From an uncultured bacterium (GTDB taxonomy: Bacteria; Patescibacteriota; Microgenomatia; Levybacterales; UBA12049): 64,000 nt of DNA. The translations under genes were made by a program, and so were the position numbers. The notes under the pieces were generated by a model, which did not search any database, was not told the DNA's origin, and saw only the letters and a list, made by a program, of their open reading frames with translations. Shown piece after piece: positions 1 through 64,000 of this stretch (positions within the stretch are counted from its first letter, which is position 1; every line of letters starts with the position of its first letter). The DNA is taken from assembly GCA_963826535.1 (NCBI GenBank), contig CAWGXL010000008.1, positions 2,679-66,678 on the forward strand, read 5' to 3'.

Positions 1-300
1 GACATAAAGAATTTTGATACTCATTGTCCTATATACTACAGAAAAGAAATACTAAAAAAAATTAATGTTGATTGGAATAAACCGCATGGCTATTGCATAA
101 AATCTATGTATTGTTATTTGGCAGGAATTGAAGGAACAGAATATCCGGATCTGAAAATCAGGAATTGTTTAGATGAAGAAAAAATAAAAGAACTGATTGC
201 AGGGAGGGAATATTTTTCAACGGGGAACCATGCTATCAATAGACCGATGATTAATATTTTAAATAGTCTTTATCCTGAAAAAAGTAAATATGAAATATAA
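1..300 (+). CDS. C-terminal fragment of a hypothetical protein whose start lies upstream of the window; possibly part of the glycan-modification cluster
   Basis: Frame 1 is open from base 1 to TAA at 298-300, with no start codon inside the window. Confidence 0.35.
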   Translation, partial: DIKNFDTHCPIYYRKEILKKINVDWNKPHGYCIKSMYCYLAGIEGTEYPDLKIRNCLDEEKIKELIAGREYFSTGNHAINRPMINILNSLYPEKSKYEI

Positions 301-369
301 AGAGATTGAAGTTATAAATAATCAATTTAAACATCCCATACGCCAAGTGGTTATGATTTTAATAGTAGG

Positions 370-1098
370 TTGTTTAATTGGTGTTGCCTTAAGTGCCGTA
401 GCATTCTTAATTGCGAAGGTTTCGCATTTTATAGGATTATGAATCATAAAGACTGGTTAGATAATGAATATAAATTATGGGTAGAAGCCCTGCAAACTTC
501 TACAGTATATAATTTCAAAGAACATCGACAGGTAAAAAGAATGTTAGGAGAAGTTGACGGTAATTTATTCTTTATTGGCTTTTTAAATAAAGACTTATAT
601 AATACTTTGGTTGAAATAGATAATATCGGTCGGTTACATAGTTACTATTTATCCGGGGCTTGTATTCGTATGGTTTATTATGCTCAAAAAGTATTAAAAT
701 CAAATCCTAAAAGCATTTGTGAAATAGGCGGAGGCGTTGGGCAGTTTTACGCAGTGCTACGGGCTTTAGGATATGAAGGGCGTTACTACATTTATGATCT
801 TCCAGAAGTGAAGAAATTCCAAAAGAAGTATTTACAGGAAGTGGAGAATATGACCGGGCTCAAACTTCCTTTGGTAAAAAGTAATTATGAAATGTGTTTA
901 AGTTTTTATGCTTTAGGTGAATTTGATGATGCAACAAAAGAGTGGTATATAGAAAATGTTGTAAATAAATGTGAACATGGTTTTGTGGTATGGAGTGCTC
1001 ACAGTGGGGCAAGTAATGAGGTAAATTTTAAACACAATCTTATTATAAGGCCTGAGAAGCCGCTAACTTTAGAAAATAATTTGCAAATTAGATGGTGA
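370..1098 (+). CDS. class I SAM-dependent methyltransferase (putative sugar O-methyltransferase)
   Basis: Motif I ICEIGGGVGQFY (ExGxGxG); the true start may be the Met at 442. Confidence 0.55.
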   Translation: MFNWCCLKCRSILNCEGFAFYRIMNHKDWLDNEYKLWVEALQTSTVYNFKEHRQVKRMLGEVDGNLFFIGFLNKDLYNTLVEIDNIGRLHSYYLSGACIRMVYYAQKVLKSNPKSICEIGGGVGQFYAVLRALGYEGRYYIYDLPEVKKFQKKYLQEVENMTGLKLPLVKSNYEMCLSFYALGEFDDATKEWYIENVVNKCEHGFVVWSAHSGASNEVNFKHNLIIRPEKPLTLENNLQIRW

Positions 1099-1117
1099 AT
1101 GAAAAAGCTAAACCCCT

Positions 1118-1681
1118 TTGGAAAACATGGACGCACATATAGAATTTATAAATGAGTTATTTGATTATAAGAACTTCCTAAAATATAGCAATACTTTAAT
1201 CGAGACGGGTTGTGCATGGGGAGATGGAGTGCAACGGGCTTTAGATGCAGGATTTAAAAAAGTGATAAGCATTGAGGCCAGTAATAAGTATTTTATTCAT
1301 TCCAAATCGAGATTTAATTCTAATGTAAGTATTTTACTTGGCGAGTCTAAAAAAGTTTTGCCTAAAATACTAAAAGGGAAACCATTAGTATTTTTTTTGG
1401 ATGCTCACCCTTCCGCTACGGATAGTTATGGGTATACAGAATGGGCAGCTACACAAGCAAATATCCAGGACAATATTATTAAGGCGGAACTTGGAATAAT
1501 CTTAGCCGACTATAACAAGCATATAATTATAATTGATGATATGCAGGGCTTAGATGAGTTTTCGCAAAGGTATATTGATATGATTTTAAAGGTTAATTCT
1601 GATTATCAGTTTAAATTCTATGATGAAAATTTAAGCGGCAATAAGTTTTATAAATCTAAAATATTGGCAGCGATTACATAA
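1118..1681 (+). CDS. FkbM-like (Methyltransf_21) SAM-dependent methyltransferase
   Basis: LIETGCAWGDG ... KVISIEASNKYF fits the FkbM-family N-terminal pattern. Confidence 0.5.
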   Translation: MENMDAHIEFINELFDYKNFLKYSNTLIETGCAWGDGVQRALDAGFKKVISIEASNKYFIHSKSRFNSNVSILLGESKKVLPKILKGKPLVFFLDAHPSATDSYGYTEWAATQANIQDNIIKAELGIILADYNKHIIIIDDMQGLDEFSQRYIDMILKVNSDYQFKFYDENLSGNKFYKSKILAAIT

Positions 1682-1688
1682 ATAAAAA

Positions 1689-1711
1689 ACCGCCTTACCT
1701 TGGATAAGGCG
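1689..1711. terminator. perfect 8-bp stem-loop (ccgcctta / taaggcgg) after the methyltransferase gene, possible terminator
   Basis: Inverted repeat read directly; an A-tract lies upstream and there is no T-tract downstream, so the hairpin is bidirectional or weak. Confidence 0.35.
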
Positions 1712-1785
1712 GGACACGGCTATATTTCAACTTCCGTGATTTTAATGAATAGTAGATCCCTCGCCAAGATTTACAAATATAGTAA

Positions 1786-3192
1786 ATGAAATTATCTTTT
1801 AGCAAATTAGGGAACTACGGGCGTTTCGGGAACGGATTATTTCAAGTGGCAAGTGTTTTAGGAATGGCTACATACAAAGCCGAAGCCGTATTTCCCGAAT
1901 GGAACTATGAAAAATATTTCGTAAAACTTCTGCCTCATGGTGAACAAGTAAAAAACCAGGTAATAGAGAAGCACTTTCATTATCATGATTGGGAGCTTAC
2001 AGAGGATAGTGATTTACTTGGTTACATGCAATCAGAAAAATATTTTGCATGGATAGAAGATAAAATAAAAGAGCAATTTACCTTTAAACCGGAAGTGCTG
2101 CAATCTGTAAAAGATAAATTTCCAAACCTGTTTGATAAAGAAGTTATTTTAATACAGATCCGAAGGACTGATTATGTTGGTTGTCCTCACTACTGGCAGT
2201 TACCAGTAACATATTTTATCCGGGCTCTCATAGAATATTTTCCCAATTACCAGGATTATAATATTGTTTTTATTAGTGATGATATTGCTTATGCCAAAGT
2301 ACATTTCGAATGTTTACCTAATGTTACGTTTGCAGATATACCGGATTATGAACAGATGGCACTTGCTACACTTTGCACACATTTTATAATTGCAAATAGT
2401 TCCTTTGGATGGTGGGCAGCATGGTTAGGTGAAAAACCCAATTCTAAAGTAATACATTCAGGCAGACTTCATGCAGGCAAGCTCTTGGAAAAATCTAATG
2501 AACAGGATTATTACCCTGAAAGATGGCTGGAATTTAAACGGGAAGATTATAAAATTGATTTAAATGATGTCACATTTACTATCCCGGTTTTTTTTGATCA
2601 TTCAGACCGCAAGCAAAACTTAGATTTATCTGTGTGTATTTTACAAACAAACTTTGAAACTAATATTACTATAGGAGAACAGGGTGGGACTAAGTTTGAA
2701 TATATGAGCAAGTGGTTTAAATATATTCATTTTGATTTTCCATACTTTCATCGTACAAAGATGCTTAATGATATGGCTACTGCTGCAAATACGCCTTATT
2801 TAGCCAATTGGGACGCAGATGTTATAATACCACCTTTCCAGATTTATCTGACTGTAGAGAAGCTAAGAAAGGGCAAAGACATGGTATTCCCATATGATGG
2901 ACGTTTTGCAAGGTTACCTCGTAAGGAATGGTTTAAGCCTATTGAGAAAATTCTTGACATAGGCGCAATAGGTGATACAGAACCTAAAGGAAAAAGGGGT
3001 CGTCCTGTTCCCGAAGGTTCGGTAGGAGGCGCAGTATTTTTCAACAAAGAATCGTTCATTGATGGGGGCATGGAAAACGAAAATATGATAAGTTTTGGAC
3101 CTGAGGATGGGGAGCGCAATGACCGTTTTGCAATATTAGGTTTTGATAAAGACAGGGTGGAGGATGCCTCTATCATATTGATCATTGGGTAG
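1786..3192 (+). CDS. two-domain glycosyltransferase: N-terminal GT11 alpha-1,2-fucosyltransferase-like domain fused to a C-terminal GT-A/galactosyltransferase-like domain
   Basis: GT11 motifs GRFGNGLFQ, IQIRRTDY (HxRRGDY-like) and ANSSFGWWAAWL; the C-terminal half carries the acidic GPEDGERNDR motif. Confidence 0.6.
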   Translation: MKLSFSKLGNYGRFGNGLFQVASVLGMATYKAEAVFPEWNYEKYFVKLLPHGEQVKNQVIEKHFHYHDWELTEDSDLLGYMQSEKYFAWIEDKIKEQFTFKPEVLQSVKDKFPNLFDKEVILIQIRRTDYVGCPHYWQLPVTYFIRALIEYFPNYQDYNIVFISDDIAYAKVHFECLPNVTFADIPDYEQMALATLCTHFIIANSSFGWWAAWLGEKPNSKVIHSGRLHAGKLLEKSNEQDYYPERWLEFKREDYKIDLNDVTFTIPVFFDHSDRKQNLDLSVCILQTNFETNITIGEQGGTKFEYMSKWFKYIHFDFPYFHRTKMLNDMATAANTPYLANWDADVIIPPFQIYLTVEKLRKGKDMVFPYDGRFARLPRKEWFKPIEKILDIGAIGDTEPKGKRGRPVPEGSVGGAVFFNKESFIDGGMENENMISFGPEDGERNDRFAILGFDKDRVEDASIILIIG

Positions 3193-3260
3193 GGCCTGAT
3201 AGCTCTCCACGAAATCCGTTTTTCAATTCAAATCATCTTGAAAAGGATAAGATACATACA

Positions 3261-3971
3261 ATGACTTCTGATGAATTAAGACTTTATGTTGATACCTGGC
3301 ATTGGCGACACAAATACACGAGTAATTATTATAAGAGAATAGGATCCGGGAGTGTTAAAAGTGCCAGTGAAGTTTTCAAAGAGTTAAGAAAACATATTAG
3401 GTTTAAAACAATTATAGACATTGGTTGCGGTATAGGTGAGTGGAATGATGGCAATCCAAACTATTTTGGAGTTGATTATAATATACCAAGGAAAAGTTTA
3501 ATGATAGACACTAAAAATTATATAGATATTGATCTTGAAAAAGATGATGCTGTAAGAAATAAAATATTATGGGCAACAGGAAAAGAAAAATTTGATTTGT
3601 GTTTATGCCTGGAAGTCGCGGAACATATCAGCGAAGAAAGATCAGATATTTTAATTGAAATGTTGTGTAATTTATCGGATAAAGTTTTATTTGGTGCAGC
3701 AATACCAAATCAGGGAGGTACGGGTCATATTAATGAACAATGGCAGACATATTGGGCTGAAAAATTTGCATCTAATAAATTCTATCCTTATAAAACAGAT
3801 ATCAGAAAAGCGTTCTTTAATAATGAAAACGTAGAAATGTGGTATAAAAACAATATGATCTTATTTACTAAAAAAAAATTTAAAATAGATTACCAGTTAA
3901 ATTTTGTGCATCCTGAAATGTTTACTTCTTGTATTCAGCATTATAAGAATCAGTTAAAACAGGTAGTTTAA
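3261..3971 (+). CDS. class I SAM-dependent methyltransferase
   Basis: Motif I IIDIGCGIGEW; post-I acidic motif LCLEVAEHI. Confidence 0.55.
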   Translation: MTSDELRLYVDTWHWRHKYTSNYYKRIGSGSVKSASEVFKELRKHIRFKTIIDIGCGIGEWNDGNPNYFGVDYNIPRKSLMIDTKNYIDIDLEKDDAVRNKILWATGKEKFDLCLCLEVAEHISEERSDILIEMLCNLSDKVLFGAAIPNQGGTGHINEQWQTYWAEKFASNKFYPYKTDIRKAFFNNENVEMWYKNNMILFTKKKFKIDYQLNFVHPEMFTSCIQHYKNQLKQVV

Positions 3972-4326
3972 TTTCTAATTCTTTGCCTGTTAAAGCAAAG
4001 TAAAGGTTTTGTAGTTGATGTAGGTATTTAAGTTCAACCCCTTCCATTGAACCATTAAAACTAACTTTAAACCCGTTATCTGTTTTATCTAAGTCTATTT
4101 CATTATTACTAAAATCACATTGTAATCCTTCTGGTTTAAATCCGCATCCTTCTAATATTTCAGGTGTGAGTGGAATGGGATGAACGTGATCTTGAATAAA
4201 TTCATTAATTAAATAAAAAAAACCGTCTTTTACAGACTGTTTTGATATTTTATCAACCTTAATCCAATTATCATTTATAATTGTTGTAATCCAATTCCCT
4301 ATCCGTAATTCTTCTGCTTGTATCAT
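3922..4326 (-). CDS. hypothetical protein, member of a duplicated family (paralog at 7702-8094)
   Basis: Shares ELRIGN, HPIPLTPEILEGCGFK and YLHQLQNLYFALTGKELE with the 7702..8094 product. Confidence 0.5.
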   Translation of the reverse strand: MIQAEELRIGNWITTIINDNWIKVDKISKQSVKDGFFYLINEFIQDHVHPIPLTPEILEGCGFKPEGLQCDFSNNEIDLDKTDNGFKVSFNGSMEGVELKYLHQLQNLYFALTGKELEIKLPVLTDSYNAEYKK

Positions 4327-4402
4327 ACTTCTAAGATACTAAGTATAAACTTATACTTACCCCTTTTCCTTAGTATTAATTTTAGTCAATCAATTAATTA
4401 TT

Positions 4403-4717
4403 ATGAAAGTAAAAATTATAAAAGATCACTGGACGTATAAAAAAGACGAAGTTATAGATGTGGAAGAAGGCAGGGGTATTTATCTTCTAAAGGTTCATGT
4501 TGCACAAGAAGTTAAAGAGGAACCTGAATTAGATGAGCCGGATGTGGAGCAGGATTGGAACTTGGAAGAACCTAATGAACAGGTTGAATATTTGGCAAAA
4601 GGAAGTGTAGAAGGAATGGAAGATGTTGAATCTGGTAGCGAACCAATGGTAATTAATCCATCCAGTGGCAAACCTGTAACCAAAAAAGCTACAACAACTA
4701 AAAAACGTAAAAAATGA
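4403..4717 (+). CDS. hypothetical phage protein with an acidic middle and a Lys-rich C-terminus
   Basis: ORF of 104 aa opening the structural operon. Confidence 0.4.
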   Translation: MKVKIIKDHWTYKKDEVIDVEEGRGIYLLKVHVAQEVKEEPELDEPDVEQDWNLEEPNEQVEYLAKGSVEGMEDVESGSEPMVINPSSGKPVTKKATTTKKRKK

Positions 4718-5313
4718 ATTACTATATAGAAGATTCAGACCTGGCAAAAAGAAACCAGATAATGAGGATTGGTAGCGGCAGCGAGATTGCTTACAATGCC
4801 GTTTTGGATGTGATGTTTTCGGACGAAGAAGAAACCGAACCTGTTTTGCTTGAAGAGGCTAAAGCCTGGTGCAGGATAGATGTAGATGATGACGATAATA
4901 TAATTGAAGAACTTATTACAGCAGCCCGTATCATTTGCGAGCAATATACAAATATTAGTTTTATTCCCCGGACAGTTACAGCAAGATTGAAAAATGAATT
5001 AGGAGGTATTTACCTTCCTTATGGACCTGTTGTCACGGAGGATGATGATCCTGTAGTTTTTACCGATGATGAAGGCGCGGAACAGGCAGAAGACACTTAT
5101 AAAGTTGTAGGTGTGCAGTTCAAAGCAATAAAAACACCTTTTACAGAAATGACAGCTACTTATTCAGCAGGATTTACAACACTGCCTGCTTCTTTAAAAG
5201 AAGCATTACTTAATCAAATAGATTATATGTACTCTTTTAGGGGTAGTGACAGGTCAGCTAAAATTTCTTCTAATGCCTTAGAAGATTTAAATAAAGTTAG
5301 GAGAGTATATTAA
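4714..5313 (+). CDS. head-tail connector / DNA-packaging protein (gp6-like, Phage_connect_1)
   Basis: EEAKAWCRIDVDDDDNIIEELITAARIICEQYT matches the gp6-like signature. Confidence 0.6.
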   Translation: MNYYIEDSDLAKRNQIMRIGSGSEIAYNAVLDVMFSDEEETEPVLLEEAKAWCRIDVDDDDNIIEELITAARIICEQYTNISFIPRTVTARLKNELGGIYLPYGPVVTEDDDPVVFTDDEGAEQAEDTYKVVGVQFKAIKTPFTEMTATYSAGFTTLPASLKEALLNQIDYMYSFRGSDRSAKISSNALEDLNKVRRVY

Positions 5314-5380
5314 AAAAAGGTTACCCCTCTGATGATTTGAACAGTGCGCACCAATCAAACCTGTAAGCAAGGGGAAACCG

Positions 5381-5656
5381 ATGCAAATATATAAAGTTAT
5401 GTTCACAGACAGATTTATAATGGTTCCTGTTGAGTTATATTCAATAAACGCTGAGCTTATAGGATATAACGAAGATTCCAAAACTAATACTGTACTCGTA
5501 AGAATTAATCCTTTAGATATTTCTATTTATAGAGAATATTCAGAGGGCGGTTTACTCACGGGGGAGACAACAGTTATCTTAAAAAACGGTGAAAATTTTA
5601 TTATTCATATGCCAATTAATGAATTTGAAAATTTACTAAATCACTTTAATAAATGA
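5381..5656 (+). CDS. hypothetical phage protein
   Basis: Small ORF in the structural operon. Confidence 0.35.
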   Translation: MQIYKVMFTDRFIMVPVELYSINAELIGYNEDSKTNTVLVRINPLDISIYREYSEGGLLTGETTVILKNGENFIIHMPINEFENLLNHFNK

Positions 5657-6042
5657 CTGGACAACTAAACAGGCGTATAACAATAAAATCATGGACACAT
5701 GAAACCGATGAAGCCGGTGGCGTTTCTTCTGTAGTCGGTGTATCTTATACTATTTGGGCTAAAGTAGAAGCAAGATCAGGCGCTATGTACACAAGTGAAC
5801 AGCAGGCACTATGGAACTATGACTATAAGGTAACATTCAGATATGAAGCCTCCAGAGTAGTAAAATCTAACATGACCATTGATTATGATAATAAGCGGAT
5901 GGCTATTAAATCCATCTCATTTTTAGAGGAAGGAAATAGAAAATTTTGTGTAGCAAGATGTACTACAACAGATGAAAACATTTTACCAGGTGAATCTAAT
6001 TTATTACTAACAGAGGAAGGCGATCATTTAATTCAAGAATAA
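5653..6042 (+). CDS. head-tail joining / head closure protein (SPP1 gp16-like)
   Basis: QLNRRITIKSW...DEAGG...WAKVEARSG pattern at the expected operon position. Confidence 0.5.
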   Translation: MTGQLNRRITIKSWTHETDEAGGVSSVVGVSYTIWAKVEARSGAMYTSEQQALWNYDYKVTFRYEASRVVKSNMTIDYDNKRMAIKSISFLEEGNRKFCVARCTTTDENILPGESNLLLTEEGDHLIQE

Positions 6043-6057
6043 TTCGACAAGCTCATT

Positions 6058-6624
6058 ATGGCAGATAAAAAATATACAGAATTAGTTGCAGCTAATTTAC
6101 CACTTACAGGCGCTGAAATTATTGCTTTAGTTCAGAGTGGAGTAAGTAAAAAAACACCTGTATCGAATTTGCCAACAAGCGGAAAGCCAGTTTCTGCAAG
6201 TGTATCAGGTAGTGATTTTACAACTACTTCCAATGTAGCAGCAAATGTTACCGGGCTTTCCATTGCCGTATCAGCTAATAGAAAGTATAGGGTTTTAGCT
6301 TCACTTAATACAGGTTGCAATAGTACAGGAGGTATAAAAATTGGTTTTAATGGTCCTGCAGGGAGTGCAATACTAACAGGTAGTTGGGTAGGGTCAGCAA
6401 CATCGATTTCTAATAACCAACAACTTAAATTTACCACTATGGGGACTCTTAGTGGTACAGCTTTTAATAGGGTTAATTCCGCTAATGGAATAGTAACATT
6501 TATAGGGTATATTACAACATCAGTAACGGCTGGCAATATTGTTATTCAGGTTGCAAGCAGTACAGATACTGAAACATCAACAGTTTTTATAGGAAGTACG
6601 TTTGATTTAACCGAAGTACAATAA
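6058..6624 (+). CDS. hypothetical beta-rich structural protein
   Basis: Ser/Thr/Gly-rich 188-aa ORF within the head-tail module. Confidence 0.4.
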   Translation: MADKKYTELVAANLPLTGAEIIALVQSGVSKKTPVSNLPTSGKPVSASVSGSDFTTTSNVAANVTGLSIAVSANRKYRVLASLNTGCNSTGGIKIGFNGPAGSAILTGSWVGSATSISNNQQLKFTTMGTLSGTAFNRVNSANGIVTFIGYITTSVTAGNIVIQVASSTDTETSTVFIGSTFDLTEVQ

Positions 6625-6625
6625 A

Positions 6626-7147
6626 ATGGGATTCACAATAAATATTGACACAAATAAAGTTAATGTAGCTTTAAAAGGCATTGAGAATAAAGCCAAAACA
6701 TTTATTCAAAAAGAGTTAGAAACCTTTGCGCTCAATGTCGTTAATGATGCCAAAAGGCTGGCTCCTGTTGATGAAGGACACCTAAGAAATTCAATAAGTT
6801 TTAATTCAAAACCTCTGAAAGTTGATGTAGTTGTAGCGGCTGATTATGCCCCGTTTTTAGAATTTGGGACTAAGGCTTTTGCCGCTAAATATGTTTCAAG
6901 TTTGCCGGCAGAGTGGCAAACTTACGCAGCCTCATTTAAAAATAGGATGCCGGGAACTTATGATGATTTTATATTTAGATTAACTGGCTGGATTAAACGC
7001 AAAGGCATTGCAAAGGGAGATGATATAGATCAGATTGCTTATATCTTTGCCCGTAAGATTATGATTACGGGTATTAAACCTCAGCCATTTCTTTATCCAA
7101 GTTTTTCTAAGAACTTAATAAAATTAAAGCAAAGATTAAATGCGTGA
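6626..7147 (+). CDS. tail component, HK97 gp10 family
   Basis: VDEGHLRNSI motif (vDtGrLrnS signature). Confidence 0.55.
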   Translation: MGFTINIDTNKVNVALKGIENKAKTFIQKELETFALNVVNDAKRLAPVDEGHLRNSISFNSKPLKVDVVVAADYAPFLEFGTKAFAAKYVSSLPAEWQTYAASFKNRMPGTYDDFIFRLTGWIKRKGIAKGDDIDQIAYIFARKIMITGIKPQPFLYPSFSKNLIKLKQRLNA

Positions 7148-7296
7148 TGTTAATTTTGTTCTTACTTTTTCTGTCATAGCTTTCTCAATAGGCCACCCAT
7201 AAAATTTTCTCGCATGAAACGTGCCGCTTTTTATATTATTTAGTTTTAAAGTATAAAGATAATTTTAGATAACTCATATCTGATTAGTTTTACTCC

Positions 7297-7734
7297 ATGC
7301 GCTCAGTTAATTTCCCTTTAAGAAAAAAGTACTATTCTTTACTTACCGGCATTACTTATAATGATGTATTAGTGCCCTCATTTTATCAAAAAGCTCCAAA
7401 TGATTTGGTGACCGAAAATTATATAGTATTTGGAGAAATAAGTAGTAACGATACTTCAAGTAAGTACAAGGCAGAAACCGAAACTTCAATTAGATTAACA
7501 ATACATACTTATAAAAGTATTTATAATTCCGGCGAATCTGCGGATTCAATCGCTAATGAAATATTTGCAAGAGTTTATCCGAATGGCCAGGTTAATCATG
7601 ACCTTTCGGAAGATAGCTTGCAAGTTGTAAATACAAGGTTAAGTTCTGATTATACACAGAATTATAATATAAATAACGAAAGAGAATATATTGACCGACA
7701 CTTAACATTTACTCACATTATTTTCCATCAATAA
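7297..7734 (+). CDS. hypothetical protein (possibly tail terminator-like)
   Basis: Sits between the gp10-like and major tail genes. Confidence 0.35.
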   Translation: MRSVNFPLRKKYYSLLTGITYNDVLVPSFYQKAPNDLVTENYIVFGEISSNDTSSKYKAETETSIRLTIHTYKSIYNSGESADSIANEIFARVYPNGQVNHDLSEDSLQVVNTRLSSDYTQNYNINNEREYIDRHLTFTHIIFHQ

Positions 7735-8094
7735 GTTTACTTCTAATTCTTTGCCGATTAAAGCAAAGTATAAGTTTTGTAATTGGTGCAAATATGTAAT
7801 ATGAATAATCCTATCATGGGTTCCTTCATAATCTATATGAACGTAATAAAAATCAGTATCCAACGAAAGATTTGGGATGGAATAAATACCAAAATCTTTA
7901 TTACACTTAAACCCACAACTTTCAAGTATTTCAGGTGTGAGTGGAATGGGTTTTATATGATCAAATACTTCAATATCTCTTTTTCCTGATTTAAATTCAA
8001 TAGATATACCATTCTCAAAAACCTCTTTTATAGTACAACTATTAAATAGTGCAAATACACAATTTCCAATCCTTAATTCATTTGCTTTTATCAT
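7702..8094 (-). CDS. hypothetical protein, paralog of 3922-4326
   Basis: Same conserved blocks as 3922..4326, encoded antisense to the structural operon. Confidence 0.5.
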   Translation of the reverse strand: MIKANELRIGNCVFALFNSCTIKEVFENGISIEFKSGKRDIEVFDHIKPIPLTPEILESCGFKCNKDFGIYSIPNLSLDTDFYYVHIDYEGTHDRIIHITYLHQLQNLYFALIGKELEVNLLMENNVSKC

Positions 8095-8175
8095 AGTAGC
8101 ATAATTAAATCTTTATACAAAGTACAAAATTATGCCTTACCCATTTAAATATTTTTATACCCTAAAATATTTACT

Positions 8176-8610
8176 ATGGCACAACGGAATTTAGATGCAA
8201 CTAATTATGGACTTTTCATTGATCCTGCAGGGGGAACAGACTACAGTATGATAGTTTGTCTTATCTCACAAACACTTAACCGAACTACTGAAACTCTGGA
8301 CTCAGGCTCTAAGTGCGGAGTATCTTCAGGCGCTGGCAAAAAATCAGCAGACGTAAGTTTTGAAGGTGTTTTAGCTCTTGATCCTGATTCGGGTAACATT
8401 TCAGGTTCAGGGCTGCATGATTTGTGGGATGCTTCAACTGTTTTTGGGTGGAAAATTGGCAGGCTTGTCCCTATTGCCGGTGATGTAACTTATTCAGCTA
8501 CCGGGTATTTAACGAGCTTGAGCGATACTTACCCTATCGGTGATGGTACCTTCTCAGGTGCTTTTGCAGTATCAAGCAATATAGTTAAGGTAGTAGAGGC
8601 TGAAAGTTAA
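8176..8610 (+). CDS. putative major tail (tube) protein
   Basis: Position immediately before the chaperone and tape measure; Gly/Ser-rich, about 144 aa. Confidence 0.45.
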   Translation: MAQRNLDATNYGLFIDPAGGTDYSMIVCLISQTLNRTTETLDSGSKCGVSSGAGKKSADVSFEGVLALDPDSGNISGSGLHDLWDASTVFGWKIGRLVPIAGDVTYSATGYLTSLSDTYPIGDGTFSGAFAVSSNIVKVVEAES

Positions 8611-8613
8611 TTT

Positions 8614-8955
8614 ATGAGTTACATCAAAATCGAATTAGGCGGCAAAGAAAGGGGTCTAAAATTCAATCAGCTTGCTTTGGAAGAAATGACAAAGCTTTTT
8701 AACTCTGATTCTGCTACGTCTAATATTTATGCAATGTTTTGGGGAGGCTTAAAAGGAAATTCTTTTGTAAAAAGGGAAGAGCCGGACTACAGTTTTGAGG
8801 AAGTTTGTGATTGGGTAGACGAGATTTATGCAACAAAGAGGTTAGACGTAATTATTGAAGTTGAAAAGGCATTGGTTGAAACACAGCTTTATAAAAGTTT
8901 GCTTGAGGTGGAAGATAAGGAAGAAAAAAAAAGCAAACTAAAAAAGATCGTATAA
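8614..8955 (+). CDS. tail assembly chaperone (G-like)
   Basis: MSYIKIELGGKERGLKFNQLALEEM pattern directly upstream of the tape measure gene. Confidence 0.5.
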   Translation: MSYIKIELGGKERGLKFNQLALEEMTKLFNSDSATSNIYAMFWGGLKGNSFVKREEPDYSFEEVCDWVDEIYATKRLDVIIEVEKALVETQLYKSLLEVEDKEEKKSKLKKIV

Positions 8956-9272
8956 CTGATTTATTTGAGTTGCATAAATTCTTTTTTGGTGTTTTAGGGC
9001 TTAGCGAATATGAATATTATACCAATTCCCCTTATACAAATTACTGCAAAATAAAAGGGTATGAAGATAAGCAGGAAAGACTTGCATCAATGCTTCGTGT
9101 AGCTTCATACCGCATCCATCAAAGCCTCGTTCAGAAGCCGCTTAATATTAAAGAATATTGGCCTTTGCCCTCTGATAAGATACCACAAGTTCAAAGATAT
9201 ACTGATAAAAAAGAGCCTTTGATAAGCAGGGAGTTGTTGGCGCAAATAAAGAAGGCTCATCATCTCACATAA
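8931..9272 (+). CDS. -1 frame extension of the tail assembly chaperone (G-T-like product via programmed frameshift)
   Basis: The A9 run at 8924-8932 (A AAA AAA) lies in frame 1; the -1 frame is open from 8931 and continues into the 8970 ORF up to the tape measure start. Confidence 0.45.
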   Translation, partial: KQTKKDRITDLFELHKFFFGVLGLSEYEYYTNSPYTNYCKIKGYEDKQERLASMLRVASYRIHQSLVQKPLNIKEYWPLPSDKIPQVQRYTDKKEPLISRELLAQIKKAHHLT

Positions 9273-11602
9273 TGGAAGACTTAAAGGTAGGTATAGGCGT
9301 AGATATAAACGGGCTGCTTACCGGAATGGCAAGGGCCAATAAGTCTTTGCAGGATTTCAAAGACCAGGCTGGAAGATTTAAAGGAGCACTGGATAAAGCT
9401 ACTGATCCAACTTCAATAGCAAGATTAACCAGGGCTTTAGATGCAGCTAATGCTAAGATAAAGACAATAGGTGGTGCGGGACTAAGTGGATTAAATAATC
9501 TATCAAAATCTTCTAACACAGCCGGATTTGCTCTAACAAACTTAGGCCGTGTGGCACAGGATGCACAGTTTGGATTTGTTGGTATAGCCAACAACCTTAA
9601 TCCATTACTTGAATCATTTCAAAGATTAAATAAAGAAAGCGGAAGCACAAAGGGTGCACTTAAAGCTCTTGCAGGCTCTGTTATGGGAGCGGGAGGTATA
9701 GGGCTTGCACTCAGTCTTGCTATTCCTATTATCGGTTTTATGACTTCAGGTTTCGGAGCCTGGACAAGGGGGTTGACAGGAAATAAAGCCGCATTGGATG
9801 CAACAGCCAAATCAGCAAAAAAGGTAACCGAAGAAATAGAATCGTTAAAATCGGTAATGGATATTATCGGTGAATCTACAGCTTCTGTTCAGGGGAATAT
9901 TGCTGTAGTGAATGTTTTAGCAGCAACAATTTTAGACACTAATAAATCTTATGAAGAAAGAAACAGAGCACTAAGAGAATTAAAGAAAACAAATGAGGCT
10001 TATTTTGGAGACCTAACCCTTGAAGCCTCTAAGTTGGCTACACTTACAGGGCTTGTAAATGAATATACACAGGCACTTACTCAGCAAGCTGTTATTAAAG
10101 GATTTGAGGGTGGGATTTCAAATATTACGCAGGCAATTTTTAATCAGCAAAAAGTTGTTAAGGATGCGAATAAAGTATTAGTAAGTGCACAAAGAGATGT
10201 AGGGGAAGAAATTGCAGCCGCTACTAAACAAGGGCCGGCACAGCTTGCAAGATTATATGCACGAATTGCGGCCGGTGCTACTGATGCAAGCGGCAAACTT
10301 AAAGACGCTAATGAAGAATTAGCTAAGCAAAATAATATAGCAAATACTCTTACCACACAATACAGTGATTTGAGGAAAGGAATTCAGGATGCTGTTACTG
10401 CTTCTTTAGGATTCAAACCACTAACAATTGATAAGCCAGAAGGCGCGGACAAAGCAGCTAAAGAGATTGAGACTATAAATGATGTGCTTGCAAAAATGAG
10501 GGCCGAGTTAGTGGTGCTTAATAAGATTGAATTAACCTTTGGCACAGATGAAACACAAAATAAAATAAAGCTTCTTGAAAAAACTATTGAAGAGTTATTT
10601 TCAAAATTCAAGTTAGGGACTAAAAGCCCATACATCATAGGGTTAGAATTTGAGATAGCAGAATTTAAGCTAACAGAATTCAGCAATAAGATTTTAAAAG
10701 GTGATAGAACATTAACAACGACTATTCCTACAGAAATACTTTTTGTTATTAATGAACGTAAAGCAAGGCAGGAATTAAGAGAAAAACTTTTACCATTTTC
10801 TGATTTGCCTCAAATACAAACAGAGCAAAAAGTAACGATTGATATAAATCCATTTATAAATACTGGTGATTTAGATAACGCTGCAAAGGTGGCATTTATA
10901 AAAGGGCAAGGTATAGGAACAGCATTACAGAATGGAATAAAAACATCTATTGAAGGATTAATATTACCAGAATTAAATGAAGCCTTTGATATTGCAAAAA
11001 ATGTTGAAAGACTAAACCAATCGATAGCAGATAATTTAAAGGTTGGATTAATCGATGCTTTAGCAGGAATTGGGGAAGCAATAGGAAGTGCTATTGCTGA
11101 AGGTGGCGATTTAGGGAAGGCAATATTTGGTAGTTTATTTCAGGTTATATCACATGGCCTAAAAGAGATGGGAAAGGCAATGGTTGCTTTAGGTACTGCA
11201 AAAATTTTCATTGAAAAATTCAAATTTGCTCCCGGTATAGTAACTGTTACTGCCGGTATTGCAATAATTGCTTTGGCTCAGGCGCTACAGGCATCTATAC
11301 CAAAGTTTGCTGAAGGCGGTCCCGTTTCCGGTTCAGGAAGGCCTGATTCAATTTTAGCACGGCTTTCACCAGGAGAGTATATTATCAAAGCTGACACAGT
11401 AGACCGTTTCGGCACACACTTTTTTGATATGTTGAATAAAGGCATTATACCTCCAAGAATGAATACAGGAGGCAGTGTAAGTGGCGCAAATATAGGAGGC
11501 GGACTATCTCATGAATTAGTTGTAGCAGATGTTAAAATTAAAGGCTCTGATTTGCTTTTAGTTTTTGATAGGGCAACAAACTCACGTAGCAGAAATGGAT
11601 AA
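9272..11602 (+). CDS. tail tape measure protein
   Basis: 776-aa Ala-rich, alpha-helical protein with internal hydrophobic segments, directly downstream of the chaperone. Confidence 0.8.
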   Translation: MEDLKVGIGVDINGLLTGMARANKSLQDFKDQAGRFKGALDKATDPTSIARLTRALDAANAKIKTIGGAGLSGLNNLSKSSNTAGFALTNLGRVAQDAQFGFVGIANNLNPLLESFQRLNKESGSTKGALKALAGSVMGAGGIGLALSLAIPIIGFMTSGFGAWTRGLTGNKAALDATAKSAKKVTEEIESLKSVMDIIGESTASVQGNIAVVNVLAATILDTNKSYEERNRALRELKKTNEAYFGDLTLEASKLATLTGLVNEYTQALTQQAVIKGFEGGISNITQAIFNQQKVVKDANKVLVSAQRDVGEEIAAATKQGPAQLARLYARIAAGATDASGKLKDANEELAKQNNIANTLTTQYSDLRKGIQDAVTASLGFKPLTIDKPEGADKAAKEIETINDVLAKMRAELVVLNKIELTFGTDETQNKIKLLEKTIEELFSKFKLGTKSPYIIGLEFEIAEFKLTEFSNKILKGDRTLTTTIPTEILFVINERKARQELREKLLPFSDLPQIQTEQKVTIDINPFINTGDLDNAAKVAFIKGQGIGTALQNGIKTSIEGLILPELNEAFDIAKNVERLNQSIADNLKVGLIDALAGIGEAIGSAIAEGGDLGKAIFGSLFQVISHGLKEMGKAMVALGTAKIFIEKFKFAPGIVTVTAGIAIIALAQALQASIPKFAEGGPVSGSGRPDSILARLSPGEYIIKADTVDRFGTHFFDMLNKGIIPPRMNTGGSVSGANIGGGLSHELVVADVKIKGSDLLLVFDRATNSRSRNG

Positions 11603-11608
11603 AAAGTT

Positions 11609-13876
11609 ATGGCATATGGTATAAAATATATTTGCGATTTCAACAGGCTAACAACTCTTGACTACCCGGACTATACATTTCAAATACTCCAAAAAAATTA
11701 TGAAGGTGATGCACAAAGATTAACAGGTGGTGCATCGGTAGTTATACATAGGTGGGAGACAGATAACCCAATAGCTCCAATTAAAGGTTCATCATTAGAA
11801 GTTACGTTAATTAATGAAGGTGCATTCCCACTTCTTTCAATTTACTCCACAGATGACGAAGAGTTTAAGGCAAAATTAATCTGGCACGCAGATGTAGATA
11901 TATTAATGTTTGAAGGCTTTGTGGTGCAAGATGATTGCAGTGAGTTAATGGTGGATTATAACCATGAAGTAACAATATCAGCAAATGATAATCTTGGATT
12001 ACTTAAAGATGTTGCACTCAATAAAGCGGCTGCAGGATATGGTCTTTTATACACTTCCATTGAACCTTATGAAATAACACAAGTAGCCGCAACATCTGAT
12101 TTACTTGTTAGTTTAGGTTATGGCAGTACAGTAATGGTAGGTGATAAAATAAGCATAGATGGCGGAGAGCAATATGAAATAGCCGGTATTGAAAAAGGCG
12201 GGACTGTTTACAATCTTTATTTAGTTGAGAATGTAGCAAGTGTAGCACCAACAACGGGTGAGTTAGCTCTTTACCGTAATGCCTTAGATAATTTACTTAC
12301 TCTTTTAATGATCATTAAAAGGTGTATAAGTGCTACAGGACTGGAACTAAATACTCATATTTTCTCAAACATTAATGAATCAACTGTTACAGAAAACACA
12401 GTATGTTTTTTGGAGCAAACTTTAATTGATCCGCAAACTTTTTTGAAGGGTGAAAATAATTATGATGATTGTTATACAGTGCTTGAAAAGATTTTACAGA
12501 GGTTTAATTTTACCCTCTTCCAGGCTAAAGGTGTTTGGAATATGGTTAGATGGCATGAAGCAAGAGTTTATGACTATGATGTGCCGGGTCATGCATATGA
12601 TGCAGAATTTAATTTATTGCCGGATAAGGTTTATTTAGATGGAAGGTTAGTTGTTGATGAAGGTGTAACATTCCAGGGGTTCCCTAAATTCTTAATTGGC
12701 TCAGGTGAACATACGGCGGCTGAGACAGGTTTATTACAAAGGATTCAAAGACCGTATGAGCACGTAAAAGAAACCTTCAATTATAAGCAGCCAACGGAAT
12801 TATTGCGCAATGCAAACTTTACGCAATTAGGCCCATTAATCCAGACATATACAACAGGCAGCGGGGATGACCTGCAACTCATAGCTGAATATGAGGCTAA
12901 ATGGTGGAACTATACAGATGAAACTCCTACTGGGTCAGGCGTTAACGGTGCAGCCGTATTTTTTATAAGGGTTATACTGGACAGCTTAGGCAATGAAGTT
13001 GAGCGGTATATGGTTGTTAAAAATAATGACATTCACTCCTATAGAATAGAAGCTAATAAAGGGGATAAAGTAAAGTTCTCATTTAGCTTCAAAACTCCAG
13101 ACGGCTTTACTACAATAATTGTTTATATCAAATTAACAGATGGCACTAATACTGTTTTTGCAAATGAGCCCGGAAGTACACCTACATGGGCTACTACGGT
13201 GGGTTATAATGCAACCGTTACGGCGGTGGCTAACGAATGGACAAGCGTAGAAACTGAAACCGCTTCGATCCCTTTTGACGGAATATTAACGGTTTATTTG
13301 CGGGCATATAGTACAAGCGGGAATGGTGAAAATCAATACAAAGATGTGAGGCTTGAATATATCCCTACTATCAATCAATCCACAAAAATCATAGGTCACA
13401 CACACACCTCGGAGCATCCTATCACAATTAAAAACAATGATGAAAAAGAAATCTTTGTAGATAACACTTCCCGTAATTCATTAGCCGGTACATTGTTTTT
13501 AAATGAGCTGGACGGCATATTACAAAAACGTTGCAATCAATGGAAAATGTTTTCAGGTGCAGCTATGAATTTAGGAGAGCTTACCACCAGAGAAAATTTA
13601 TTTCTTCGCAGAACACCCCGTATGATTTTGGAAGGTACTTTTTATAATCTAATATCAGAAATAGTAGATACCCCAACCATACATGATCATGTTAGTTTAC
13701 TCACAGTAGTGAAACATAACTACGTCCCTTATATCAATTTTTGTTTTGGCAGGCTTGAAATAGATTACCGAAATAACAAGTGTTCGGGAACCCTGTTCGA
13801 AATGTATAAAGATAATGAACAAGATAGCGAACTAACTAACCTTTACACCTTTGATTTTATATATGATTCTAAATGA
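11609..13876 (+). CDS. distal tail / baseplate protein (Dit/Tal-like)
   Basis: Large ORF immediately after the tape measure. Confidence 0.45.
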   Translation: MAYGIKYICDFNRLTTLDYPDYTFQILQKNYEGDAQRLTGGASVVIHRWETDNPIAPIKGSSLEVTLINEGAFPLLSIYSTDDEEFKAKLIWHADVDILMFEGFVVQDDCSELMVDYNHEVTISANDNLGLLKDVALNKAAAGYGLLYTSIEPYEITQVAATSDLLVSLGYGSTVMVGDKISIDGGEQYEIAGIEKGGTVYNLYLVENVASVAPTTGELALYRNALDNLLTLLMIIKRCISATGLELNTHIFSNINESTVTENTVCFLEQTLIDPQTFLKGENNYDDCYTVLEKILQRFNFTLFQAKGVWNMVRWHEARVYDYDVPGHAYDAEFNLLPDKVYLDGRLVVDEGVTFQGFPKFLIGSGEHTAAETGLLQRIQRPYEHVKETFNYKQPTELLRNANFTQLGPLIQTYTTGSGDDLQLIAEYEAKWWNYTDETPTGSGVNGAAVFFIRVILDSLGNEVERYMVVKNNDIHSYRIEANKGDKVKFSFSFKTPDGFTTIIVYIKLTDGTNTVFANEPGSTPTWATTVGYNATVTAVANEWTSVETETASIPFDGILTVYLRAYSTSGNGENQYKDVRLEYIPTINQSTKIIGHTHTSEHPITIKNNDEKEIFVDNTSRNSLAGTLFLNELDGILQKRCNQWKMFSGAAMNLGELTTRENLFLRRTPRMILEGTFYNLISEIVDTPTIHDHVSLLTVVKHNYVPYINFCFGRLEIDYRNNKCSGTLFEMYKDNEQDSELTNLYTFDFIYDSK

Positions 13877-14556
13877 ATGTACAGGGTAAAAATGTTATAT
13901 TATTCATATACGAAGGTGGTGTATGGGTTGGTTACGCCTGCGGCCGTAGTATCACATTTAATGTACAAACTGATTTCATTGAAACCAGTGGCCCGGGCAC
14001 AGGGAAGAGCGCCTATTTTTTACCCACAAAAAATTCATTTTCGGCAACAATAGACGGCATTGTTGCACTTGAGGAAACCGATATGCTTACGCTGCCTGAT
14101 CTCAGAGCAAAGCAGCTTGCACATGAACTATTGTTGTGTCGATTTCAAAGAACAGATGACGGGGCGCATGTGTATACTGATGAATGTGAAATGTACATAA
14201 GCAACAGTAGTGATGTAGGGAGTTGGGATGATATGGCAGTATTTACAATTGACCTTATAGGGATAGGGCAAATATCACAGGTGTTCGTAACGCAGCCGCC
14301 TATACCTATGGATGCAGTACAGGTTAAGAGATATGAATATACAGGTATTGGAGGTGAGTTTGGTTTTACAGATACACAATTAATCGGTAAGGATATTTTG
14401 GAGGTAAACAAGGATGGAATTAGTAATAGCAGAATTATAATAAGTGGCACACCGATAAATAAAGAAGTAAAATATATAAGTGCAACAGGTCAATTTATAT
14501 GGGCTATGGCAATAGAGCCAGGAGAAGAAATTTATGTTTTGTATCAGGATATATAA
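13873..14556 (+). CDS. hypothetical tail protein
   Basis: ORF overlaps its neighbours by 4 bp at both ends. Confidence 0.35.
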   Translation: MNVQGKNVILFIYEGGVWVGYACGRSITFNVQTDFIETSGPGTGKSAYFLPTKNSFSATIDGIVALEETDMLTLPDLRAKQLAHELLLCRFQRTDDGAHVYTDECEMYISNSSDVGSWDDMAVFTIDLIGIGQISQVFVTQPPIPMDAVQVKRYEYTGIGGEFGFTDTQLIGKDILEVNKDGISNSRIIISGTPINKEVKYISATGQFIWAMAIEPGEEIYVLYQDI

Positions 14557-14809
14557 AATGAAACTTTTTAATTATAGAGCAACAGGAGTAGAGGCGGGAG
14601 TATTACCATACTCACATATGTTTTTTTCTGCTCTGAAAGGCAAGAGTGTGGTATCAATTTACAGGGATGGAGTAGCAGCATCAAGAATAAAAACCGATGG
14701 GATTCCTGAAAATAAGGAGGCTACATTTTACAGTGTTTTAGGTACTGTTTTAATATGGGGGAAATTGGTTAACGGGGAAGAAATTTCAATACTATATCAG
14801 AATCAATGA
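14534..14809 (+). CDS. hypothetical protein
   Basis: Small ORF translationally coupled to the tail fibre gene. Confidence 0.3.
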   Translation: MFCIRIYKMKLFNYRATGVEAGVLPYSHMFFSALKGKSVVSIYRDGVAASRIKTDGIPENKEATFYSVLGTVLIWGKLVNGEEISILYQNQ

Positions 14810-17382
14810 GAAAACTATTAACTATATTATTGTGTTTGGCTTGTTTCTTTGTAAAAGGTCAATCGATTACTTATACCCCTATGTCGGCAGGGGGCTATAC
14901 TTTTAGATATTTAAAAGCCGATTCAGGCTTTGCCGTTCCTTTTAGAAATCTTAGCACAGGCAGGGGAGTAGTAAGAGCGGGAAGTATAGTAGTTAACACA
15001 GCAGATAATATTTTTTATGGTTTTGATGGTACAGCATGGTTACCATTAGGCGGTGGCGGCGCAGCAGGAACCTATGTAGATTCTTTAAGTATAGTAGGGA
15101 ATAATCTGTTCTATTGGGAGGCAGGATTAGGAACCGGGATCCAAATAAATAAACTTGATTCTGTTGTACAGAAAGCGGGCACAGATAGCATATATACTTA
15201 TATTGGTGGGGTAGGAACATTTGTATATAGAAACATTGGAGCAAGCGGTGGTGTATCAGAAGTAACAAGCACTACAAGTGATATAACTATCACTAATGGT
15301 ACTACTACACCGGCTTTAACACTTGATACGAATAAACATCATTCTTATGCCTATTTACAGACTGTTTTTGCTGCTTTGGCACATACACATGATGCAAGTC
15401 ATATAATCTCAGGAACGCTACCTATTGTTCGCGGTGGAACAGGTTTAGCCGGAATTGGTTCAGTAGGGCAACAAATGAGGGTAGCTGCATCAGGAACAGC
15501 GCTTGAATATTATACTCCAACAATAGGAACGGGGACAGTTACAAATGTATCATCATCTACAAGCGATATAACGGTTATTAATCCTACCACTACGCCTGTA
15601 ATTACATTAGATACAACTTTGCATCATTCATTAGGTTTTTTGGATTTAAGATATGCCGATATTTCCAATGATTCCGCTTTTGTAAGACATACCAATATTG
15701 CTGTTGATACATTGAGGCTTTATAGATCGAATGGGGACTCATCAGATGTTCTTTTTGATATAGGAGGCACAGGTATTACACAAGAACAATTAGACGATAC
15801 GGCGGCTGCAATAAGAGATGATTTTCCAACTGGGAGCGCAGCCGTATGGGGAACTATTACAGGCACACTATCAGATCAAACAGATGTTCAAAGCGCCATA
15901 GATGCAAAACAAGAAACACTTATAAGCGGCTCAAATATTAAAACTATAAATGGTAATTCATTACTTGGTAGTGGTGACTTAGTGATAGCTGGCAGTTCTT
16001 GGGGAACTATTACAGGAACGCTATCAGCACAAACAGATTTACAAAGTGCTTTAGATGCGAAGCAAGATGATATTACGCTTACTACAACTGGCACAAGCGG
16101 AGCGGCAACTTTAATTGGCTCTATTTTGAACATACCTCAATATGTGGGTAGTTCCGTTACTCCTGCAGCACTAACCAAAACAGATGACGCTAATGTAACA
16201 TTGACTTTAGGCGGCACGCCTTCAACTGCTTTACTGCAGGCGACTTCGCTAACATTAGGATGGGCTGGCACACTTGCAGCCACAAGGGGTGGTACAGGTA
16301 CAGGGACAGTTGCGATTGGAGATCTACTCTACGGATCAGGCGTGAACACATGGAGCAAGCTCACAGCCGGAACAAGCGGCTATGTTTTAACTTCGGGTGG
16401 TGCTGGTGTTGCGCCCTCATGGTCGGCTTCAAGTGGTGGCAGCGGATGGCTTTTAACCGGTAATGCAGGAACAACAGCAGGAACAAATTTTTTAGGCACA
16501 ACAGATAACATTGCTCTTAATTTCAGAGTGAACAATATTACCGCCGGACGAATACCCACAGATGCGACGCCCTGGAAAACGTCTTTCGGATATGGAGCAA
16601 TTCCGGATGCTTCAACAGGTGTTAGCAATTCCGCTTTTGGGCACCTTGCAGGAGCAGCATTAGCAGGGGGGGATTTAAATACTTTAGTAGGATTTAAGGC
16701 CGGAAACGCAATGACAAGCGGCTCAAGCAATACTGCTATTGGTTTTAACGCTATGCAAGCCAGTACAACAAGTCTATATAACACAGCGGTGGGATATCAG
16801 GCGTTGTCTGCTGGTACTGTTGCGTATCAAAATACAGCTATAGGGTATAACGCTGGACAGAACACAGCAGCAGCGCATAATGTTTTTATTGGATATAACG
16901 CAGGTCAGGATAATACAACTGGTGGATCAAATGTTGCAGTAGGGTCTCTTGCTCTTTTAGATAATGTTTCAGGTTCAAATGTCACAGCAGTAGGCCATCA
17001 GGCATTAAATCTAAGTACAGGGGCAACTAATACAGCATTAGGAAAAGATGCAGGAGCAGCAAATACAACGGGGGAATCAAATCTTTATTTAGGTGCATGG
17101 GCGGGCAGTCATGCTACGACGCAATCTAATCAGATTTTCATAAATACCATTAATCGTTCAAATTACACAGGAGATCAAACGGGTTCGCCTATTTACATTC
17201 AACAAAACGCAACAGTATCAAACCAAATTATCACGGTTAATGGGGCTCTTAAATTATCTTCTATGACTACAACGCAACGGAATGCAATTCCATCCCCTGC
17301 AGCTGGAATGATAATCTACAATTCAACAACTAACCAAATAAATGTATATACAACAGGTTGGGAGGCTGTAACAAGTTTATGA
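14806..17382 (+). CDS. tail fibre protein with internal tandem repeats and an N-terminal signal-peptide-like segment
   Basis: Repeated blocks TSDITITNGTTTPALTLDTNKHHS (x2) and WGTITGTLSxQTDxQSAxDAKQ (x2); Hep_Hag-like NTAxGxxAG repeats near the C-terminus. Confidence 0.6.
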   Translation: MRKLLTILLCLACFFVKGQSITYTPMSAGGYTFRYLKADSGFAVPFRNLSTGRGVVRAGSIVVNTADNIFYGFDGTAWLPLGGGGAAGTYVDSLSIVGNNLFYWEAGLGTGIQINKLDSVVQKAGTDSIYTYIGGVGTFVYRNIGASGGVSEVTSTTSDITITNGTTTPALTLDTNKHHSYAYLQTVFAALAHTHDASHIISGTLPIVRGGTGLAGIGSVGQQMRVAASGTALEYYTPTIGTGTVTNVSSSTSDITVINPTTTPVITLDTTLHHSLGFLDLRYADISNDSAFVRHTNIAVDTLRLYRSNGDSSDVLFDIGGTGITQEQLDDTAAAIRDDFPTGSAAVWGTITGTLSDQTDVQSAIDAKQETLISGSNIKTINGNSLLGSGDLVIAGSSWGTITGTLSAQTDLQSALDAKQDDITLTTTGTSGAATLIGSILNIPQYVGSSVTPAALTKTDDANVTLTLGGTPSTALLQATSLTLGWAGTLAATRGGTGTGTVAIGDLLYGSGVNTWSKLTAGTSGYVLTSGGAGVAPSWSASSGGSGWLLTGNAGTTAGTNFLGTTDNIALNFRVNNITAGRIPTDATPWKTSFGYGAIPDASTGVSNSAFGHLAGAALAGGDLNTLVGFKAGNAMTSGSSNTAIGFNAMQASTTSLYNTAVGYQALSAGTVAYQNTAIGYNAGQNTAAAHNVFIGYNAGQDNTTGGSNVAVGSLALLDNVSGSNVTAVGHQALNLSTGATNTALGKDAGAANTTGESNLYLGAWAGSHATTQSNQIFINTINRSNYTGDQTGSPIYIQQNATVSNQIITVNGALKLSSMTTTQRNAIPSPAAGMIIYNSTTNQINVYTTGWEAVTSL

Positions 17383-17600
17383 TAAAAAAAATATTAATGG
17401 TATTGGCAATTACTTTTCTTATTGCTTTTACACCAAACCAAACAAAAACTTTAAAAGTTGAAGCTGATTTACAAACATGGAATACAATACTTAGAGTTAT
17501 TGATTTTAGTGAAGCTCCTGCAAAAGAAAGAATAGCTGTTAGAGATTTTATTATCAACCAATTGAATGATACGACAAAAAATAAAATAAAACCAAAATAA
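17358..17600 (+). CDS. small protein with an N-terminal hydrophobic segment
   Basis: ILMVLAITFLIAF segment. Confidence 0.3.
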   Translation: MGGCNKFMIKKILMVLAITFLIAFTPNQTKTLKVEADLQTWNTILRVIDFSEAPAKERIAVRDFIINQLNDTTKNKIKPK

Positions 17601-18091
17601 TGGCAACAATAGCAATTAAAAAAGAAATCAATGGAGTAGCCTCTTATATAAGAAACAATGGCGAGCTTTTTACAATTTTCTCTCCAATTATTCTAAACAG
17701 TAGTGGCACAAGAGTTTTATTGCGGGATGCAATTGGAGACTTTGATTTTAGTTCTACCGATTCAATAACTATTAATGATATGTCGTATAATGGGCACACG
17801 GCAAAAGAAATTGTAGCAAAATTACGTGATGAGGTTTTTCTTAACGCTGGGGGGGCAGCGTCAACAACCGATGCAGGCGACCTCATAACAGGTACGCTTG
17901 ACGATGATAGACTAAGCGGCAACGTAATGTTTATGGAAATAGCTGCCACTTATGCCGCAATTGATCCAGGTACAAGAAAGAGACTAATATATGTATTGGC
18001 AGATGAAACAAATAATGATGATATATCCCTTTATGTACATAACGGAACCGTTTTAAAATCTATACACCTAACTGAACAACTTGAATCGTAA
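17600..18091 (+). CDS. hypothetical protein
   Basis: ORF between the two fibre genes. Confidence 0.35.
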   Translation: MATIAIKKEINGVASYIRNNGELFTIFSPIILNSSGTRVLLRDAIGDFDFSSTDSITINDMSYNGHTAKEIVAKLRDEVFLNAGGAASTTDAGDLITGTLDDDRLSGNVMFMEIAATYAAIDPGTRKRLIYVLADETNNDDISLYVHNGTVLKSIHLTEQLES

Positions 18092-20121
18092 TGAAAAAAT
18101 TATTCTTTCTATTTCTTATTATTTCTTCATTTGCAAGAGCGCAAACAGTGCAGACTATTTATCCTGCTTCTACCATTGCAGATATGAAAACTTATTATGG
18201 CAAATCCAGCAGAGTTCATGTTTTCGCTACTAATGAAGATTACATTCGTTGTACAGTTTGCACGGCGGATGAAATAACAATTTTTGCAGGAGCAGGTGGA
18301 AGAAAATGGAAAAAGTTTGCTGATTTAATTGGAGGCGATACAACAATATTTGAAACTGTATTAGATAGTACAGGGCAGCCCGGTCAAAGAATATTATGGA
18401 GTGCAGGAAATAAAATTAAAAGTCATCAATATTTTTTGTACGATTCGGCGAACCGAAAAGTTGTAATTAATCATAATAATGTAAGTATTGGTGGCGCGGG
18501 TGTAAAGTTATGGGTGCAGGGAAGTTCTACAGTGAACGGTTCTTTGGTTGTTGCAAGTTATGCGACTGCTTTTGGTTTTATAAAACCAGGGGGCACAGCT
18601 TCTCAATTTCTAAAAGCAAATGGTACAGTAGATGCGAATGATTACTTAACAACCGCTTTGGCAGCATCAACTTATGCCACTATTGCAAATCTTGCTCTAA
18701 AAAATAATATTTCAGACACAGCGGCAATGCTATCACCTTATCTCAGAAGTAATGTAGCTGGAGCAACATATCAGCCGCTTTTAATTAGTGGTACAAATAT
18801 TAAAACTGTAAATGGAACAGCGGTTTTGGGCAGTGGTGATTTAGTTGTAGGTGGCATTCCTGCAGGCTCAACAACAGAAATACAATACAATAATGCGGGT
18901 GCTTTTGGTGCAAGTTCTACGTTTAAATACATTTCCACAGCTGCACTTACTTCTGCTAAAAATTATTCAGCCTTATATATTAACCCGGTAACTACAGCCG
19001 TAGCCAGTACAGATACATTAATAGCTCTTGAACTACATAACACATTTAACAAAGGGGCTTATATAAATGTAGCAGATCATTTAATGAAGTTGAATTTGGG
19101 CTTTTTAAATGCGGATTCTAATTGGAACTTTAGTTATGGCAATGGTGGTGCTGCAAGGCCAACCGCTGGTAGCACAATCTTTATTGGCTACAGGGCCGGG
19201 CAGACTTCTACTTCGGCGTCATTTTCAAACTTCTTTGGTAGTAATGCCGGCTTTGCTGCCACATCTGCAACCGCCTCAAATTTTCTTGGCAATACTGCAG
19301 GCTCAGCCGCTACAGGTGCAAACAATTCGAACTTCCTCGGAACACAGTCAGGTGAAACCGCTACAGGTGCAAACAATTCAAACTTCCTCGGACAACAGGC
19401 TGGCATGACCGCCACATCTGCTTCTAACTCAAACTTTATGGGCTTTACGGCAGGCAAGAACGCCACCAATGCAAGTACTTCAAATTTCTTTGGTTACCAG
19501 GCAGGACTTGGTGCAACAAACGCAAGCAGCTCAACTTTTATTGGTGCTGATGTGGGAAAGGGTGCAACAGGAGCCGCTTATTCAGTTTTCATAGGCTATG
19601 TAGCAGGGAGTAATGCCACTCATGCAATTACCGGAGCTAACAATATTTTAATAGGCAAGGGAATAACAACGCCAACCGCAGGAACAACAAACACGTTTAA
19701 TATCGGCAATGTTCTTTACGGGAATAATACTGCTACGGGCACTACACCGCAGGCTGCAGCACAAACAACGGGAACGGTAGGTATCAATGTAACTACTCCA
19801 AACTCTACACTACAAGCATTAGGATCATTTAGTGCGGGCTATGTTGCTAAATCAGCCACTTATACAGCGACTATCTCAGACTATACTATTGAATGTACTG
19901 CCAATACTTTTACTGTTACCGTCCCTACATCTGTTGGCATAACCGGACGCGAATATTGGATAACAAATACAGGCTCAGGAACTATAACGCTTGCAACAAC
20001 TTCATCTCAAACTTTTGTAAACGTTACGGGCACTCCGACAACTTTAACTATTGCTCAATTCACAGGTTATAAGATCACAAGCAACGGGGCAAACTGGCTT
20101 GCTTATAAAATAGTAAACTAA
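18091..20121 (+). CDS. second tail-fibre-like protein with a signal peptide and periodic repeats
   Basis: About ten 13-aa repeats of the form SNF[FL]GxxAGxxATxA; shares GTNIKTVNGTAVLGSGDLV with the first fibre. Confidence 0.55.
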   Translation: MKKLFFLFLIISSFARAQTVQTIYPASTIADMKTYYGKSSRVHVFATNEDYIRCTVCTADEITIFAGAGGRKWKKFADLIGGDTTIFETVLDSTGQPGQRILWSAGNKIKSHQYFLYDSANRKVVINHNNVSIGGAGVKLWVQGSSTVNGSLVVASYATAFGFIKPGGTASQFLKANGTVDANDYLTTALAASTYATIANLALKNNISDTAAMLSPYLRSNVAGATYQPLLISGTNIKTVNGTAVLGSGDLVVGGIPAGSTTEIQYNNAGAFGASSTFKYISTAALTSAKNYSALYINPVTTAVASTDTLIALELHNTFNKGAYINVADHLMKLNLGFLNADSNWNFSYGNGGAARPTAGSTIFIGYRAGQTSTSASFSNFFGSNAGFAATSATASNFLGNTAGSAATGANNSNFLGTQSGETATGANNSNFLGQQAGMTATSASNSNFMGFTAGKNATNASTSNFFGYQAGLGATNASSSTFIGADVGKGATGAAYSVFIGYVAGSNATHAITGANNILIGKGITTPTAGTTNTFNIGNVLYGNNTATGTTPQAAAQTTGTVGINVTTPNSTLQALGSFSAGYVAKSATYTATISDYTIECTANTFTVTVPTSVGITGREYWITNTGSGTITLATTSSQTFVNVTGTPTTLTIAQFTGYKITSNGANWLAYKIVN

Positions 20122-20122
20122 A

Positions 20123-20734
20123 ATGGTTAAACACTATAGGAAATATATTGAAGTGAGTTATAAAATCTGCCAATTTAAGTGGCAAAAAAGAAGTGATGGT
20201 ATTAAAGAGTGGAATGGTAAATGTAAAAAATGTAGATACGTTGACAGATTTACGGACGCTGCTAAGATTCAAATATCAAAAGCACTAATTGGCAGATTTA
20301 CAGGCAGAAATCACCCTAATTGGGTAGAGCCAAAACTTTGTATTGACTGCCATATCCCGTTATCTAAAAAGTCAGGAAAAGATAAACGGCCAGTGAGATG
20401 TAAAAAATGTTTTGATGTTTTTAATAGAAAAGAAAACCATTGGAATTGGCAAAACGGATTATCAAATGAAAATCATTTAATAAGAAATTCAGTGAAGTAT
20501 AAGGGTTGGGCTAAGGCAGTTAAAGAAAGGGATAATTATACTTGCGTGATATGCAATAAAAAAGGAGGTGAATTACATTCCGACCACATTCAACCCTTTT
20601 CGCTATATCCCGATTTACGATTTGAAATATCAAACGGTAGAACACTATGTAAACCTTGTCACCAAAATTATGGATGGAACTTATTTAAAGAAAACAATCC
20701 GAGAAAACCTGTACAACTAAAACAAACCGGATAA
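20123..20734 (+). CDS. HNH homing endonuclease
   Basis: C-terminal CVICNKKGGELHSDHIQPFS...NGRTLCKPCH HNH motif plus several CxxC pairs. Confidence 0.65.
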   Translation: MVKHYRKYIEVSYKICQFKWQKRSDGIKEWNGKCKKCRYVDRFTDAAKIQISKALIGRFTGRNHPNWVEPKLCIDCHIPLSKKSGKDKRPVRCKKCFDVFNRKENHWNWQNGLSNENHLIRNSVKYKGWAKAVKERDNYTCVICNKKGGELHSDHIQPFSLYPDLRFEISNGRTLCKPCHQNYGWNLFKENNPRKPVQLKQTG

Positions 20735-20748
20735 AAAAATAAAAATAT

Positions 20749-21192
20749 ATGAAAAAGATACTTTTAGCAGCAATGATTTTAGTAAGTGTAAACTCTTTTG
20801 CTCAAATAGATTCCGGTAAAATAAAAACCTCTATATCGCTCCAGGTAAGAGACTGGCTTTACCTCAACAGTTTTCTTGCCACTTCTTCAGACGAGTTTGA
20901 AAATGTTTATGATTCTATGAAAGTAAAGTTAAGGGTAGCGGTTGCGCCAAATTTAACCACAGTAATCAAAGTGGATTCTGTCAGGCAGAACCAAATAGTA
21001 AGGCTTGCACAACTACTAAAAGGTTCAGAATATGGGGTGGTGGCAATCCCTTATACACGGATAAATACCGCGCTTAAATCAAACGCTTATCTAACGCAAA
21101 AGATTGATGATATGGATGCCACATATACGGCTCAATACAATCAGCGGGTGCAGGGTGAATTGGATAAATTAAGAAAGGTATTACAACAATAA
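20749..21192 (+). CDS. secreted hypothetical protein
   Basis: Signal peptide MKKILLAAMILVSVNSFAQ. Confidence 0.4.
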   Translation: MKKILLAAMILVSVNSFAQIDSGKIKTSISLQVRDWLYLNSFLATSSDEFENVYDSMKVKLRVAVAPNLTTVIKVDSVRQNQIVRLAQLLKGSEYGVVAIPYTRINTALKSNAYLTQKIDDMDATYTAQYNQRVQGELDKLRKVLQQ

Positions 21193-21206
21193 AAAATGAG
21201 CAATGA

Positions 21207-23648
21207 ATGGTTTTGACGAAAAAAACAATATTAGGTTTTGCATGGTTATTCATAATAATAACTCTTATACTCTTTGCTATACCTGCAAGAGCAATTGATT
21301 ATTACATTAGTTCTTCGGGAAGCGATATCAACAACGGTACTTCAACATCAACACCATGGGCTTCCATAGCGAAACTAAATAGCTTTTTTTCAAGTCTTCA
21401 ACCAGGTGACAACGTTTACTTCAAAAGAGGTGAAACATTCTACGGAACAATAACGGTAAATAAATCCGGTACTTCAAGTGCGCCTATTACTATTGGCGCT
21501 TATAGTACAGGGAACAGACCTCTCATTTCATCACTGATAACCGTATCAGGGTGGACAGCAGACCCAACATATACAGGTGTATATAGGAGTGCCATTAACT
21601 CAGCATTACCTTCTACTACAGTTAATATAGTATTAAGGAATGGACTGCAGGAGCCTATAGGCAGGTTCCCAAACCGTGACTATCCAACACCTCTTACAAA
21701 AGGATGGTTATCGTTAACCGGCCCAATAAACGGCTATACATCTATTACTCATTCACCAAGTGCCTCCGTTGCAGACTGGACGGGTGCAGAGCTTGTATTA
21801 AAAAGGGTGGCATGGATCATAGATAGAAATCCTATTACATCTCATTCGGGTAATATTATTACTTATTCTACAGCTCATTATTCAACCTCTAAATACGCAC
21901 CACTCTCTGGCTGGGGCTACTTTTTTCAATCTCATCCGCGAACCCTTGATCAATTAGGAGAATGGTATTATGATAAAGCTACAAAGCAGTTAAGTATGTA
22001 TTTCGGTAGCGGTGGAGTAGGCTCAAACGTTGTTCAGGTAGCAGCACTTCAACAGGTGATTTACAATGCCGGTTTTGATTATATAACATTCCAGGATTTA
22101 AACTTAGAAGCAGCTAATGACCAGGTAATTTATTTGTTTGGCACTTCAGGTAACAGGATTATAAATAATAAGATCATAGGTTGTAATGTACAATATGGTG
22201 GAGCTTATGGAATAAGAGCACCGGGTACTACAGGGCTTCTAATAGAAAATTGTTCTGTTAACAATCACAATAATAGTGGTATTGAACTTTCACCACAGGC
22301 AGCACAAGGGAGTATCAACTCTATAATAAGAAATTGTGAAGTAAGAGACATTCAACAAATAGTTGGTATGGGATTAAGTGGTGATGGACAAGGTAGGTCA
22401 ATTGGTAACTCAGACGGTGGACTCATTGAATATTGTACAATTATTAATTCCGGTTATATAGGTGTGCAAATTGGTGGCAACAATTCAATAGTTGATTATA
22501 ATTTAATTGATAGTATCGGTAATACAAAAGATGATGGTGGAGCAATTTATGAATCATCCAGTACATCAACACTAAACACAGGTAGAAAAGTGCGAAACAA
22601 TATCATATTACATGGTATTGGTGCCCCGGATGGGACGCTTAATAGTGCCGGCGGATTACAGGTAAACAAAAGCGTCAAAGGTATTTATATGGATGACTAT
22701 GCGAGTGGTACAGAGATAAGCGGTAATACTGTTGCATACTATCAATATGGGCTATTCTCACATAGCGGAAGAAATAACACCTGGTATAATAACACACTTT
22801 ACGGTAATGGTACAGGTAGCCCGGAGGGAGCCGGTTTATATTTTCAGCAAAATACAAATGATGTATCAAGGGGTAATGTCTTTAAGAAAAACATTGTATT
22901 TGCAACTACAAATTCAAGTGGTCAGGAAAATATACTTACTATGTTCACGGAATTTAACGATATAAATCTATTGGGTATTATAGACAGTAATTATTATGTC
23001 AGGCCACTTGATAGCAACCTGATTATTAAGATCACCCGTACGGGTTCGGCTATTGCTTATTATAATTTAACTCAGTGGAGAAACGCTACCATATATGATA
23101 ATAATACTTCCAAATCACCTCTATCATATCCGAGGCTTACAGCGCCTTCAACAATATTTAGATTTGAATATAATGCAACTAATTCACCTGTAACAATAAG
23201 CGGCTTTGGTGGATTCTATTGGTTGGATGGAAAAGGTACCCAATATTCACAGTCATTACTTTTACAACCTTATTCTTCAGTCGCTCTAATGAAAGGCGCA
23301 GTAGATGGCAGTAGTTCTAATATTGCGCCAACAGTAAGTATAATAAGCCCTTCCAGCGGTGCAGGTTATACGGCTCCTGGTACTGTGGTTATAGATGTTA
23401 CCGCAGGAGATGCAGATGGAACAATAGACCACATTGATTTTTATAGCGGAGGTACATTAATTGGCACTGATAATACTTCACCATACTCTTTTACGTGGAC
23501 ACCTGTTGGAGCGGGTAATTATTCATTAACAGCAGTAGCAATCGATAATGATGGCGGTATCACTACATCATCTTCAAAATCAATTACAGTAGCTAATCTT
23601 TCAAATCCGGTAATAGAAATTAAGATAAGAAAAAAACTTAAAGTATGA
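21207..23648 (+). CDS. right-handed beta-helix (pectate-lyase fold) protein with a C-terminal Ig-like domain; tailspike / polysaccharide depolymerase candidate
   Basis: N-terminal YYISSSGSD...TPWASIAKLNSFFSSLQPGDNVYFKRGETFYG, repeated ...IGGNN...NxI turns, and a C-terminal Ig-like segment. Confidence 0.6.
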   Translation: MVLTKKTILGFAWLFIIITLILFAIPARAIDYYISSSGSDINNGTSTSTPWASIAKLNSFFSSLQPGDNVYFKRGETFYGTITVNKSGTSSAPITIGAYSTGNRPLISSLITVSGWTADPTYTGVYRSAINSALPSTTVNIVLRNGLQEPIGRFPNRDYPTPLTKGWLSLTGPINGYTSITHSPSASVADWTGAELVLKRVAWIIDRNPITSHSGNIITYSTAHYSTSKYAPLSGWGYFFQSHPRTLDQLGEWYYDKATKQLSMYFGSGGVGSNVVQVAALQQVIYNAGFDYITFQDLNLEAANDQVIYLFGTSGNRIINNKIIGCNVQYGGAYGIRAPGTTGLLIENCSVNNHNNSGIELSPQAAQGSINSIIRNCEVRDIQQIVGMGLSGDGQGRSIGNSDGGLIEYCTIINSGYIGVQIGGNNSIVDYNLIDSIGNTKDDGGAIYESSSTSTLNTGRKVRNNIILHGIGAPDGTLNSAGGLQVNKSVKGIYMDDYASGTEISGNTVAYYQYGLFSHSGRNNTWYNNTLYGNGTGSPEGAGLYFQQNTNDVSRGNVFKKNIVFATTNSSGQENILTMFTEFNDINLLGIIDSNYYVRPLDSNLIIKITRTGSAIAYYNLTQWRNATIYDNNTSKSPLSYPRLTAPSTIFRFEYNATNSPVTISGFGGFYWLDGKGTQYSQSLLLQPYSSVALMKGAVDGSSSNIAPTVSIISPSSGAGYTAPGTVVIDVTAGDADGTIDHIDFYSGGTLIGTDNTSPYSFTWTPVGAGNYSLTAVAIDNDGGITTSSSKSITVANLSNPVIEIKIRKKLKV

Positions 23649-26491
23649 AATACCTGTTAACGATATTAATATTTATTTCATGCAATCAGTCTGAACCAAA
23701 AGTCACTACAAGAAGTACAACAGCATCAACAACAGGCAGAACTTTTTACATTTCTGAAAGTGGTAATGATGGAGGAAGCGGTACCATTAATTCACCATGG
23801 AGAACGATAAATAAACTAAACTCTTATTTCGGTAGCCTTCAGGCCGGTGATGTAGTATTATTTAGAAGAGGTGAAACATTTTACGGAACAATCACAGTAA
23901 ACAAATCGGGCACTTCAGGCAATCCTATTGTTATTAGCGATTACGGTGAAGGCGCAAAGCCTGTTATAACTTCCCTTGTTACACTTTCAGGATGGAATAA
24001 TGCAGGCAATGGTGTCTATGAAAGTGCCTCTAATTCTTCGTTTGATGCAGCCGTAAATGTGGTCCTTTTGAATGGTGTTATAAAAGGTATTGGCCGTTAT
24101 CCAAATGACACTTATTTGTATCTGGAAAGTCATGTAAGCAATACTTCCATAACAGATAATCAATTACCTTCTTCTCCAAATTGGACGGGAGCCGACGTTA
24201 TCATAAGAACTTCACGATGGACACTTGACAAAGGGAAAATAACAAATCATTCAGGGACCCGGATTACTTATACTCCCACACCTAACACTTACACACCGGT
24301 AAATAATTATGGGTACTTTATTCAGAATAATATTAAGACACTTGATCAGTTAGGGGAGTGGTATTACAATCCTTCAACGAAAAGGATTTATATGTATTTC
24401 GGGAGTAATAATCCGTCATCCTATAATGTGCAGGCCGCTTCATCTGATAACCTTGTTTACTCATCAAACAGAAGCTATGTGGGATTTGAAAATATAGAGT
24501 TCAAAGGAGCTAACGGTAACAATATAAATATTGTTGGTGGGGTAAATAATTTTATGACTAATTGTGATGTTGACTTTTCAGGCAAAGACGGACTAAACGT
24601 AACAGGCAGTTATTTTAAGTTAGAAAATTCAACGGTAATTAACTCGCTTAACAATGGTGTTCATGTTGGTAACTGCTATGCTTCACAAGTAAGAAATAAC
24701 CTGATAAAAAATAATTATTTCATTGCAGGTATGGGCGGAAGCGGAAATGGGCAAGGAGCAGGTGTAAGAAATAGTACAAACGGACTTGTAGAATATAATC
24801 AAATTATCAATTCAGGTTATATAGGTGTGCAACTTGGCGGCAATAATGCAATAGTTAAAAACAATCTTATTGACAGTTTTTGCTTTGTCAAAGATGATGG
24901 TGCAGCCGTATATACTTCTAATGGTGAGAATAATACATACACAGGAAGAAAGATAATAGGCAACATTATTTTAAATGCTATAGGTGCGCCAGCTGGCACT
25001 CCTTCAACAGCATATTCAGCGGAGGGTATTTACATGGATGATAATGTTAACGGGGTTGAAATTTCCGGTAACACTATTGCTAATTGTAACAGGGGTATAT
25101 TTCTTCATAATACCAAAAGTATAGGTGTAAAAGATAATACTGTTTTTTCAAATATAAATGGGCAGCTGTTTATGAAACATGATGCTTTAGGGGTTGCCCT
25201 CAGAGATCATATAATTACAAACAATATATTTTTTGCAAAGCAGTTGACGCAAAATGTAGCATCATTTATAACGAAGGATAATGATATCGCTCACATCGGA
25301 GATTTAGATAATAATTACTATGTACGTCCAATAAATGATAGGGTTACTTTTTATTCAACAATTTACTATTTAGCATCGGCGCAAGTTGTCAATTATATGG
25401 ATTTGGAAGCATGGAAAAGTAAGTACCCACATGATGAAGGTAGCAACATTTCCAGCAAATCAATTTCACCTTACAAACTTATCGGTTTGATAGGATCAAG
25501 CAAGTTTGCAAATAGCAGTTTCAATTCAAACGTATCAGGTGTTTTTGCAAATAAATGTGCTGTCTCATGGAGTAATTCAAATATGGATGGAGGCCATTTA
25601 AAAGTAGTTCCATCCGGTGAAGGATCAACAATTGTTATGAGTATTGGTGGGCTTACTTCCGGTAAAAGGTATATATTAAGGTATAGTGCGAAAAGCACAG
25701 CTACAATGAGCATAGCAGCCAATTTACGGGCAGCTAATTATATTCCTAACACCTTGCTTATGAGACGCACAATTTCTCCTAACAGATCTGAAAATGAGAT
25801 TTTATTTCAACCGTTTACAAATGAATCAAGTGCTGCACTTGTATTCACGGCAGCAGAAAGAGCAACCTATTATTTAGACAACATTCAACTCTATGAAGCA
25901 AACGCAACAGTAACCGACGTAGAAGATTCTATACGGTTTGAATACAATGCATCAACTAATACAAAATTGATTACACTGGATGGAAAATATACCGACGTTA
26001 AAAATAATATTTATGATCAGGGGATAACATTACAACCTTATTCATCAGCTGTACTAATAAAAGTAGGTGCGGGTATTATTAATCCTCCTATAGAATATGA
26101 ATCAGGAATATTAGAATCTGAAAATGCTGTTTTATATAATGCTGTTGTTGCATCAAATCATGCAGGCTTTACAGGAACAGGCTTTGCGGATTACATAAAT
26201 ACTACAGGTGATTTCGTAGAGTTCACGCTAAACAAAAAAAATACCGGATCGGCTTCACTTAGTTTTCGGTATGCTAATGGCGGATCTGCTAATCGTCCGT
26301 TAAGATTGGAAATTAATGGTATGATTAAAGCCGATGGACTTGCTTTTCCGCCGACAGGAGGTTGGGCTAAATGGTCAACAACAATACTGCCGGCAAACCT
26401 CAATGCAGGTGATAATAAAATAAGATTAACGGCTATCGGTAGCAGCGCGGGGAATATAGATCATTTGGCATGGGAGGACTTAAAGCCATGA
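23645..26491 (+). CDS. paralogous beta-helix protein with a C-terminal CBM6/CBM35-like carbohydrate-binding module (lipoprotein-type signal)
   Basis: N-terminal 60 aa nearly identical in pattern to the 21207 product; C-terminal GFTGTGFADY...SFRYANGGS...RPLRLEINGM...GGWAKW...DHLAW. Confidence 0.6.
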   Translation: MKYLLTILIFISCNQSEPKVTTRSTTASTTGRTFYISESGNDGGSGTINSPWRTINKLNSYFGSLQAGDVVLFRRGETFYGTITVNKSGTSGNPIVISDYGEGAKPVITSLVTLSGWNNAGNGVYESASNSSFDAAVNVVLLNGVIKGIGRYPNDTYLYLESHVSNTSITDNQLPSSPNWTGADVIIRTSRWTLDKGKITNHSGTRITYTPTPNTYTPVNNYGYFIQNNIKTLDQLGEWYYNPSTKRIYMYFGSNNPSSYNVQAASSDNLVYSSNRSYVGFENIEFKGANGNNINIVGGVNNFMTNCDVDFSGKDGLNVTGSYFKLENSTVINSLNNGVHVGNCYASQVRNNLIKNNYFIAGMGGSGNGQGAGVRNSTNGLVEYNQIINSGYIGVQLGGNNAIVKNNLIDSFCFVKDDGAAVYTSNGENNTYTGRKIIGNIILNAIGAPAGTPSTAYSAEGIYMDDNVNGVEISGNTIANCNRGIFLHNTKSIGVKDNTVFSNINGQLFMKHDALGVALRDHIITNNIFFAKQLTQNVASFITKDNDIAHIGDLDNNYYVRPINDRVTFYSTIYYLASAQVVNYMDLEAWKSKYPHDEGSNISSKSISPYKLIGLIGSSKFANSSFNSNVSGVFANKCAVSWSNSNMDGGHLKVVPSGEGSTIVMSIGGLTSGKRYILRYSAKSTATMSIAANLRAANYIPNTLLMRRTISPNRSENEILFQPFTNESSAALVFTAAERATYYLDNIQLYEANATVTDVEDSIRFEYNASTNTKLITLDGKYTDVKNNIYDQGITLQPYSSAVLIKVGAGIINPPIEYESGILESENAVLYNAVVASNHAGFTGTGFADYINTTGDFVEFTLNKKNTGSASLSFRYANGGSANRPLRLEINGMIKADGLAFPPTGGWAKWSTTILPANLNAGDNKIRLTAIGSSAGNIDHLAWEDLKP

Positions 26492-26787
26492 CAACAGTCA
26501 AACAAATAAATATTGACAAAAAGGAGAAACGGGTTACAAGGCAACAATACCGGGATGATGAACTACTAATAATTCTGAATCATCTAAAAGACGGGAAAGG
26601 ATTAAAAGAAATCGCTGCCTTAATGTTTCTAAGCGTTAATACTCTTTATGGCAAAGTTGAGCTTTTAAAATTTGACTGGGATGCAAGAAATTTAACGCAC
26701 CTGGTCGCACTTGGTTATCAAAAACGATATTTAAAAGTAGAAAATATTGAACATAAAAATAAAATTATTGAGGACTTGAAACCATGA
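26488..26787 (+). CDS. LuxR/GerE-family helix-turn-helix protein
   Basis: DDELLIILNHLKDGKGLKEIAALMFLSVNTLYGKVELLKFK matches the LuxR HTH pattern (rEleVL...G.snkeIA..L.iS..TV); ATGA overlap with the upstream stop. Confidence 0.5.
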   Translation: MTTVKQINIDKKEKRVTRQQYRDDELLIILNHLKDGKGLKEIAALMFLSVNTLYGKVELLKFDWDARNLTHLVALGYQKRYLKVENIEHKNKIIEDLKP

Positions 26788-27269
26788 TAGATATATCACA
26801 AATAAAATTATTGGCTATTGATGATGATGAAGGTATTATAGAAATACTTGAGCTTATGTTTAGTATGCATAAGGATGTCATTCCACAATATGAACTTTTT
26901 ACAGACGTAAGTAAGTTTATCTCGGCATTAAAACCTAATGTACACATTTGTATAGTAGATTATTTTTTGCACAGGCAAAACGGTCTTTCGCTAATTCAGC
27001 AGGTACTTAAAACTAATCCTTATTGCTGGTTTATTATGTTTTCAGGACAAAAAGATTTACAAGTTATTATAGACTTTATGAACAACACACATGGCAGCAG
27101 GTATATCGAAAAAGGCTCACAAGATTTTATGGATAAAATGCTTACTTATATAAAAGATATTGTTAGTAGGATAACTAAAATTGAATCACTTTTTTTTGAA
27201 TCATATCAAAATAGAAAAGCACTTAAAGAATTAAATATTACACTTACCAATTTAAAGGAGAATTTATAG
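26784..27269 (+). CDS. stand-alone response-regulator receiver (CheY-like REC) domain protein
   Basis: Aligns to CheY by eye: LLAIDDDEG (DD pair), ICIVDYFL (phospho-Asp), FIMFSGQKD (Thr/Ser), IEKG (Lys). Confidence 0.6.
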   Translation: MIDISQIKLLAIDDDEGIIEILELMFSMHKDVIPQYELFTDVSKFISALKPNVHICIVDYFLHRQNGLSLIQQVLKTNPYCWFIMFSGQKDLQVIIDFMNNTHGSRYIEKGSQDFMDKMLTYIKDIVSRITKIESLFFESYQNRKALKELNITLTNLKENL

Positions 27270-27805
27270 TGGAAAATTTAACAGACATTATTTCATATCT
27301 GGTAGGTGCAGGAGGAGTTATACTTTTTGTACTTGCATGGATAAGATTCAGGCATAGAGATAGTGCCGCTACGAATAAGATAAATGCCGAATCACTGAAA
27401 GTAAAGGCTGAAGCACAGGAAATACGAGCAAAAGCCGATGTATTAATTACAGACGGCGCACTAAGGATTGTTGATAGATTATCAGCGGATTTGGATGAAG
27501 CAAGAGACGAGATTGAAAAATTATTAAAAGTATCTGCTAAAATATCAGAACTATATGAAAAGTCTAAAATAGACCATAAAAAAGAAATTGAAGGATTAAA
27601 TCACCAATTAAAATACTCTAAAGATTTACTTGAAACTAAGAAACGGCATTGTATTGATACAAGAGCAAGAGTTAAACAATTACAAGATTTGCTAAAACTA
27701 AAGCAGGAAGGATTAACACAAGTACAGTTAGAGGAATTTATTTCAAAATTGAATGAGTTAATTAATTCTGCTCCATTAATAACACCAACAAATCTAAGTA
27801 GCTAA
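27269..27805 (+). CDS. membrane-anchored coiled-coil protein (i-spanin-like topology)
   Basis: N-terminal TM YLVGAGGVILFVLAWI followed by a long charged helical region. Confidence 0.35.
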   Translation: MENLTDIISYLVGAGGVILFVLAWIRFRHRDSAATNKINAESLKVKAEAQEIRAKADVLITDGALRIVDRLSADLDEARDEIEKLLKVSAKISELYEKSKIDHKKEIEGLNHQLKYSKDLLETKKRHCIDTRARVKQLQDLLKLKQEGLTQVQLEEFISKLNELINSAPLITPTNLSS

Positions 27806-27806
27806 A

Positions 27807-28115
27807 ATGGCTGAAAGTAATAGCATAGAAGAAATAAAAACAAGGCTGGAGGTTCAGACTGTAGTTAAACAGGAGCTTGCTGGTATGCTTAGACAAAACT
27901 CTCGCAGACAGTTAATACAATCTATTCTCACAGCTATGTGTACAGTAGCAACTATTATAGTTTTCATTTTCTACTTCACCCGTCCTACAAAGACAGATAT
28001 ATTAGTATTTAAGCAAATTCAAAGGGAAAGAATGTTGCTAAGAGCAGAACGGGATAGTATGTTAAAAGAAAAAGAAAATCTGCAAAGATTACAAATGAGA
28101 AAGAAGGGCTTTTAA
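27807..28115 (+). CDS. small coiled-coil protein with one TM segment
   Basis: ILTAMCTVATIIVFIFYF. Confidence 0.3.
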   Translation: MAESNSIEEIKTRLEVQTVVKQELAGMLRQNSRRQLIQSILTAMCTVATIIVFIFYFTRPTKTDILVFKQIQRERMLLRAERDSMLKEKENLQRLQMRKKGF

Positions 28116-28146
28116 AAACCTATGAAACCAATTAAAATCCATATCA

Positions 28147-28899
28147 ATGAAACACTTATTATTAATTATTGTTTTGTTTTCGTGTTCGAAAACAGAATTA
28201 CCAAAAACTGAAATTGAAGGTAAATTGACAATTAATGCACCAAAAAACCGAGGGTTAAGAGCACCAGACATGAGCATACTTGGGGATGAGAGTTGGTGGC
28301 CCATTAGTCATGGTGCTTTTCAATTCATAGAAACGTATTGGAAAGAAGTTAAGTTAGGCGACTACCTGAATGATGTGTACAAGATTCAACCAGGCATGAA
28401 GTTAATAATGAAAACAAATTGCCCTATTGTTAATATGCCTGAAATGCAAAAAGGACGGCCGAAACAAACTTGCGATTATGCATGGATAATTAACAAACAA
28501 ACACAATGCTACCAAGATACAGTTAATAACGAAAATGAATGTGGAAGCATGTTAGCAGTTGAGGTGACAAGAAACGATACATTAGTAGGCTTTATAGAAA
28601 AAACTACATATCGGTTTTTATCGGATTGTCATGCAGATCATATTCCCTGTGTCACTTGCCCTGACTTAGATAGAAAAATTTTTATGATTCAGCCGGCCTG
28701 GTCAGTAGATTTCTATTTTCTCTATACAGATATAACGGACCTTATACCACTAACCGGAACCAGTGAAATAGTTGTTACTCCGACTGTTAATTTCAGGCGT
28801 ATATGGATAGAACAGAATTACAATAATAATTCTTTGGACATTCCTATTACATTATTACCGGATGCACCATATGCAAGATTTACAAATCAGGCTTTATAA
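28147..28899 (+). CDS. Cys-rich lipoprotein
   Basis: Lipobox LFSC after the signal peptide; many Cys residues. Confidence 0.45.
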   Translation: MKHLLLIIVLFSCSKTELPKTEIEGKLTINAPKNRGLRAPDMSILGDESWWPISHGAFQFIETYWKEVKLGDYLNDVYKIQPGMKLIMKTNCPIVNMPEMQKGRPKQTCDYAWIINKQTQCYQDTVNNENECGSMLAVEVTRNDTLVGFIEKTTYRFLSDCHADHIPCVTCPDLDRKIFMIQPAWSVDFYFLYTDITDLIPLTGTSEIVVTPTVNFRRIWIEQNYNNNSLDIPITLLPDAPYARFTNQAL

Positions 28900-29245
28900 A
28901 TTAAGTAACCAATTAAAAATTAAAATTATGACACAAGAAGCGCAAACAGTTCCTCCTAAAGGGCTTTACACTTTACAAGTAAGCGACTTTGTAAAAGGGT
29001 TAGGATTTGTTTTATTCGGCAATTTAGCAGCAGCTTTAATTTTTTTAATTCGTCAAGACCATTGGCCTTCCTGGGTTGAATGGCAACCTTATGCCGAAAG
29101 TGCATTAACTGTGTTTTTAGCATATATAGGGAAAAACTTTTTCACTAATAATGTAGGTGAAGTTTTCACACAGGATAAGCCTGTAGTGAAGGTTGATATC
29201 GAAACCTTAGACAACCTAAAGCAAAAAGCACAAAACAACAATTGA
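28862..29245 (+). CDS. holin-like small membrane protein
   Basis: Two hydrophobic helices (GLGFVLFGNLAAALIFLI and ALTVFLAYIG) located upstream of the endolysin; the start may be the internal Met at 28928. Confidence 0.35.
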   Translation: MHHMQDLQIRLYKLSNQLKIKIMTQEAQTVPPKGLYTLQVSDFVKGLGFVLFGNLAAALIFLIRQDHWPSWVEWQPYAESALTVFLAYIGKNFFTNNVGEVFTQDKPVVKVDIETLDNLKQKAQNNN

Positions 29246-29345
29246 ATAATAACGAAAAAATCTCAACTGCACTGGTGTTATTAGGATTGATTGGCCTTGC
29301 AATAATATTTCTTTATTTATTAATCTATTATTAAAAATTAAAACT

Positions 29346-29810
29346 ATGTCGTTAAAATCATTCTTAAAAAGTATTGGCACTTTCTTTAAAAAGATTTTCA
29401 ATGGGTTAACTCCTATAGCTAAAGAGGCTATACATATTGGAGTTATCATAACCGAAAACTTAAAAAAATTTGTTGAAAGTGGTACAGCCGATGTACTTAC
29501 ATCTATAATCCCCGGCGATCTTGACGATAAAATAAAAGAAAGATTGCGTAAAGAGCTTCCTGTAATTCTTGTTAAGTTAAAGCTTGCCGAACAATGCAGC
29601 AATGAAACCGAACCGGATAAACTTGTGTTGTGCGCAATTAAAGTTTTGCAATCTATTGAGGGAGATTTCAAAAAAGATTTCTATGATGCCTTAGCTGTCC
29701 AGATAGGGCTTGTTTATGCCGATGGAAAAGTAACATGGGATGAACTAAAATATGTTATTAAATGGTTCTACGATAATAAATTTAAGCCAGAAACTTCAAA
29801 TAATGACTAA
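29346..29810 (+). CDS. hypothetical protein in the lysis region
   Basis: ORF between the holin-like gene and the endolysin. Confidence 0.35.
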   Translation: MSLKSFLKSIGTFFKKIFNGLTPIAKEAIHIGVIITENLKKFVESGTADVLTSIIPGDLDDKIKERLRKELPVILVKLKLAEQCSNETEPDKLVLCAIKVLQSIEGDFKKDFYDALAVQIGLVYADGKVTWDELKYVIKWFYDNKFKPETSNND

Positions 29811-30198
29811 ACTTATAAATACTCAGCTTACAAAAAGCTTTCATCTTATTGAATTTATTTGCAAAGATGGAACTTTTGTTCCTGAAGAGTACTATATTAA
29901 CGTCATAACTGTTGCGAATCAACTTCAAATTTTAAGAGATTATTTAGGCGAGCCGATACATATTCTTTCTGCTTATCGTACACCTTCGCATAATAAAAAG
30001 ATAGGAGGCAAACCAAAGAGCCAACATCTTACAGCAAGTGCAGCTGATATAATTGTTAAAAGCAAATCACCAAAACAATTAGCCGCTATTGTAGAAAAAT
30101 TAATAAGTGAAAAGAAATTAAAGTTTGGTGGAATGGGTGTTTATAAATCGTTCATTCATGTTGATATTAGGAAAAATAAAGCAAGATGGGAAGGATAA
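29752..30198 (+). CDS. endolysin, peptidase M15 (Peptidase_M15_3 / L-Ala-D-Glu or D-Ala-D-Ala peptidase fold)
   Basis: SAYRTPSHNKKIGGKPKSQHLTASAADI ... FIHVDIRK zinc-peptidase motifs; the likely start is the Met at 29809. Confidence 0.65.
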   Translation: MLLNGSTIINLSQKLQIMTKLINTQLTKSFHLIEFICKDGTFVPEEYYINVITVANQLQILRDYLGEPIHILSAYRTPSHNKKIGGKPKSQHLTASAADIIVKSKSPKQLAAIVEKLISEKKLKFGGMGVYKSFIHVDIRKNKARWEG

Positions 30199-30533
30199 AA
30201 TACAATATTAATTATTTCATACGCAAGTTTTCTGCTATACCGGAAAATAAATGGACAACATTTGAGTATGGCGAAAATGATATTCATTGCGTTTTTGGTC
30301 ATTGCGGAATGAGAAAAAAAGATATAAGCATAGAAGGTAATGCAGAGGCAGAAGCGTTTGTGGAATTGTTTGACGCAAAAGTAAGGATAGTACAAATTAA
30401 CGATGGTTACAATTGCCATTATCAGCAGCTAACATCAAAAGCCCGCATCTTGGCCGCACTGTATGATTTGAAAGCTGAGGAAGCGATTAAAGAAACGTTA
30501 GTAATAATAAATGAGATGGATATGGTAACATAA
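30186..30533 (+). CDS. hypothetical protein
   Basis: ORF translationally coupled to the endolysin. Confidence 0.35.
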   Translation: MGRIKYNINYFIRKFSAIPENKWTTFEYGENDIHCVFGHCGMRKKDISIEGNAEAEAFVELFDAKVRIVQINDGYNCHYQQLTSKARILAALYDLKAEEAIKETLVIINEMDMVT

Positions 30534-30574
30534 AAAGCTTTGCATCGGAAAATTATTTTCCTATGTAAGACGAG

Positions 30575-30600
30575 CCACCCCGTTTTTACGGGGGGCTTTT
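30575..30600 (+). terminator. rho-independent terminator ending the late/lysis operon
   Basis: ccccg-ttttta-cgggg hairpin followed by gctttt. Confidence 0.5.
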
Positions 30601-30700
30601 ATTAACTGGATTTTTTCATGTGTATTTTGTAAGCAAAGCTGCTTTATTCTTAGAGCAGCTTTTTTATTTTACAAATGTGCATAACTTTATTATGAATTAA

Positions 30701-30982
30701 TTGCAATATTCAAGTTTACACCTTATCTTTGATCTATTAATAACAATTAAAATAAATAAAATGAACAATAATTTAATTAACGAAGAAGACAAAAATTTAT
30801 CCTCTGATGGTAAGCTAAGGGCATCATTGTATACACATGCTGTTGATCTTAATCTCAAAAAAATAGAAGAACTGCAGGTATTATTTGATAATGAAACCGA
30901 TATTCATGAAAAAGCTAAATTATCGTATCTCATAGCACGCAGACAAAAACTGCATTATGATAACTTCAATATGAGCGAATAA
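30701..30982 (+). CDS. hypothetical protein
   Basis: ORF in the AT-rich inter-module region. Confidence 0.3.
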   Translation: MQYSSLHLIFDLLITIKINKMNNNLINEEDKNLSSDGKLRASLYTHAVDLNLKKIEELQVLFDNETDIHEKAKLSYLIARRQKLHYDNFNMSE

Positions 30983-30987
30983 TGATT

Positions 30988-31149
30988 ATGAAAAAACAAA
31001 AGTCTCATGGGGGTGCTCGTCCAGGCGCAGGACGTAATTTAAAATACGGGGAACCTACAGAGCGCATATTTTTTACTGTACCCGAATCAAAAAAAGAAAT
31101 AATCGTAGAACAGGTCAAAAAAATTATTCAGCGTATAACAAAAACGTAA
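30988..31149 (+). CDS. small basic protein (53 aa) with a GGARPGAGR motif; possible excisionase/DNA-binding candidate next to attP
   Basis: Translated by hand as MKKQKSHGGARPGAGRNLKYGEPTERIFFTVPE...; below the ORF-track length cut-off. Confidence 0.25.
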   Translation: MKKQKSHGGARPGAGRNLKYGEPTERIFFTVPESKKEIIVEQVKKIIQRITKT

Positions 31150-31356
31150 AATTCATACCTTTACTTTGCAAAGCAGACTTCATACAGGTCATTACAGCAA
31201 ACCAGGCCGCCCTTTTCAGGATGGCCTTTCTTTTTATAAACACAAAAGCCAGTGGTCATAACTCCACCGGCTCCCAATTTCCATTTTCAATTACAAATTA
31301 CCTTAAATTACATAAAACCCTATTAAATTACAGGACAAACATAATATATATTTTAG

Positions 31357-31383
31357 TAATGTTTTAGTAATTTCTAAAATTTA
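31357..31383. repeat. TTTTAGTAA direct repeats (two copies), candidate integrase arm-type sites
   Basis: ttttagtaatgttttagtaatttc, 13 bp upstream of the tRNA-like core. Confidence 0.4.
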
Positions 31384-31395
31384 TTGATTTAATAC

Positions 31396-31434
31396 GGGAA
31401 AACGATAGTGGTTCGAATCCGCTCGGGACCTCTT
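31396..31434 (+). other. attachment-site core: 3-prime fragment of a tRNA gene (T-arm plus acceptor 3-prime strand), no 5-prime half present
   Basis: agtgg-TTCGAAT-ccgct T-arm with the GGTTCGAATCC box, then cgggacc; no complementary ggtcccg within 100 nt upstream. Confidence 0.45.
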
Positions 31435-31530
31435 TATTTAATACGTAAAATTCATAAAGCTCTAATTATTAGAGCTTTTTAGTGTAAAATAGTGTAATAT
31501 TTTGCGAAAAAGTGGTTTAAAAGGGTACAT

Positions 31531-31557
31531 TTGTTTTAGTAAAGTTTTAGTCATTGA
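31531..31557. repeat. second pair of TTTTAGTAA-like repeats overlapping the integrase promoter region
   Basis: ttgttttagtaaagttttagtcattg; a TTG...TAcaTTTG Bacteroidetes-type promoter motif at 31502-31533 is also visible. Confidence 0.35.
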
Positions 31558-32714
31558 CAAAATACACCCTTAAATTACTGCTTTACACCTATCAGGTAAA
31601 CACACAAGGGCTATTCCCTATCTATATAAGAACAACAATAAACCGCAAAACTTCCTATAAAGCTACAGGGCATTTTGTAAGCAAAAAAATGTGGGATGAA
31701 AAGAATAGCCAGGTTAAAGCCGGTCATCCGAATGCTGAGTTAATTAATGCTCACCTTTCATTTACTAAGACAGAATGGGAGAAAAAAATTGTTACTACTC
31801 AACTTAAGGGAACTGATTTAACAGCAGCAGAATTGAAAGAAAGTTTTATAAGTGATAAGCATAATATTTTTCATTATGTTGAGGGATTTATTAAAAGATT
31901 AAAAGGTAAAAAATCTAAAGCCACTTTAGAAAACTATAAAAAACATTTGCTGAAGCTTGAGACTTTTAATAAGAGCCGGGCACTTCAATTTGAAAGTATA
32001 GACGCAAATTTTTTGCATAAGTATGAAACCTGGTTAAGAGAAAACATAAACTTCAGAAAAGCAGATAGTACAAATTATATCCATGCTATTTGGAAAACTT
32101 TTAAGACCTGGTTTAATGCTGCAAAGAAAGAAGGTATAATAAGTAACTACCCTTTTGACCAGTATGAGAATCCTGTTTATGTTTCACCGGATAAGGACTA
32201 TTTAACAAACGAAGAATTAAAATTGTTTGAAGATTTTGCGGATGAATCTTTGGATCTTATTTTAAAAGAGAGTGCAGTTTATTTTTTATTCGGTTGCTAT
32301 TCAGGATTAAGAATTTCAGATTGGTATCAGTTCAAATTTGATAAGCATGTAAAAGGAAATAAAATAAGATTGCGTCCGGCAAAGACTAAACACAAATGGG
32401 TAGAGATGATAATAAGCAAACCTTTGCAAAGAAATCTTTTAAGGATGCAGCAAATACCAATTCAATTAAAGGAGCAGACTATAAATGAAAAACTAAAGAT
32501 CATAGCCGCTAAAATAGGTATCAGCAAGCATTTAACTACGCATTCATCTCGTCACTCGTTCGGGATAACCATTTGTCTTGCTAACGGTCTTTCAAGTGAA
32601 ACAACAGCAGAATTAATGGGAATAACATTAGATACTTTTGTAAAAAATTACTCTCAAATAACTCAATCAAAAATAGATCATGAAACAAGTAAGGCCTGGG
32701 AAAAATTAAATTGA
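31554..32714 (+). CDS. int: tyrosine integrase (site-specific recombinase)
   Basis: N-terminal arm-binding-like LFPIYIRTTINRKTSY, catalytic HSSRHSF and LMGITLDTFVKNY (Tyr); a TTG start is inferred. Confidence 0.75.
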   Translation: MTKYTLKLLLYTYQVNTQGLFPIYIRTTINRKTSYKATGHFVSKKMWDEKNSQVKAGHPNAELINAHLSFTKTEWEKKIVTTQLKGTDLTAAELKESFISDKHNIFHYVEGFIKRLKGKKSKATLENYKKHLLKLETFNKSRALQFESIDANFLHKYETWLRENINFRKADSTNYIHAIWKTFKTWFNAAKKEGIISNYPFDQYENPVYVSPDKDYLTNEELKLFEDFADESLDLILKESAVYFLFGCYSGLRISDWYQFKFDKHVKGNKIRLRPAKTKHKWVEMIISKPLQRNLLRMQQIPIQLKEQTINEKLKIIAAKIGISKHLTTHSSRHSFGITICLANGLSSETTAELMGITLDTFVKNYSQITQSKIDHETSKAWEKLN

Positions 32715-33340
32715 GCTTCTATTACAATAGATAATTCCTTGCTACCTTTGATATAAGTATGCCTACCATTAATTCTTAAATATGATTCCCATACTTTTTT
32801 GTTTTTATTCCAATAAATACCTTTAATCCCACTTCTTCTTTCTGCACATGGCGAAGACCTATCATTAGATAACATTTCTTCCAATTCATCAATACTGTAG
32901 TTTAATTCATTCAATAAAGCATATTCAGATAATTCCTTAGCTTTTTTATTATAGGCGTATGCAGCGGCTATTTCGCTTTTATAAAACCCCAAATCGTGAT
33001 CTTCATGATTTATTCGGCACCTACTATTATACAGCCCTAATTTTTTTTTAAACTGTACACCCTTATAAGTATTGTTTGTGTTTCTTCTTTTGTGTTGATT
33101 ATGTACATTTTGCTCTTTATTTACAATCCTTATATTATATTTTTGATTGTTCAATTTATTATGATCCCTGTGATCTACTAATTGATCCGGCAAAGGCTTT
33201 AAAATCATTCTATGCATCTTTACTCTATCTTCATTTATAGCATATCCATTGGATAAATACCATTTGTGCTTAGATAAATAAGCAAAATCTTCATCATCAA
33301 CTAAAGATGTTTCTCCTTTTGATAGTAATATTATTTTCAT
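32678..33340 (-). CDS. HNH endonuclease with AP2 DNA-binding domains (homing-endonuclease-like)
   Basis: VDHRDHNKLNNQKYNIR (HNH); YKGVQFKKKLGLYNSRCR...EIAAAYAYNKKAKEL and IKGIYWNKNKKVWESY (AP2). Confidence 0.6.
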   Translation of the reverse strand: MKIILLSKGETSLVDDEDFAYLSKHKWYLSNGYAINEDRVKMHRMILKPLPDQLVDHRDHNKLNNQKYNIRIVNKEQNVHNQHKRRNTNNTYKGVQFKKKLGLYNSRCRINHEDHDLGFYKSEIAAAYAYNKKAKELSEYALLNELNYSIDELEEMLSNDRSSPCAERRSGIKGIYWNKNKKVWESYLRINGRHTYIKGSKELSIVIEAQFNFSQALLVS

Positions 33341-33400
33341 GAAATAAAGTTACGAAAAGGTTACGTAACTTCACAGTATCTTTCATGTAAATAAATAGTT

Positions 33401-33583
33401 ATGTCTTATATTAGTGCAACGATGCCAAAAAGCCCGGAAACAAAAAGGATTGAAGTACATTTAATGCCTTCAATTGTTAAGGAGTTGCAACGTCTTGCAG
33501 AGTTAGAAAACAGAAGCCTTAAAAATTATATTGAAACGCTTTTACAAAAGCATTTAGAAGATCAAAATAAAAAAACACGTTAA
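33401..33583 (+). CDS. small ribbon-helix-helix-like protein
   Basis: RIEVHLMPSIVKELQRLAELENRSLKNYIETLL beta-alpha-alpha pattern. Confidence 0.3.
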   Translation: MSYISATMPKSPETKRIEVHLMPSIVKELQRLAELENRSLKNYIETLLQKHLEDQNKKTR

Positions 33584-33595
33584 GAATTACAGCCA

Positions 33596-33661
33596 AGTAA
33601 CACAAAGTAAGATTGATAAAGAAACCGCTGAAGCTTGGGAAGTATTGACTTAAAGAGGTGT
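33596..33661 (+). pseudogene. vestigial integrase C-terminus (21 codons, then stop)
   Basis: Translates to YSQVTQSKIDKETAEAWEVLT, against NYSQITQSKIDHETSKAWEKLN at the end of the intact int; about 60 percent DNA identity. Confidence 0.45.
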
Positions 33662-33850
33662 ACAATGATAACTTAAATCATTGCCTTGTGCATCCTGAAA
33701 TCTTGCATTTTTTGGATCATCGCCACACCATTTTTTAGGCTCTGGATTTTGCCCATTGAACGTACCAAAAGTACAATACCAGCAATCTTTATTTTTCTTA
33801 CAGCCAAAAATGTTGCAGAGAAAAATAGTATTAATAATGCTTTTTTCATA

Positions 33851-34084
33851 TTAGCGGTATAGGTTGAATTTTTTAACCAAGACATTTGTTGCGCTATGAA
33901 TTTCTTCATTAGTAACGCCTTGCTTTTCTGCAATTTTTGTTAGCAGCCCTATGATTGCATTATTCTGTTTTGTGTGTTTATCTACATCAAAAATCCATCT
34001 GTACAAAAAATAAGTTATGGCAATAATAGCAGCAAGAATCATTAAAAATACTATAACATAGAATGGTGTAATTTCTTCTGGCAT
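33851..34084 (-). CDS. small membrane protein
   Basis: TM segment FYVIVFLMILAAIIAITYFLY. Confidence 0.3.
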   Translation of the reverse strand: MPEEITPFYVIVFLMILAAIIAITYFLYRWIFDVDKHTKQNNAIIGLLTKIAEKQGVTNEEIHSATNVLVKKFNLYR

Positions 34085-34175
34085 GAGTTTTAATTTTAAG
34101 AAGTAATTATATATATTAGAAAGTATTTCTTTTGTTAATGTTCAAATAAATTCAACTGCCTCGATCCAAACAAGT

Positions 34176-34610
34176 TTATAACTTTGCACGTTTGATTGGT
34201 TTTGATTGCTCTGAGGGGTGGCCATTTTTTGATGTGTTAGTTATGTTTGTTTGCAATCGTTCTTTTTCTGCATAGTCTTTAATCATTTGTTGTTGGCTAT
34301 TTATTGTATCTGCATTTTTAATAACCGCACTCAACAATTCATAAAAAGTAAGATCATTTATTTCCAATGCTATTTTACTTTTTTGTAATGACGGCTTTTG
34401 ATCATCCCATATTGATTTTTTCAACAAATCCCTATAAATAATTTTCAGTTTTTTAATTACTGCTTCGTGCCCATCCTTTTTAGATATTGCCTGCGTTAAA
34501 GTTTGCGGTCTAAGCCCTGCATCTACAGAAAGCTCAGACTGCGTCTCAAATTTTTTTGCGATTCGTAAAAAATCAACCAGTTCTTTTAATATTTCTTTAG
34601 AAGTTTTCAA
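34176..34610 (-). CDS. putative phage repressor (HTH), divergent from the cro-like gene
   Basis: FETQSELSVDAGLRPQTLTQAISKK HTH-like segment; position and orientation fit a CI-like repressor. Confidence 0.4.
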   Translation of the reverse strand: MKTSKEILKELVDFLRIAKKFETQSELSVDAGLRPQTLTQAISKKDGHEAVIKKLKIIYRDLLKKSIWDDQKPSLQKSKIALEINDLTFYELLSAVIKNADTINSQQQMIKDYAEKERLQTNITNTSKNGHPSEQSKPIKRAKL

Positions 34611-34729
34611 TCGTTTAGGCTATTTGTTTAATCAGTATCAATATTTATAAAATCAATAAAGAAGCCTTGGATTATTGATAATATCAATATATCTTTGTCA
34701 CTTACTAAGTAAAGATAAGTAATTAATAA
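34611..34729. promoter_or_regulatory. divergent promoter/operator region of the lysogeny switch
   Basis: Palindrome TTGATAaTATCAA at 34675-34687 plus additional TATCAA(T) half-sites; TTG (34666-68) ... TAtcTTTG (34690-97) Bacteroidetes-type promoter facing the cro-like gene. Confidence 0.45.
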
Positions 34730-34966
34730 ATGACACTAAGCAGGACACAGATTAAAATATTATACGGCATTCAAGGAAAACTGAGGCGTGGGGATATTAC
34801 AGCTATTGCGAAAAAGGTTGGTGTATCTAAAGAATATGTAGGAATGGTTTTAAATCCGGATTTGGATTATTTCAGAGAAGATATAGTGGATGAAGCTATA
34901 AAGATTGTTGCCAATCGTGAACAAGTTACGAAAAAGTTGCTAAAATCTATAATGTCAGCAGCATGA
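34730..34966 (+). CDS. Cro-like HTH regulator
   Basis: GDITAIAKKVGVSKEYVGMVLN helix-turn-helix. Confidence 0.4.
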   Translation: MTLSRTQIKILYGIQGKLRRGDITAIAKKVGVSKEYVGMVLNPDLDYFREDIVDEAIKIVANREQVTKKLLKSIMSAA

Positions 34967-35220
34967 CCGCATCCGAATCAAATATAATAGAGATCATAGA
35001 AAGATTAGATAAGATTGAAAAGCTTATTAAAAACAACCGTCCTACAGTAGCTAAGAAATCATGGGTAAAAATTGGAATTGTGAAACAACTTACTAATTGG
35101 AATAAGGAGCAGATGCGTAAGGCCAGGGAGAACGGATTAATAAGGCATAGGCGAGGCAGTAACGGTATAGAATATTTGCTGGAATCAATAGACGAAAAAT
35201 TTATAAAAAACAAACAATAA
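34963..35220 (+). CDS. small DNA-binding-like protein (Xis/regulator candidate)
   Basis: Basic 85-aa ORF coupled to the cro-like gene. Confidence 0.3.
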   Translation: MTASESNIIEIIERLDKIEKLIKNNRPTVAKKSWVKIGIVKQLTNWNKEQMRKARENGLIRHRRGSNGIEYLLESIDEKFIKNKQ

Positions 35221-35342
35221 TTCAATCACTCACAAAAACTTTCAGAATGAAAAACAAACTAATAAAATTTCTTAAAGGGTTCTTCTCACTACGTGGGTTT
35301 AACTCTTACAATTTTTAATTAACACATCAAAAACTTTCAGAC

Positions 35343-35636
35343 ATGACACGATTTTATTTGTTCACAGAAAAAAGTATAACAGACAGATTTTTTTGCGGAA
35401 ATATATATAATAGTAACCCCTCGGATACAATACGTTTTCATGGTTGTCCTATGACATTTGAAGAATGTGAAAACGAAGGCAACTGTAAATCGTTTGAAAC
35501 TAAAAAAGAGGCTAATGAATATAGCAACAGTGAAGAAAGTGCAATGGCTGATTCAAATGCTTATGCAGTAAATGCAATGAGAAGCGAAGAATATTACGGT
35601 TGTGAGGGTGTTGATGATTGCAGGTATGAATATTAA
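35343..35636 (+). CDS. Cys-rich acidic small protein
   Basis: 97-aa ORF with eight Cys. Confidence 0.3.
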   Translation: MTRFYLFTEKSITDRFFCGNIYNSNPSDTIRFHGCPMTFEECENEGNCKSFETKKEANEYSNSEESAMADSNAYAVNAMRSEEYYGCEGVDDCRYEY

Positions 35637-35748
35637 AATTCTTGGTGTTTCCCTGAAAGTTCATCAGGCGTGAAGGCTACGATAGTGCCACTTTTAAAAG
35701 GTTTAGTAGCCACCTCCCAAAAAGCTTCGTACCCACAAAGATAATTCA

Positions 35749-36237
35749 ATGACAAAAAAAATATTATTCGCAATATTAATTATTGCCATGTCAAATAAAT
35801 CTCAGGCACAATTTATAACGTCTTTTGGTTCCGGTTTTGAAATCCAAAACAGTGCTATCCCGGTGCAGTTAACGGCAGGAGCAAGTTTGTATAAGAGCGA
35901 ACTTGTAGCGGGATACACTGTTTTTTTTCATAAGGCGGATGCTACAATACCTAAAATTTTGTTTTTAAGGTACGGGTTAAATATAAGTAAAGGTGATATT
36001 GAAATCATGCCGCTTATAGGCGCAGGAATGCTTACAAAGACTATTAGTGAAGTACCAAATCCATTAGACACACAACACGTCTATGATTACGAAGTAATAC
36101 AAAATCCTGTTCAATTTAAAATATTGTACGGTTTGAAAGTTCAAAAAGCAATTGGCTTGGGTGGCCTGTTTGCCAGTGTAGAGCATTGCAAACTATCATA
36201 CCTAAATGTCGGATTATACGTAAAAATAAAAAACTAA
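35749..36237 (+). CDS. secreted beta-rich protein (outer-membrane-protein-like)
   Basis: Signal peptide MTKKILFAILIIAMSNKSQAQ; alternating hydrophobic pattern. Confidence 0.4.
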   Translation: MTKKILFAILIIAMSNKSQAQFITSFGSGFEIQNSAIPVQLTAGASLYKSELVAGYTVFFHKADATIPKILFLRYGLNISKGDIEIMPLIGAGMLTKTISEVPNPLDTQHVYDYEVIQNPVQFKILYGLKVQKAIGLGGLFASVEHCKLSYLNVGLYVKIKN

Positions 36238-36240
36238 ATA

Positions 36241-36471
36241 ATGCAGGCAAATATTTGGATAGACGAAATGGATCAAAACGTAACATTTACAGCAAGGAAA
36301 GTGCGGACAAATTCACTAATGGCAAAGTATCCGGATTATTATCTCAAAGAGGTAACATGGGAAAACGAAAAATACACACCAGAAGAAAACACAATAATTG
36401 TGAACTATTATACACAAGCGGTAGGAGAATTTTTTGACGCAATAAAAGAAATAAATGAAAACTATTTCTAA
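36241..36471 (+). CDS. hypothetical protein
   Basis: ORF. Confidence 0.3.
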   Translation: MQANIWIDEMDQNVTFTARKVRTNSLMAKYPDYYLKEVTWENEKYTPEENTIIVNYYTQAVGEFFDAIKEINENYF

Positions 36472-36482
36472 AAACTAAAACA

Positions 36483-36635
36483 ATGAAAAAAGATGCACAA
36501 AAACTGATAAACAAATTAATTGATGAAATAGACAACATGGAAGAAGATAAACAAATAACAGAAAAGCAAGCAGAAGAAATTTATAAAGCTATCAGATTAA
36601 TCGAAACAATTTTAAATACAGAAGAAATCATATGA
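36483..36635 (+). CDS. small hypothetical protein (50 aa)
   Basis: Hand-translated as MKKDAQKLINKLIDEIDNMEEDKQ...; its stop overlaps the next start (ATGA). Confidence 0.25.
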   Translation: MKKDAQKLINKLIDEIDNMEEDKQITEKQAEEIYKAIRLIETILNTEEII

Positions 36636-36919
36636 AAAAATATCCGGTTTATGTAGCTCACGGTTTAGGTATCAGAAAAATTGAGGATGAAGAAACTTAC
36701 ATAGAAGTAAACAACGACTTATGGGAATCTGGTATAATGCGATTTTATAAGGTTCACCAGGTAGTTGACACGTTATTAAAAAATGGTACAAAGGTTAGTG
36801 AGGTAGTTTTTAATAACGCTTACCAAACCGCATTAACAAAATTAAATCTGATGCTTCTGGATGAAATGGTTCCAGAAGGAAAGGCGCTAACACCAAAGGA
36901 ACAGGCAGAAATTTTTTAA
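36632..36919 (+). CDS. hypothetical protein
   Basis: ORF. Confidence 0.35.
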   Translation: MKKYPVYVAHGLGIRKIEDEETYIEVNNDLWESGIMRFYKVHQVVDTLLKNGTKVSEVVFNNAYQTALTKLNLMLLDEMVPEGKALTPKEQAEIF

Positions 36920-36942
36920 GATTTTTTCATGGTTTGTAATTT

Positions 36943-37164
36943 TTGAAACAGAGGGTAACTGTTTCTGGCAGCCGGGAAAGACCGGCACTTTTTAAACCTC
37001 AGATGGTACAGCAAAAAAATAAAATGACAGAGATAAAATTTATTAATACAGATGGGAAAACAATCGTTGTTAAATGCCCTATTAACAATTGGTCTGATTG
37101 GATAAGGGGCCAATATAATAATGTTGAAAAGGTTATTTCAATACAAAAACACAAATCAAAATGA
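36943..37164 (+). CDS. hypothetical protein
   Basis: ORF; an internal Met start is likely. Confidence 0.3.
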   Translation: MKQRVTVSGSRERPALFKPQMVQQKNKMTEIKFINTDGKTIVVKCPINNWSDWIRGQYNNVEKVISIQKHKSK

Positions 37165-37638
37165 TAATTTTTTTATTAATACCAGCTATCGTGATAGCGG
37201 TTTATTATTTTTTTGTAATGCGTCCAGTAAGCCGTGAAAAGTATAAAGAAATCTGGCCATATGACGTTAGAAAACATTTATAATGGCAAAGGATAAAAAA
37301 GATAGGTGTATAGAAATATTACTAGATGCTTTACAGGAAGCAAAAACATACATTATTGAATTAACAAACTCTGATAGTAAAGCTAATGAAGTATACTATC
37401 CAAAATTTATTGATGCTGCAATTATTAAAGTAAATAAGCTTTTGAAATGAAACGACTGAAAGCAATAATGATGTACCGTCTTTTTGGCATAATGCCAAAG
37501 GGCAGGACAAACGAATATATCCAGAAGTATGTAGTAAAGCTGGCACAAAAAGAAAGTAATAAAAGACAACTATTATCCAGGTCGGTTTATTTGACAAGTA
37601 AAATTCAATAACGTAACAATTTAAAATCCCCATAACAA

Positions 37639-38235
37639 ATGCAAAATTTATTATTCGCTCTATCAACATTATTAATTTTTAGCTGCTCAAAAACAAAAGA
37701 ACCACCACAAGAACCTAACAACAATGATGCAATTGTAAGTATTGAAACTGTTGATCTGAGCAATGAGAACAAGTTAACAGCTTCTATCTCTGCACCTATC
37801 TATGATTACCGGATAGTACAAAAAGCAACATTTTCAAGTGGACTTATTGCTTACAATATTCCCTCTATTGTCGACAAGACAAAACACCTTGTCAAATTCA
37901 CAAGGGATAATATTAAATATGTACAGGCAATTAGTAATGATTCCACTATTTCGTTAGGTATAAAACTATTTAGTCTGAAATCATTAACAGGCAAATTATA
38001 TTATTCAATGAAAGTGCGAAAAATAGATATGCATTATGCAGAATTGAAAGTAGAAAACGAATTGCCGCTTTATATTCTCGGTACTGGAACAGGTATGAGG
38101 AAATGGTATGACTGTATGAAGTCAAGAGTTTATGCGTGTGGCGCGAGTTGGAAATGTACTTTATCATGTACCGTTTTTACAACGATGTATCAAACTGGTA
38201 TGTGTGGTATGCAAATGGCGATATCTTGTCTATAG
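37639..38235 (+). CDS. lipoprotein (superinfection-exclusion candidate)
   Basis: Lipobox LIFSC; Cys-rich C-terminus. Confidence 0.45.
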   Translation: MQNLLFALSTLLIFSCSKTKEPPQEPNNNDAIVSIETVDLSNENKLTASISAPIYDYRIVQKATFSSGLIAYNIPSIVDKTKHLVKFTRDNIKYVQAISNDSTISLGIKLFSLKSLTGKLYYSMKVRKIDMHYAELKVENELPLYILGTGTGMRKWYDCMKSRVYACGASWKCTLSCTVFTTMYQTGMCGMQMAISCL

Positions 38236-38350
38236 TGTATTTATGAGCTACCTAAAAATAAGCCCGTTTGCTAATCCGAATGAAGAACCAAACCATTAAC
38301 TCTATGGACATTAAAAAAATTAAAACAATCAAAATAAACACAACAAAGTT

Positions 38351-39232
38351 ATGACAAAAGAATTAACAACACAATCTCAAACGGTAAAGTCTCTCTTTGA
38401 ACGGGAGGACGTAAAAAAGAAGTTCCATGAACTTTTAGGAAAAAGATCAACAAGTTTTATTACAAGTGTCTTACAAATTGCGGTGCAAAATCAACTCCTT
38501 GCAAAAGCCGATCCTGTAAGCATTTATCAGGCCGCAGCCGTAGCAGCTACCCTTGATCTTCCTCTTAACTCTAATCTTGGCTTTGCTTACATAGTACCTT
38601 ATAATGATAAGAACAAAGGACAGGTAGCGCAATTCCAAATGGGGTACAAAGGGTTTATTCAACTGGCACAACGTAGCGGGCAATTTAAAAGCATTTATGC
38701 ATCTCCGATTTATCAGGGTCAAATAGTTTCTGAAAATCCGCTTGAAGGCTATTTGTTTGACTTTACTAAAAAAAGCGATGTGCTTGTCGGGTATGCAGCA
38801 AAATTCAAATTACTTAATGGATATGAAGCCACGCTTTACATGACAGTGGAACAACTTAAAAAACATGGCAACCAATACAGCCAGTCATTTAAAAAAGGCT
38901 TTGGGTTATGGAAAGACAACTTTGATGCCATGGCATCTAAAACAGTTTTAAAACTCCTTCTTTCAAAGTTCGCACCTCTTTCGGTTGATATGCAAAGGGC
39001 AGTTATTACAGACCAGGCTATCATTAACAATGCAGATACAGAAGATGTAACCTACATAGATAATGAACCGGTTATTGTGGATAAGGAAGCCGAGAGAATA
39101 AGCCTACTGATAGGGGATGCTAAAACAATTGACGATTTAATGAAGGTAAAAGAATTTGTACTTCCTGAGCAGGCAGAATTATATGAAACAAAATTTGCAG
39201 AACTGAGCGAAAAGGCGATGGAGGCCGCATAA
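38351..39232 (+). CDS. recT: RecT-family single-strand annealing protein
   Basis: SFITSVLQIAVQNQLLAKADPVSIYQAAAVAATLDLPLN...GFAYIVPY...QFQMGYKGFIQLAQRSGQ matches RecT. Confidence 0.7.
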   Translation: MTKELTTQSQTVKSLFEREDVKKKFHELLGKRSTSFITSVLQIAVQNQLLAKADPVSIYQAAAVAATLDLPLNSNLGFAYIVPYNDKNKGQVAQFQMGYKGFIQLAQRSGQFKSIYASPIYQGQIVSENPLEGYLFDFTKKSDVLVGYAAKFKLLNGYEATLYMTVEQLKKHGNQYSQSFKKGFGLWKDNFDAMASKTVLKLLLSKFAPLSVDMQRAVITDQAIINNADTEDVTYIDNEPVIVDKEAERISLLIGDAKTIDDLMKVKEFVLPEQAELYETKFAELSEKAMEAA

Positions 39233-39234
39233 AT

Positions 39235-40020
39235 ATGGACTTTTCAAAACAATTATTCCGTTGTTCGTCATTAGGGTATCTGATGACCAATCCTATAAGT
39301 AAAGCAGATAAAGAAGCTGGTAATTTATCAGAAGGTGCCAAAACACATTTGATAGATATATATATTCAAAATAAATACAGGCGACAAACCGATATTTCAA
39401 ACAAGTATATCGAAAAGGGTTTAATGGTTGAAGAAGATTCTATTACTCTTTACAGCCGGGTTAAAAAAATATTCTTTAAAAAGAATGTACAGCATCTTTC
39501 AAATGAATTTATAAAAGGTACACCGGATTTATACACCGGACTTGAAATTGAGGCCGCTGATAAGGTAATAGATTTAAAAAGCTCATGGGATATATATACT
39601 TTTTTCAGAGTTCATACTAAAGATATTAATCCTCTTTATTACTGGCAACTACATGGCTATATGGCGCTAACACATGCTGCAAAAGCTTCTTTGTGTTATT
39701 GCCTGATAAATACTCCTGAACCAATTATTCAGGATGAAGAAAGAAAACTATTCTATAGAATGGGGGCAATAGAAAATCCTTTATACGAAGAGGCCTGTAA
39801 AGAACTACGAAAGGCAATGATTTTTGATGATGTGCCTATGAGAGAAAGGATTATAGAGTTTATAGTAGAAAAAAATAAAGAAGATATTGAAAAGCTATAT
39901 GAAAAGATTAAAAAGGCAAGGGCTTATTTAAAAGAATTGGATGAAATAATTAACCCTGATGAAATATCTGTTTTGATTGCAAATCACGAACCTGAATTAT
40001 CGGCAACAATTGTACAATGA
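39235..40020 (+). CDS. YqaJ-like (lambda-exonuclease fold, PD-(D/E)xK) recombination exonuclease
   Basis: GTPDLYTGLEIEAADKVIDLKSS and YYWQLHGYMALT; its position after recT fits the partner exonuclease. Confidence 0.55.
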   Translation: MDFSKQLFRCSSLGYLMTNPISKADKEAGNLSEGAKTHLIDIYIQNKYRRQTDISNKYIEKGLMVEEDSITLYSRVKKIFFKKNVQHLSNEFIKGTPDLYTGLEIEAADKVIDLKSSWDIYTFFRVHTKDINPLYYWQLHGYMALTHAAKASLCYCLINTPEPIIQDEERKLFYRMGAIENPLYEEACKELRKAMIFDDVPMRERIIEFIVEKNKEDIEKLYEKIKKARAYLKELDEIINPDEISVLIANHEPELSATIVQ

Positions 40021-40412
40021 AAACAGCAAAAGAAATTTTACACGAAAAGGCAACTGAAAATAATGATGGCTTTTTATCCGGGCAAGTTAAATGGATTATT
40101 GAGGCGATGGAAGAATATGCAGAGTTAGTTAGTGAGACAAATGATAGTATATGGAAACGGGAATATGATTTAGCAGTTAAAGAAATATCTGATTTACAAA
40201 AACAATTAAAAGACGCTGAACAGGAAATAAGAGATTTAAGTAACGCCTCTATTATAAATAATATGAAACAAAGAAACAACTATAGGGATATAGAAGATTT
40301 AACCAAAGAGGAAATGGGTCGGTTAGATCATCTTGAGCGCATGGTGGAAGATTACCGGGAACATGAGTATCTCAAAGAAGGCAACAAGGGCTCAACAATG
40401 GGAATTTCATGA
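40017..40412 (+). CDS. hypothetical coiled-coil protein
   Basis: ORF. Confidence 0.35.
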   Translation: MKTAKEILHEKATENNDGFLSGQVKWIIEAMEEYAELVSETNDSIWKREYDLAVKEISDLQKQLKDAEQEIRDLSNASIINNMKQRNNYRDIEDLTKEEMGRLDHLERMVEDYREHEYLKEGNKGSTMGIS

Positions 40413-40471
40413 AAAATGGAACAACTACAGAAAGAAACTGGAAAGTTATAAAAAAGAAATAGGGATATAGC

Positions 40472-40882
40472 ATGAAAGCTGAATTACAAATAGCAAGAGT
40501 AGAAGATTGTAATGAATGGCTGGAGCTATCGGCTAAAGACTACACTGCTTCGCAAAGTATATCCTGGTTAATAGACCAAGTAGGGCTTTTATGTAATTCA
40601 ATGGCTTTTGTGAATAATCAAATGGCAGTAGCAAAGCGAAGTTTAAACATTGCGAAGGTTAAGGCTTATCATGACATGATTGCTTCATCCATTGCTAATG
40701 AAACGTATTTCGCTCCTTCTTTGGCCAAAGAATATACAGCAGCAAAGTGCCATGATGAACAGTATAATTATGATTTGTGTGAAAGATGCAGCCGGACTAT
40801 AACGCATACACTGGAAGCACTACGTACCTGTATATCGGCACTAAAAGAAGAAATTAAAGTATCACAATATCAAACGGCATAA
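40472..40882 (+). CDS. hypothetical protein
   Basis: ORF. Confidence 0.35.
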   Translation: MKAELQIARVEDCNEWLELSAKDYTASQSISWLIDQVGLLCNSMAFVNNQMAVAKRSLNIAKVKAYHDMIASSIANETYFAPSLAKEYTAAKCHDEQYNYDLCERCSRTITHTLEALRTCISALKEEIKVSQYQTA

Positions 40883-41065
40883 ATGGAAAATCTTATAAAG
40901 AAAAAAGTAAAAGTAAAGATTGATATTTCTTATTTCGAAGATCCAAAAAAAATATTTGCGCGCCAGGGAGATAGGGTAAATGTATTTGCAGACTTAGGCC
41001 ATGTAGTTGTAGCAAAAAATGTTTATGGAGAAAAATTTTGTATTGCCAAACATGATATAGAATAA
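40883..41065 (+). CDS. hypothetical small protein
   Basis: ORF. Confidence 0.3.
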   Translation: MENLIKKKVKVKIDISYFEDPKKIFARQGDRVNVFADLGHVVVAKNVYGEKFCIAKHDIE

Positions 41066-41421
41066 TGGAATCACAATACCTCATAGAACGGCGCCTAAGA
41101 ATGTTAGGCATTAAGCAGCCGGAAGAAAAGCGGCCTGTAAAAAAAATAGCCTTCCATTCAAAGAAACGTGAAACTAAACAGAGGGTTTACCGGAAGATAG
41201 TAAAAAGCATGCATGAAGAAAGTGATTTATGTGAAATACATAGCCCTGTATGTACAGGAAGGATGCAGGGTGCAGATCATATCCAGAAAAGAAGTGAACT
41301 TAATTTATTGATAAGGAATAATTTAAAAAGAGCCTGCAATGCATGCCAGGATTATAAAGAAAAATTTCCGGAATGGGCAAAAGAAAACGGTCATTCAATA
41401 AGCAAATTTAACAGAGCATAA
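41065..41421 (+). CDS. small Cys/His-rich protein (possible HNH-like or zinc-binding nuclease)
   Basis: CEIHSPVC...ADHIQKRS...CNACQDY. Confidence 0.3.
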   Translation: MESQYLIERRLRMLGIKQPEEKRPVKKIAFHSKKRETKQRVYRKIVKSMHEESDLCEIHSPVCTGRMQGADHIQKRSELNLLIRNNLKRACNACQDYKEKFPEWAKENGHSISKFNRA

Positions 41422-44123
41422 TGGAATTAACCCACGAAGCATATATAAACTTCCTAAAAAGTAAGGTAAGGCTGGCGCAAAGTACTGGATTTGATATTGA
41501 AATATCAGAAATAAATCCTGCCATAAAACCATTCAACCGATTAATGGTTAAGTGGCTTGTAAAAGGTGGCAGAAGAGCCTGTTTTGCAGCGTTCGGACTT
41601 CATAAAACTGTTACACAACTTGAAACACTCAGATGCATATTAACTAAAACTGGTGGCCGGGGTTTAGTCATAGCTCCACTTGGAGTGCGACAGGAATTTA
41701 AAAGAGATGCTGTTAATATATTAGGTTGGAATGAACCTCCAAAATTTATAAGAAATATTAACGATGCCGGTGATACAGGTATCTATCTTACAAACTATGA
41801 AACTGTAAGAGATGGTAAACTTGACCCAAGATTATTTAATGTGGTATCACTTGATGAAGCATCTGTTTTAAGAGGCCTGGGAGGTTCAAAAACATTCAGG
41901 GAATTTATGCGCCTATTTACAGGTGATGCCGGTCCGCTTGGTGACAGAAGAGGAACGGAATGCGTAAAATATCGTTTTGTTGCTACGGCTTGTCCGAGTC
42001 CCAACGAATACATTGAATTGCTTTCATACGCGGATTTCTTAGGCATCATGGATGTATCCCAGGCTAAGACAAGGTTCTTTAAAAGAGACAGTACACAAGC
42101 TGACAAACTTACACTTCATGCACATAAAGAAGAAGAGTTTTGGTTATGGGTAGGTTCATGGGCTTTATTTGTTACAAAACCTTCAGACTTGACCGGAAAC
42201 CATGAAGATGATATCGGATATAATATGCCACCATTGGATATAAGATGGCATGAATTACCAAGTGACCACAGCAATGCCGGCGCTGAGAAGAATGGACAAT
42301 TTAAAATGTTTAAAGATTCAGCTTTAGGATTAAGTCCTGCTGCAAAAGAGAAAAGAGAAAGCTTGGACGCAAGGATTAATAAAATGATTGAATTGAGACA
42401 AGAAGATATTAGCGCACATAGAATAATTTGGCATGACTTAGAAGATGAGCGTCATTCACTCAAAAAAGTAATTCCTGATATAGTTAATATTTATGGTTCC
42501 CAAGATCTTGATCAACGTGAGCAAGCGATTATTGATTTTTCGGATGGTCTTATCCGGGAGTTTGGAGCAAAACCGCGTATAGCAGGTTCGGGCTGTAATT
42601 TTCAAAGGCATTGTAATTGGGCAATCTATTTAGGTATTGGTTTTAAGTTCAACGACTTTATTCAAAGTATTCACAGACTTCTAAGGTTTCTGCAAACAAA
42701 AACTGTACGCATTGATTTGATCTACACAGAAGCTGAAAGGCAAGTAAGAAAAACACTAGAAAGAAAATGGAAACAACACAATATAATGGTGCAAAAAATG
42801 ACAGAAATAATTAAAGAATATGGTTTATCTGAATCTGCTATGGCTCAGGTATTAACACGGAAAATGGGTGTTGAGCGTGTTGAAATTAAAGGAAATAATT
42901 ATCACCTGGTAAACAACGACGCAATATTAGAAGCTAAAAATTTGGAAGATAACAGCATCGGTTTAATACTCACTTCTATCCCATTTTCTACTCAGTATGA
43001 ATACTCACCTAACTATGCTGATTTCGGCCATTCAGAAAACAATGAAGAGTTTTTTGCACAAATGGATTTTTTAACACCTGAATTATACAGATCACTAAAG
43101 CCTGGCAGGATAGCAGCTATTCATGTTAAAGATAGAATAGTACCAATGGGATTAAGCGGCATGGGTTTTCAAGTTGTTTATCCACTTCATAAACATTGCA
43201 TTGATCATTACACAAAATATGGTTTTGGTTACATAGGAATGAAAACTATCGTTACTGATGTTGTAAGGGAAAATAATCAAACATATCGTTTAGGATGGAC
43301 AGAACAATGCAAGGACGGAACAAAAATGGGAGTAGGTATGCCTGAATACCTGTTACTCTTTAGAAAACCTCCTAGAGATAGAAGTAACGCTTATGCAGAT
43401 GAACCGGTTATAAAAGAGAAAAAATCTAAAGCAAGATGTATGTATTGTTATTCAAGTAGTCTTGTTCAGGATTATTTTGTTGATAACAGATATGTATGTC
43501 CGGTTTGCAAAAATGAACTTAAAGAAGAATTTTTTCATGAAAATAAAAGTTTTGAATATTCTCTTTCCAGGTGGCAAATTGATGCTCATGGTTTTACCAG
43601 ATCTTCCGGCGACAGATATTTGAACCCGGAAGAACTTGCTGTATTAGATCATGATAAAATATTTAAAATATTCAGGGATTATTCACTTAACAATATTTAT
43701 GATTTTGAGCATCATGTTCAAATTGGGGAAGCTATTCAGGCTATTGGGAAACTTCCTACAACATTCATGCTTTTACAGCCTCAAAGTTGGAGCCCTGATG
43801 TATGGACAGATATTACAAGGATGAGGACTTATAACATGACACAGGAACGCAAAGGTAAAGAGATGCATTTATGCCCTATGCAGATTGATCTTGCACGAAG
43901 GGTTATAAAACAACTTTCAATGAAAGGCGAGAAAGTGCTTGACCCATTTGGAGGGTTAATGACCGTACCTGCAGAGGCTGTACATTTGGAACGTTACGGG
44001 ATAGGATTTGAGCTTAGCAAAACGTATTTTTTAGATGGAGCAGTTTATTGTAGGTCGGCTGAAAATAATATTGATATGCCGACTTTATTTGATACAATTA
44101 ATGAAACGGTACCGGCAGCGTGA
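41421..44123 (+). CDS. fusion of an SNF2/DEAD-like helicase N-terminal (RecA-like) domain with a beta-class N6-adenine/N4-cytosine DNA methyltransferase; contains a zinc ribbon
   Basis: FAAFGLHKT (motif I-like), LVIAPLGV...QEF (Ia), VVSLDEASVL (II); then methyltransferase motif IV LILTSIPFSTQY (DPPY-like) followed by motif I DPFGGLMTV; CMYCYSSS...CPVCKNE. Confidence 0.65.
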   Translation: MELTHEAYINFLKSKVRLAQSTGFDIEISEINPAIKPFNRLMVKWLVKGGRRACFAAFGLHKTVTQLETLRCILTKTGGRGLVIAPLGVRQEFKRDAVNILGWNEPPKFIRNINDAGDTGIYLTNYETVRDGKLDPRLFNVVSLDEASVLRGLGGSKTFREFMRLFTGDAGPLGDRRGTECVKYRFVATACPSPNEYIELLSYADFLGIMDVSQAKTRFFKRDSTQADKLTLHAHKEEEFWLWVGSWALFVTKPSDLTGNHEDDIGYNMPPLDIRWHELPSDHSNAGAEKNGQFKMFKDSALGLSPAAKEKRESLDARINKMIELRQEDISAHRIIWHDLEDERHSLKKVIPDIVNIYGSQDLDQREQAIIDFSDGLIREFGAKPRIAGSGCNFQRHCNWAIYLGIGFKFNDFIQSIHRLLRFLQTKTVRIDLIYTEAERQVRKTLERKWKQHNIMVQKMTEIIKEYGLSESAMAQVLTRKMGVERVEIKGNNYHLVNNDAILEAKNLEDNSIGLILTSIPFSTQYEYSPNYADFGHSENNEEFFAQMDFLTPELYRSLKPGRIAAIHVKDRIVPMGLSGMGFQVVYPLHKHCIDHYTKYGFGYIGMKTIVTDVVRENNQTYRLGWTEQCKDGTKMGVGMPEYLLLFRKPPRDRSNAYADEPVIKEKKSKARCMYCYSSSLVQDYFVDNRYVCPVCKNELKEEFFHENKSFEYSLSRWQIDAHGFTRSSGDRYLNPEELAVLDHDKIFKIFRDYSLNNIYDFEHHVQIGEAIQAIGKLPTTFMLLQPQSWSPDVWTDITRMRTYNMTQERKGKEMHLCPMQIDLARRVIKQLSMKGEKVLDPFGGLMTVPAEAVHLERYGIGFELSKTYFLDGAVYCRSAENNIDMPTLFDTINETVPAA

Positions 44124-44341
44124 AAAAGGTTTATACAATAAAGATAACTTCTAATAATTCTCATCCAAACATCTGGTATGCTAAACGGATAGGGCAGGAG
44201 TTTGAAGCCGAATTATCAATGGGAGCAAAAGGTTATGTGGTTTACAGGTTGAAGGGTAATTATATAGTTCACCCGGAAGACTGTATAGTTTTAAATGTCA
44301 AGGAAGAAGAAAAGCATTTTAAAGAACAAAGAGTAGAATAA
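44120..44341 (+). CDS. hypothetical protein
   Basis: ORF coupled to the methyltransferase gene. Confidence 0.3.
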   Translation: MKKVYTIKITSNNSHPNIWYAKRIGQEFEAELSMGAKGYVVYRLKGNYIVHPEDCIVLNVKEEEKHFKEQRVE

Positions 44342-44359
44342 TTTATATATCGTAATAAA

Positions 44360-44716
44360 ATGGGTTATTTAGAAAAACTTAATCAGCCCCTTTGGCAAAA
44401 GAAACGCCTTGAAATATTCCAACGTGATAATTGGAAGTGTACCCAATGCTTTGCGGTTGAAAAAGAATTGCATGTACACCACTTAGATTATATCCATGAT
44501 ATTAAGCCTTGGGAATACCCAAATGATATGCTGATTACCTTATGCAGTGACTGTCATGCAAAAGAAAATGAGCGGCCTAAACATGAAAGCTATTTACTAC
44601 AATCACTAAAGATGAAAGGTTTTTTAGTAAATGATATGCTTATTTTATCCTGCCTTATTGATACCAATGAAAAATTCACCAATTTCTTATTAAAAATTAT
44701 GAGGGCTAATGAGTAA
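44360..44716 (+). CDS. HNH endonuclease
   Basis: WKCTQC...LHVHHLDYIHD...NDMLITLCSDCHAKEN. Confidence 0.55.
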   Translation: MGYLEKLNQPLWQKKRLEIFQRDNWKCTQCFAVEKELHVHHLDYIHDIKPWEYPNDMLITLCSDCHAKENERPKHESYLLQSLKMKGFLVNDMLILSCLIDTNEKFTNFLLKIMRANE

Positions 44717-45326
44717 AAGAATGACTGATACTGATAAATGGAAAAAACCATTTTTTAGATCATTGCCGAAGGAGTATAAATTATTTTGGTTTTATATTTT
44801 AGATGACTGCGATCATGCAGGCTTATGGCACGTAGATATGGAAGTGGCTGATATAAGATTAGGTCTACGATTATCATCCCAAAAAGCACAAGAGTTATTC
44901 GCCGATAAAATAATTGTGCTTGATAATGGAACCAAGTGGTTCATTCCTGATTTTATTACATTCCAGTACGGTGAATTTAACGAAGCTAATAAGATGTATA
45001 AATCAATAATGCCTATTCTTTTAAAGTATAATCTTATCCCCCATATATCCCCCATTTATGGGGTTAAAGTAAAAGTAAAAGAAACAGTACAAGTAAAAGA
45101 AGAAGAAAGGAAGCAAGAATTTTTAAAAAATGAGATTTGGAAACAAGAATTCTGTATGGCAAAAAACATTTCAATGTTTGAATTAGAGGCGCTTCAAAAG
45201 TCTTTTATAAAAGACGCAGAGCTAAAAGGAGAATTTGTAGATAATTACTATAGATATTTTACAAACTCATTCAATAAGGGATCAAATAATATTATTCCTA
45301 AGCCTAAAAAAGAATTTGTGATATGA
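44709..45326 (+). CDS. hypothetical replication-associated protein (possible replisome organiser)
   Basis: WKKPFFRSLPKEYKLFWFYILDDCDHAGLW N-terminal pattern; located upstream of the primase-helicase. Confidence 0.35.
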   Translation: MSKRMTDTDKWKKPFFRSLPKEYKLFWFYILDDCDHAGLWHVDMEVADIRLGLRLSSQKAQELFADKIIVLDNGTKWFIPDFITFQYGEFNEANKMYKSIMPILLKYNLIPHISPIYGVKVKVKETVQVKEEERKQEFLKNEIWKQEFCMAKNISMFELEALQKSFIKDAELKGEFVDNYYRYFTNSFNKGSNNIIPKPKKEFVI

Positions 45327-46999
45327 ATTTAAATTGGCTTAAATACGGCATAGATATTTCTAAACAAAGAGGCGGTAAAATGCTTTGTCCTAACTGTAGC
45401 CATACCAGGAAAAACAAAAATGATCATTGCCTTAGTGTTGATGTTGTAACCGGGCTTTATAACTGCCACAACAACAACTGTGGATTTAAGGGAAGCGTAG
45501 TTGAGTATAGGCCAAAAAAAGAATTTGTTAAACCTATACCGAGATTGGAAGTTTTAAGAGCCAAAACGGTGGAATGGTTTGAGAAAATAAGGCGCATATC
45601 TAACAACACTTTGCTAAGATTTAAAATTACTGAGATTAAAGAATGGATTTGCTTTAATTATTTCAGGGATGAACAATTGGTAAATATCAAATTCAGGGAT
45701 ACAGCAACAAAATCCTTTCGCATGACGAAGGACGCAGAGCTAATTTTTTACAACCTGGATGCGATAAAAGATGAAAATGAATGTGTAATTGTTGAGGGTG
45801 AAATTGATTGTCTTACCTGCCATGAATGCGGAATTTATAATTCTGTATCTGTACCAAATGGCGCAAGCAAAGGAAATCAAAAGCTTGAATATTTGGATAA
45901 TTGTTGGGAATGGTTTGAGAATAAAACAAAAGTGGTTTTAGCTGTTGATAGCGATGAAGCTGGCGTTATGTTACGGGATGAATTGGCGCGGAGATTAGGG
46001 AAGGAAAAATGTTTTACGGTTGAATATCCGCAAGGATGCAAAGATGTGAATGAAGTGCTTATAAGCCATGGTAAAGAAGCAGTAATTCAAATCATAGCCG
46101 CAGCAAAAGAAATACCACTTGAAGGAATAAAAACAATGGATGAAATGTATCAACAGATTTGTGATTGGTACGAACATGGTTATCCAAAAGGAGCAAGGGC
46201 CCGTATAAGTGGGTTCGACGAATTACTAACTTTTGTCCCGGGCCAACTAACTATGATAACAGGGATTCCGGGCCATGGTAAAGACGAGTTTGCAAATCTT
46301 ATTATGACCTCCCTTGCTAAGTATGAAGATTGGAGTTGGGGGATATGTGCCTTTGAAGAAAGCCCGGAAGAAACGGTTACAAAACTCATTGAAAAACTTA
46401 CAGGAAAATCTTTTGATTTTAGGATTGATAAATCACAAAGAGTTAATGAAAGTGAGTATGAAACTGGGTTAGGACTTGTTGATAAATATTTTCACTTCAT
46501 AAAAACAGAAGATATTGAAACCGATCTTGAAGGTATTTTAATTAAAGCAGAACAAATGGTAAAACGTTTTGGGATAAGAGGTTTTTGCCTTAATCCCTGG
46601 AATTGGGTTGAGCATTTTAGAGAAGCATACATAAGCGAAACAGAATACGTAAGTCATGCGCTCACTAAGGTTATTTTATTTTCACGAAGGTTTAAGGTGC
46701 ATTTTTTTTTAATGGCACATCCTACAAAAATGAGTAAGAAAGATGGGAAAAAATATGATGTACCAACTCTTTATTCAATTAACGGATCAGCAAATTTTTT
46801 TAATAAGACTCATAACGGAATAACAGTTTATAGAGATGCTGATACGGTTGATGTTCATGTTCAGAAAGTAAAGCAAAGCTGGTTAGGTAATACTGGTTTA
46901 TGCCAATTTAGGTATAACACTTATACTCGGCAATATGCTGCATTATCTGAGTTTAAATTAAATGGTTTTGTACCTATTCAAATAGATAGAACATTTTGA
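45323..46999 (+). CDS. bifunctional DNA primase / P-loop helicase
   Basis: Zinc ribbon CPNCSH...C...YNCHNNNC; TOPRIM VIVEGEIDCLT and VLAVDSDEAG; P-loop ITGIPGHGKDEF. Confidence 0.65.
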   Translation: MNLNWLKYGIDISKQRGGKMLCPNCSHTRKNKNDHCLSVDVVTGLYNCHNNNCGFKGSVVEYRPKKEFVKPIPRLEVLRAKTVEWFEKIRRISNNTLLRFKITEIKEWICFNYFRDEQLVNIKFRDTATKSFRMTKDAELIFYNLDAIKDENECVIVEGEIDCLTCHECGIYNSVSVPNGASKGNQKLEYLDNCWEWFENKTKVVLAVDSDEAGVMLRDELARRLGKEKCFTVEYPQGCKDVNEVLISHGKEAVIQIIAAAKEIPLEGIKTMDEMYQQICDWYEHGYPKGARARISGFDELLTFVPGQLTMITGIPGHGKDEFANLIMTSLAKYEDWSWGICAFEESPEETVTKLIEKLTGKSFDFRIDKSQRVNESEYETGLGLVDKYFHFIKTEDIETDLEGILIKAEQMVKRFGIRGFCLNPWNWVEHFREAYISETEYVSHALTKVILFSRRFKVHFFLMAHPTKMSKKDGKKYDVPTLYSINGSANFFNKTHNGITVYRDADTVDVHVQKVKQSWLGNTGLCQFRYNTYTRQYAALSEFKLNGFVPIQIDRTF

Positions 47000-47101
47000 A
47001 ACACACAAAAACAATATTAAAGCTTATGCTGGTTTTAATTCTGATAGCAGTGATTTATTTGTTTATTATCTGGCTGGCTTTAAATTCTAATAAAGGTTTT
47101 T

Positions 47102-47605
47102 ATGAGTAAAAATTGGACTTTAGGCGATATAGAAAAACTTTCAGCAAGAGGTTTTAGGGTTAATGTTAAGTCGGTTCTTCATGTTTCAGATCTCAACGAT
47201 TTTAAGACTAAAAAAATAATACCTCTACAAAAATTATTAGATAAGGCTCAAAAAGAATTTAATAAGTTTATTCGTAACAGGGATGCTCAAAAAGGTTGTA
47301 TTTCATGTCAGTCATATAACGTACAGCAAGCGTCACATTTTTTCAGTGTAGGGCAATTTTCAGCATTAAGATTCCACGAAGATAATGTGGCGGGTAGTTG
47401 TCTTAAATGTAACTATTTTCTTTCAGGTAATTTATTAGCATATAGAGAAAGTTTGTTAGTTAGAATAGGCGAACAAAGATTAAATGATCTTGAATTATCA
47501 GTAAAAATAAATAGGGTTAAAAAGTGGTCACGTTTCGAATTAGAATTAATTTATAAAATGTACAAAGAAAAAAATAATATAAGTATAAAAAGTTATGAAT
47601 CTTAA
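47102..47605 (+). CDS. NinG/Rap-like recombination protein
   Basis: CISCQSY...ASHFFSVG...CLKCNYF Cys/His pattern. Confidence 0.45.
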   Translation: MSKNWTLGDIEKLSARGFRVNVKSVLHVSDLNDFKTKKIIPLQKLLDKAQKEFNKFIRNRDAQKGCISCQSYNVQQASHFFSVGQFSALRFHEDNVAGSCLKCNYFLSGNLLAYRESLLVRIGEQRLNDLELSVKINRVKKWSRFELELIYKMYKEKNNISIKSYES

Positions 47606-48050
47606 AAACTACACATCAGATATTGAACCAACAAAATCAATGGCAAACATTGAAAGATGGCTCATTGAAATTGGCGCAAGCAATATAAATAAAAACTATG
47701 TTGATAAAATATGTGTAGGGCTTACGTTCTTGTATTTTGATCAAGCCATTAACCAAACACTTGCCTTTCATTTGAAGGCACAAGTGCAGGAATGTTTTAA
47801 TATTTTTTGGAAAGATAGGGTTCAAGAAACGCCTTCGCAGAAAGAAAACTGCATGAAGCAGGCAAATAAAACAGCATGGAAAATACTCAGCGATTGGACA
47901 GAAATACAATGCTCAATGATTTTGCTTGGTCAGGCAACACCCTTACAGATGTTTTTGCCATTTGTTTATGATACCCAAAAAAATGAAACACTTTATGATA
48001 AAATAAGTTCAGGTAAAATGAATAATCTATTAACTTATAACCATGGATAA
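47595..48050 (+). CDS. hypothetical protein
   Basis: ORF. Confidence 0.3.
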   Translation: MNLKNYTSDIEPTKSMANIERWLIEIGASNINKNYVDKICVGLTFLYFDQAINQTLAFHLKAQVQECFNIFWKDRVQETPSQKENCMKQANKTAWKILSDWTEIQCSMILLGQATPLQMFLPFVYDTQKNETLYDKISSGKMNNLLTYNHG

Positions 48051-48669
48051 TATACCACAAAAGATATACCTGCATCGGTTCAAGTCAACCGATGCCTTCT
48101 TTAATGGGTGGAGCAATAAAAGGGAAAGCGATACTGACATAGAATATGTCTTATCTCAACCTGTACAGGATATTAAAAGTGCAGAGGATGTTTATAGGAA
48201 ACATTGGGCAAGATGGGTAAACAGAACATTTAAGAATGATAAAGAGGTTATGCCGGAAGACTTATCAGATGAGGATGAACACTATTGGATATACGAAGCT
48301 ATGTTGGAATTTGCAGTACAATTTTCACAACCTTTAAGCACCCCTGTTGTACAGCCAACAGATGAACAGGTAGAGGCCATAGCTGAAAAAGCGATACCTG
48401 CTTTTGTTGTTGAGGTTAAGGAAGGCGAGGAAGAAGTTGATACCCGTATGAGACAAATAAATGCTGACTTGGTAAGAAGTTATATGATAGGGGGATATAT
48501 GAGGTGTTTAAAAGCAATGTGGCAACCCATACCTGATGACAAAACCATACAGGCAATGGCAGACGAGTATGCCCGAAATGAAGAAACACCTGTGAGTTGG
48601 GAGCATAGGCAGGGATTTGTAGCAGGCGTAAAAGCAGGGATTAACCCAAAAACTAAAAAACAATGGTAG
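48043..48669 (+). CDS. hypothetical protein
   Basis: ORF; its C-terminus resembles that of 48716..49042 (IQAMAxEY ... GxKAG). Confidence 0.35.
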   Translation: MDNIPQKIYLHRFKSTDAFFNGWSNKRESDTDIEYVLSQPVQDIKSAEDVYRKHWARWVNRTFKNDKEVMPEDLSDEDEHYWIYEAMLEFAVQFSQPLSTPVVQPTDEQVEAIAEKAIPAFVVEVKEGEEEVDTRMRQINADLVRSYMIGGYMRCLKAMWQPIPDDKTIQAMADEYARNEETPVSWEHRQGFVAGVKAGINPKTKKQW

Positions 48670-48715
48670 ATAGTAGATGGATTGACAAACCAAGTGAGTT
48701 AGAAAATCAACCATT

Positions 48716-49042
48716 TTGGATATGTTGGCATGCTTGTATGTTGTTCCTGCATGGCGTTTTTACTTTACGAACAGTTTAATGAAATTTATGAAAAATACAG
48801 CGACATTAATAGATGAGTTATACAGGGAATATATTGTACATGAAGAATTGCCTATAGATTTTCAAATAGGTATGCAAAACTTTCTGGATAAATTAAAGGA
48901 AGTATTATCACCACCCATAACTGATGCCGATATACAGGCAATGGCAGAGAAGGAATATCCTGAAGGTCAAAATGCGGTTAATATAAAAAGAGAAGCCTAT
49001 ATCAAAGGTGCAAAAGCAATGCTTCATCTTAAAAACAAATAA
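48716..49042 (+). CDS. hypothetical protein
   Basis: ORF. Confidence 0.3.
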   Translation: MDMLACLYVVPAWRFYFTNSLMKFMKNTATLIDELYREYIVHEELPIDFQIGMQNFLDKLKEVLSPPITDADIQAMAEKEYPEGQNAVNIKREAYIKGAKAMLHLKNK

Positions 49043-49121
49043 ATGGAAATAACAGACATACAAATCGGTGACGCTGTAGTGTATATCCCAAAGCATTTAT
49101 TATTACGGGGATAGCGGTAAA

Positions 49122-49367
49122 ATGATACTGGATGAAAACCTCGGTATTGTAACTTCCAAAAATGATAACTATGTTTTTGTAAAGTATAATGGGAAAGAAT
49201 ATAGTGCCGCAACTAACCCACAAGATTTATTTACTCTTAGCGGAAGACCTGACTTAGCGGAAAAGTTAGGTATTGAGATAAAACCTATCAATAAAATATA
49301 CGAATTATACTTAGAACAGAAAACAATGCTTCAACTTAAGATACACACTCATGCCAATTTCAGATAA
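49122..49367 (+). CDS. hypothetical protein
   Basis: ORF. Confidence 0.3.
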   Translation: MILDENLGIVTSKNDNYVFVKYNGKEYSAATNPQDLFTLSGRPDLAEKLGIEIKPINKIYELYLEQKTMLQLKIHTHANFR

Positions 49368-49551
49368 TGATAGAATATGGGCTTTAAGGGGTATAATCCA
49401 GGATTTGGAAAAGCGTTTGACTGAGACGAATGATTTACTGGGCAGTGCAACAAGAGAAGGAGAAAGGTTACAAAAGAAAGTTTTAGAGTTAGTAGCAGTT
49501 AAATCTAAAACAGAATCGGGAAAACAAAGAACTAAAAAAATAAAAGATTAA
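49351..49551 (+). CDS. hypothetical coiled-coil protein
   Basis: ORF. Confidence 0.3.
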   Translation: MPISDNDRIWALRGIIQDLEKRLTETNDLLGSATREGERLQKKVLELVAVKSKTESGKQRTKKIKD

Positions 49552-49560
49552 ATTGCAGTA

Positions 49561-49785
49561 ATGGTAAAACTTTCTACAATAAAATCTAATCCTGACAATC
49601 CCCGGATCATCAAAGACGATAAATTTAAAAAACTCGTCACCTCTATAAAAAACTTCCCTAAAATGATGGCTTTACGTCCGATGGTAGTAGATGACCATGA
49701 AACAGTTTTAGAAATGATGCAGGCTATAGCTTTAACTATAAAAGATAAGATACTAACAGTTGATAAACAGTTGATAAATGCCTAA
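49561..49785 (+). CDS. ParB N-terminal-like (ParBc) domain protein, possibly the N-terminal part of the terminase small subunit
   Basis: KLSTIKSNPDNPRIIKDDKFKKLVTSIKNF...RPMVV (NPR motif); ends at TAA 49783-49785 with the same frame open downstream. Confidence 0.4.
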   Translation: MVKLSTIKSNPDNPRIIKDDKFKKLVTSIKNFPKMMALRPMVVDDHETVLEMMQAIALTIKDKILTVDKQLINA

Positions 49786-49878
49786 TCCTCAAAACTTAGA
49801 AAAAGAAAGTCATTTGTAAAAAATGATCCGCGTATTAATAAAGAAGGCAGGCCTAAACTACCTGACCTCAAACTCCTT

Positions 49879-50136
49879 ATGGAAGAAATAATGGGAGAAG
49901 AGAAAGACGGTAAAACTGCAGCATTCGCAATCCTGGCTGCATTACGGGCGAAAGCAGCCAAAGGTGACGTAAGGGCAGCAGAGATGCTAATGAACAGGGG
50001 GTATGGTCTTCCTAAGCAACATATAGAACATTCAGGCAGCATAGAAACACCAATAATATTTAAACTTGATGACAAGTTCAGAGAAGATAGTCTTAACGAC
50101 CCCGGTGTTCCAAAAAAACTTGGCGGCATACCTTAA
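49879..50136 (+). CDS. terS: terminase small subunit candidate (C-terminal part)
   Basis: In-frame region 49786-49878 upstream encodes NDPRINKEGRPKLP (GRPK motif typical of TerS N-termini); located immediately before TerL. Confidence 0.4.
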   Translation: MEEIMGEEKDGKTAAFAILAALRAKAAKGDVRAAEMLMNRGYGLPKQHIEHSGSIETPIIFKLDDKFREDSLNDPGVPKKLGGIP

Positions 50137-51244
50137 TCCGAAATATAATGTTATTTGTGACGAAGGTGGTAGTAGATCAGGTAAGACATTTGGGATAATC
50201 CAACTTTGTGTTGGCATAGCCGGCAATGAACCAAACAAAAGAATATCAATAGTGTCTCATTCATTACCTCATGTTAAAAGGGGGGTATTAAGAGATTTTA
50301 AATTGATCATGCAGGAAATTGGTTGGTGGTATGAAGAACAATGGAGTGCGACAAACTTTATTTATACTTTTAAGAATAGCAGTTATATAGAATTATTTGG
50401 TTTAGAGGATGAATCTAAAGCAAGAGGACCAGGTAGGGATATTCTATTTGTAAATGAAGCTAACCTGATAACTAAAACTTTATTTGATCAGTTGGCAATG
50501 AGGACAACAGGTAAAATCTTTTTAGATTGGAATCCTGCTGACTTTAATTCATGGTGTTATGAGTTGGCCGATGATCCAAAGAATAAAAGAATACATTCTA
50601 CCTACAAAGACAACATTCACAATTTAAGCCAATCGCAAATAGATTACATAGAAGCCTATAGAAATTTACCTGATGACTTCCTTTGGAAAGTTTACGGGTT
50701 AGGAGAAAGAGGAGCAGCCAAAGAACTAATTTACACTACCTGGAAATATTATACCGATGATCCGCTTAATGGAGATGTTTTTTACGGTTTAGACTTTGGA
50801 TATACTAATCCTTCGGCAATGGTAAAAGTAACGCATTATGAAGGCGCTAATTACGTGCAGGAGGTATTATATCAGTCTTCATTAACCGTACCGGAAATGA
50901 TTAACCGAATTAAAAGTTTAGGTATAGGCAAAAGTATAATTTATGCTGATTGTGCAGAGCCTAAAACTATTGATGAGATTTATAAAGCCGGGATAAATAT
51001 TAAACCAAGTGATAAAGATGTGTGGGCAGGTATTGTAGGAGTAAAATCATATCCACTTTATATAAAGAAAGGTTCAGATAATTTAATAAGAGAATTGCAG
51101 GGTTACAAGTGGAAGAAAGATAAAAACGATAATATAACTGAAGAGCCGGTTAAAGCTGATGACCATTTAATTGATGCGTTACGTTATGCAATATTTACAA
51201 ACCTTGTAACACCAAAGCTGGTTTATTCAGATGCAAGATATTAA
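50066..51244 (+). CDS. terL: terminase large subunit (PBSX/Terminase_3-like)
   Basis: Walker A-like VICDEGGSRSGKTFGII; FVNEAN; the start is possibly a TTG near 50119. Confidence 0.7.
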   Translation: MMTSSEKIVLTTPVFQKNLAAYLNPKYNVICDEGGSRSGKTFGIIQLCVGIAGNEPNKRISIVSHSLPHVKRGVLRDFKLIMQEIGWWYEEQWSATNFIYTFKNSSYIELFGLEDESKARGPGRDILFVNEANLITKTLFDQLAMRTTGKIFLDWNPADFNSWCYELADDPKNKRIHSTYKDNIHNLSQSQIDYIEAYRNLPDDFLWKVYGLGERGAAKELIYTTWKYYTDDPLNGDVFYGLDFGYTNPSAMVKVTHYEGANYVQEVLYQSSLTVPEMINRIKSLGIGKSIIYADCAEPKTIDEIYKAGINIKPSDKDVWAGIVGVKSYPLYIKKGSDNLIRELQGYKWKKDKNDNITEEPVKADDHLIDALRYAIFTNLVTPKLVYSDARY

Positions 51245-51255
51245 AAACTTTATAC

Positions 51256-51516
51256 ATGAAAAAGTATCTTATAATCCTTGTACTATTCTTTAGCGCCTGT
51301 AAACATGAAGCACAAGAAACAACGCATAGCGGAGATTTTAAAATAGAATTTCTGTTTGAAAAAGATGGGTGTAAAATGTATAGATTTAAAGATGCTGGTG
51401 ATTTAATATATTGGGCAAACTGTGAAGGTAGGACAAGCTATGAGACAACATTTGTAAGCGGCAAACCTCCAACAGTTATTAAAAAACAAATTCAAGCAGT
51501 TACTACCAAGCATTAA
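51256..51516 (+). CDS. small lipoprotein (moron between terL and portal)
   Basis: Lipobox FFSAC. Confidence 0.4.
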   Translation: MKKYLIILVLFFSACKHEAQETTHSGDFKIEFLFEKDGCKMYRFKDAGDLIYWANCEGRTSYETTFVSGKPPTVIKKQIQAVTTKH

Positions 51517-51577
51517 ACTTTATACTTATCCCACTATTCACCTTTGCCCTTAATAATACCTTAGCATAAAAATAAGG

Positions 51578-53062
51578 ATGGGTGTATTTGACTTCTTTAA
51601 AAAAGATAAGGTTATAAAAGACTTGTCTGCCCAGGTTAAAGCATTACAACAATATAATACCAATAATTTTCTAAGATTTAATAATCTTAACCGCAACATT
51701 GCTCTATTCCCTGAATGGGATATACATACTAACTCTGAGCGTTACGCCACTACTGATGATATTTATTCTATTGTTCGTATGCTTGCCACTACTGCAGCAA
51801 TGATACCTATTTATGCTTACCAGGTAGTTGATGAGGTGGCACAAAAGAAACTTAACAGAATAAAGCAGCCACATAATAAACCATATGAAGTAAAAGCTCT
51901 GCAGGTAAAAGCATTAGAAGAACTACCAGGTGATGACAGGGTTGAAATGCTAATGGAGAACCCTTGCGAATATAAAAGCAAGTTTGAGTTTTATGAGGCT
52001 ATTTATACCTTTCTTTTTTTATATGGTGAAGCATTTATATTAAAAGAAAGGCCGGTTGTAGGTGTTAACTCAGGGCTTACAGTATCTCTCCACCCTTTAT
52101 ATCCCCAGAACATTATTTTGAAAGTAAGTGGTGATTTACCACGTAGAATAACAGGCTATGACTATAAAGTAAATGGAGTTACTATTTATGAGAATTTACC
52201 TGTAGAAGATATAATACACCTGAAGTATTTTAATCCAACAATGGATTATTTGGGTACCGAATTAAGAGGACTTTCACCTTTACAGGTTTTAGCTAAAAGA
52301 TTAGGTAGAATGGATGCCAACCTTAATACATCTGTTGCACAGATGCAAAATGGAGGTGTGCAAAAAATTGTGTGGGATGAAAACGATACCGGTGTTCCAT
52401 TTACTCAGGATGGTAAAGAGGTAACAATTGCAGGAGCAAGGAAAGATAATTTTTATAGGTTCCTGAAGAACCCTGGTAATTATGGGGCTCCATTCTTTGC
52501 AGCTGGCAAAATGGGTGTTATCGATATTGGCAGCACACTTGATGAAATGGGGATTTTAGAAATAGGTAACATAGATTTTAAGAAGTTATGTAATGCTTAC
52601 GGTACTTCTGATATACTTTTTAATTCAGATGTTGCCAGTACTGAGAGCAATGTAACTGTAATGGAGAAAAGGACTTATACCAATACAGTTTTACCAAATG
52701 TTTACAGGGTAAGGGATGCCTTAAAGGCCGGATTGTTGGAAGACTTTGAAAAAGGAAGAAGATACGTTAAGATAGATGAAAACGGTAATGAAAATCAGGT
52801 AGTAATAGAAGGGGATGGTGTTAAGCGGGATATACGGGAAGATATTTCAGAGATACATTCTTTGCAGGAAGATATGGGTAAGATGGTAGCATGGATGCAA
52901 CAGGCCTGGTGGATTTTACCTAATGAAAAAAGGTTAATGATGAAATATGATGAAATAGATAATCCATTGTTTAATGAACCGTTAATTCCTACAGGTATGC
53001 AAACTACAGAAGATTTTCAGAGCGTAGAGCCCTTAGATATTGTTACTGAGGAAGGAAATTAG
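51578..53062 (+). CDS. portal protein
   Basis: 494-aa ORF between the terminase and the Mu-F-like gene, about the size of an HK97/SPP1-type portal. Confidence 0.55.
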   Translation: MGVFDFFKKDKVIKDLSAQVKALQQYNTNNFLRFNNLNRNIALFPEWDIHTNSERYATTDDIYSIVRMLATTAAMIPIYAYQVVDEVAQKKLNRIKQPHNKPYEVKALQVKALEELPGDDRVEMLMENPCEYKSKFEFYEAIYTFLFLYGEAFILKERPVVGVNSGLTVSLHPLYPQNIILKVSGDLPRRITGYDYKVNGVTIYENLPVEDIIHLKYFNPTMDYLGTELRGLSPLQVLAKRLGRMDANLNTSVAQMQNGGVQKIVWDENDTGVPFTQDGKEVTIAGARKDNFYRFLKNPGNYGAPFFAAGKMGVIDIGSTLDEMGILEIGNIDFKKLCNAYGTSDILFNSDVASTESNVTVMEKRTYTNTVLPNVYRVRDALKAGLLEDFEKGRRYVKIDENGNENQVVIEGDGVKRDIREDISEIHSLQEDMGKMVAWMQQAWWILPNEKRLMMKYDEIDNPLFNEPLIPTGMQTTEDFQSVEPLDIVTEEGN

Positions 53063-53279
53063 TATCTTGTATCTAAAAAACAATATGGATGTAACAAGGT
53101 TTGACACAGAAACTATTATAGAACAAAAAAATCAATTAGCTGAAAATATCCGTGAGCTTATTCAAACATTTTTAGACAATAATCCAGATCATGACTTAAT
53201 AATTAAGATTGATTATAAAGTACATAGAACGACACTTGGTGAAATAAGAAATACGGTTGTAAATATTTTTATAAGTTAA
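53040..53279 (+). CDS. hypothetical protein
   Basis: ORF. Confidence 0.3.
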   Translation: MLLRKEISILYLKNNMDVTRFDTETIIEQKNQLAENIRELIQTFLDNNPDHDLIIKIDYKVHRTTLGEIRNTVVNIFIS

Positions 53280-53464
53280 TGACCGGTATTGAATTAAATA
53301 TGGAAGTACAGGAGATGCCGCCTGATGGCTCAAAGTGTTTTGAATGTGGAGAAATTATTACAGGCAAAATGTTCCAATATTTTTTATTTGAAGGAACGAA
53401 TTTAAAACCTACGCCAACTAAGTTTAAATTTTGTGAACCGTGTTATATAAAAGCAGGTGAATAA
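53279..53464 (+). CDS. small zinc-ribbon protein
   Basis: CFECGEIITGKMF...CEPC. Confidence 0.35.
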   Translation: MTGIELNMEVQEMPPDGSKCFECGEIITGKMFQYFLFEGTNLKPTPTKFKFCEPCYIKAGE

Positions 53465-53470
53465 ATAGCA

Positions 53471-53668
53471 ATGGCAACATTAGAAATAGACGTATTATTA
53501 GAATGGTGTGAGATGCCAATAGATTTAAGTTATTGTGATTTATGTAATGATTTAATAGCAGGTAAGATGTTTGAACTTTTTGTATTTGTTGATGATAAGC
53601 CAGAAGGATTAATTAAATCTTGTTCATCTTGTTATTATATGATAGGAATTGTTACCAATGGCAGATAA
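53471..53668 (+). CDS. small zinc-ribbon protein, tandem paralog of 53279-53464
   Basis: CDLCNDLIAGKMFELF...CSSC. Confidence 0.35.
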   Translation: MATLEIDVLLEWCEMPIDLSYCDLCNDLIAGKMFELFVFVDDKPEGLIKSCSSCYYMIGIVTNGR

Positions 53669-53828
53669 AGAATTAATAAAAATAGTTGAGGAAGCTATAC
53701 CATTAGACCCAAAGTGTCAGATTCAAAGGAACTATGATATTCATAGAAGGGATAAGCTAATGAGGAAAATAAAAGAGTATGTAGCTAAACAATTAGAAGC
53801 GCAGTTTAATGCAAAAGAAGTAGCATGA
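53658..53828 (+). CDS. small hypothetical protein (56 aa)
   Basis: Hand-translated as MADKELIKIVEEAIPLDPKCQ...; below the ORF-track cut-off. Confidence 0.25.
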   Translation: MADKELIKIVEEAIPLDPKCQIQRNYDIHRRDKLMRKIKEYVAKQLEAQFNAKEVA

Positions 53829-53928
53829 CAATAGATATTTTACAGTCAATTAGTTTAGTATTACTTTCACTCGTTATAATTCATTTAGTATTTAGAATTA
53901 GAAAATTAGAAAAAAAAGATTAAATGGG

Positions 53929-54730
53929 ATGGACAAAAGAGATTACCTCAACCGCTTTCACAGGTTCCAAAGAAGCCGGGAAAAGTTCTTCGCTCCAAAA
54001 ATTAACGCCGCTTTAAAATCCCAATACAAAAGTTTTATTGATAATTTGCCCTATGGTGAACTGGAAGCTTTAAATAGAATTAGCTCTAATGGCATAGTAC
54101 GTGTATTACAGAATTTATACATGGATGCGGGTATTAATTATGGAGCTAAGGTAAGGTCCGATTTAAATAGAACAGTGCCCTATAGACTACCTAACCCCGG
54201 CGATTCATTCCATAAAAGTATTAAGGCACGTTTGCCTATGGGCTTTAGTGAACGTATGGCTCAATTGATAGCCGATTATTTCCGCACTGATATTTTAAAT
54301 ACTTCTGAACGCATTACAGATACCACAAAAGATTTAATAAGGCAGGTTTTTACAGATGCTTATTCTCAAGGGTTGGGCATTGATGATATCATAAAACAAT
54401 TAGAAAATACTGAACTAAGCCGGATAAGAGCGCGGTTAATTGCACGTACCGGAGACTGTAACTTCAGCAAATCAGGGTGCAATGTTCGTTGCTAAAGAAA
54501 CCGGGCTAACATTACGCAAGGGATGGCTTTCGGCACGTGACAGTAGGGTAAGATTTCATCATAGGAATGAAAATGGGCAGGTGATAGGTGTTGATGATTT
54601 TTTTACTGTAGGGAATGATTTGATGTTGTATCCGGGTGATAAAGGTGGACATAACGGGCAACCAAAAGTAAGTGCCGGAAATTTATGCAACTGCAGATGT
54701 TCAGTTTTAATGATACCTGTTGATGATTAG
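53929..54730 (+). CDS. head morphogenesis protein, Mu F / SPP1 gp7 family, interrupted by a +1 frameshift near 54449
   Basis: RLIART in frame 1 continues as ETVTSANQGAMFVAKETG...WLSARDSRVRFHHR...NCRCSV in frame 2; one extra base lies within accgGag. Confidence 0.55.
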
Positions 54731-54759
54731 TTGAGGTAAAAAAAATCGTAAATTAAGTT

Positions 54760-55002
54760 ATGACAGCAAAAGAAAAGGCTGATGAGTTAGTAAATAAGTT
54801 TTATCAGAATATTACGGCTGATAGTGCTTATCCAGATTATCATGCAAAGGAAGCTGCCTTAATAGCGGTGGATGAAATAGTAAAACAGTTGGCATCTTTG
54901 GATGAATGCACTTTGTGGGATAATAAAAAAAATACAAGTATTTATGTATCGGAAATAATTGAATACTGGCAACAAATTAAAATAGAAATAGAGAAGCTAT
55001 GA
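54760..55002 (+). CDS. hypothetical protein
   Basis: ORF. Confidence 0.3.
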   Translation: MTAKEKADELVNKFYQNITADSAYPDYHAKEAALIAVDEIVKQLASLDECTLWDNKKNTSIYVSEIIEYWQQIKIEIEKL

Positions 55003-55282
55003 AGATAGACGTCAGAAAAAATTTTGTGTATAGTAAGTTACGGTTTTTTGGCTTTGGTACTTGCAATGTTCTTTTCCCACCTATAATACTTCCACACTTA
55101 TACATTCAATTTAGTATTTCCTATTAATCATTTTAATAGCGTAATTAGTTGATGGTATGTCCAATTTACATCACTATCAAATTAAGTTTATAATTAATAA
55201 AATAATTTTTTCTGCCATAATACTCCATTGTTAACGTGACTACAATTTACAAAAAACCTGCAACTTTGTTATTTTTGCCAAA

Positions 55283-55770
55283 GTGAAATATTTCTTCTTA
55301 GATAGCCGCATTGACGAAGTTCTTTTAAACAAGTTTTTCCAGTTTGCCAATGATAATTCAGATGATGATTGGACTATTTCAATTTGGAGTACCAGCGGCT
55401 TAACAACTTTATCTAAGGCAATACTTTATATAATCAATTCAAGGAAAGAAAAGGTTACTCTGATATGCGATGGACATATAGTGCTGCTTTTGAAATATTT
55501 TACCATGCTAAGTGTAAAAAAGTTCTTACCAGAGAGTGTAAAGGTATCGTTGATTTATCAGCGGGGGATATTAGATTGTCACGTAACGGAAAAGCGAATG
55601 ATCCTGAAAATCTTTGTGTTATGAAAAACTGGCAGGAAGATAAAACATCTAATAAGTGGGTTAAGAAAATACTTGTCAGCGAAGAACTTAAAAAGTTTAA
55701 TAAAGGCGAAGATGTTTATTTGACAACTAAGCGGATGAAAGAAATATTCCCTGATGCAGAAATAATTTAA
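55283..55770 (+). pseudogene. possible ClpP-like prohead protease, frameshifted near 55478-55482 (1-bp indel)
   Basis: SIWSTSGLTTLSKAILYIINSRKEKVTLICDG resembles the ClpP core; the continuation ...KCKKVLTRECKGIVDLSAGD lies in another frame. Confidence 0.3.
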
Positions 55771-55844
55771 TTTCTATCTTCCTCTAAGCAAACTTAAAAT
55801 ATAGCCATGCAAGACTTGTCACATTCCATAGCCTCTTTTTGCAA

Positions 55845-56420
55845 AGCTGGTTTAATGGTTCCAAGCCGACCGGGAACGGGTTATAATTACTCCCATACGT
55901 TTAATAATTCTATCCCTTAATTCTGAAAGATTACTACTCTGTAATTCTTTTGCTATACTTTTTATAGATGATGGTTATTATAAGCATAAGTGAAAGTGGC
56001 GATAATGTTTTCCCTCATTTCATCCGTTAAGGGCTCTACATCTAAAATCTCAATTTTAAAATATTCGGTAATTAAATCTTTTACTCCCTGTTTACAGGTT
56101 GTTTCATGGATAGGCAAATTGTGTTCAGCAATAAACAAAAGTGGTTTTATTTACATAATTACCATTCAGTGCACACTTTAATGTTATTAATTTAAATTTT
56201 TAGATTCAGCAGCTTCTTTAACTGAATCATAAAAAATACCATTTGAAGTATCTAAAACAAGTCTGCCAGTTAGATGTAACATATCTTTTATATTTTTCTG
56301 ATCTTGTACACTAAACTAAATTTTCTACATTATTATTTAATGGATTTCTATCAAGATGGCCAACTTCTTTTTTATTTTGTGGATTTGGGATATAAGTTTT
56401 AGCAACAATCGGATTAACTC
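55845..56420 (-). pseudogene. decayed HNH homing-endonuclease remnant
   Basis: Reverse-strand fragments NPQNKKEVGHLDRNPLNNNVENL (HNH) and SIAKELQSSNLSELRDRIIKRMG (DNA-binding module) lie in different frames with stops between them. Confidence 0.3.
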
Positions 56421-56789
56421 TAAAGGTTTTTCGTTATCCATTAGATTGTTTCAAGTTGGTAGAATAGTATCCTCTTGTAATACCATATTTAAGAAATTCT
56501 TTCGTAGTTAGATTCCAATTTTCCTTTTGGTAGTTATAAGATAATTATCACAACCTTCAATCATTTTCATTTTTATGAATTTCCATAAAGATATAATTAA
56601 ATTTTAATTACCTACCTAATATTGTTAGTGAATTTTTAACTAAAGATGTTGGTAGGAAGAAAAAGGTTAAAAATGGATACGAAGTAAAAATCATGAATGT
56701 TAAATCAAAGAAGATAAAGAAAAAGAAAGATGGAAAGGAAATCTATAAACTTTGAATTAAAGGACATTGACAAAGGCAAACGTATGGCA

Positions 56790-58159
56790 GTGATCGCCGG
56801 CTCGGTGGGCGCCTCGGTGGTCGGTTCGGTTGTCGGTTCCGTGGTCGGCGGCGTCGTGGCCGGCCTGGTCGTGGCAGGCGCGGAGGTCGGCGGCCGAGCC
56901 GTCGGCGTGCGGCTGGGCTGCAGCGACTGGCCGCTCGGCCGGGCGGGCTCGGTGTTCTCGTCCGACGAGTCCTGCAGGCCGGGCACACGCCGGGCGCCGA
57001 GCTGTCGGTGACCCGCGCCGACGGCGTGGTGACCGGTTGCTCCGCGGTGCCGCTCCGGTCCGGCTGGAAGAATAGCGCAGGGCCAGCAGGCCGCGGCCAG
57101 ACCGAGGAAGATCACGGTCAGCAGCACGGCCAGCTCGGCGCCGGTGCGCTTACGCTGGCCCGGCGCCTGCGGCACGTACGGCAGGTCGTGCGGCGCCGGT
57201 GCGGGTCCAGGTCGGCGGCGGCCGGGCCCAGTGGCATGGTGAGCGCGGTGCCGGTCATCGCCGCGCTGGTCAGCGCGGTGCCGGTCTGCGTGGTGCCGGT
57301 GCTGGTCAGCGACTGGTAGTCCATCGGCGTGCTGGCGGCGAGCGCGGCCTCGGCGAACTCGGCGGCGCTGGCGAAGCGGTCCTCCGGGTGTTTCGCCATG
57401 GCGCGGCTGATCAGCTCGCGGACCGCCACCGGCACCTCGGCGGGCAGCGGCTCCGGATCCTCGTCCAGGTGGCGCAGCGCCACCGGAGGGCGGTGTCACC
57501 GTCGAACGGGCGGATGCCCGGAGAGGCAGTGGTATGCCACCGCGCCCAGCGCGTAGATGTCCGTCGCCGGCGTGACGTTGCCCTTGGCCACCTGCTCCGG
57601 TGCCATGTAGAGGGCGGTGCCGACGATCGAGTTGACCCCGGTCAGGCTGGTCACCGCGTTGGACCGGGCCATGCCGAAGTCGACGAGGATGGACCGCGCC
57701 GGTCGGGCTTCACGATCAGGTTGCCGGGCTTGACGTCGCGGTGCACGGTGCCGGTCTGGTGCGCGGCGTGCAGCGCGTCCGCGGTCTGGGACACGATCGA
57801 CATGGTCTCCGCGACGGTCAGCCGGCCGACCTCCTTGAGGCGGGTGGACAGCGGCTCGCCCTCCACGTAGCGCCATCACCAGGTAGGCGCACTGATCCTC
57901 GTCGGCCGAGTCGCGGCGCTCGGCGTAGTCGTAGACCTCGACCACGCCCGGGTGCCGGAACGCGGCCATCATCCGGGCCTCCGCCGTAGAACCGGGCGGC
58001 GAACTCCGGGTCGCGCATCATCGACGGACGCAGCACCTTGACCGCGACGACGCGGTTCAGCACGACGTCGGTGCCGCGCCACACGTCACCCATGCCGCCC
58101 GTGGCAATGCGCTCGTCCAACCGGTAACGGTTGTCGAGGAGATGACCGGCATCCAGCAC
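56790..58159 (-). pseudogene. PknB-like Ser/Thr protein kinase (kinase, TM and Pro/Thr-rich tail), broken by frameshifts and truncated at the GC junction
   Basis: Across at least four frames: GGMGDVWRG...VAVKVL, HRDVKPGN, DFGMARS...APE; TM LAVLLTVIFLGLAAA; PTTEPTTEPTTEAPTEP runs into the AT-rich DNA with no stop. Confidence 0.55.
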
Positions 58160-58229
58160 CAGCGGACCTTATCTGCTCGGGGGACCTCGGGGGAAAGCCG
58201 AGTGACGCTCACTGTATCGAGCGGGCCGC

Positions 58230-58809
58230 TCAGCGCCGGATCAGCGGGGGCACCCGGCGACCCTGCGCGGAGTCGGTGATCAGCTGTTGCAGGCGGCGTT
58301 CCCGGGTGTCCGCGCGCTTGCCGCTGACCACCCAATGAGCTGCCGCTTTGCGGTACGACGGCGACTGCGCGGAGTACCACTGGAAGGCCTTGGTGTCCAC
58401 TTGGAGGAGGGCCAGTTTGGCGTCGTCAGGCCGGGCGTCATCGGGCTGCTCGTACGAGTAGGTCGCCACCCGATCGGGTCGCCGGGTCTCGTACGCGTGC
58501 AGCCCGGCCGGCCGCATCAGCCCCTGTTCGGTGAGGCGCGCCACAGCCGCGATGTTCACCACGCTCCACACGCTGCCCTTGCGGCGCGGCGTGAAGCGCA
58601 CCTGGTGCCGGTCCTCGTCGATCGCGCCGGCCGATGCTGTCGATCCAGCCGAAGCACAGCGCCTGCTCGATCGCCTCGGTGTGCGAGATGCCCGGCTTGC
58701 CGGTGTGCTTCTTCCAGTAGCCGACGAACAATTCCGGCGCTTCGGCATGATTTTCCTCGTACCAGGCGCGCAGCTCGGCGACTGTGGTGAAGAACACGGC
58801 ATCGGTCAT
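58230..58809 (-). CDS. YdeI/OmpD-associated family protein, one frameshift
   Basis: VGYWKKHTGKPGISHTEAIEQALCFGWIDS then (+1 base) IDEDRHQVRFTPRRKGSVWS...KRADTRERRLQQLI. Confidence 0.5.
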
Positions 58810-58879
58810 GACGGCAGAGTAGGGCCGCCGGGCGGCAAAGGGTCCCGGCCGGCGGCCACTACCGCTCCTCGACCGGTAG

Positions 58880-59280
58880 TCAGCTGTCGTACCTGGGGGT
58901 GACCACGACCGCGGTCTCGGCCAGCTCGAGCTCCTCGGCCTCGGCCTGACGCTCGAGCGCGGCCCGCGCGGCGGTCGCCGCGGCCAGCCGAGCGCGGCGC
59001 CGAGCAGGCCGGCGCCGATGATCAGGCCCCAGGGCAGGCCCGGGCTTGCGTACCGGCCAGTGCGTTCGCGGCCGCGTTGGCCCGCGCCCACGCCTCGTCG
59101 GCGACCGAACCGACCGTGCTGCCCGCCTGGCCCGCCAGCTTCGAGCTCTTCTTGCTCGGCCCGGTGGCGAACTTCGAGCTCTTCTTGGAGCCTGCGGCCC
59201 GCCAGTTGCGACGGCCGTGAGCTGGTGACGTCGACCGTGTGCTTGCCGGCCTCCCGGGCGGTGTCACCCGCCGCGGTCAT
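58880..59280 (-). CDS. small Ala/Lys-rich membrane protein, frameshifted
   Basis: KKSSKFATGPSKKSSKLAG..., TM GLPWGLIIGAGLLGAALGW, and tail ...ERQAEAEELELAETAVVVTPRYDS spread over two or three frames. Confidence 0.25.
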
Positions 59281-59687
59281 GGCGGACGACAGGTAGTCCC
59301 ACGCCTGGGCGGCCGTCCGCTCGGCTTTGTTCTTCCTGGGCGAACATGTCTTGTACCTCCTGCGTTTCGCCGGTGCAACCCTAACCCTGCCCAGGCACCG
59401 GGCGGCAAACGTCCGGCCGGGCGGCCGGGGTCGCGTGTGGACAGCGTCACACCCGGATAAAGCGGTGGACGCCGTCGGTAGGCTGGTGCCGATCCAAGCC
59501 GCGGTACACAGGCGGTTGCCAGGTTCGGTGCATAGGCTGGCGGAGTTTCACCGAACCCCACGGGGGTAGCAGCCATCGGCACTCCCGGGCGGACGGCGAT
59601 CACCGGGTCACGGCGTCACCACGCCAAGGCCCGCCGGCCGCGACAGGAACAGACGGCGGGGCGTCCCGGGCGGGTGGAGGTAATGGC

Positions 59688-60078
59688 GTGAGCCTGTCGA
59701 TAACGACGTCGACGCTGGCCAGTGGCGCGGTGGAGGTCTTGCCGGAGGCGAGATCGACGTCGAGACGCCTATTCGATCAAGGACGCGGTGGCGGCTCAGC
59801 TCGCCGACGACCGTCCCGAGCGCATCGAGCTCAACATGCAGTACGTGAGATTCATCGACTCCGTGGGCATCAGCGCCCTCGTGAGTGCGCACCAGCTCGC
59901 CGGGATCAGCGGCGTCAAGCTGGTGGTCACGCGTCCCAGCCGGTTCGCGCACCGGCAACTCTGGGTGACCGGCCTGCTCGGTCTCTTCGGCAACCCGGAC
60001 CCGTGCCCGGAGTGTACGGATCCTCGCGGAGCAGCCCGCGGTGTCCGGCGCATGACCGCGAGTGATTCTCACCTTTAG
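59688..60078 (+). CDS. STAS-domain anti-sigma-factor antagonist, two frameshifts
   Basis: LAGGEIDVETP (third frame) and ...IELNMQYVRFIDSVGISALVSAHQLAGISGVKLVVTRP. Confidence 0.45.
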
Positions 60079-60130
60079 CCTTCCTGTGGTGACTTGTTAC
60101 CCGGTGTCCGATACGGAATAGTGCCCCATC

Positions 60131-61090
60131 GTGGCGCGACTTCCGATGGGCACCGCCATCCTCCGGCGATACGTGCTGATCGGCGCCATCGGCCAGGGCG
60201 GCGTCTCGACCGTCTATTCGGCCGTCGATGCCCGCCGGGGCCGCAAGCTGGCGGTCAAGGTGCTCGCGCCGAGCCTGGCCGACGACCCGGCGGCGCGCGA
60301 TGACGTGCGGCGTGAGGCGCTGATCACCGATCGGCTCCGGCACCCGAGCGTGCCCCGGGTGTTCGAGTACGGCGAGGCGCCGCTCCCGGACGGCACGGTG
60401 GTCCCGTACGTGGTGCTGGAACTGCTGGCCGGGGTGCCGCTCACCGAGATGCTCGCCGACGGCCCGCTGGACTGGCCGGAGGCGGTGCGGATCGCGGCCA
60501 CCGCGGCGGACGTGCTGGCCGTGGCCCATCGCCGGGGGGTGGTGCATCGCGACCTGACCGCGCGCAACATCATGGTCACCCCGGCCGGCGTCAAGATCAT
60601 CGACTTCGGCCTGGCCACCGCGGCGTGCGTACTGCCGGGGACGGGACCACCGGACCGGGCATCGCCGCCTCGAGACCGGCGCCGGCACCGGTGGCCGCGC
60701 GGCCGGCGCGGGAACGCCGGCGCCCCGGGACGGCCGATCATGGTGCGCGCCGGCGAGCCGCGGCCGGGCCTGCCGTCGCATCCCAAGACCGCGTTCGCCC
60801 GGCCCACGGACGACGTGTACTCGCTGGGCACGCTGCTCTACGAGATGCTCACCGGCGAGTCGCCGTACCCGCCCGCGATCGCCGCCACCATCCTCGCCGC
60901 GGGCCGGGTGTCGCATCTGGCGCCGACCCCGGTGATGGCCGTGCCCGGCCTGCCGGCGGGGTCCGGGGGCTGGTCCGGGCCTGCATGGCCAAGAACCCCG
61001 AGTGACCGCCCGGCGGCGCGAGGTCGCGCTGTCGTTGTGGGTGATGCTCGATCGCGGGGGCGACCGGCTGCCCGGCCGTCGTACTAGCCG
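60131..61090 (+). CDS. Ser/Thr protein kinase (second copy), with at least one frameshift in the activation-loop region and near the 3-prime end
   Basis: GQGGVSTVY, LAVKVL, HRDLTARNIMV, IIDFGLA, DVYSLGTLLYEMLTGESPY; LVRACMAKNPE sits in another frame. Confidence 0.5.
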
Positions 61091-61868
61091 CGGTCTGCAC
61101 CCAGGGCGGCGGTCCCTCGAAGGCGAGCACGTGCACGTCGAAGAGGACCGCCGCCTCGACGCCGATCGCGGGTCCGCCCATCTCGGCGATCCAGGTGAGG
61201 AACGGCCCGGTCCGGGCCGCCCGCGCCGAGCCCCTTGGTGTACTCGGCGTGCGCGGCCAGCGACGCGATGCCCCGCTGCAGCGGCTCGCCGGTGACGTCC
61301 ACGCCGTGGGTCGGCTCGGCGCGCCGGCGAAGCCGACGTACCGCACGCCGCCCCACGGCTCGAGTCCCTCGTCGGCCAGCTCCGGGAAGATCCACCGGTT
61401 GCCGGCATCCCGGGCGGCGTCGAGCGTGGCCAGCCCCACCGCCCGGTGGTCGGCCTGGTTCGTGATGCCGCCGACCATCCGCACCGTGAGCCGCCGGTGA
61501 CGATGACCTCGGGGCGGTGCTGCCGGATGGCCCGGACGATGTCGCGTCGCAGCGCCAGCCCGTACTCGACGACCCCGTCCCGGTGGTCGAGGAACTCCAC
61601 GATGTCGACCCCGACCTCGCGGGCGCCCGGCGCGCTCCTCCGCCTCGCGCAGCGGCGCGGCCTGATCGGGGTGCATGCTGTCGATGCCGGCCTCGCCCCG
61701 GGTGGCCAACAGGTAGGTGACCCGCTTGCCCTGTGCGGTCCAGCGCGCGACGGCCGCCGCGGTGCCGTACTCGATGTCGTCGGGATGCGCGACCACGGCC
61801 AGGCAGCGCTCCCAGTCCTCCGGCAGCATGGGCAGCAGATCAGCCATGAGTCGGTACAGTCTCGTCAT
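61084..61868 (-). CDS. LmbE/PIG-L family deacetylase (MshB/Mca-like), multiple frameshifts
   Basis: LAVVAHPDDIEYGTAAAVARWTAQGKRVTYLLATRGEAG; FLDHRDGVVEY...IRQHRPEVIVTGG; HRAVGLATLDAARDAG...; HGVDVTGEPLQRGIASLAAHAEY, spread across frames. Confidence 0.5.
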
Positions 61869-61874
61869 CGGCCG

Positions 61875-62788
61875 ATGGATTCTGGTCGCTGCATCCGCAG
61901 GCCCGCGCCGCGCTCGGGCGTCCAGCAGCGCGTGCCGCTGACCCGCGACAACCTGGCCGACGTGCGGCAGCAGCATGGTCGACGCGGCGCCGGCCGAGGT
62001 CGGCCCCGGCCCTCGGTGCGGACGGTGGTCGACGTGGACGCCGGCGGCGTACCGGCCCGGCTCTACCGCGCGGTCGCGGTGCTCCAGTTGTCGTGTACGC
62101 GCACGGCGGCGGCTGGGTGATGGGCGGCCTGGACACCCACGACGGGCTGTGCCGGCGGCTCGCCGTCGAGTCGGGTTGGGCGGTGCTGGCGGTCGACTAC
62201 CGGCTCGCGCCCGAGCACCCGTACCCGGCCGCGCTCGACGACCTGCGAGCGGCGCTGGCCTGGCTGCGGGGACGGCGCCGCGGGCCCGCTCGACGCCGGT
62301 CGGGTCGCCGTGGCCGGCGACTCCGCCGGCGGGCACCTCGCCGCCGTCCTGGCCCGGCGCTGCCGCGACGGCGGGGTCCGGCTCGCCGGCCAGTTGCTGA
62401 TCTGCCCGGTCATCGACCCGGCCGGCGAATACCCGCCGCTCGACGACTACGGCCTGCACCGCGACGAGATGCGCTTCTTCTGGGACGCGTACGCCCCGCC
62501 CGGCGTCGACCGCGCGCATCGACCTGGACCCGTTGCGCGCCGACCTGGCCGGCCTGCCGCCGGCCGTCGTCGATCACCGCCGAACTGGACGTGCTCGCGC
62601 GACGAGGGCGAGCGGTACGCGGCCCGCCTCGGACGGCCGGCGTCCCCGTCGTCGCCGTCCGGTACCAGGGGCTGATCCACAACTTCCCGCGCAAGCTGGC
62701 CCTGTTCGACGCCGCCGGGGTGGCCGTCGCGCAAATCGCCGCCGCGCTCAGCGCACCGGGTTTCGCATCCGGATCGACTCCAGGTTGA
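61875..62788 (+). CDS. alpha/beta-hydrolase fold-3 (HSL-family) esterase/lipase, at least three frameshifts
   Basis: ARLYRAV...YAHGGGWVMGGL...DYRLAPEHPYPAA; nucleophile elbow GDSAGG; DVL..DEGERYAARL; GLIHNF. Confidence 0.5.
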
Positions 62789-63575
62789 GCCGTACGTCCC
62801 GGGCCTGGTCGGGGGAGCGGATCGGCGTGACCACCGCGTAGCCGTGCGCCAGCACCGGCCAGGTCGGTGCCCTCCTCGAGCTCCTCCTCGGCCGCCTGCA
62901 CCGCGGTCCGGACGAAACCCTCACCGGCCTCCGCGATGCTCATCTGCACCTGACCGAACCGGGCCAGCCGCGGCCCGCCGCAGCCCGCGGATGCCGTCCG
63001 GAGGCAGATCGGGCACGTTGAGGTTCAGCACCGTCCCGGCCGGCGTTGCGTCAGCGTGGGCAGCAGGCCGACGGCCAGCTCGGCCGCGGTCTCCCAGTGC
63101 CGCTTCTCGTCGTCCACTGGTCCAGGTCCGCGATCGCCGCGCCGCCGCTGGCCGCGGCCGCGGCGCCCGGGGTGAGCACGTCCAGCGAGACCGCCAGGCC
63201 GCGCAGCCGGCGTCGGGCGGTCAGGGCGGCGCCGACCGTACCCGAGTGCAGCACGGCCGTGCCCGCGTTGGCGCCCCGGTTCATGCCGGAGAGCACGACC
63301 TCGGCGGGTCGCCGAACGCCTCGCGCAGGGCGAGCATCGCGATGAAGCTGGTGAGGCGGCGACCGCGTACGCCGGCACGTCCTCCCCGGCAGCTCCCGCT
63401 GCTCGCACCACGATCTCCGTCCTCCTCCACCGCCGAGATGGACGCGCTGCTGCCGCTGGCCTCCTTGGCCGGCGCGGCGACCACCACGTCGTGCCCGGCG
63501 CGCTGCGCGGCGCGGGCGAGCGCGGATGCCCGGCGCGTCGATGCCGTCGTCGTTGGTGATGAGAAGCATCGTCAT
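62748..63575 (-). CDS. surE: 5-prime/3-prime nucleotidase SurE, frameshifted
   Basis: MTMLLITNDDGIDAPGIRA ... VVVAAPAKEASGSSASIS ... HSGTVGAA ... TDLAG..GYAVVTPI, in alternating frames. Confidence 0.55.
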
Positions 63576-64000
63576 GTGGTCCTTCCCGATCGTGGCGACA
63601 ACTCGACGCGGCCGGTGACCTCCGCGATGGCCTCGGCGCTGTCCGGTACCCAGCCCGTGCCGGGTCACGTTGAGCGCGCCGGCGGCGGCGCCGGTGCGGA
63701 CGGCCTCGCGCAGGTCACCGCCCTGGGCCAGCATGGCCGCCACGCCCGCGGTCATCGAGTCGCCGGCGCCGTGGTGGTCGGCCTCCTCCAGCCGGGGCGG
63801 GTCGACGACCAACACCTCGCCGTCGAGCAGGGCCAGCGCCGGCTGCTCGGCCCGGCTGATCACCACGGCGCCTCGGCCCCGCGTCGTGCAGCTCGTGCAG
63901 CGCCGCGATCAGGTCGGCCTCGTCGTCGGCGCCCGGCCGTCCCGGAGCAGCTCCTCGTCGCTGACCTTGAGGAACTCCACCCCGCCGTCGAGGACCGCGT
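63572..64000 (-). CDS. PfkB-family carbohydrate kinase, C-terminal part (start beyond window end)
   Basis: VVDPP...HHGAGDSMTAGVAAMLAQGGDLREAVRTGAAAGALNVTRHG (GAGD box); its stop overlaps the surE ATG (ATGA). Confidence 0.45.

Follow-up and report, generated by a model that had tools for sequence, protein, structure and literature searches.

A cluster of genes for glycan-modifying enzymes lies at the start of the window, the whole 64,000-nucleotide stretch of DNA analysed here, upstream of phage head-tail genes, and raises two questions: whether these genes belong to the phage or to a bacterial chromosome, and what their products modify. The initial annotation left open a phage-borne glycosylation and O-methylation system, acting on virion proteins or on the surface of the lysogen, and host DNA abutting a truncated prophage.

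Gene content of the locus

The glycan enzyme genes at 1-4330 are all on the + strand and tightly packed at the coordinates first reported (Table 1), and hydropathy profiles reveal no hydrophobic segments in any of the cassette enzymes, indicating that they are soluble. The initial annotation had recognized a GT11 fucosyltransferase joined to a second glycosyltransferase (GT) domain, and this is borne out: domain 1 of ORF 1786-3192 matches Pfam Glyco_transf_11 (E 1e-18, above the gathering score) and phrog_2644 (E 2.5e-43), and domain 2 matches phrog_15655 (E 3e-28) together with weak GT2 and Glyco_transf_7C matches. The three class-I SAM methyltransferase (MT) units that it listed are also present, but the third is not a separate gene; it is a domain of the GT gene, which encodes one three-domain protein of about 728 aa and as sequenced is divided between two ORFs, 1786-3192 and 3261-3971. 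Searches with Methyltransf_23, which had been proposed along with GT11, gave matches to 3261-3971 (E 4.5e-5) and 439-1098 (E 2e-3).

Table 1. Features of the locus and of the distal end of the phage sequence (window coordinates)
Feature	Position	Strand	Remarks
Stealth_CR2-like putative sugar-1-phosphate transferase, 3' end (C-terminal 99 aa)	1..300	+	Cut by window start
50-aa ORF, one predicted transmembrane helix	290..442	+	Direct sequence reading
MT 1, NanM-like putative sugar O-methyltransferase, 219 aa (ATG at 439)	439..1098	+	
MT 2, class-I SAM methyltransferase fold, 184-187 aa	1118..1681	+	
GT11 fucosyltransferase, GT-A glycosyltransferase and class-I MT in one gene	1786..3971	+	Split by frameshift
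phrog_10066 protein, 134 aa	3922..4326	-	Antisense to late genes; E 6e-22
104-aa acidic protein, basic Ser/Thr/Lys tail	4403..4717	+	Between cassette and adaptor gene
Head-tail adaptor (gp6-like)	4714..5313	+	Phage_connect_1 E 1e-8; phrog_442 E 9e-21
HK97-type prohead protease, gene start	56730..56787	+	Truncated where low-GC phage sequence ends

In the three-domain enzyme, the GT11 domain (aa 1-250) is followed by the GT-A domain (aa about 255-500) and then by the class-I MT. GT11 enzymes use GDP-fucose as donor, and the GT11 domain keeps the RRxD and NSxxxWW motifs of the family. Alignment with homologues of 700-745 aa, the length of most of the best matches listed among 1298 metagenomic homologues at E <= 1e-5, shows R126-R127-x-D129 and D343-x-D345 to be invariant. 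The model of domain 2 (pLDDT 87) matches GT-A enzymes (K4CP, TarP, GtrB and RmlT) and also the fucosyltransferases FUT8 and WrtF.

A 1-nt frameshift interrupts the gene at about 3162-3166, where two tblastn HSPs in different frames join (3162-3165) and the conserved segment GCLYHIDHWVGPDSSPRNPFF sits in the other frame; one inserted G restores a 728-aa protein. If the frameshift were real, the cassette would be decaying cargo, partly inactive in this phage, because with the break near 3163 the GT-A domain loses an HxxH segment that is almost invariant, and the MT domain is cut off. This is improbable, since the remainder of the gene is intact with its motifs conserved, and at least two other phage genes, MuF and the ClpP-like ORFs at 55283-55770, are frameshifted too, as is an Actinoplanes-like kinase in the high-GC part of the window. 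These other broken genes point to indel errors in the assembly, of which the frameshift near 3163 is probably one.

MT 1 matches the NCBIfam model TIGR04371 "putative sugar O-methyltransferase NanM" (E 3e-10, 40 bits against a cut-off of 44) and, weakly, Methyltransf_2 (E 0.03), and in L011 and L173 the gene immediately upstream of the GT fusion encodes a homologue with 55-59% identity. MT 2 has no Pfam match, and its assignment as a class-I MT is confirmed by the predicted fold: the best Foldseek PDB matches of its AlphaFold2 model (pLDDT 90) are COMT (catechol)-type and other O-methyltransferases (E about 1e-6). Its invariant residues, E29-T30-G31...G37 and E53, would fit SAM-binding motifs I and II. 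None of its 45 homologues is named, and the family stands beside the GT fusion in 11 of the fetched loci.

The truncated ORF at 1-300 matches phrog_7999 (E 1e-3) and is 35-40% identical to full-length proteins of 230-259 aa in L003, L009 and L010; these relatives carry Pfam Stealth_CR2 at E 3e-7, which is below the gathering score (precomputed match, L009). When the fetched viral ORFs were searched with an iterated profile, homologues turned up in 27 loci, and by way of the full-length homologues the ORF is judged to be an additional, putative Stealth_CR2-type member of the cassette. The 50-aa ORF that follows has ATGA start/stop overlaps on both sides and a Kyte-Doolittle maximum of 2.89; it has no homologue among the fetched loci and therefore may not be a real gene.

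Position in the phage genome and recurrence in other phages

The locus had been placed directly upstream of a connector gene. It is upstream and co-oriented, but the adaptor, with which the head-completion and tail module opens, begins at 4714 rather than 4403, and the minus-strand phrog_10066 gene and a 104-aa ORF intervene. The latter has no Pfam match, a weak PHROG match and no homologue in the fetched loci. The former has a paralogue inside the tail module (7702-8094; phrog_10066, E 8e-24; 41% protein identity), and its homologues adjoin the cassette in L003 and L010. The initial annotation also held that the locus occupies the place of the capsid genes. This did not stand: the genes for terminase, portal and MuF, with the first part of the protease gene, are found at 50-56.8 kb, at the opposite end of this phage contig. 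That is the arrangement a permuted circular map would give, so the capsid gene simply lies outside the window. The protease start, MERKSINFELKDIDKGKRMA, resembles the N termini of the L008 and L024 proteases; at 56787 the phage sequence stops, GC rises from about 0.3 to about 0.77 within 100 bases, and unrelated Actinoplanes-like DNA follows. An integrase (31554-32714) marks the phage as temperate, and its host is probably a member of the Bacteroidota.

That host polysaccharide genes adjoin a truncated prophage here, or that mis-assembly has put host DNA beside tail genes, could be argued from the fact that the window begins inside a gene, from the lack of the capsid genes expected upstream of the adaptor, and from the visible assembly defects, the frameshifts and the abrupt junction at 56787. 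However, the GC and trinucleotide composition of the locus match the remainder of the phage (rank 25 of 53) and are uniform across it, and no tRNA or att-like repeat is present at the locus. No att site or host boundary was found between 3971 and 4403, where, by the initial annotation, a phage edge would have refuted a phage-borne locus; 3922-4326 is instead filled by a phage gene family. These observations led to rejection of this reading, which is also opposed by the terminase, portal and protease start at the other contig end and by the same cassette in the equivalent place in L019 and L024, and which is extremely improbable. The cassette is very probably phage-borne and builds a glycan.

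Comparison with related phages, likewise suggested at the outset, showed the three-domain enzyme in or next to the head module on many phage contigs that have little else in common. Among 23 phage contigs carrying it that were surveyed for context, at least 16 have it co-oriented with adjacent head genes, at several different positions (at least seven insertion points within head modules); in L013, L023 and L025 the cassette borders replication genes, and three more loci were counted in neither context. Stealth-like or TagF-like genes and extra O-methyltransferase genes are frequent companions. All on the same strand, the orders are TerL, portal, MuF, protease, major capsid protein (MCP), then GT (L024); GT, MT, then adaptor and tail genes (L019); portal, MT, MT, GT, then protease and MCP (L015); the cluster, then portal, protease and MCP (L002, L003, L009, L175); TerL, a Stealth-like gene, GT (L009, L010, L175); TerL, a TagF-like gene, GT (L173); GT, then terminase (L011, L170); and GT, then portal (L014, L018). 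L024 and L019 together reproduce the layout that we infer for this phage, with the cassette in the operon for head morphogenesis, flanked by the major capsid gene and the adaptor gene. The adaptor-to-tape-measure stretch is syntenic with L008 and L019, and in L008 the MCP is followed directly by the adaptor, with no cassette.

The GT11 and GT-A domains are commonly fused or adjacent in IMG/VR contigs. In bacterial genomes (the best 80 loci from GTDB), the two-domain form with GT-A was seen in L090 and L132 only, at least the former having phage-type neighbours, and the others have the GT11 domain alone. The three-domain enzyme thus appears, on sequence comparison, to be largely restricted to viruses, and the near absence of the GT11+GT-A fusion from bacterial genomes counts further against host DNA. 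Across the fetched phage contigs, identity to the GT of this phage ranges from about 32% to 72% and contig GC from 32 to 54%, which argues for a conserved acceptor and not a host-specific one.

Possible targets of the glycan

The part of the initial proposal that stands is therefore the phage-borne system, supported by its recurrence in phage head modules. The explanation preferred here, tentatively, is that this head-operon cassette makes a short fucose-containing, O-methylated glycan, possibly phosphate-linked, on virion proteins. The cassette would be transcribed late, along with the head genes; the Stealth-like enzyme (TagF-like in other phages) would prime or link the sugar through phosphate, the GT-A domain would add a hexose, possibly galactose, the GT11 domain would cap it with alpha-1,2-fucose, and the MTs would O-methylate the sugars. 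The acceptor would be a virion protein assembled in the cytoplasm, such as a capsid, decoration or tail protein, and a glycan coat of this kind could shield the particle or alter its surface properties. Membrane partners of the Gtr, flippase or polymerase kind are absent from the locus, which is counted in favour of a virion target. Against it, the capsid gene of this phage falls outside the window, no Ser/Thr-rich or C-terminal acceptor tail is found on the capsid proteins of cassette-bearing relatives, three loci have the cassette beside replication genes, the core gene is frameshifted as sequenced, and the phage, being temperate, could practise lysogenic conversion. Unrelated cargo genes, too, often settle in late operons, and the classical role of Stealth and TagF-like enzymes is the polymerization of capsule and teichoic-acid-type surface polymers. 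To our knowledge, mycobacteriophages and giant algal viruses are the only viruses for which sugar-coated particles produced by virus enzymes have been demonstrated to date.

It is possible, though less probable, that the targets are lipid-linked O-antigen, capsule or Bacteroidota O-glycan precursors, to which the soluble enzymes, working on the cytoplasmic side, would add fucose, methyl groups and phosphate-linked sugars and so modify the host envelope, either in the lysogen (seroconversion, superinfection exclusion) or during infection, when progeny would be kept off debris. The integrase is consistent with this, as are the nearest bacterial GT11 relatives (about 40% identity), which are single-domain proteins in Flavobacterium and Chitinophagaceae genomes, the Stealth and TagF-like partners typical of surface-polymer synthesis, and the resemblance of the GT-A fold to TarP and GtrB, both surface-glycan modifiers. 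Distant cyanophage GT11+GT-A pairs sit in LPS-like islands, and a role in altering the surface of the host cell has been suggested in the literature for such cyanophage cell-wall genes. However, the cassette is embedded in and co-oriented with late head genes, at many positions in many phages and not near att or integrase, bacterial polysaccharide loci almost never contain the fused enzyme, and GtrA/B/C, flippase, polymerase and initiating transferase are all missing from the locus. Nor can lysogenic conversion be the general role of the GT11+GT-A pair, which is found in strictly lytic phages as well.

Hypermodification of DNA, in which the GTs and MTs would decorate hydroxymethylated phage bases and so evade restriction, is very unlikely. 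GT11 enzymes transfer fucose to glycan acceptors, the MTs resemble sugar or small-molecule O-methyltransferases, and head genes are the most frequent context. Among the replication ORFs tested, of which RecT and NinG alone were identified, there was no hydroxymethylase of the thymidylate-synthase type. In favour of this role, the cassettes of L013, L023 and L025 border helicase, RecT or DNA-methylase genes, and DNA-glycosylating phage GTs are described in PMC12619734 (citing Pyle 2024).

Comparison with known systems

Uncultured phages in large numbers carry such a set of enzymes, nearly always beside head genes, and their particles may be sugar-coated as a result. The N-terminal domain of the three-domain enzyme resembles the bacterial GT11 alpha-1,2-fucosyltransferases of O-antigen and capsule loci (Pfam PF01531) in scoring above the gathering threshold and in the RRxD and NSxxxWW motifs, and is about 40% identical to the Flavobacterium and Chitinophagaceae proteins, but these are single-domain proteins of about 280-310 aa from chromosomal loci, whereas the phage protein has two extra catalytic domains. 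Seroconverting prophages (GtrABC of P22 and Shigella phages; TarP of S. aureus prophages) are likewise temperate with GT-A-type enzymes, and TarP and GtrB are structural neighbours of the modelled domain 2; here, however, GtrA/GtrC-type membrane components are lacking and the genes lie in the late head operon instead of forming an independently expressed conversion gene. T4-like, lytic cyanomyoviruses (S-SM2, S-SSM7, P-TIM68 and S-SCSM1) have adjacent GT11 and GT-A genes with 25-33% identity to the two domains. These are separate genes in large LPS/heptose-pathway auxiliary islands near pstS, phoA and hli, without a fused MT and outside head modules, a location that counts against a virion target.

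In mycobacteriophages, according to PMC11600133, PMC12619734 and PMC10877033 (citing Freeman 2023), GT and O-methyltransferase genes modify capsid and tail-tube proteins. Mycobacteriophages of clusters F, O and others share with the present phage cytoplasmic, phage-encoded GTs and an O-methyltransferase, but infect Actinobacteria and have an experimentally established function, whereas the present candidate system probably has a Bacteroidota host. The likeness is by kind of enzyme: the GT11/GT-A/MT triple fusion and the Stealth-like or TagF-like partners are features of the present system, and no C-terminal acceptor tails are seen on the capsid proteins of its relatives. In chlorovirus PBCV-1, the capsid N-glycan is built by A064R (GT-GT-methyltransferase) and A111/114R (GalT-XylT-FucT) (PMC7826918). 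A064R resembles the phage enzyme, in architecture only, as one soluble virus-encoded protein with two GT domains and a sugar O-methyltransferase domain. It belongs to a giant virus of eukaryotes, its GT domains are rhamnosyltransferases, the domain order differs, and the fucosyltransferase domain sits in the partner enzyme, A111/114R; like the chlorovirus enzymes, the phage enzyme would act without host glycosylation machinery.

Position of the glycan-enzyme genes in the phage genome

The low-GC portion of the window (bases 1-56787, GC 0.30-0.46 in 1-kb windows) constitutes a temperate tailed phage whose genes, mapped on a circle, follow the order terminase, portal, MuF-like protein, protease, a gap, the glycan locus, adaptor, and tail. 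The prohead protease gene is interrupted where the phage sequence stops, and the encoded N terminus, MERKSINFELKDIDKGKRMA, is similar to the proteases of two related phage contigs, L008 and L024. The major capsid gene is placed in the gap between the protease gene and the glycan locus, outside the window sequence, and the capsid genes have therefore not been replaced by the glycan locus, at whose position the initial annotation had expected them. Two of the locus proteins have 100%-identical database entries, both on a single 66,951-bp NCBI/ENA contig, and the simplest account of this, and a probable one, is that the phage contig extends about 10.2 kb leftward beyond window position 1. An exact 41-mer from the window start was absent from the viral, metagenome, and genome contigs searched, and queries by exact sequence with three window proteins and with the two identical entries likewise gave no record.

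The alternative that the locus is host DNA abutting a truncated prophage, with a boundary between 3971 and 4403, is ruled out by several properties of the region. Bases 1-3971 do not stand out from the remainder of the phage in GC content or trinucleotide composition (rank 25 of 53 windows), the locus contains no tRNA, the only repeats that it shares with other phage regions in excess of chance are those of a pair of phrog_10066 paralogues, and the interval proposed to hold the boundary is occupied by one of this pair, a minus-strand phage gene whose paralogue lies in the tail module. The proteins encoded by the two phrog_10066 genes are 41% identical, and both genes are antisense in the late operon, an arrangement like that of morons, which are independently expressed cargo genes. 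Homologues of phrog_10066 also adjoin the glycan cassette in the phage loci L003 and L010.

At the other end of the window, phage DNA of about 30% GC gives way abruptly to DNA of 70-77% GC in which there are many frameshifts. This part is unrelated to the phage and encodes Actinoplanes-like proteins; a protein database search with its Ser/Thr kinase gave Actinoplanes kinases as best matches (90-97% identity) and no exact match, and the high-GC tail is therefore probably a record separate from the phage contig. Either two records have been concatenated at the junction, or the contig is chimeric.

Features of the glycan locus and of the remainder of the window
Feature	Position	Strand	Remarks
Protein C terminus	1-300	+	Full-length homologues 230-259 aa with Stealth_CR2-like region
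50-aa ORF	290-442		One hydrophobic helix
MT1, NanM-like putative sugar O-methyltransferase	439-1098	+	TIGR04371 E 3e-10, slightly below cut-off
Class-I methyltransferase	1118-1681	+	No Pfam match; AlphaFold pLDDT 90; closest to catechol-type O-methyltransferases (Foldseek)
Predicted antisense small RNA, ~85 nt	within 1680-1806	-	In gap upstream of GT gene; no Rfam match
Bacteroidota-type promoter pattern, match 1	1806-1774	-	One of two exact matches in the window
Terminator-like hairpin	1712-1690	-	Followed by T-run TTTTTTATTT; ~55 nt downstream of match 1
GT11 fucosyltransferase domain, then GT-A domain	1786-3192	+	Pfam GT11 E 1e-18; GT-A domain phrog_15655 E 3e-28
Methyltransf_23-type domain (domain 3)	3261-3971	+	E 4.5e-5
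phrog_10066 gene	3922-4326	-
Head-tail adaptor	4714-5313
188-aa protein	6058-6624		27% Ser + Thr; among head-completion genes
phrog_10066 paralogue	7702-8094	-	In tail module
Major tail protein	8176-8610
Tape-measure protein	9272-11602
Bacteroidota-type promoter pattern, match 2	31501-31533		20 nt upstream of integrase start
Integrase	31554-32714
RecT, helicase/DNA methylase, primase-helicase	38-47 kb
Large terminase	50066-51244
Portal	51578-53062
MuF-like head-morphogenesis protein	53929-54730		Halves: ORFs 53929-54495 and 54440-54730
ClpP/S49-protease-like gene	55283-55770		Resemblance by eye; halves: ORFs 55283-55624 and 55465-55770
HK97-type prohead protease gene	starts 56730		Cut after 58 bases
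High-GC DNA	56780-64000		GC 0.70-0.77 from 56788 on

The enzymes of the locus

As the initial annotation described, the enzyme genes of the locus are co-oriented and tightly packed, all being on the plus strand with overlapping or short junctions. Membrane segments are absent from every locus enzyme, and the sole hydrophobic segment is in the 50-aa ORF. Stealth proteins are hexose-1-phosphate transferases with four conserved regions, CR1-CR4. Among these regions CR2 alone was detected, and only in full-length homologues of the first protein, where it scores 30.9 bits (cut-off 39.4) together with one precomputed and other faint matches; the window holds just the last 99 residues. By profile or fold match, MT1, the product of ORF 1118-1681, and domain 3 are assigned to the class-I SAM-dependent methyltransferases, which have a seven-strand Rossmann-type fold and a Gly-rich motif I; such Pfam scores as were obtained are all under the gathering thresholds. 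Domain 3 also matches O-methyltransferases of the PDB in a sequence-profile search (E 1e-3).

The GT11 assignment was borne out well above the Pfam cut-off (PF01531, 67.9 bits against 23.9, residues 12-247; 75.5 bits for the L003 homologue). Arg126, Arg127, and Asp129 are invariant among 16 sequences and correspond to RRxD, the conserved GDP-fucose-binding motif of GT11, and the fold matches of the domain include FUT8 and WrtF. The N-terminal domain is thus a member of GT11 and a predicted α-1,2-fucosyltransferase. For the second domain, the predicted GT-A fold holds: the model matches K4CP, TarP, GtrB, RmlT, and a Leptospira GT (Foldseek E 1e-6 to 1e-7), and in the 16-sequence alignment Asn341-Trp342-Asp343-x-Asp345 is invariant and represents the DxD metal-binding motif. 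GT2 and Glyco_transf_7C score 17.3 and 12.9 bits in this domain, below the gathering score of about 23, and PF02709 is precomputed for many of its homologues. Searching the PDB with sequence profiles gave no useful information on the GT domains.

The fusion of GT11 to a second GT was recognized in the initial annotation, which counted the third methyltransferase as a separate gene. Homologues of the GT are mostly 700-745 residues long and carry GT11, GT-A, and methyltransferase domains in a single chain. In tblastn, the alignment of a 742-residue homologue breaks into two HSPs at 3162-3165, a conserved linker, GCLYHIDHWVGPDSSPRNPFF...KIHTM, is read in another frame between ORFs 1786-3192 and 3261-3971, and the addition of one G yields a 728-residue protein, so that the two ORFs are, from their sequence, a single gene. 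We think that the frameshift is an assembly indel error, because the MuF-like gene, the ClpP-like ORFs, and the Actinoplanes-like kinase gene are also frameshifted; the splitting of the MuF-like and ClpP/S49-like genes suggests an indel-prone assembly. The less favored alternative is that the three-domain gene carries a real mutation.

A scan for sigma-70 promoters and terminators, a model that is wrong for Bacteroidota, performed no better than chance, and the Bacteroidota-type pattern (TTTG, 17-23 nt, TAnnTTTG) has two exact matches in the window against 4.6 expected. The match preceding the integrase gene is consistent with a Bacteroidota host, with the pattern count not above chance, and the match at 1806-1774, with its strong terminator-like hairpin, predicts an antisense small RNA in the gap before the GT gene.

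Relatives and gene neighborhoods

When bacterial genomes were scanned, one per species, the GT11 domain stood alone in the best 80 loci considered, except in L090 and L132, which also have GT-A, so that bacterial loci with both domains number at least two; L090 has phage-type neighbors, namely portal-like and tail-fiber genes recognized by homology with L016. The closest of the bacterial matches listed are from Flavobacterium and Chitinophagaceae, at about 40% identity. GT11 and GT-A are commonly fused or adjacent in viral contigs. Among the cultured phages searched, only distant, unfused GT11/GT-A pairs were found (25-33% identity), all in lytic cyanomyoviruses, where the pair differs in residing in LPS-like auxiliary-gene islands; a blastn search of cultured phages yielded nothing beyond trivial matches. 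The fused enzyme family appears to be uncharacterized, and the phage collection searched contains no cultured member of it. Three phage contigs of 25-144 kb contain two tandem genes for GT-A domains without GT11, located at about 10000-12000 in L004 and L005 and at 2260-4180 in L006.

The suggestion that the locus is a phage-borne glycosylation system stands as regards its being phage-borne, since in at least 16 of 23 phage contigs examined the cassette shares its strand with head genes and lies no more than about 6 kb from them. It is found between terminase and portal (L009, L010, L175, L173), immediately upstream of portal-protease-capsid (L002, L003, L014, L018) or of terminase (L011, L170/L171), between portal and protease (L015), immediately after the capsid gene (L024), and immediately before the adaptor (L019, which has tail-module synteny with this phage). 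Comparison with related phages, as the initial annotation advised, shows that L024 and L019 jointly reproduce the arrangement inferred here; in L008, a tail-module relative, the cassette is absent and the adaptor directly follows the capsid gene. Replication genes border the cassette in L013, L023, and L025, and three more loci were assigned to neither group. Neighbors were annotated with PHROGs and Pfam, the phages being too diverse for seed HMMs of portal, terminase, and capsid to recover more than a few members. The cassette-bearing contigs range from 32 to 54% GC.

Iterated profile searches of the fetched viral ORFs found Stealth-like genes in 27 loci and homologues of ORF 1118-1681 in 11; MT1 homologues are present in L011 and L173, and a GT4 gene is present in L024. 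Other companions are CmcI-type rhamnosyl O-methyltransferase-like genes and TagF-like CDP-glycerol glycerophosphotransferase genes. The latter accompany the three-domain GT in L173 (2915-3928), L170 (9000-10004), and L009 (7803-8804), lying between terminase and portal in L173 and L009, and hint at a teichoic-acid-like, phosphodiester-linked decoration; the 333-residue L009 homologue has no Pfam match of its own. Homologues of the 188-aa, 104-aa, and 50-aa ORFs were not found in cassette-bearing loci.

Predicted product and site of action

From its genes, the cassette is shown to be phage-borne and mobile and to encode enzymes predicted to be soluble, whose product would be a fucose-containing, O-methylated glycan. 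It has settled repeatedly inside head modules. What we would infer is that the cassette is expressed late and that a virion protein synthesized in the cytoplasm serves as acceptor. Our proposal, to which we give somewhat less than an even chance, is that the three-domain enzyme and its companions constitute a widespread, phage-specific virion-glycosylation module, known from more than 1000 metagenomic members and from no cultured phage. Tailed phages that infect Gram-negative hosts (Bacteroidota and others) would then carry on their heads fucosylated, O-methylated, and possibly phosphate-linked glycans, made by an enzyme whose architecture would have converged on that of A064R, the capsid-glycan enzyme of chloroviruses.

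The main rival is that the cassette modifies lipid-linked precursors of envelope glycans and so would bring about seroconversion or exclusion. It is kept alive by the temperate nature of the phage, by the presence of partners of the Stealth and TagF types, and by the precedent in cyanophages. The seroconversion cassette of the Gtr type consists of the flippase GtrA, the bactoprenol glucosyltransferase GtrB, and the serotype-specific GtrC, all membrane proteins; the locus enzymes are soluble and gave no Pfam matches to GtrA, GtrB, or GtrC. With respect to virion glycosylation, no obvious Ser/Thr-rich acceptor tail was seen on the capsid C termini of cassette-bearing relatives, the phage's own capsid gene being outside the window. 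Glycosylation of DNA by the cassette is unlikely: a base hydroxymethylase of the thymidylate-synthase family was not found in 10 ORFs scanned, mostly from the replication region, where the scan identified RecT, NinG, and an HNH domain and nothing else.

No PHROG or Pfam family matches the 188-aa protein, whose N terminus resembles an anchor for a fiber or appendage, and the syntenic modules of L008 and L019 lack it. It may serve as a decoration or fiber protein, which would make it a candidate acceptor of the glycan.

A large family of multi-domain glycan-building enzymes, conserved in sequence and located in head modules, would suggest that glycan coats are widespread among environmental phages, phages of Gram-negative hosts among them, with possible effects on adsorption, particle stability, grazing, and immune recognition in phage therapy. 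For glyco-engineering, the family could supply soluble enzymes in which fucosyltransferase, glycosyltransferase, and methyltransferase are fused, and it provides a concrete test set in which the enzymes are soluble and candidate acceptors are encoded alongside.

To our knowledge, glycosylation of phage-particle proteins has been shown experimentally only in actinobacteriophages. In systems of the mycobacteriophage type, the glycans are covalently attached to capsid or tail-tube subunits and the acceptor region is C-terminal. The locus shares with such systems its phage-encoded GT and O-methyltransferase genes. Capsid and tail-tube glycosylation in mycobacteriophages is described in PMC11600133, PMC12619734, and PMC10877033, and glycosylation of actinobacteriophage particles is reported to weaken the neutralizing-antibody response (PMC11600133, citing Freeman 2023). 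For the domain architecture, the counterpart is A064R of chloroviruses, a GT-GT-methyltransferase enzyme (PMC7826918).

Follow-up and report, generated by a model that had tools for sequence, protein, structure and literature searches.

Among the known systems closest to the gene cluster presented here are the antiholins RI/RIII of T4 and S107 of lambda and the N4 lysis regulator gp62 (PMC12642591), small membrane or membrane-associated proteins found beside a holin which, like the present module, are proposed to set lysis time on a signal. None of them resembles the proteins of this module in sequence, and none of the known lysis-timing regulators has a two-component receiver or a PAS domain. 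The "Receiver domain" of N4 gp63 was ruled out as a two-component receiver, the term being simply the name of a holin region. Bacterial-type signaling genes do occur in phages. Like the receiver described below, VqmA-Phi of VP882 and the LuxR-type receptors of Aeromonas phages might sense the state of the host (PMC10426928); phiCDHM1 carries agr genes (PMC4124054), and stand-alone proteins of receiver (REC) fold are annotated in other tailed phages, e.g. a 149-amino acid protein of Alteromonas phage V22. VqmA-Phi-type receptors, however, are transcription factors with ligand-binding domains that act on the lysis-lysogeny switch, whereas our receiver (B) lacks a DNA-binding domain and lies in a late lysis cassette, and the neighboring HTH protein (A) lacks a ligand-binding domain. 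No identical system was found in INPHARED phages, IMG/VR or GTDB genomes, in keeping with the original prediction that this architecture had not been described. Judged from sequence, the parts appear to be known and their combination, a receiver with a membrane-anchored protein (C) in a phage lysis cassette, to be a variant.

Gene organization of the late operon

Genes A to I of the window (the whole 64,000-nucleotide stretch of DNA analyzed) belong to the late operon of a temperate phage of Bacteroidota type (integrase at 31554-32714) and end in a lysis cassette made up of F, G and H [Table 1]. Their assignment as late genes follows from the finding of no plus-strand terminator between the fibre-like genes and the hairpins that close the operon, and from the absence of the Bacteroidota -7 motif TAnnTTTG on the plus strand from 23166 to 30724. 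Gene starts overlap in an unbroken series from the fibre-like gene, the upstream boundary gene of the cassette, through C: ATGA overlaps are present at 26488 (fibre-like gene/A) and 26784 (A/B, the coupling originally described), and the GTG start of C shares 1 nt with the stop codon of B (TAGTG). An alternative ATG at 26470 would extend A to 105 amino acids. The reading frame of F is open from 28862 although its homologues begin at the 28928 ATG, and the probable start of endolysin H, which is 44-50% identical to endolysins of Flavobacterium and Nonlabens phages, is the ATG at 29803. All features listed in the original prediction are present where it had placed them. Its location of the signaling genes directly upstream of a lysis cassette is borne out by holin-like F and M15 endolysin H, with the correction that G lies between these two.

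Table 1. Features of the late operon and positions in the window
Feature	Position	Strand	Evidence or remark
948-aa beta-helix + CBM6 protein, tail-fibre/depolymerase-like	23645..26491	+	Pfam Beta_helix 3.6e-9, CBM_6 3.7e-9
37-nt direct repeat, left copy, across fibre-stop/A-start junction	26474..26510	+	begins GAGGACTTAAAGCCATGA
A, 99 aa, predicted divergent LuxR/GerE-type HTH, stand-alone	26488..26787	+	
37-nt direct repeat, right copy, across A-stop/B-start junction	26770..26806	+	begins GAGGACTTGAAACCATGA
B, 161 aa, predicted single-domain response-regulator receiver	26784..27269	+	
C, 178 aa, N-terminal TM + long charged helical, coiled-coil-like region	27269..27805	+	
D, 102-aa bitopic membrane protein, charged C-terminal helix	27807..28115	+	
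E, 250-aa predicted lipoprotein	28147..28899	+	lipobox LFSC, 8 Cys
F, 105-aa holin-like membrane protein	28928..29245	+	
G, 154-aa soluble protein	29346..29810	+	phrog_2653 at 9.5e-5
H, endolysin, Peptidase_M15_3	29752..30198	+	Pfam 1.8e-21; phrog_894 endolysin 6e-32
I, 115 aa, final operon gene	30186..30533	+	
Two intrinsic-terminator-like hairpins closing the operon	30578..30662	+	

A conserved receiver coupled to a membrane-anchored protein

B is predicted to be a true, phosphorylatable single-domain response regulator. It scores 32.6 bits against Pfam Response_reg (cut-off 30.2), and its AF2 model (pLDDT 87.7), whose PDB matches are receivers throughout, displays a (beta-alpha)5 fold with an alpha5 prolonged over residues 115-160. 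The stand-alone, fully conserved receiver of the original prediction is thus upheld. That D13, D14, D59, S87, Y107 and K110 are invariant among 14 homologues sharing 36-59% identity indicates that the receiver is intact and under selection. The fold and the full DD/D/S/Y/K set are common to B and CheY, Spo0F, the receiver and linker of DctD (1qkk/1l5y), P. aeruginosa RssB (3f7a), WspR (3bre) and REC-HD-GYP proteins; B resembles the coiled-coil-linker receivers among these (DctD, RssB, WspR, REC-HD-GYP) and not NarL-type receivers specifically. Its C-terminal helix of about 45 residues recalls the long alpha5 extension of the DctD, RssB and WspR linkers, and the closest structural relatives of B retain a dimerizing linker helix. 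B differs from CheY/DctD-type receivers in that no output domain comes after this helix, its gene is part of the late operon of a phage and is invariably coupled to that of a membrane-anchored helical protein, and no cognate kinase gene lies nearby. As originally predicted, no histidine kinase domain was detected in the phage proteins scanned, a set comprising all but three ORFs of about 205 amino acids.

The gene for the receiver directly precedes that of C in 9/9 distinct loci. The overlap amounts to 4 nt (ATGA) in five of these, 1 nt in the window and 8 nt in L002; in the remaining loci C starts 2-3 nt downstream. The sequence type of C co-varies with the receiver subfamily. Homology between the long and short types of C could not be demonstrated (hhalign probability 1.3%), and "C" is therefore in part an architectural class. 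We note that adjacency and start coupling of the two genes may merely reflect tight operon packing. In each related locus, the pair is followed by one or two small membrane proteins and then by F, the holin-like protein, or else by a different small protein with several TM segments. D homologues (54% and 47% identity) are found in L014 and L015, where D is directly followed by a multi-TM protein or the contig end; in L010, the receiver-C pair is followed by a small 2-TM protein, after which comes a prohead protease in place of an endolysin. TM segments were located at residues 3-27 of C and 35-59 of D. A crude heptad score gave p~0.06 for C and p~0.1 for the tail of B and was not significant for D; coiled-coil character is thus weakly supported in C and the B tail, and of the membrane/coiled-coil proteins and Cys-rich lipoprotein originally proposed, the TM segments and the lipobox stand.

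The F family comprises 17 members with conserved motifs TVPPKG, HWPxWxEW and NNVGQxFxxDKPxV. F shows two hydrophobic stretches, one clear and the other weaker, and adjoins three unrelated types of endolysin in different phages (M15_3, GH108 + PG_binding_3 and M15_4), a context suggestive of a 2-TM holin. C and F cassettes devoid of any receiver (L023, L025-L030) imply that the core function does not require B. In a single locus, L024, a membrane-tethered double-PAS protein (TM-PAS-PAS) occupies the slot of the receiver. The F proteins of L024 and L001 are 75% identical, whereas upstream of them the former has the PAS protein with its own N-anchored helical protein and the latter the receiver with C, which suggests that sensor and adaptor are exchanged as one unit.

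Possible input of host signaling to lysis

On the basis of these comparisons, we tentatively propose, as a possibility that falls short of an even chance, that B serves as an optional cytoplasmic signaling input to the holin cassette and acts through C. Given that no kinase was detected in the phage, B would draw phosphate from a host histidine kinase or from acetyl phosphate; phosphorylated B might then alter its association with membrane-anchored C by way of its C-terminal helix, and the altered association could advance or delay the triggering of holin F. The membrane-tethered PAS protein found in another F-type cassette would fill the same role as an alternative sensor. If so, lysis timing would be coupled to the signaling state of the host. 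The data suggest, without proving, that host signaling could tune lysis. The lysis-timing module of the original prediction is strengthened by the comparative data in this still conjectural form, with C and holin F, and not A, as the partners of the receiver.

The location of the helical domain of C bears on this proposal and on its most serious rival, in which C is an i-spanin, E a large separated o-spanin and C to H an ordinary holin/endolysin/spanin cassette, B being unrelated cargo (e.g. a phosphate sink or decoy that disturbs a two-component pathway of the host during late infection). We consider this explanation unlikely, if well worth weighing. As with lambda Rz/Rz1 and the u-spanin gp11 of T1, an i-spanin architecture (the N-terminal TM of C) and a lipobox (in E) are both found in the lysis cassette, and separated spanin genes are documented, the most extreme being those of Bacteroides phage B40-8, about 1 kb apart (PMC6139136). 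One Cys is conserved in 3/4 long-type C sequences (that of L023 lacks it), which would fit an i-spanin-like domain in the periplasm. L023 has a C homologue (blastp 1e-8) and a protein sharing the architecture of D in a locus without a receiver, and the F-type cassettes of L029/L030 encode a lipoprotein with a C-terminal TM, a u-spanin architecture indicating that spanin-type genes do occur in such cassettes. Against this, E alone has 250 residues while both spanins combined average no more than 250 (PMC6139136), none of the related loci that were examined yielded E, D intervenes between C and E, and 27000-30600 contains no small lipoprotein ORF, whether embedded or overlapping. Moreover, the charge around the TM of long-type C proteins (0 to -2 on the N-flank, +3/+4 on the C-flank), a pattern shared by the PAS protein of L024 and its adaptor, predicts by the positive-inside rule an N-out/C-in topology with a cytoplasmic helical domain, opposite to that of lambda Rz. 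The strict coupling of receiver and C and the PAS protein in the receiver slot are also left unexplained.

Gene A and its flanking repeat

Pfam GerE failed to match A (the only Pfam match being HTH_23 at E=0.038), but the LuxR-type HTH call of the original prediction is upheld. Run exhaustively against 1.84 billion representatives, phmmer returned four remote matches (E 4e-5 to 7e-4), all four of which score above the GerE gathering score, and the AF2 model of A, with four helices within residues 20-80, has LuxR/GerE HTH domains as all of its top 50 PDB matches. A is thus predicted to be a very divergent LuxR/GerE-type HTH protein. It has no close homologue anywhere and is missing upstream of the receiver in 6/6 other loci with a visible upstream gene, where the slot is taken by a methyltransferase or by small unrelated ORFs or is empty. 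The copies of the direct repeat bracketing A, 73% identical over 37 nt (16/18 in the first 18 nt) and spaced by 296 nt, duplicate the fibre/receiver junction, and the fibre-like and A ORFs both terminate in EDLKP*. The repeat was not found upstream of receiver genes in other loci. We infer that it marks a recent cassette insertion, in which the ATGA coupling was copied and did not evolve for the A-B pair, and that A is probably a stand-alone regulator gene that is specific to this lineage and was inserted recently, and not an obligatory partner of B.

These features make it improbable that A and B form a split NarL/FixJ-type regulator, in which phosphorylated B would bind A and control its DNA binding and phage lysis/lysogeny transcription, the functional pair envisaged in the original prediction. 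Both domain types of the REC-GerE fusions are present, B as a complete receiver, their genes overlap, and FixJ is one of the weaker NCBIfam matches of B (3e-5); the domains nonetheless belong to two different polypeptides, with the order of the genes reversed, and the pair lacks conservation. The best-scoring matches of B lie outside the NarL type, and B possesses a C-terminal helix and a downstream partner that are both conserved. GerE-type proteins that stand alone, in addition, work without receivers (B. subtilis GerE, PDB 1fse).

The least probable explanation is that A to E are cargo (moron) genes lodged in a variable region between tail-fibre and lysis genes, acting in the lysogen on host envelope or signaling (lysogenic conversion or superinfection exclusion) with no role in lysis: the phage is temperate, the slot just 5' of the receiver is hypervariable and A and E are strain-specific, but there is neither a promoter-like Bacteroidota motif of their own nor a terminator on the plus strand within 23.2-30.6 kb, overlapping starts run from the fibre-like gene through C, PADLOC returned no defense-system matches, and phages whose integrases differ retain the receiver-C pair at identities as low as 36%.

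Homologues of the fibre-like beta-helix protein sit 5' of the receiver in L001, L002 and L010, and the N-terminus of the protein itself is lipoprotein-like (MKYLLTILIFISC). G adjoins F on its 3' side, as does a weak homologue in L025 (blastp against L025_161, 8e-5); the proteins following F in L026 and L028 share with G only a motif recognized by eye.

Genomic setting and transcription of the cassette

The phage genome, which extends from base 1 to about 56,790 of the window, has a G+C content of 33% and carries nearly all of its genes on the + strand; helicase and primase genes were identified in addition to those listed in the table below. From its composition, the Bacteroidota-type tyrosine integrase with its Arm-DNA-bind_5 domain and the best matches of the endolysin, which are to Flavobacterium and Nonlabens phages (44-50% identity), we infer that this is a temperate phage of a Bacteroidota host. 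The genes singled out in the original prediction, their order, the ATGA overlap of A and B and their position ahead of the lysis cassette are borne out by the ORF coordinates. The beta-helix gene and A likewise overlap by ATGA, and the last base of the TAG stop codon of B is also the first of the GTG start codon of C.

Features of the phage part of the window, in order of position
Feature	Coordinates	Strand	Remarks
Tape measure	9272-11602
Beta-helix/CBM6 protein	23645-26491	+	tail-fibre-like
A	26488-26787	+	HTH protein
B	26784-27269	+	receiver
C	27269-27805	+	N-terminally anchored helical protein
D	27807-28115	+	bitopic membrane protein
E	28147-28899	+	lipoprotein
F	28928-29245	+	holin-like protein
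G	29346-29810	+	soluble protein
H	29752/29803-30198	+	M15 endolysin
I	30186-30533	+	last gene of the operon
Terminator-like hairpins	30578-30662	+	after I
Tyrosine integrase	31554-32714		Bacteroidota-type, Arm-DNA-bind_5
RecT	38351-39232
Large terminase	50066-51244
Portal	51578-53062

Scanning for sigma-70 promoters was uninformative, the yield being at chance level (61 found, 60.5 expected), and the Bacteroidota -33/-7 motif was used in its place. The -7 motif TAnnTTTG, under-represented across the window (54 found against 85 expected), does not occur on the + strand between 23166 and 30724; the window's only + strand match to the full promoter (TTTG-N(15-23)-TAnnTTTG), at 31501-31533, lies 21 nt upstream of the integrase start. 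Given that this interval has no -7 motif and that the only + strand terminator-like hairpins from the fibre-like genes onward follow I, genes A to I are most simply read as late genes sharing a transcript with the tail-fibre-like genes.

The receiver encoded by gene B

B scores just above threshold against the Pfam Response_reg model (PF00072; 32.6 bits, gathering score 30.2, E=9.6e-8). A search of 5.8 billion proteins returned only 13 homologues, at 36-59% identity, all of them stand-alone receivers of 152-164 aa with a precomputed PF00072 assignment. D13, D14, D59, S87, Y107 and K110, a set comprising the acidic pocket, phospho-acceptor, Ser/Thr, aromatic switch and Lys, are invariant in the alignment of B with these homologues (14 sequences), and D59 aligns with the acceptor Asp of receivers in the PDB. 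The AlphaFold (AF2) model of B (pLDDT 87.7) has a (beta-alpha)5 Rossmann-like fold of five strands and five helices, in which alpha5 continues as a single helix over residues 115-160. All of its top 50 Foldseek matches are receivers (TM-score up to 0.86 on the target); the structural neighbours that span the long helix as well are the DctD receiver plus linker, RssB and WspR, and the top NCBIfam match, over residues 9-155, is a REC-HD-GYP type regulator. Fold, long alpha5 and linker-type relatives thus make B look like a receiver with a signalling helix and no output domain. The Pfam score, the invariance and the modelled fold uphold the claim of a receiver with all its phospho-acceptor residues. 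No kinase domain was found in those phage proteins that were scanned, in line with the claim that no histidine kinase is present.

The holin-like protein F and its cassettes

F (105 aa) has a clear hydrophobic segment, a second, weaker one and a charged tail, and matched no holin profile in Pfam or PHROGs. It belongs to a family of 17 members with strongly conserved motifs, whose genes adjoin endolysins of the M15_3, GH108 and M15_4 types. Downstream of F, the window has G and then the M15_3 endolysin; the related locus L026 has a 161-aa protein resembling G (through a motif shared by eye only) and then a GH108 endolysin with PG_binding_3; L029, where F is distant, has a lipoprotein that ends in a TM segment, then two small TM proteins and an M15_3 endolysin; and L030 has an M15_4 endolysin. 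Holding its place while the type of endolysin changes is what classically marks a small membrane protein as a holin; F does so and is by context a predicted holin.

Immediately upstream of F, each of these cassettes has one or two genes for small helical proteins with a membrane anchor. Outside the receiver lineage, an HMM search of six-frame translations found no receiver in F cassettes, and L023 has true homologues of C and D together with F and no receiver. Since such cassettes exist without one, the receiver is, to judge from these loci, an add-on to a pre-existing membrane module.

Two further observations concern the spread of the family and its neighbours. L023 is a 39.6-kb Logan contig with Pfam matches to CrAss_Ring_1/2 and crAss_MUZ beside its F cassette with C- and D-like genes, and the 100.7-kb IMG/VR contig L027 has the same gene order and N-termini that are closely similar by eye; since F cassettes thus occur on contigs bearing crAss-type structural genes too, the family extends across quite distinct lineages of phages. 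Beside the distant F of two loci (L029 1070-1534 and L030 6194-6658; IMG/VR) lies a gene whose 154-aa product combines a lipobox (LFGC) with a TM segment at the C-terminus, followed by small TM proteins and the M15 endolysin; it is a candidate u-spanin (unimolecular spanin) of uncultured Bacteroidota-type phages.

Gene C and its coupling to the receiver gene

Genomic context was compared for nine distinct receiver genes (those of the window, L001, L002, L010, L014, L015/16, L017, L018 and L022), and in all nine the gene directly after that of the receiver encodes a protein anchored by an N-terminal TM segment that continues into a long charged helical region. The start of C overlaps the end of the receiver gene by 4 nt in five loci, by 1 nt in the window and by 8 nt in L002, and lies 2-3 nt downstream of it in the rest. 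These proteins are of two sequence types, 178-183 aa and 122-133 aa long, which track two receiver subfamilies. Homology between the two was not supported by hhalign (probability 1.3%), nor was their union with the helical protein of the PAS-bearing locus L024, so we do not call them one family: "C" names an architectural class, and the long type in it is a true family.

In the long type the TM segment is flanked by charges of 0 to -2 before and +3/+4 after it (-2 and +3 in the window), from which the positive-inside rule predicts, as a prediction only, a cytoplasmic helical domain; coiled-coil support from a crude heptad score is weak. A single Cys, in the motif K(K/R)(R/E)HC(I/V), occurs in long-type proteins of the window, L014 and L015/L016, whereas the L023 homologue and the short type lack it. 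Were it to form a disulphide, this Cys would argue for a periplasmic location and against the charge-based topology.

The location of C bears on the main rival reading, in which C and E are separated i- and o-spanins and B is unrelated cargo such as a phosphate sink. C does have the architecture of an i-spanin, with its N-terminal TM segment and helical region, three of the four long-type proteins keep the Cys, and Bacteroides phage B40-8 has a spanin pair whose genes lie far apart (PMC6139136). However, E alone has 250 aa, whereas the average for a whole pair of spanins is at most 250 residues (PMC6139136), and it is not conserved, being seen in none of the related loci. E is the only lipobox ORF in 27000-30600 and is separated from C by D, and the flanking charges of the window's C would favour a cytoplasmic C-terminus over the periplasmic one of a type II i-spanin. 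We regard this reading as rather unlikely.

A sister cassette with PAS domains and a proposed mechanism

In the phage-like locus L024 (NCBI GCA_034680565.1, contig JAXOUH010054705.1, region 396-1666), F is 75% identical to that of the receiver-bearing locus L001. One L024 gene specifies a protein of 309 aa that combines an N-terminal TM segment with two PAS domains (scores of 42 and 41.6 bits, each above threshold), and the end of this gene overlaps the start of that for a 116-aa N-terminally anchored helical protein, directly upstream of F. Preceding the helical protein and F in this way, the PAS sensor therefore occupies the slot of the receiver, which is, at this one locus, the strongest comparative hint that the upstream genes may feed signals into the cassette.

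Our preferred reading, advanced tentatively and as a real possibility, is that phosphorylated B acts on C to shift the time at which F triggers. B would receive its phosphoryl group from host kinases or acetyl phosphate; its C-terminal helix would then engage membrane-anchored C, whose helical domain is presumed to face the cytoplasm, and this engagement would shift the triggering of the predicted holin. The scheme starts from observed features, namely the domain identities, the intact phosphorylation site, the position in the late operon, the conserved B-C coupling and the holin/endolysin context. A broader and more doubtful proposal is that a lineage of Bacteroidota phages gates holin triggering via exchangeable cytoplasmic sensors that head the cassette, each with its own membrane-anchored helical adaptor: a receiver taking phosphoryls from host kinases or, in the sister cassette, a membrane-tethered double-PAS protein. 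If true, such gating would be the first lysis clock set directly by the state of a host phosphorelay, and a new output mode for single-domain response regulators.

Gene A and its relation to the receiver gene

A is very divergent. The Pfam GerE model (PF00196) does not match it at E<=1, the only Pfam match being HTH_23 (E=0.038, 14.3 bits); an NCBIfam scan gave only TraR (0.01) and CsgD (0.04), over their C-terminal HTH regions; a sequence search of the PDB with A alone gave no match at E<=10, and a word-indexed search found no homologue, i.e. none that is close. Exhaustive phmmer against 1.84 billion representatives, the sole sequence search to yield homologues from A alone, returned only four remote matches (E 4e-5 to 7e-4), all of which exceed the GerE gathering score (32.8 to 103 bits), and a profile that takes in these four recovers the structures of NarL, LiaR, VraR, TraR and GerE. 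The model of A, built from an alignment itself made up of GerE proteins, has helices at 11-34 (one long helix, confident only from about 20), 39-45, 50-64 and 69-78, with a core pLDDT of about 86; GerE/LuxR HTH domains make up the whole of its top 50 PDB matches (rmsd 1-2 Å over 53-62 residues). The original prediction was to be given up should HMM scans fail to detect a GerE domain, and for the Pfam model that is formally the outcome, yet the four GerE homologues and the GerE-type fold still support A as an only just recognisable LuxR/GerE-type HTH protein.

The ATGA-coupled A and B had also been taken for a functional pair, which invites the reading that they are the halves of a single NarL/FixJ-type regulator. 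In the window the two domains are on separate ORFs, HTH gene first, and the receiver homologues all lack an HTH. No A-like gene lies upstream of the receiver in any of the six informative related loci: the position is held by unrelated ORFs of 103, 127 and 46 aa in L002, L014 and L018, by an unrelated ORF fragment of at least 79 aa, cut by the contig end, in L017, by the beta-helix gene itself in L001 and, in L010, by a Methyltransf_23 gene (3544-4167) between the beta-helix gene and the receiver. The two copies of a 37-nt direct repeat (26474-26510 and 26770-26806; core 16/18 identical), not present in the other receiver loci, exactly bracket A, and the beta-helix protein and A therefore share the C-terminus EDLKP*, with ATGA coming next. 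Most simply, A is read as a single-gene cassette inserted into an ancestral fibre/receiver junction that was duplicated in the process; the coupling of A to B would then have been copied and not selected for a partnership. With the halves not co-inherited and A lacking a close homologue, a split regulator is improbable, and the claim of a functional pair is not supported. The position ahead of the receiver gene looks like a hotspot of gene acquisition. Elsewhere in the window, a methyltransferase-like ORF (3261-3971) shows weak, sub-threshold similarity (23.7 against 27 bits).

That the genes are cargo for lysogenic conversion is about as improbable, this model and the split regulator both being weaker than the spanin reading. 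PADLOC gave no meaningful match to an anti-phage defence system.

Relation to known systems

Megablast of 20-32 kb found no close relatives among annotated phages, and tblastn of B, C, E, F and G against INPHARED gave nothing; only the endolysin H matches known phages. The receiver family was not found in IMG/VR or in GTDB genomes, and JGI metagenome matches to B, all generic receivers at 22-28% identity, were discarded. REC-fold proteins have already been annotated in other tailed phages and in giant viruses (PMC4124054), so that a viral receiver alone is not new. The kinds of component (receiver, LuxR HTH, holin and M15 endolysin) are all known, and phage-encoded homologues of response regulators and quorum-sensing receptors have been described. 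The contention that no phage system of this architecture has been described holds: INPHARED, IMG/VR, the PHROGs annotations (where phrog_731 is of "unknown function") and the literature searched contain no precedent for a conserved receiver-only protein that heads a holin cassette and is coupled to a membrane-anchored helical protein. The "Receiver domain" of phage N4 lysis is a label for a holin segment and not a two-component receiver, and the cREC domain of jumbo phages is an NAD-linked divergent receiver in an unrelated context.

The controls of lysis timing known so far comprise clocks built into the holin and a small number of antiholins that detect superinfection. With a phosphorylatable receiver wired into its holin cassette, a phage could read host two-component signalling, and by that route envelope stress, nutrients or density, when timing lysis; even as a mere phosphate sink, B would be a clean case of a virus tapping a host phosphorelay with no kinase of its own. 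To our knowledge, the lysis systems of Bacteroidota phages are almost uncharacterised, and the cassette would offer a tractable way into how these phages time and execute lysis. The analysis also defines an unannotated family of proteins that are holins by context, together with their accessory proteins.

Other features of the sequence

The large beta-helix, tail-fibre-like proteins (18091-26491) carry N-terminal secretion signals: that starting at 18091 has MKKLFFLFLIISSFARA, that at 21207 a hydrophobic segment ending in ARA and that at 23645 a lipobox (ISC); their homologues in L001 and L010 have signal-like N-termini as well. Such signals are unexpected for virion proteins assembled in the cytoplasm, so these proteins may be exported depolymerases. 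NCBIfam found no T9SS C-terminal domain that would make them T9SS cargo, and PorX appears among the fold matches of B only as one generic receiver, at rank 19. Among the fibre-like genes, a 203-aa ORF (20123-20734) has sub-threshold NCBIfam matches to an IscB HNH region (7.5e-7) and to a multihaem CxxCH protein; it could represent an HNH-type, Cys-rich insertion into the structural module.

Near 56,790 the G+C content rises from about 27% to about 78% within 200 nt, and it stays at 67-78% from about 56.8 kb to the end of the window. Both strands of 56,700-64,000 are crowded with overlapping ORFs, as is typical of high-GC DNA; the source contig has a listed length of 66,951 bp, and the part beyond about 56.8 kb looks like a chimeric assembly join or concatenated unrelated sequence, not phage.

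Follow-up and report, generated by a model that had tools for sequence, protein, structure and literature searches.

A putative homing-endonuclease cassette between a phage integrase gene and a displaced allelic copy of its 3' end

In the 64,000-nucleotide stretch of DNA analysed here (the window), an intact gene for a tyrosine integrase (int) is followed by two small genes and then by a second, untranslated copy of the integrase C-terminal coding end (Table 1). The two gene ends, tail A within int and tail B beyond the two small genes, are diverged alleles rather than the products of a fresh or local duplication, and the interval between them is a discrete cassette that belongs to a lineage living at the 3' ends of phage tyrosine-integrase genes. 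We propose, with a probability of roughly 0.65, that this interval is a homing-endonuclease cassette of the free-standing kind which inserts at the 3' ends of integrase genes, and that a replacement tail keeps the invaded gene intact.

Table 1. Features of the integrase region, in window coordinates
Feature	Position	Strand	Basis
tRNA 3'-end-like sequence (T-arm and acceptor 3' strand), AGTGGTTCGAATCCGCTCGGGACCT	31407..31431	+	read from sequence
Intact int, tyrosine integrase of Bacteroidota type, 386 aa	31554..32714	+	Pfam domains
Tail A, last 24 int codons, working C-terminus VKNYSQITQSKIDHETSKAWEKLN followed by TGA	32640..32714	+	
HNH-AP2 homing-endonuclease-like gene, 220 aa, HNH nuclease then two AP2 DNA-binding domains	32678..33340	-	PHROG, profile, AF2
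Cassette, about 864 bp: HNH (-), divergent control region, RHH (+)	32715..33578	.	alignment to L029, junctions read
Palindrome AAGTTACG-N9-CGTAACTT, 25 nt, in the 60-nt divergent HNH/RHH intergenic region	33347..33371	.	read from sequence
Small predicted ribbon-helix-helix (RHH, Arc-like) protein, 60 aa	33401..33583	+	PHROG
Tail B, displaced untranslated copy of the integrase C-terminus, VKNYSQVTQSKIDKETAEAWEVLT followed by TAA	33579..33653	+	HMM, alignment

The integrase gene and its displaced second end

The integrase comprises arm-binding, SAM-like and catalytic domains (Pfam Arm-DNA-bind_5, 1.4e-14; Phage_int_SAM_5, 3.8e-15; Phage_integrase, 3.4e-8), and its C-terminal tyrosine region lies inside the translated gene. 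The Phage_integrase match reaches profile position 169 of 172, and the conserved tyrosine position (NY motif) falls in tail A. The protein has 98 full-length homologues from Chitinophagia-like sources, the best of them 69% identical, and aligns at 100% coverage with homologues of 387 aa. The tRNA-like sequence just upstream of int is probably the attP core; it is flanked by phage genes on both sides, which fits an excised form of the genome. No complete tRNA was detected in the window by ARAGORN, and the tRNA-like piece, which is too short for ARAGORN or Rfam, has no Rfam match.

The first-pass annotation had reported tail B as a short fragment at 33596-33661, some 900 bp beyond int, with 15 of 21 residues identical to the integrase end. 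The identity is correct and grows to 18 of 24 residues when three preceding codons are included. The fragment is present, but its coordinates needed correction: the stretch YSQ...LT occupies 33588..33650, approximately 8 nt further left, and tail B begins about 864-865 bp after the int stop codon. Its coding stretch (33579..33650) is in a single frame, and the TAA at 33651-33653 stands at the same aligned position as the stop codon of int. At the DNA level the two tails are 67% identical, and a tblastx comparison of the two 2.5-kb flanks matched tail B to the int C-terminus at E=2e-9. A profile HMM built on the C-terminal 30 aa of 92 integrase homologues, with the window left out, was run on 2904 six-frame fragments of the window; it scored int's own tail at E=7e-18, tail B at E=2e-13 and the next best match at E=0.12, so that the similarity exceeds chance on a formal test. 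Nor does tail B lie within a longer gene. Its frame is closed upstream by a stop codon at 33555-33557, no ATG, GTG or TTG occurs between that stop and tail B, and no same-strand ORF encloses it; the RHH ORF, whose stop codon falls in the first codons of tail B, is in a different frame. Apart from the short length of tail B (24 codons), nothing favours a chance resemblance or a piece of a longer real gene, and the likelihood of either is practically negligible. The next listed ORF (33673..33933) is convergent and has its end 20 nt away from tail B, which lies approximately where an integrase 3' end would be expected.

The HNH-AP2 and RHH genes as a cassette

Between the two tails lie, as originally annotated, a minus-strand HNH-AP2 gene and a small RHH gene, both backed by PHROG matches. 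The HNH-AP2 product matches the HNH endonuclease family phrog_99 (2.4e-25), and a profile of its family matches, among PDB entries, I-HmuI (1u3e, 4.9e-7) and, over two stretches, the AP2 protein WRI1 (7wq5, 1.3e-7). Pfam matches to HNH_3 (1.9e-4; 21.4 bits against a curated cut-off of 24.8) and AP2 (0.019) both fall below the cut-offs. An AF2 model of the protein (pLDDT 93.7) contains two AP2 units, each of three strands plus a helix, and its best Foldseek match is the tandem AP2 of 7wq5 with a probability of 1.0. In the family alignment H57, N65, N69, N78 and N81 are invariant, and H80 is nearly so. Judged by alignment and model, the protein carries an HNH (beta-beta-alpha-metal) motif together with C-terminal AP2 domains and is a putative nuclease. 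HNH proteins of cultured phages are only 35-42% identical to it and are without the integrase context, and an HNH alignment scan of the genome collection returned only distant HNH genes (at most 42%).

The RHH product matches a PHROG family of Arc-like repressors (8.5e-6) and, below the cut-off, Pfam RHH_1 (0.003; 17.8 bits against 20.5), and it is presumed to be the repressor of the cassette. The palindrome between the two divergent genes is unique within the window, where none would be expected by chance. It stands at the same place in loci L029 and L030, adjoins an RHH homologue in L124 and occurs with one mismatch in L129; the RHH protein of the window is 60% identical over its full length to that of L029, 46% identical to that of L124 and clearly related to that of L129. 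The palindrome is probably the RHH operator, and it appears to overlap a candidate Bacteroidota-type -7 box for the HNH gene. A palindrome scan of IMG/VR gave eight matches, seven of them chance occurrences inside ORFs and one real, in L124, where the RHH gene and the same palindrome are paired with a GIY-YIG nuclease.

The RHH gene, the palindrome and the HNH gene form one discrete homologous cassette: window positions 33537..32903 align with 2087..2709 of L029 at 68% nucleotide identity over 645 nt, spanning all three. At the junctions, the HNH and RHH ORFs both end within int-derived sequence with zero spare DNA, and the last 12 HNH-AP2 codons are antisense to tail A in a 37-nt convergent overlap (32678-32714). 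A search at the cassette for terminal inverted repeats that could support inversion or transposition found none, and a scan of its surroundings, with a model that lacks Bacteroidota promoters, found no excess of intrinsic terminators or sigma-70 promoters over chance. Three other identities for the arrangement were considered and rejected. A transposon-style target-site duplication is contradicted by the repeats, which are 57-150 nt long, 65-70% identical and saturated at silent sites, and by the absence of terminal inverted repeats; a type II toxin-antitoxin pair (RelB-like protein plus nuclease), by the divergent orientation of the genes and a NCBIfam RelB-like score of 21 bits against a cut-off of 50; and a known defence system, by PADLOC, which returned a generic 'homing endonuclease' match only.

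Recurrence at recombinase genes and the origin of the two tails

The cassette is found at other integrase genes and in both orientations. In L029 and L030 the order is int, RHH (-), HNH (+) and a 49-codon remnant (68% aa identity, E=3e-19), with the cassette inverted relative to the window, and in L129 it is int tail, RHH (-), HNH (+). The integrases of L029 and L129 are thus two other integrase types that carry a homologous cassette at their 3' end. In L034 the gene for a 196-aa recombinase is followed 2 nt on by an HNH gene and then by a 19-codon remnant (17/19), and in L036 the HNH stop codon adjoins a Phage_integrase C-terminal fragment, the remnant starting at that point. The HNH gene overlaps the recombinase gene or begins 5 nt after it in L133 and L134-139, and in L140 HNH and int are convergent with a 5-nt gap. 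Altogether, 8 of the 15 contexts examined for this HNH subfamily adjoin a tyrosine-recombinase 3' end. The RHH-linked, int-adjacent HNH proteins (n=3) form one clade, and the recombinase-adjacent HNH genes are spread over at least four clades. Since the same arrangement is present in unrelated phage integrases, the nuclease family probably targets integrase genes repeatedly. The subfamily consists of stand-alone genes with a sporadic and variable context, and other members lie beside a helicase gene, in early-gene regions or, in L130, between copies of a duplicated gene start (35 nt, 97% identical); two more, identified by sequence reading only, are found inside an intein of a PolIII-alpha-like gene (L038) and after a large terminase gene (L033). 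The intein, the terminase end and the duplicated gene start are positions typical of classic homing endonucleases. Members at such non-recombinase sites indicate that the specificity for int is not exclusive.

Tail remnants are associated with the nuclease gene. A same-strand remnant was sought within 3 kb of int at 73 control loci, which are Bacteroidota-type phage int loci without HNH drawn from an IMG/VR scan with the L029-int family alignment, which gave only relatives of at most 34% identity; none of the 73 has one, against 3 of 6 loci with HNH (Fisher p=2.5e-4). At the other three of these six recombinase-adjacent HNH genes with enough flank, the remnant is absent. All four remnants contain the catalytic-tyrosine codon, so that an insertion without a replacement tail would inactivate the recombinase. 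The first-pass annotation read the region as a scar left either by a mobile insertion or by replacement of int, and this reading is supported by the allelic tails, the discrete cassette, its recurrence and the remnant-free controls.

Proximity to recombinase genes might instead reflect a functional partnership, in which the HNH-AP2 and RHH proteins are selected as accessory or regulatory factors of the integration module and the remnants are incidental. In crAss-like contigs HNH overlaps the recombinase stop codon or lies 5 nt after it on the same strand, which suggests co-transcription, and RHH proteins are common regulators. However, the HNH gene has no fixed orientation to int, being convergent with it in the window and L140 and co-directional with it at the other loci, its close relatives occupy the intein, terminase and other early-gene sites, and an RHH protein with the same palindrome also pairs with the GIY-YIG nuclease of L124. 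Both genes are, moreover, absent from a syntenic relative (L007) and from the 73 control loci. We consider such a partnership improbable.

Presence/absence polymorphism between otherwise near-identical genomes is the hallmark of homing. In L007, which is syntenic with the window but distant, int is followed directly by convergent genes and the cassette is absent; no similarity was found between the genes downstream of tail B and those downstream of the L007 int. A close empty-site relative of the window phage was not found in INPHARED or IMG/VR, the closest int overall is 69% identical, and a DNA search of positions 31300-34200 against 50,697 phage records gave no match. Protein-guided scans of IMG/VR with the window int, the L029 int alone, the RHH alignment and a 144-aa neighbour protein were likewise without matches, and a 148-aa neighbour had a best match of 61%.

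The divergence of the two tails bears on how they arose. In the window, tails A and B differ at a pS of 0.82 and a pN of 0.23, so that synonymous sites are saturated although 75% of residues are kept; the corresponding values are 0.69 and 0.26 in L029 and approximately 1 and 0.09 in L034. The integrase gene of L008, a different phage, is 71% identical in nucleotides to each of the window tails, which are 67% identical to one another. Saturated synonymous sites and an A-B identity no higher than that to L008 indicate two alleles rather than a decayed local duplication. Tail B might instead be a local copy of the int 3' end, made by tandem duplication or as a long target-site duplication upon insertion, that decayed in place without transfer between alleles while tail A stayed under selection. 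Such an origin would account for the direct-repeat geometry and for the lack of spare DNA at the junctions, which resembles a target duplication, and it has a possible counterpart in the near-identical repeat that flanks the HNH gene of L130. Neutral decay sufficient to saturate silent sites would, however, have destroyed both the reading frame and the residues that are kept, the tails are not each other's closest relatives in the window or in L029, and tail B is nearer to the integrase family consensus than is the working tail. A local origin of tail B is thus very unlikely; a variant, in which the duplication took place at the very origin of the element and was followed by homing into other alleles, may still apply.

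Which of the two tails came with the cassette is a separate question. In the window, the 15 closest integrases have tails that resemble tail B as closely as tail A or slightly more so; the difference is small, and this comparison marks neither tail as foreign. At L029 it is the working tail A that is concordant with the int body, its closest homologue being P0152 (46/49 residues), which is 90% identical to the L029 int, whereas the orphan tail B is discordant with it: tail B is best matched by P0188 (41/49), the body of which is only 59% identical, and the two tails share 33 of 49 residues. A displaced tail that is discordant and a working tail that is concordant favour, on these alignments, an exchange of the whole int gene at L029. 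The simple proposal that tail A is foreign to the int body therefore fails at that locus, and the window fits both a landing of the cassette in int and a whole-int exchange. A further candidate, an immunity signature in which the serine codons of tail A are silently recoded (TCN versus AGY), was discarded because other members of the family use both codon types.

These data have also to be weighed against a replacement of the int module by illegitimate recombination, in which a foreign block made up of int, tail A and the two genes displaced the resident int except for its last 24 codons, the HNH and RHH genes being passive passengers and the nuclease having no causal part. The int regions of temperate phages are mosaic, the concordance pattern of L029 is what whole-int replacement predicts, and an empty-site allele that would demonstrate mobility of the cassette alone was not found in the collections searched. 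Such a replacement leaves three findings without explanation: the placement of one nuclease family precisely between int stop codon and remnant in three independent families of recombinases, the two orientations of the cassette without spare DNA, and the lack of a remnant at all 73 other int loci. We regard it as unlikely.

If the cassette is instead a homing element, we infer the following course of events, from cleavage and the position of the cut to the identity of the newcomer tail. The RHH repressor would bind the conserved palindrome and keep expression of the nuclease low. An int allele that lacks the cassette would be cut by the nuclease within the region coding for the catalytic tyrosine, and a cassette-bearing genome would serve as the template for repair of the break. 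On the side of the int body, repair would copy the donor's tail A, its stop codon and the cassette; the other side would rejoin through or at the recipient's own tail. The product would be int body, tail A, cassette and orphan tail B, in that order. Tail A would complete the integrase, which would otherwise lose its catalytic tyrosine, and tail B, the left-over end of another int allele, may provide the homology on the right-hand side in subsequent transfers. Conversion could extend over the whole int gene, and integrase modules would then be swapped between phages. The occurrence of both orientations, together with the lack of spare DNA and of terminal repeats, is not predicted by plain homing.

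Comparison with known mobile elements

Few junctions in the genomes of temperate phages are as mosaic as the one at which the integrase gene lies, and this mosaicism is mostly unexplained. If the proposal is true, a nuclease family that strikes the conserved catalytic end of int offers a testable mechanism for integrase swapping and for changes of integration site, and the RHH protein, operator and nuclease constitute a simple case of a homing endonuclease encoded together with its repressor. Integrative elements that insert at the 3' ends of tRNA or protein genes bring a substitute 3' end with them and leave the old one behind as a repeat. The target gene is thereby kept whole, as is proposed for the window; those elements, however, use site-specific recombination and leave short, near-identical att repeats, whereas the ends flanking the cassettes described here are 65-70% identical alleles and the cassettes have no recombinase of their own.

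Free-standing homing endonucleases of phages provide a second comparison. The seg and mob genes of phage T4 encode enzymes of this type that undergo intronless homing, and the T4 mobA/gene 60 cassette combines a homing endonuclease with a sequence that keeps the invaded gene functional. In both mobA/gene 60 and the window, the nuclease travels with sequence that would rescue the function of the invaded gene, by translational bypass in the former and by a duplicate coding end in the latter. Like the HNH gene of the window, phage free-standing homing endonucleases are stand-alone nuclease genes between or at the ends of conserved genes, sporadic in distribution and situated at boundaries of recombination, and their spread is attributed to the repair of double-strand breaks, flanking markers being co-converted. 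According to one report, 'IPA-HNH' and T5orf172 genes mark the boundaries of genetic exchange in ICP1, and the HNH plus AP2 architecture is common to that system and the window (PMC10448857). The class of HNH-AP2 endonucleases (Magnani et al. 2004, cited by PMC10448857) and I-HmuI (1u3e) share with the window protein an N-terminal HNH motif followed by one or more AP2 domains; the window protein, known from sequence and model, differs in having two AP2 domains and in its distance from the HNH proteins of cultured phages. The phage homing-endonuclease literature, as far as it was searched, yielded no displaced duplicate of a neighbouring gene end, no recurrent integrase neighbour and no linked RHH gene with a conserved operator, and a literature search for homing endonucleases that target integrase genes returned none.

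The closest parallel is with fungal mitochondria, the only setting in which our literature search found a mobile ORF with a carried-over gene end. Mobile ORFs (mORFs) carrying a foreign gene C-terminus are described for atp6 of Allomyces macrogynus and for atp6, atp9, cox2 and nad3 of Glomus (PMC3630166). In both the mORFs and the window, an endonuclease gene occupies the 3' part of a host gene or adjoins its end, that gene is completed by a replacement C-terminus further upstream, and the original C-terminus is displaced downstream and untranslated (PMC3630166). In both, moreover, the gene ends differ mostly at silent sites (64-81% nucleotide identity for the mORFs, PMC3630166; 65-70% for the cassettes described here). 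Unlike the mORFs, the window has a phage tyrosine integrase as the host gene and an HNH-AP2 rather than a LAGLIDADG or GIY-YIG nuclease, which is encoded by a separate gene without in-frame fusion, on the opposite strand and with its own divergent control region. The cassette also includes an RHH regulator and is found in either orientation. In mORFs the upstream end is the foreign one and the downstream end matches close relatives; in the window tail B is the better match to the 15 closest integrases by a small margin that marks neither tail as foreign, and L029 shows the opposite pattern. If our proposal is true, the strategy of carrying over a gene end extends from fungal mitochondria to phages. 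More broadly, and at slightly less than even odds, a self-regulated lineage of homing cassettes (RHH repressor, operator and HNH-AP2 nuclease) may specialise in the catalytic-tyrosine 3' end of phage int, survive by bringing or leaving a duplicate coding tail and, through cleavage and conversion of int alleles, cause temperate Bacteroidota phages and crAss-like phages to exchange integrase modules and thereby attachment-site specificity. Such a lineage would be the first equivalent, in bacteria or phages, of the mitochondrial mobile ORFs of fungi that carry over a C-terminus.

A displaced integrase terminus and its origin

Beyond the intact integrase gene of the window, an HNH-AP2 gene and an RHH gene on opposite strands separate the working C-terminus, VKNYSQITQSKIDHETSKAWEKLN (tail A), from an orphan copy, VKNYSQVTQSKIDKETAEAWEVLT (tail B), each followed by a stop codon. 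A first-pass annotation had placed such a fragment at 33596-33661; the fragment exists, but its true position is about 8 nt further left. The two tails share 15 of 21 residues over the stretch first noted, as had been claimed, and 18 of 24 over the full orphan, with their stops aligned. A tail HMM, trained on the C-terminal 30 residues of 92 integrase homologues with the window left out, was run on 2904 six-frame fragments. Over the window, the integrase's own tail scored E=7e-18 and the orphan E=2e-13, whereas all other fragments scored 0.12 or higher. The orphan has an in-frame stop eight codons 5' and no start codon, and the RHH ORF, which terminates within the orphan's first two codons, is read in another frame. 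Because the similarity exceeds chance and the fragment does not lie within a longer ORF, the observation stands.

Relative to the RHH gene, the orphan tail reads in frame +1, right after a run of seven A (33568-33583), where a frameshift would join the RHH protein to the integrase tail; this layout is absent from two contigs with related cassettes, L029 and L129, and is therefore probably meaningless.

Tails A and B are 67% identical in DNA and differ mainly at silent sites (pS 0.82, saturated; pN 0.23). Silent sites are also saturated in the tail pairs of L029 and of L034, another nuclease-bearing contig (pN 0.26 and 0.09). A decayed duplicate was considered and rejected, as neutral drift to silent saturation could not have retained 75% of the residues, the frame and the stop. 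An unrelated contig, L008, has an integrase tail that is 71% identical in DNA to tail A and 71% to tail B. Against the tails of all 15 closest integrases tail B scores at least as well as tail A, and it is nearer to the family consensus than is the working tail. Since A and B are no closer to each other than each is to the L008 tail, and since B fits the family, sequence comparison identifies them as different alleles from one integrase clade and tail B as the end of an integrase gene that was functional until recently.

The cassette and both tails fall in the low-G+C portion of the window (31-41%), which runs from position 1 to about 56750 and holds early, lysis and structural genes of a phage. 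Within ~100 nt at that point (56700-56850), G+C climbs from 0.29 up to 0.78, and the last 7 kb have 70-76%. Judged by this sudden jump, the window crosses a boundary between two unrelated records, and the phage contig stops there. The window integrase has 98 homologues (best identity 69%), the few named ones belonging to Chitinophagia-type bacteria. The tRNA-like 25-mer upstream of it is probably an attP core, in which case the phage would be in excised form; ARAGORN detected no complete tRNA in the window. Elsewhere, the late-gene block on the plus strand encloses two paralogous minus-strand ORFs (3922-4326, 134 aa; 7702-8094, 130 aa) with 41% identity (E=8e-26) and DNA patches at 80-86%; both lack a Pfam family and may represent moron-like or mobile genes. 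The adjacent large genes 21207-23648 and 23645-26491 (+) share similar long segments (40-66% in amino acids; 132 nt at 75% nucleotide identity) and are probably duplicated tail-fibre or beta-helix-type genes.

Features of the window integrase locus and of contigs with related nuclease genes
Record	Feature	Position	Strand	Details
Window	tRNA 3'-end-like 25-mer	31407-31431		T-arm + acceptor strand; 120 nt upstream of integrase; sequence reading
Window	Tyrosine integrase, Bacteroidota-type	31554..32714	+	386 aa; Arm-DNA-bind_5, Phage_int_SAM_5, Phage_integrase domains
Window	Tail A	32640..32714		Intact integrase C-terminus
Window	HNH-AP2 gene	32678..33340	-	220 aa
Window	Spacer between HNH-AP2 and RHH genes			60 nt
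Window	Palindrome	33347-33371		Between divergent genes
Window	RHH gene	33401..33583	+	60 aa
Window	Orphan integrase tail (tail B)	33579..33653	+	3' of RHH gene
Window	Convergent small genes, then rightward early genes			Right of orphan tail
L029/L030	355-aa integrase, RHH (-), same palindrome, HNH-AP2 (+), 49-codon integrase C-terminus copy			Integrase 30% identical to window's
L129	Third integrase type directly against RHH stop, one-mismatch palindrome, nuclease			Contig ends after nuclease
L034	196-aa catalytic-domain recombinase (Pfam 3.4e-23), ending REYLGLTKQVIDNVYVNL			Nuclease gene starts 2 nt on
L036	Nuclease stop abutting 54-residue Phage_integrase C-terminal fragment			Pfam positions 132-169 of 172, 1.3e-10
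L133, L134-L139	262-265-aa XerC/D-like recombinase gene; HNH-AP2 overlapping or <=5 nt after			crAss-like contigs
L140	Nuclease convergent on recombinase gene			
L038	Related HNH-AP2 (46%) within apparent intein (CFVPGS...VHN|S) of PolIII-alpha-like gene	1500-2930		Intein and polymerase by eye, from translated sequence
L033	Nuclease after apparent large terminase gene			Read by eye
L037	Nuclease adjoining helicase			
L031, L142	Nuclease in early-gene regions			
L035	Tandem nuclease genes			
L130 (also L131)	35-nt direct repeat flanking related HNH-AP2 gene	3450-3490, 4218-4252		97% identical

The nuclease and its predicted repressor

The 220-aa protein matches the PHROG HNH endonuclease (2.4e-25), and a profile of 32 members of its family matches I-HmuI (4.9e-7) and the AP2 protein WRI1 (1.3e-7). 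Its Pfam scores by themselves fall under the cut-offs; the AlphaFold model (pLDDT 93.7) has a tandem AP2-DNA complex as its top structural match. By profile and model, then, the protein is an HNH nuclease with two AP2 DNA-binding domains. The final 12 codons of its gene run antisense to the end of the integrase coding sequence, and the model keeps a complete terminal helix despite this overlap.

The 60-aa protein matches Arc-like RHH repressors (PHROG). The palindrome AAGTTACG-N9-CGTAACTT, present only once in the window (chance expectation zero), overlaps a candidate TAnnTTTG-like -7 box for the nuclease gene, as read from the sequence, and is probably the site at which the RHH protein represses the nuclease. 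The same palindrome stands upstream of an RHH homologue (46%) in L124 (IMGVR_UViG_3300018719_000012, 6725-7368), where the next gene, overlapping stop to start, encodes a 138-aa GIY-YIG nuclease. Because of this pairing, the RHH-operator module is not bound to the HNH nuclease, and RHH gene and palindrome together look like a portable regulator of homing endonucleases. Just ahead of the attP-like site, an ORF of 55 aa (30982-31149, +) that has no Pfam or PHROG family carries the motif GxRxxAxRxLKYGEPTExIxFxxPxSxK, also found in the C-terminal part of the L124 GIY-YIG nuclease (6725-7141, -; 18/29 identical, pairwise E=5e-10); it may be a small DNA-binding module common to homing endonucleases.

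Recurrence of the nuclease at recombinase 3' ends

About 50 relatives of the nuclease (43-60% identity) occur in metagenomes. Among 15 genomic contexts examined, window included, the nuclease abuts the 3' end of a tyrosine-recombinase gene in eight, and these recombinases are of unrelated types. In L029/L030 the displaced copy is RHTAAMLLADAGVSQEVVAKILGHKDLRSTSVYYRISNIRVDMELKKRK and the working tail RHTFSMTLANHGISQEVAAKLLGHTDLRSTSTYYKISNSRIDNEIKKLK, each ending in a stop; the L029 cassette is 68% identical to that of the window over 645 nt and reversed relative to the integrase. The L129 nuclease is the closest to the window's (60%). In L034, which has no RHH gene, a second tail, REYLGLTKQVINNVYANL and stop, overlaps the nuclease 3' end. 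L036 starts at the nuclease, so that only the downstream side is visible. The L134-L139 nuclease was met in 38 blocks of the metagenome collection, and L133 has a CrAss_Ring_1 neighbour; no tail remnant is detectable beside the nucleases of L133, L134-L139 or L140. Neighbour-joining places the three nucleases that are both RHH-linked and next to an integrase in a single clade, and distributes the nucleases adjacent to recombinases over at least four.

All four remnants include the catalytic-tyrosine codon: those of the window and L034 start just 5' of it, those of L029 and L036 at the R-H of the HxxR box. The cassette ORFs terminate within integrase-derived sequence, and the junctions hold no spare DNA. 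At a non-integrase site, in L130, the repeat flanking the nuclease gene is the first 12 codons of the gene downstream of it; thus duplicated gene ends flank this nuclease family there too.

As controls, 73 Bacteroidota-type phage integrase loci lacking both nuclease and RHH gene were searched, 3 kb to either side, with each integrase's own last 50 residues. None (0/73) had a same-strand remnant; the sole match, on the opposite strand 2.5 kb off, is probably a second recombinase. Remnants accompany 3 of the 6 recombinase-adjacent nucleases with enough flank versus 0 of the 73 loci without the nuclease (Fisher p=2.5e-4). In L007, a syntenic relative, the integrase gene goes straight into convergent genes.

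L034 carries a third recombinase-tail copy (GLTQQTINNVYANL and stop; 2876-2926, +) ~480 nt upstream of the recombinase gene. It is closer to the displaced tail than to the working one and precedes an ORF whose start resembles that of the HNH gene (MKIKLTK vs MKTITLTK); it may mark an earlier junction within a hot spot for homing endonucleases. The contig also has a LAGLIDADG-like ORF (1679-2302, -; Pfam 0.004, under cut-off).

A homing model and its precedents

The first-pass annotation had read the locus as the scar of a mobile insertion or an integrase replacement, and the allelic tails, recurring cassette and controls support this reading. The pattern fits the spread of a free-standing homing endonuclease by break repair, a mechanism that we infer. 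The nuclease would cut a naive integrase gene in its conserved 3' coding region; the integrase-body end of the break would invade a cassette-bearing donor, and the donor's tail, stop and cassette would be copied during repair before the opposite end rejoined through the recipient's own tail. The donor's orphan tail would supply right-hand homology, otherwise missing because the DNA 3' of the integrase varies among phages. Conversion tracts extending past the integrase would swap the entire gene. Several observations do not fit this homing model. The cassette is found in either orientation, its junctions are exact and it lacks terminal repeats. Three of the nucleases beside recombinase genes show no remnant, the third tail of L034 lies upstream of the recombinase gene, and the collections searched yielded no empty-site relative of the window phage.

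As to which tail is the newcomer, tail B of the window fits the nearest integrases slightly better, on small numbers, which hints that B is native and A arrived with the cassette; the next listed convergent ORF ends 20 nt away from tail B. The closest integrase to that of L029, P0152 (89% body identity), has a tail matching A at 46/49 and B at 34/49 residues, and the best match to L029 tail B comes from P0188 (41/49), which has only 59% body identity; therefore either the whole integrase entered L029 with the cassette or P0152's contig was itself invaded.

Our full-text literature search found no report tying a homing endonuclease in phages to integrase genes or to displaced gene ends. By its HNH and AP2 composition, the window nuclease belongs to a known class of phage homing endonucleases (PMC10448857). 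We file the locus as a putative homing-endonuclease cassette with C-terminal carry-over, here residing at phage integrase genes and bringing its own predicted repressor, and the recurring pattern suggests a testable driver of integrase-module exchange. The same architecture is known from fungal mitochondria, whose mobile endonuclease ORFs (Allomyces atp6; Glomus atp6, atp9, cox2 and nad3) lie behind an upstream replacement end that keeps the gene whole, with the old end pushed downstream of them; there the duplicated ends have 64-81% DNA identity and almost the same protein sequence (PMC3630166). Unlike in those elements, tail transfer may run in either direction here, the host gene is a phage integrase, the nuclease is a separate, oppositely oriented gene with a linked repressor and operator (both predicted), and the cassette is found in both orientations.
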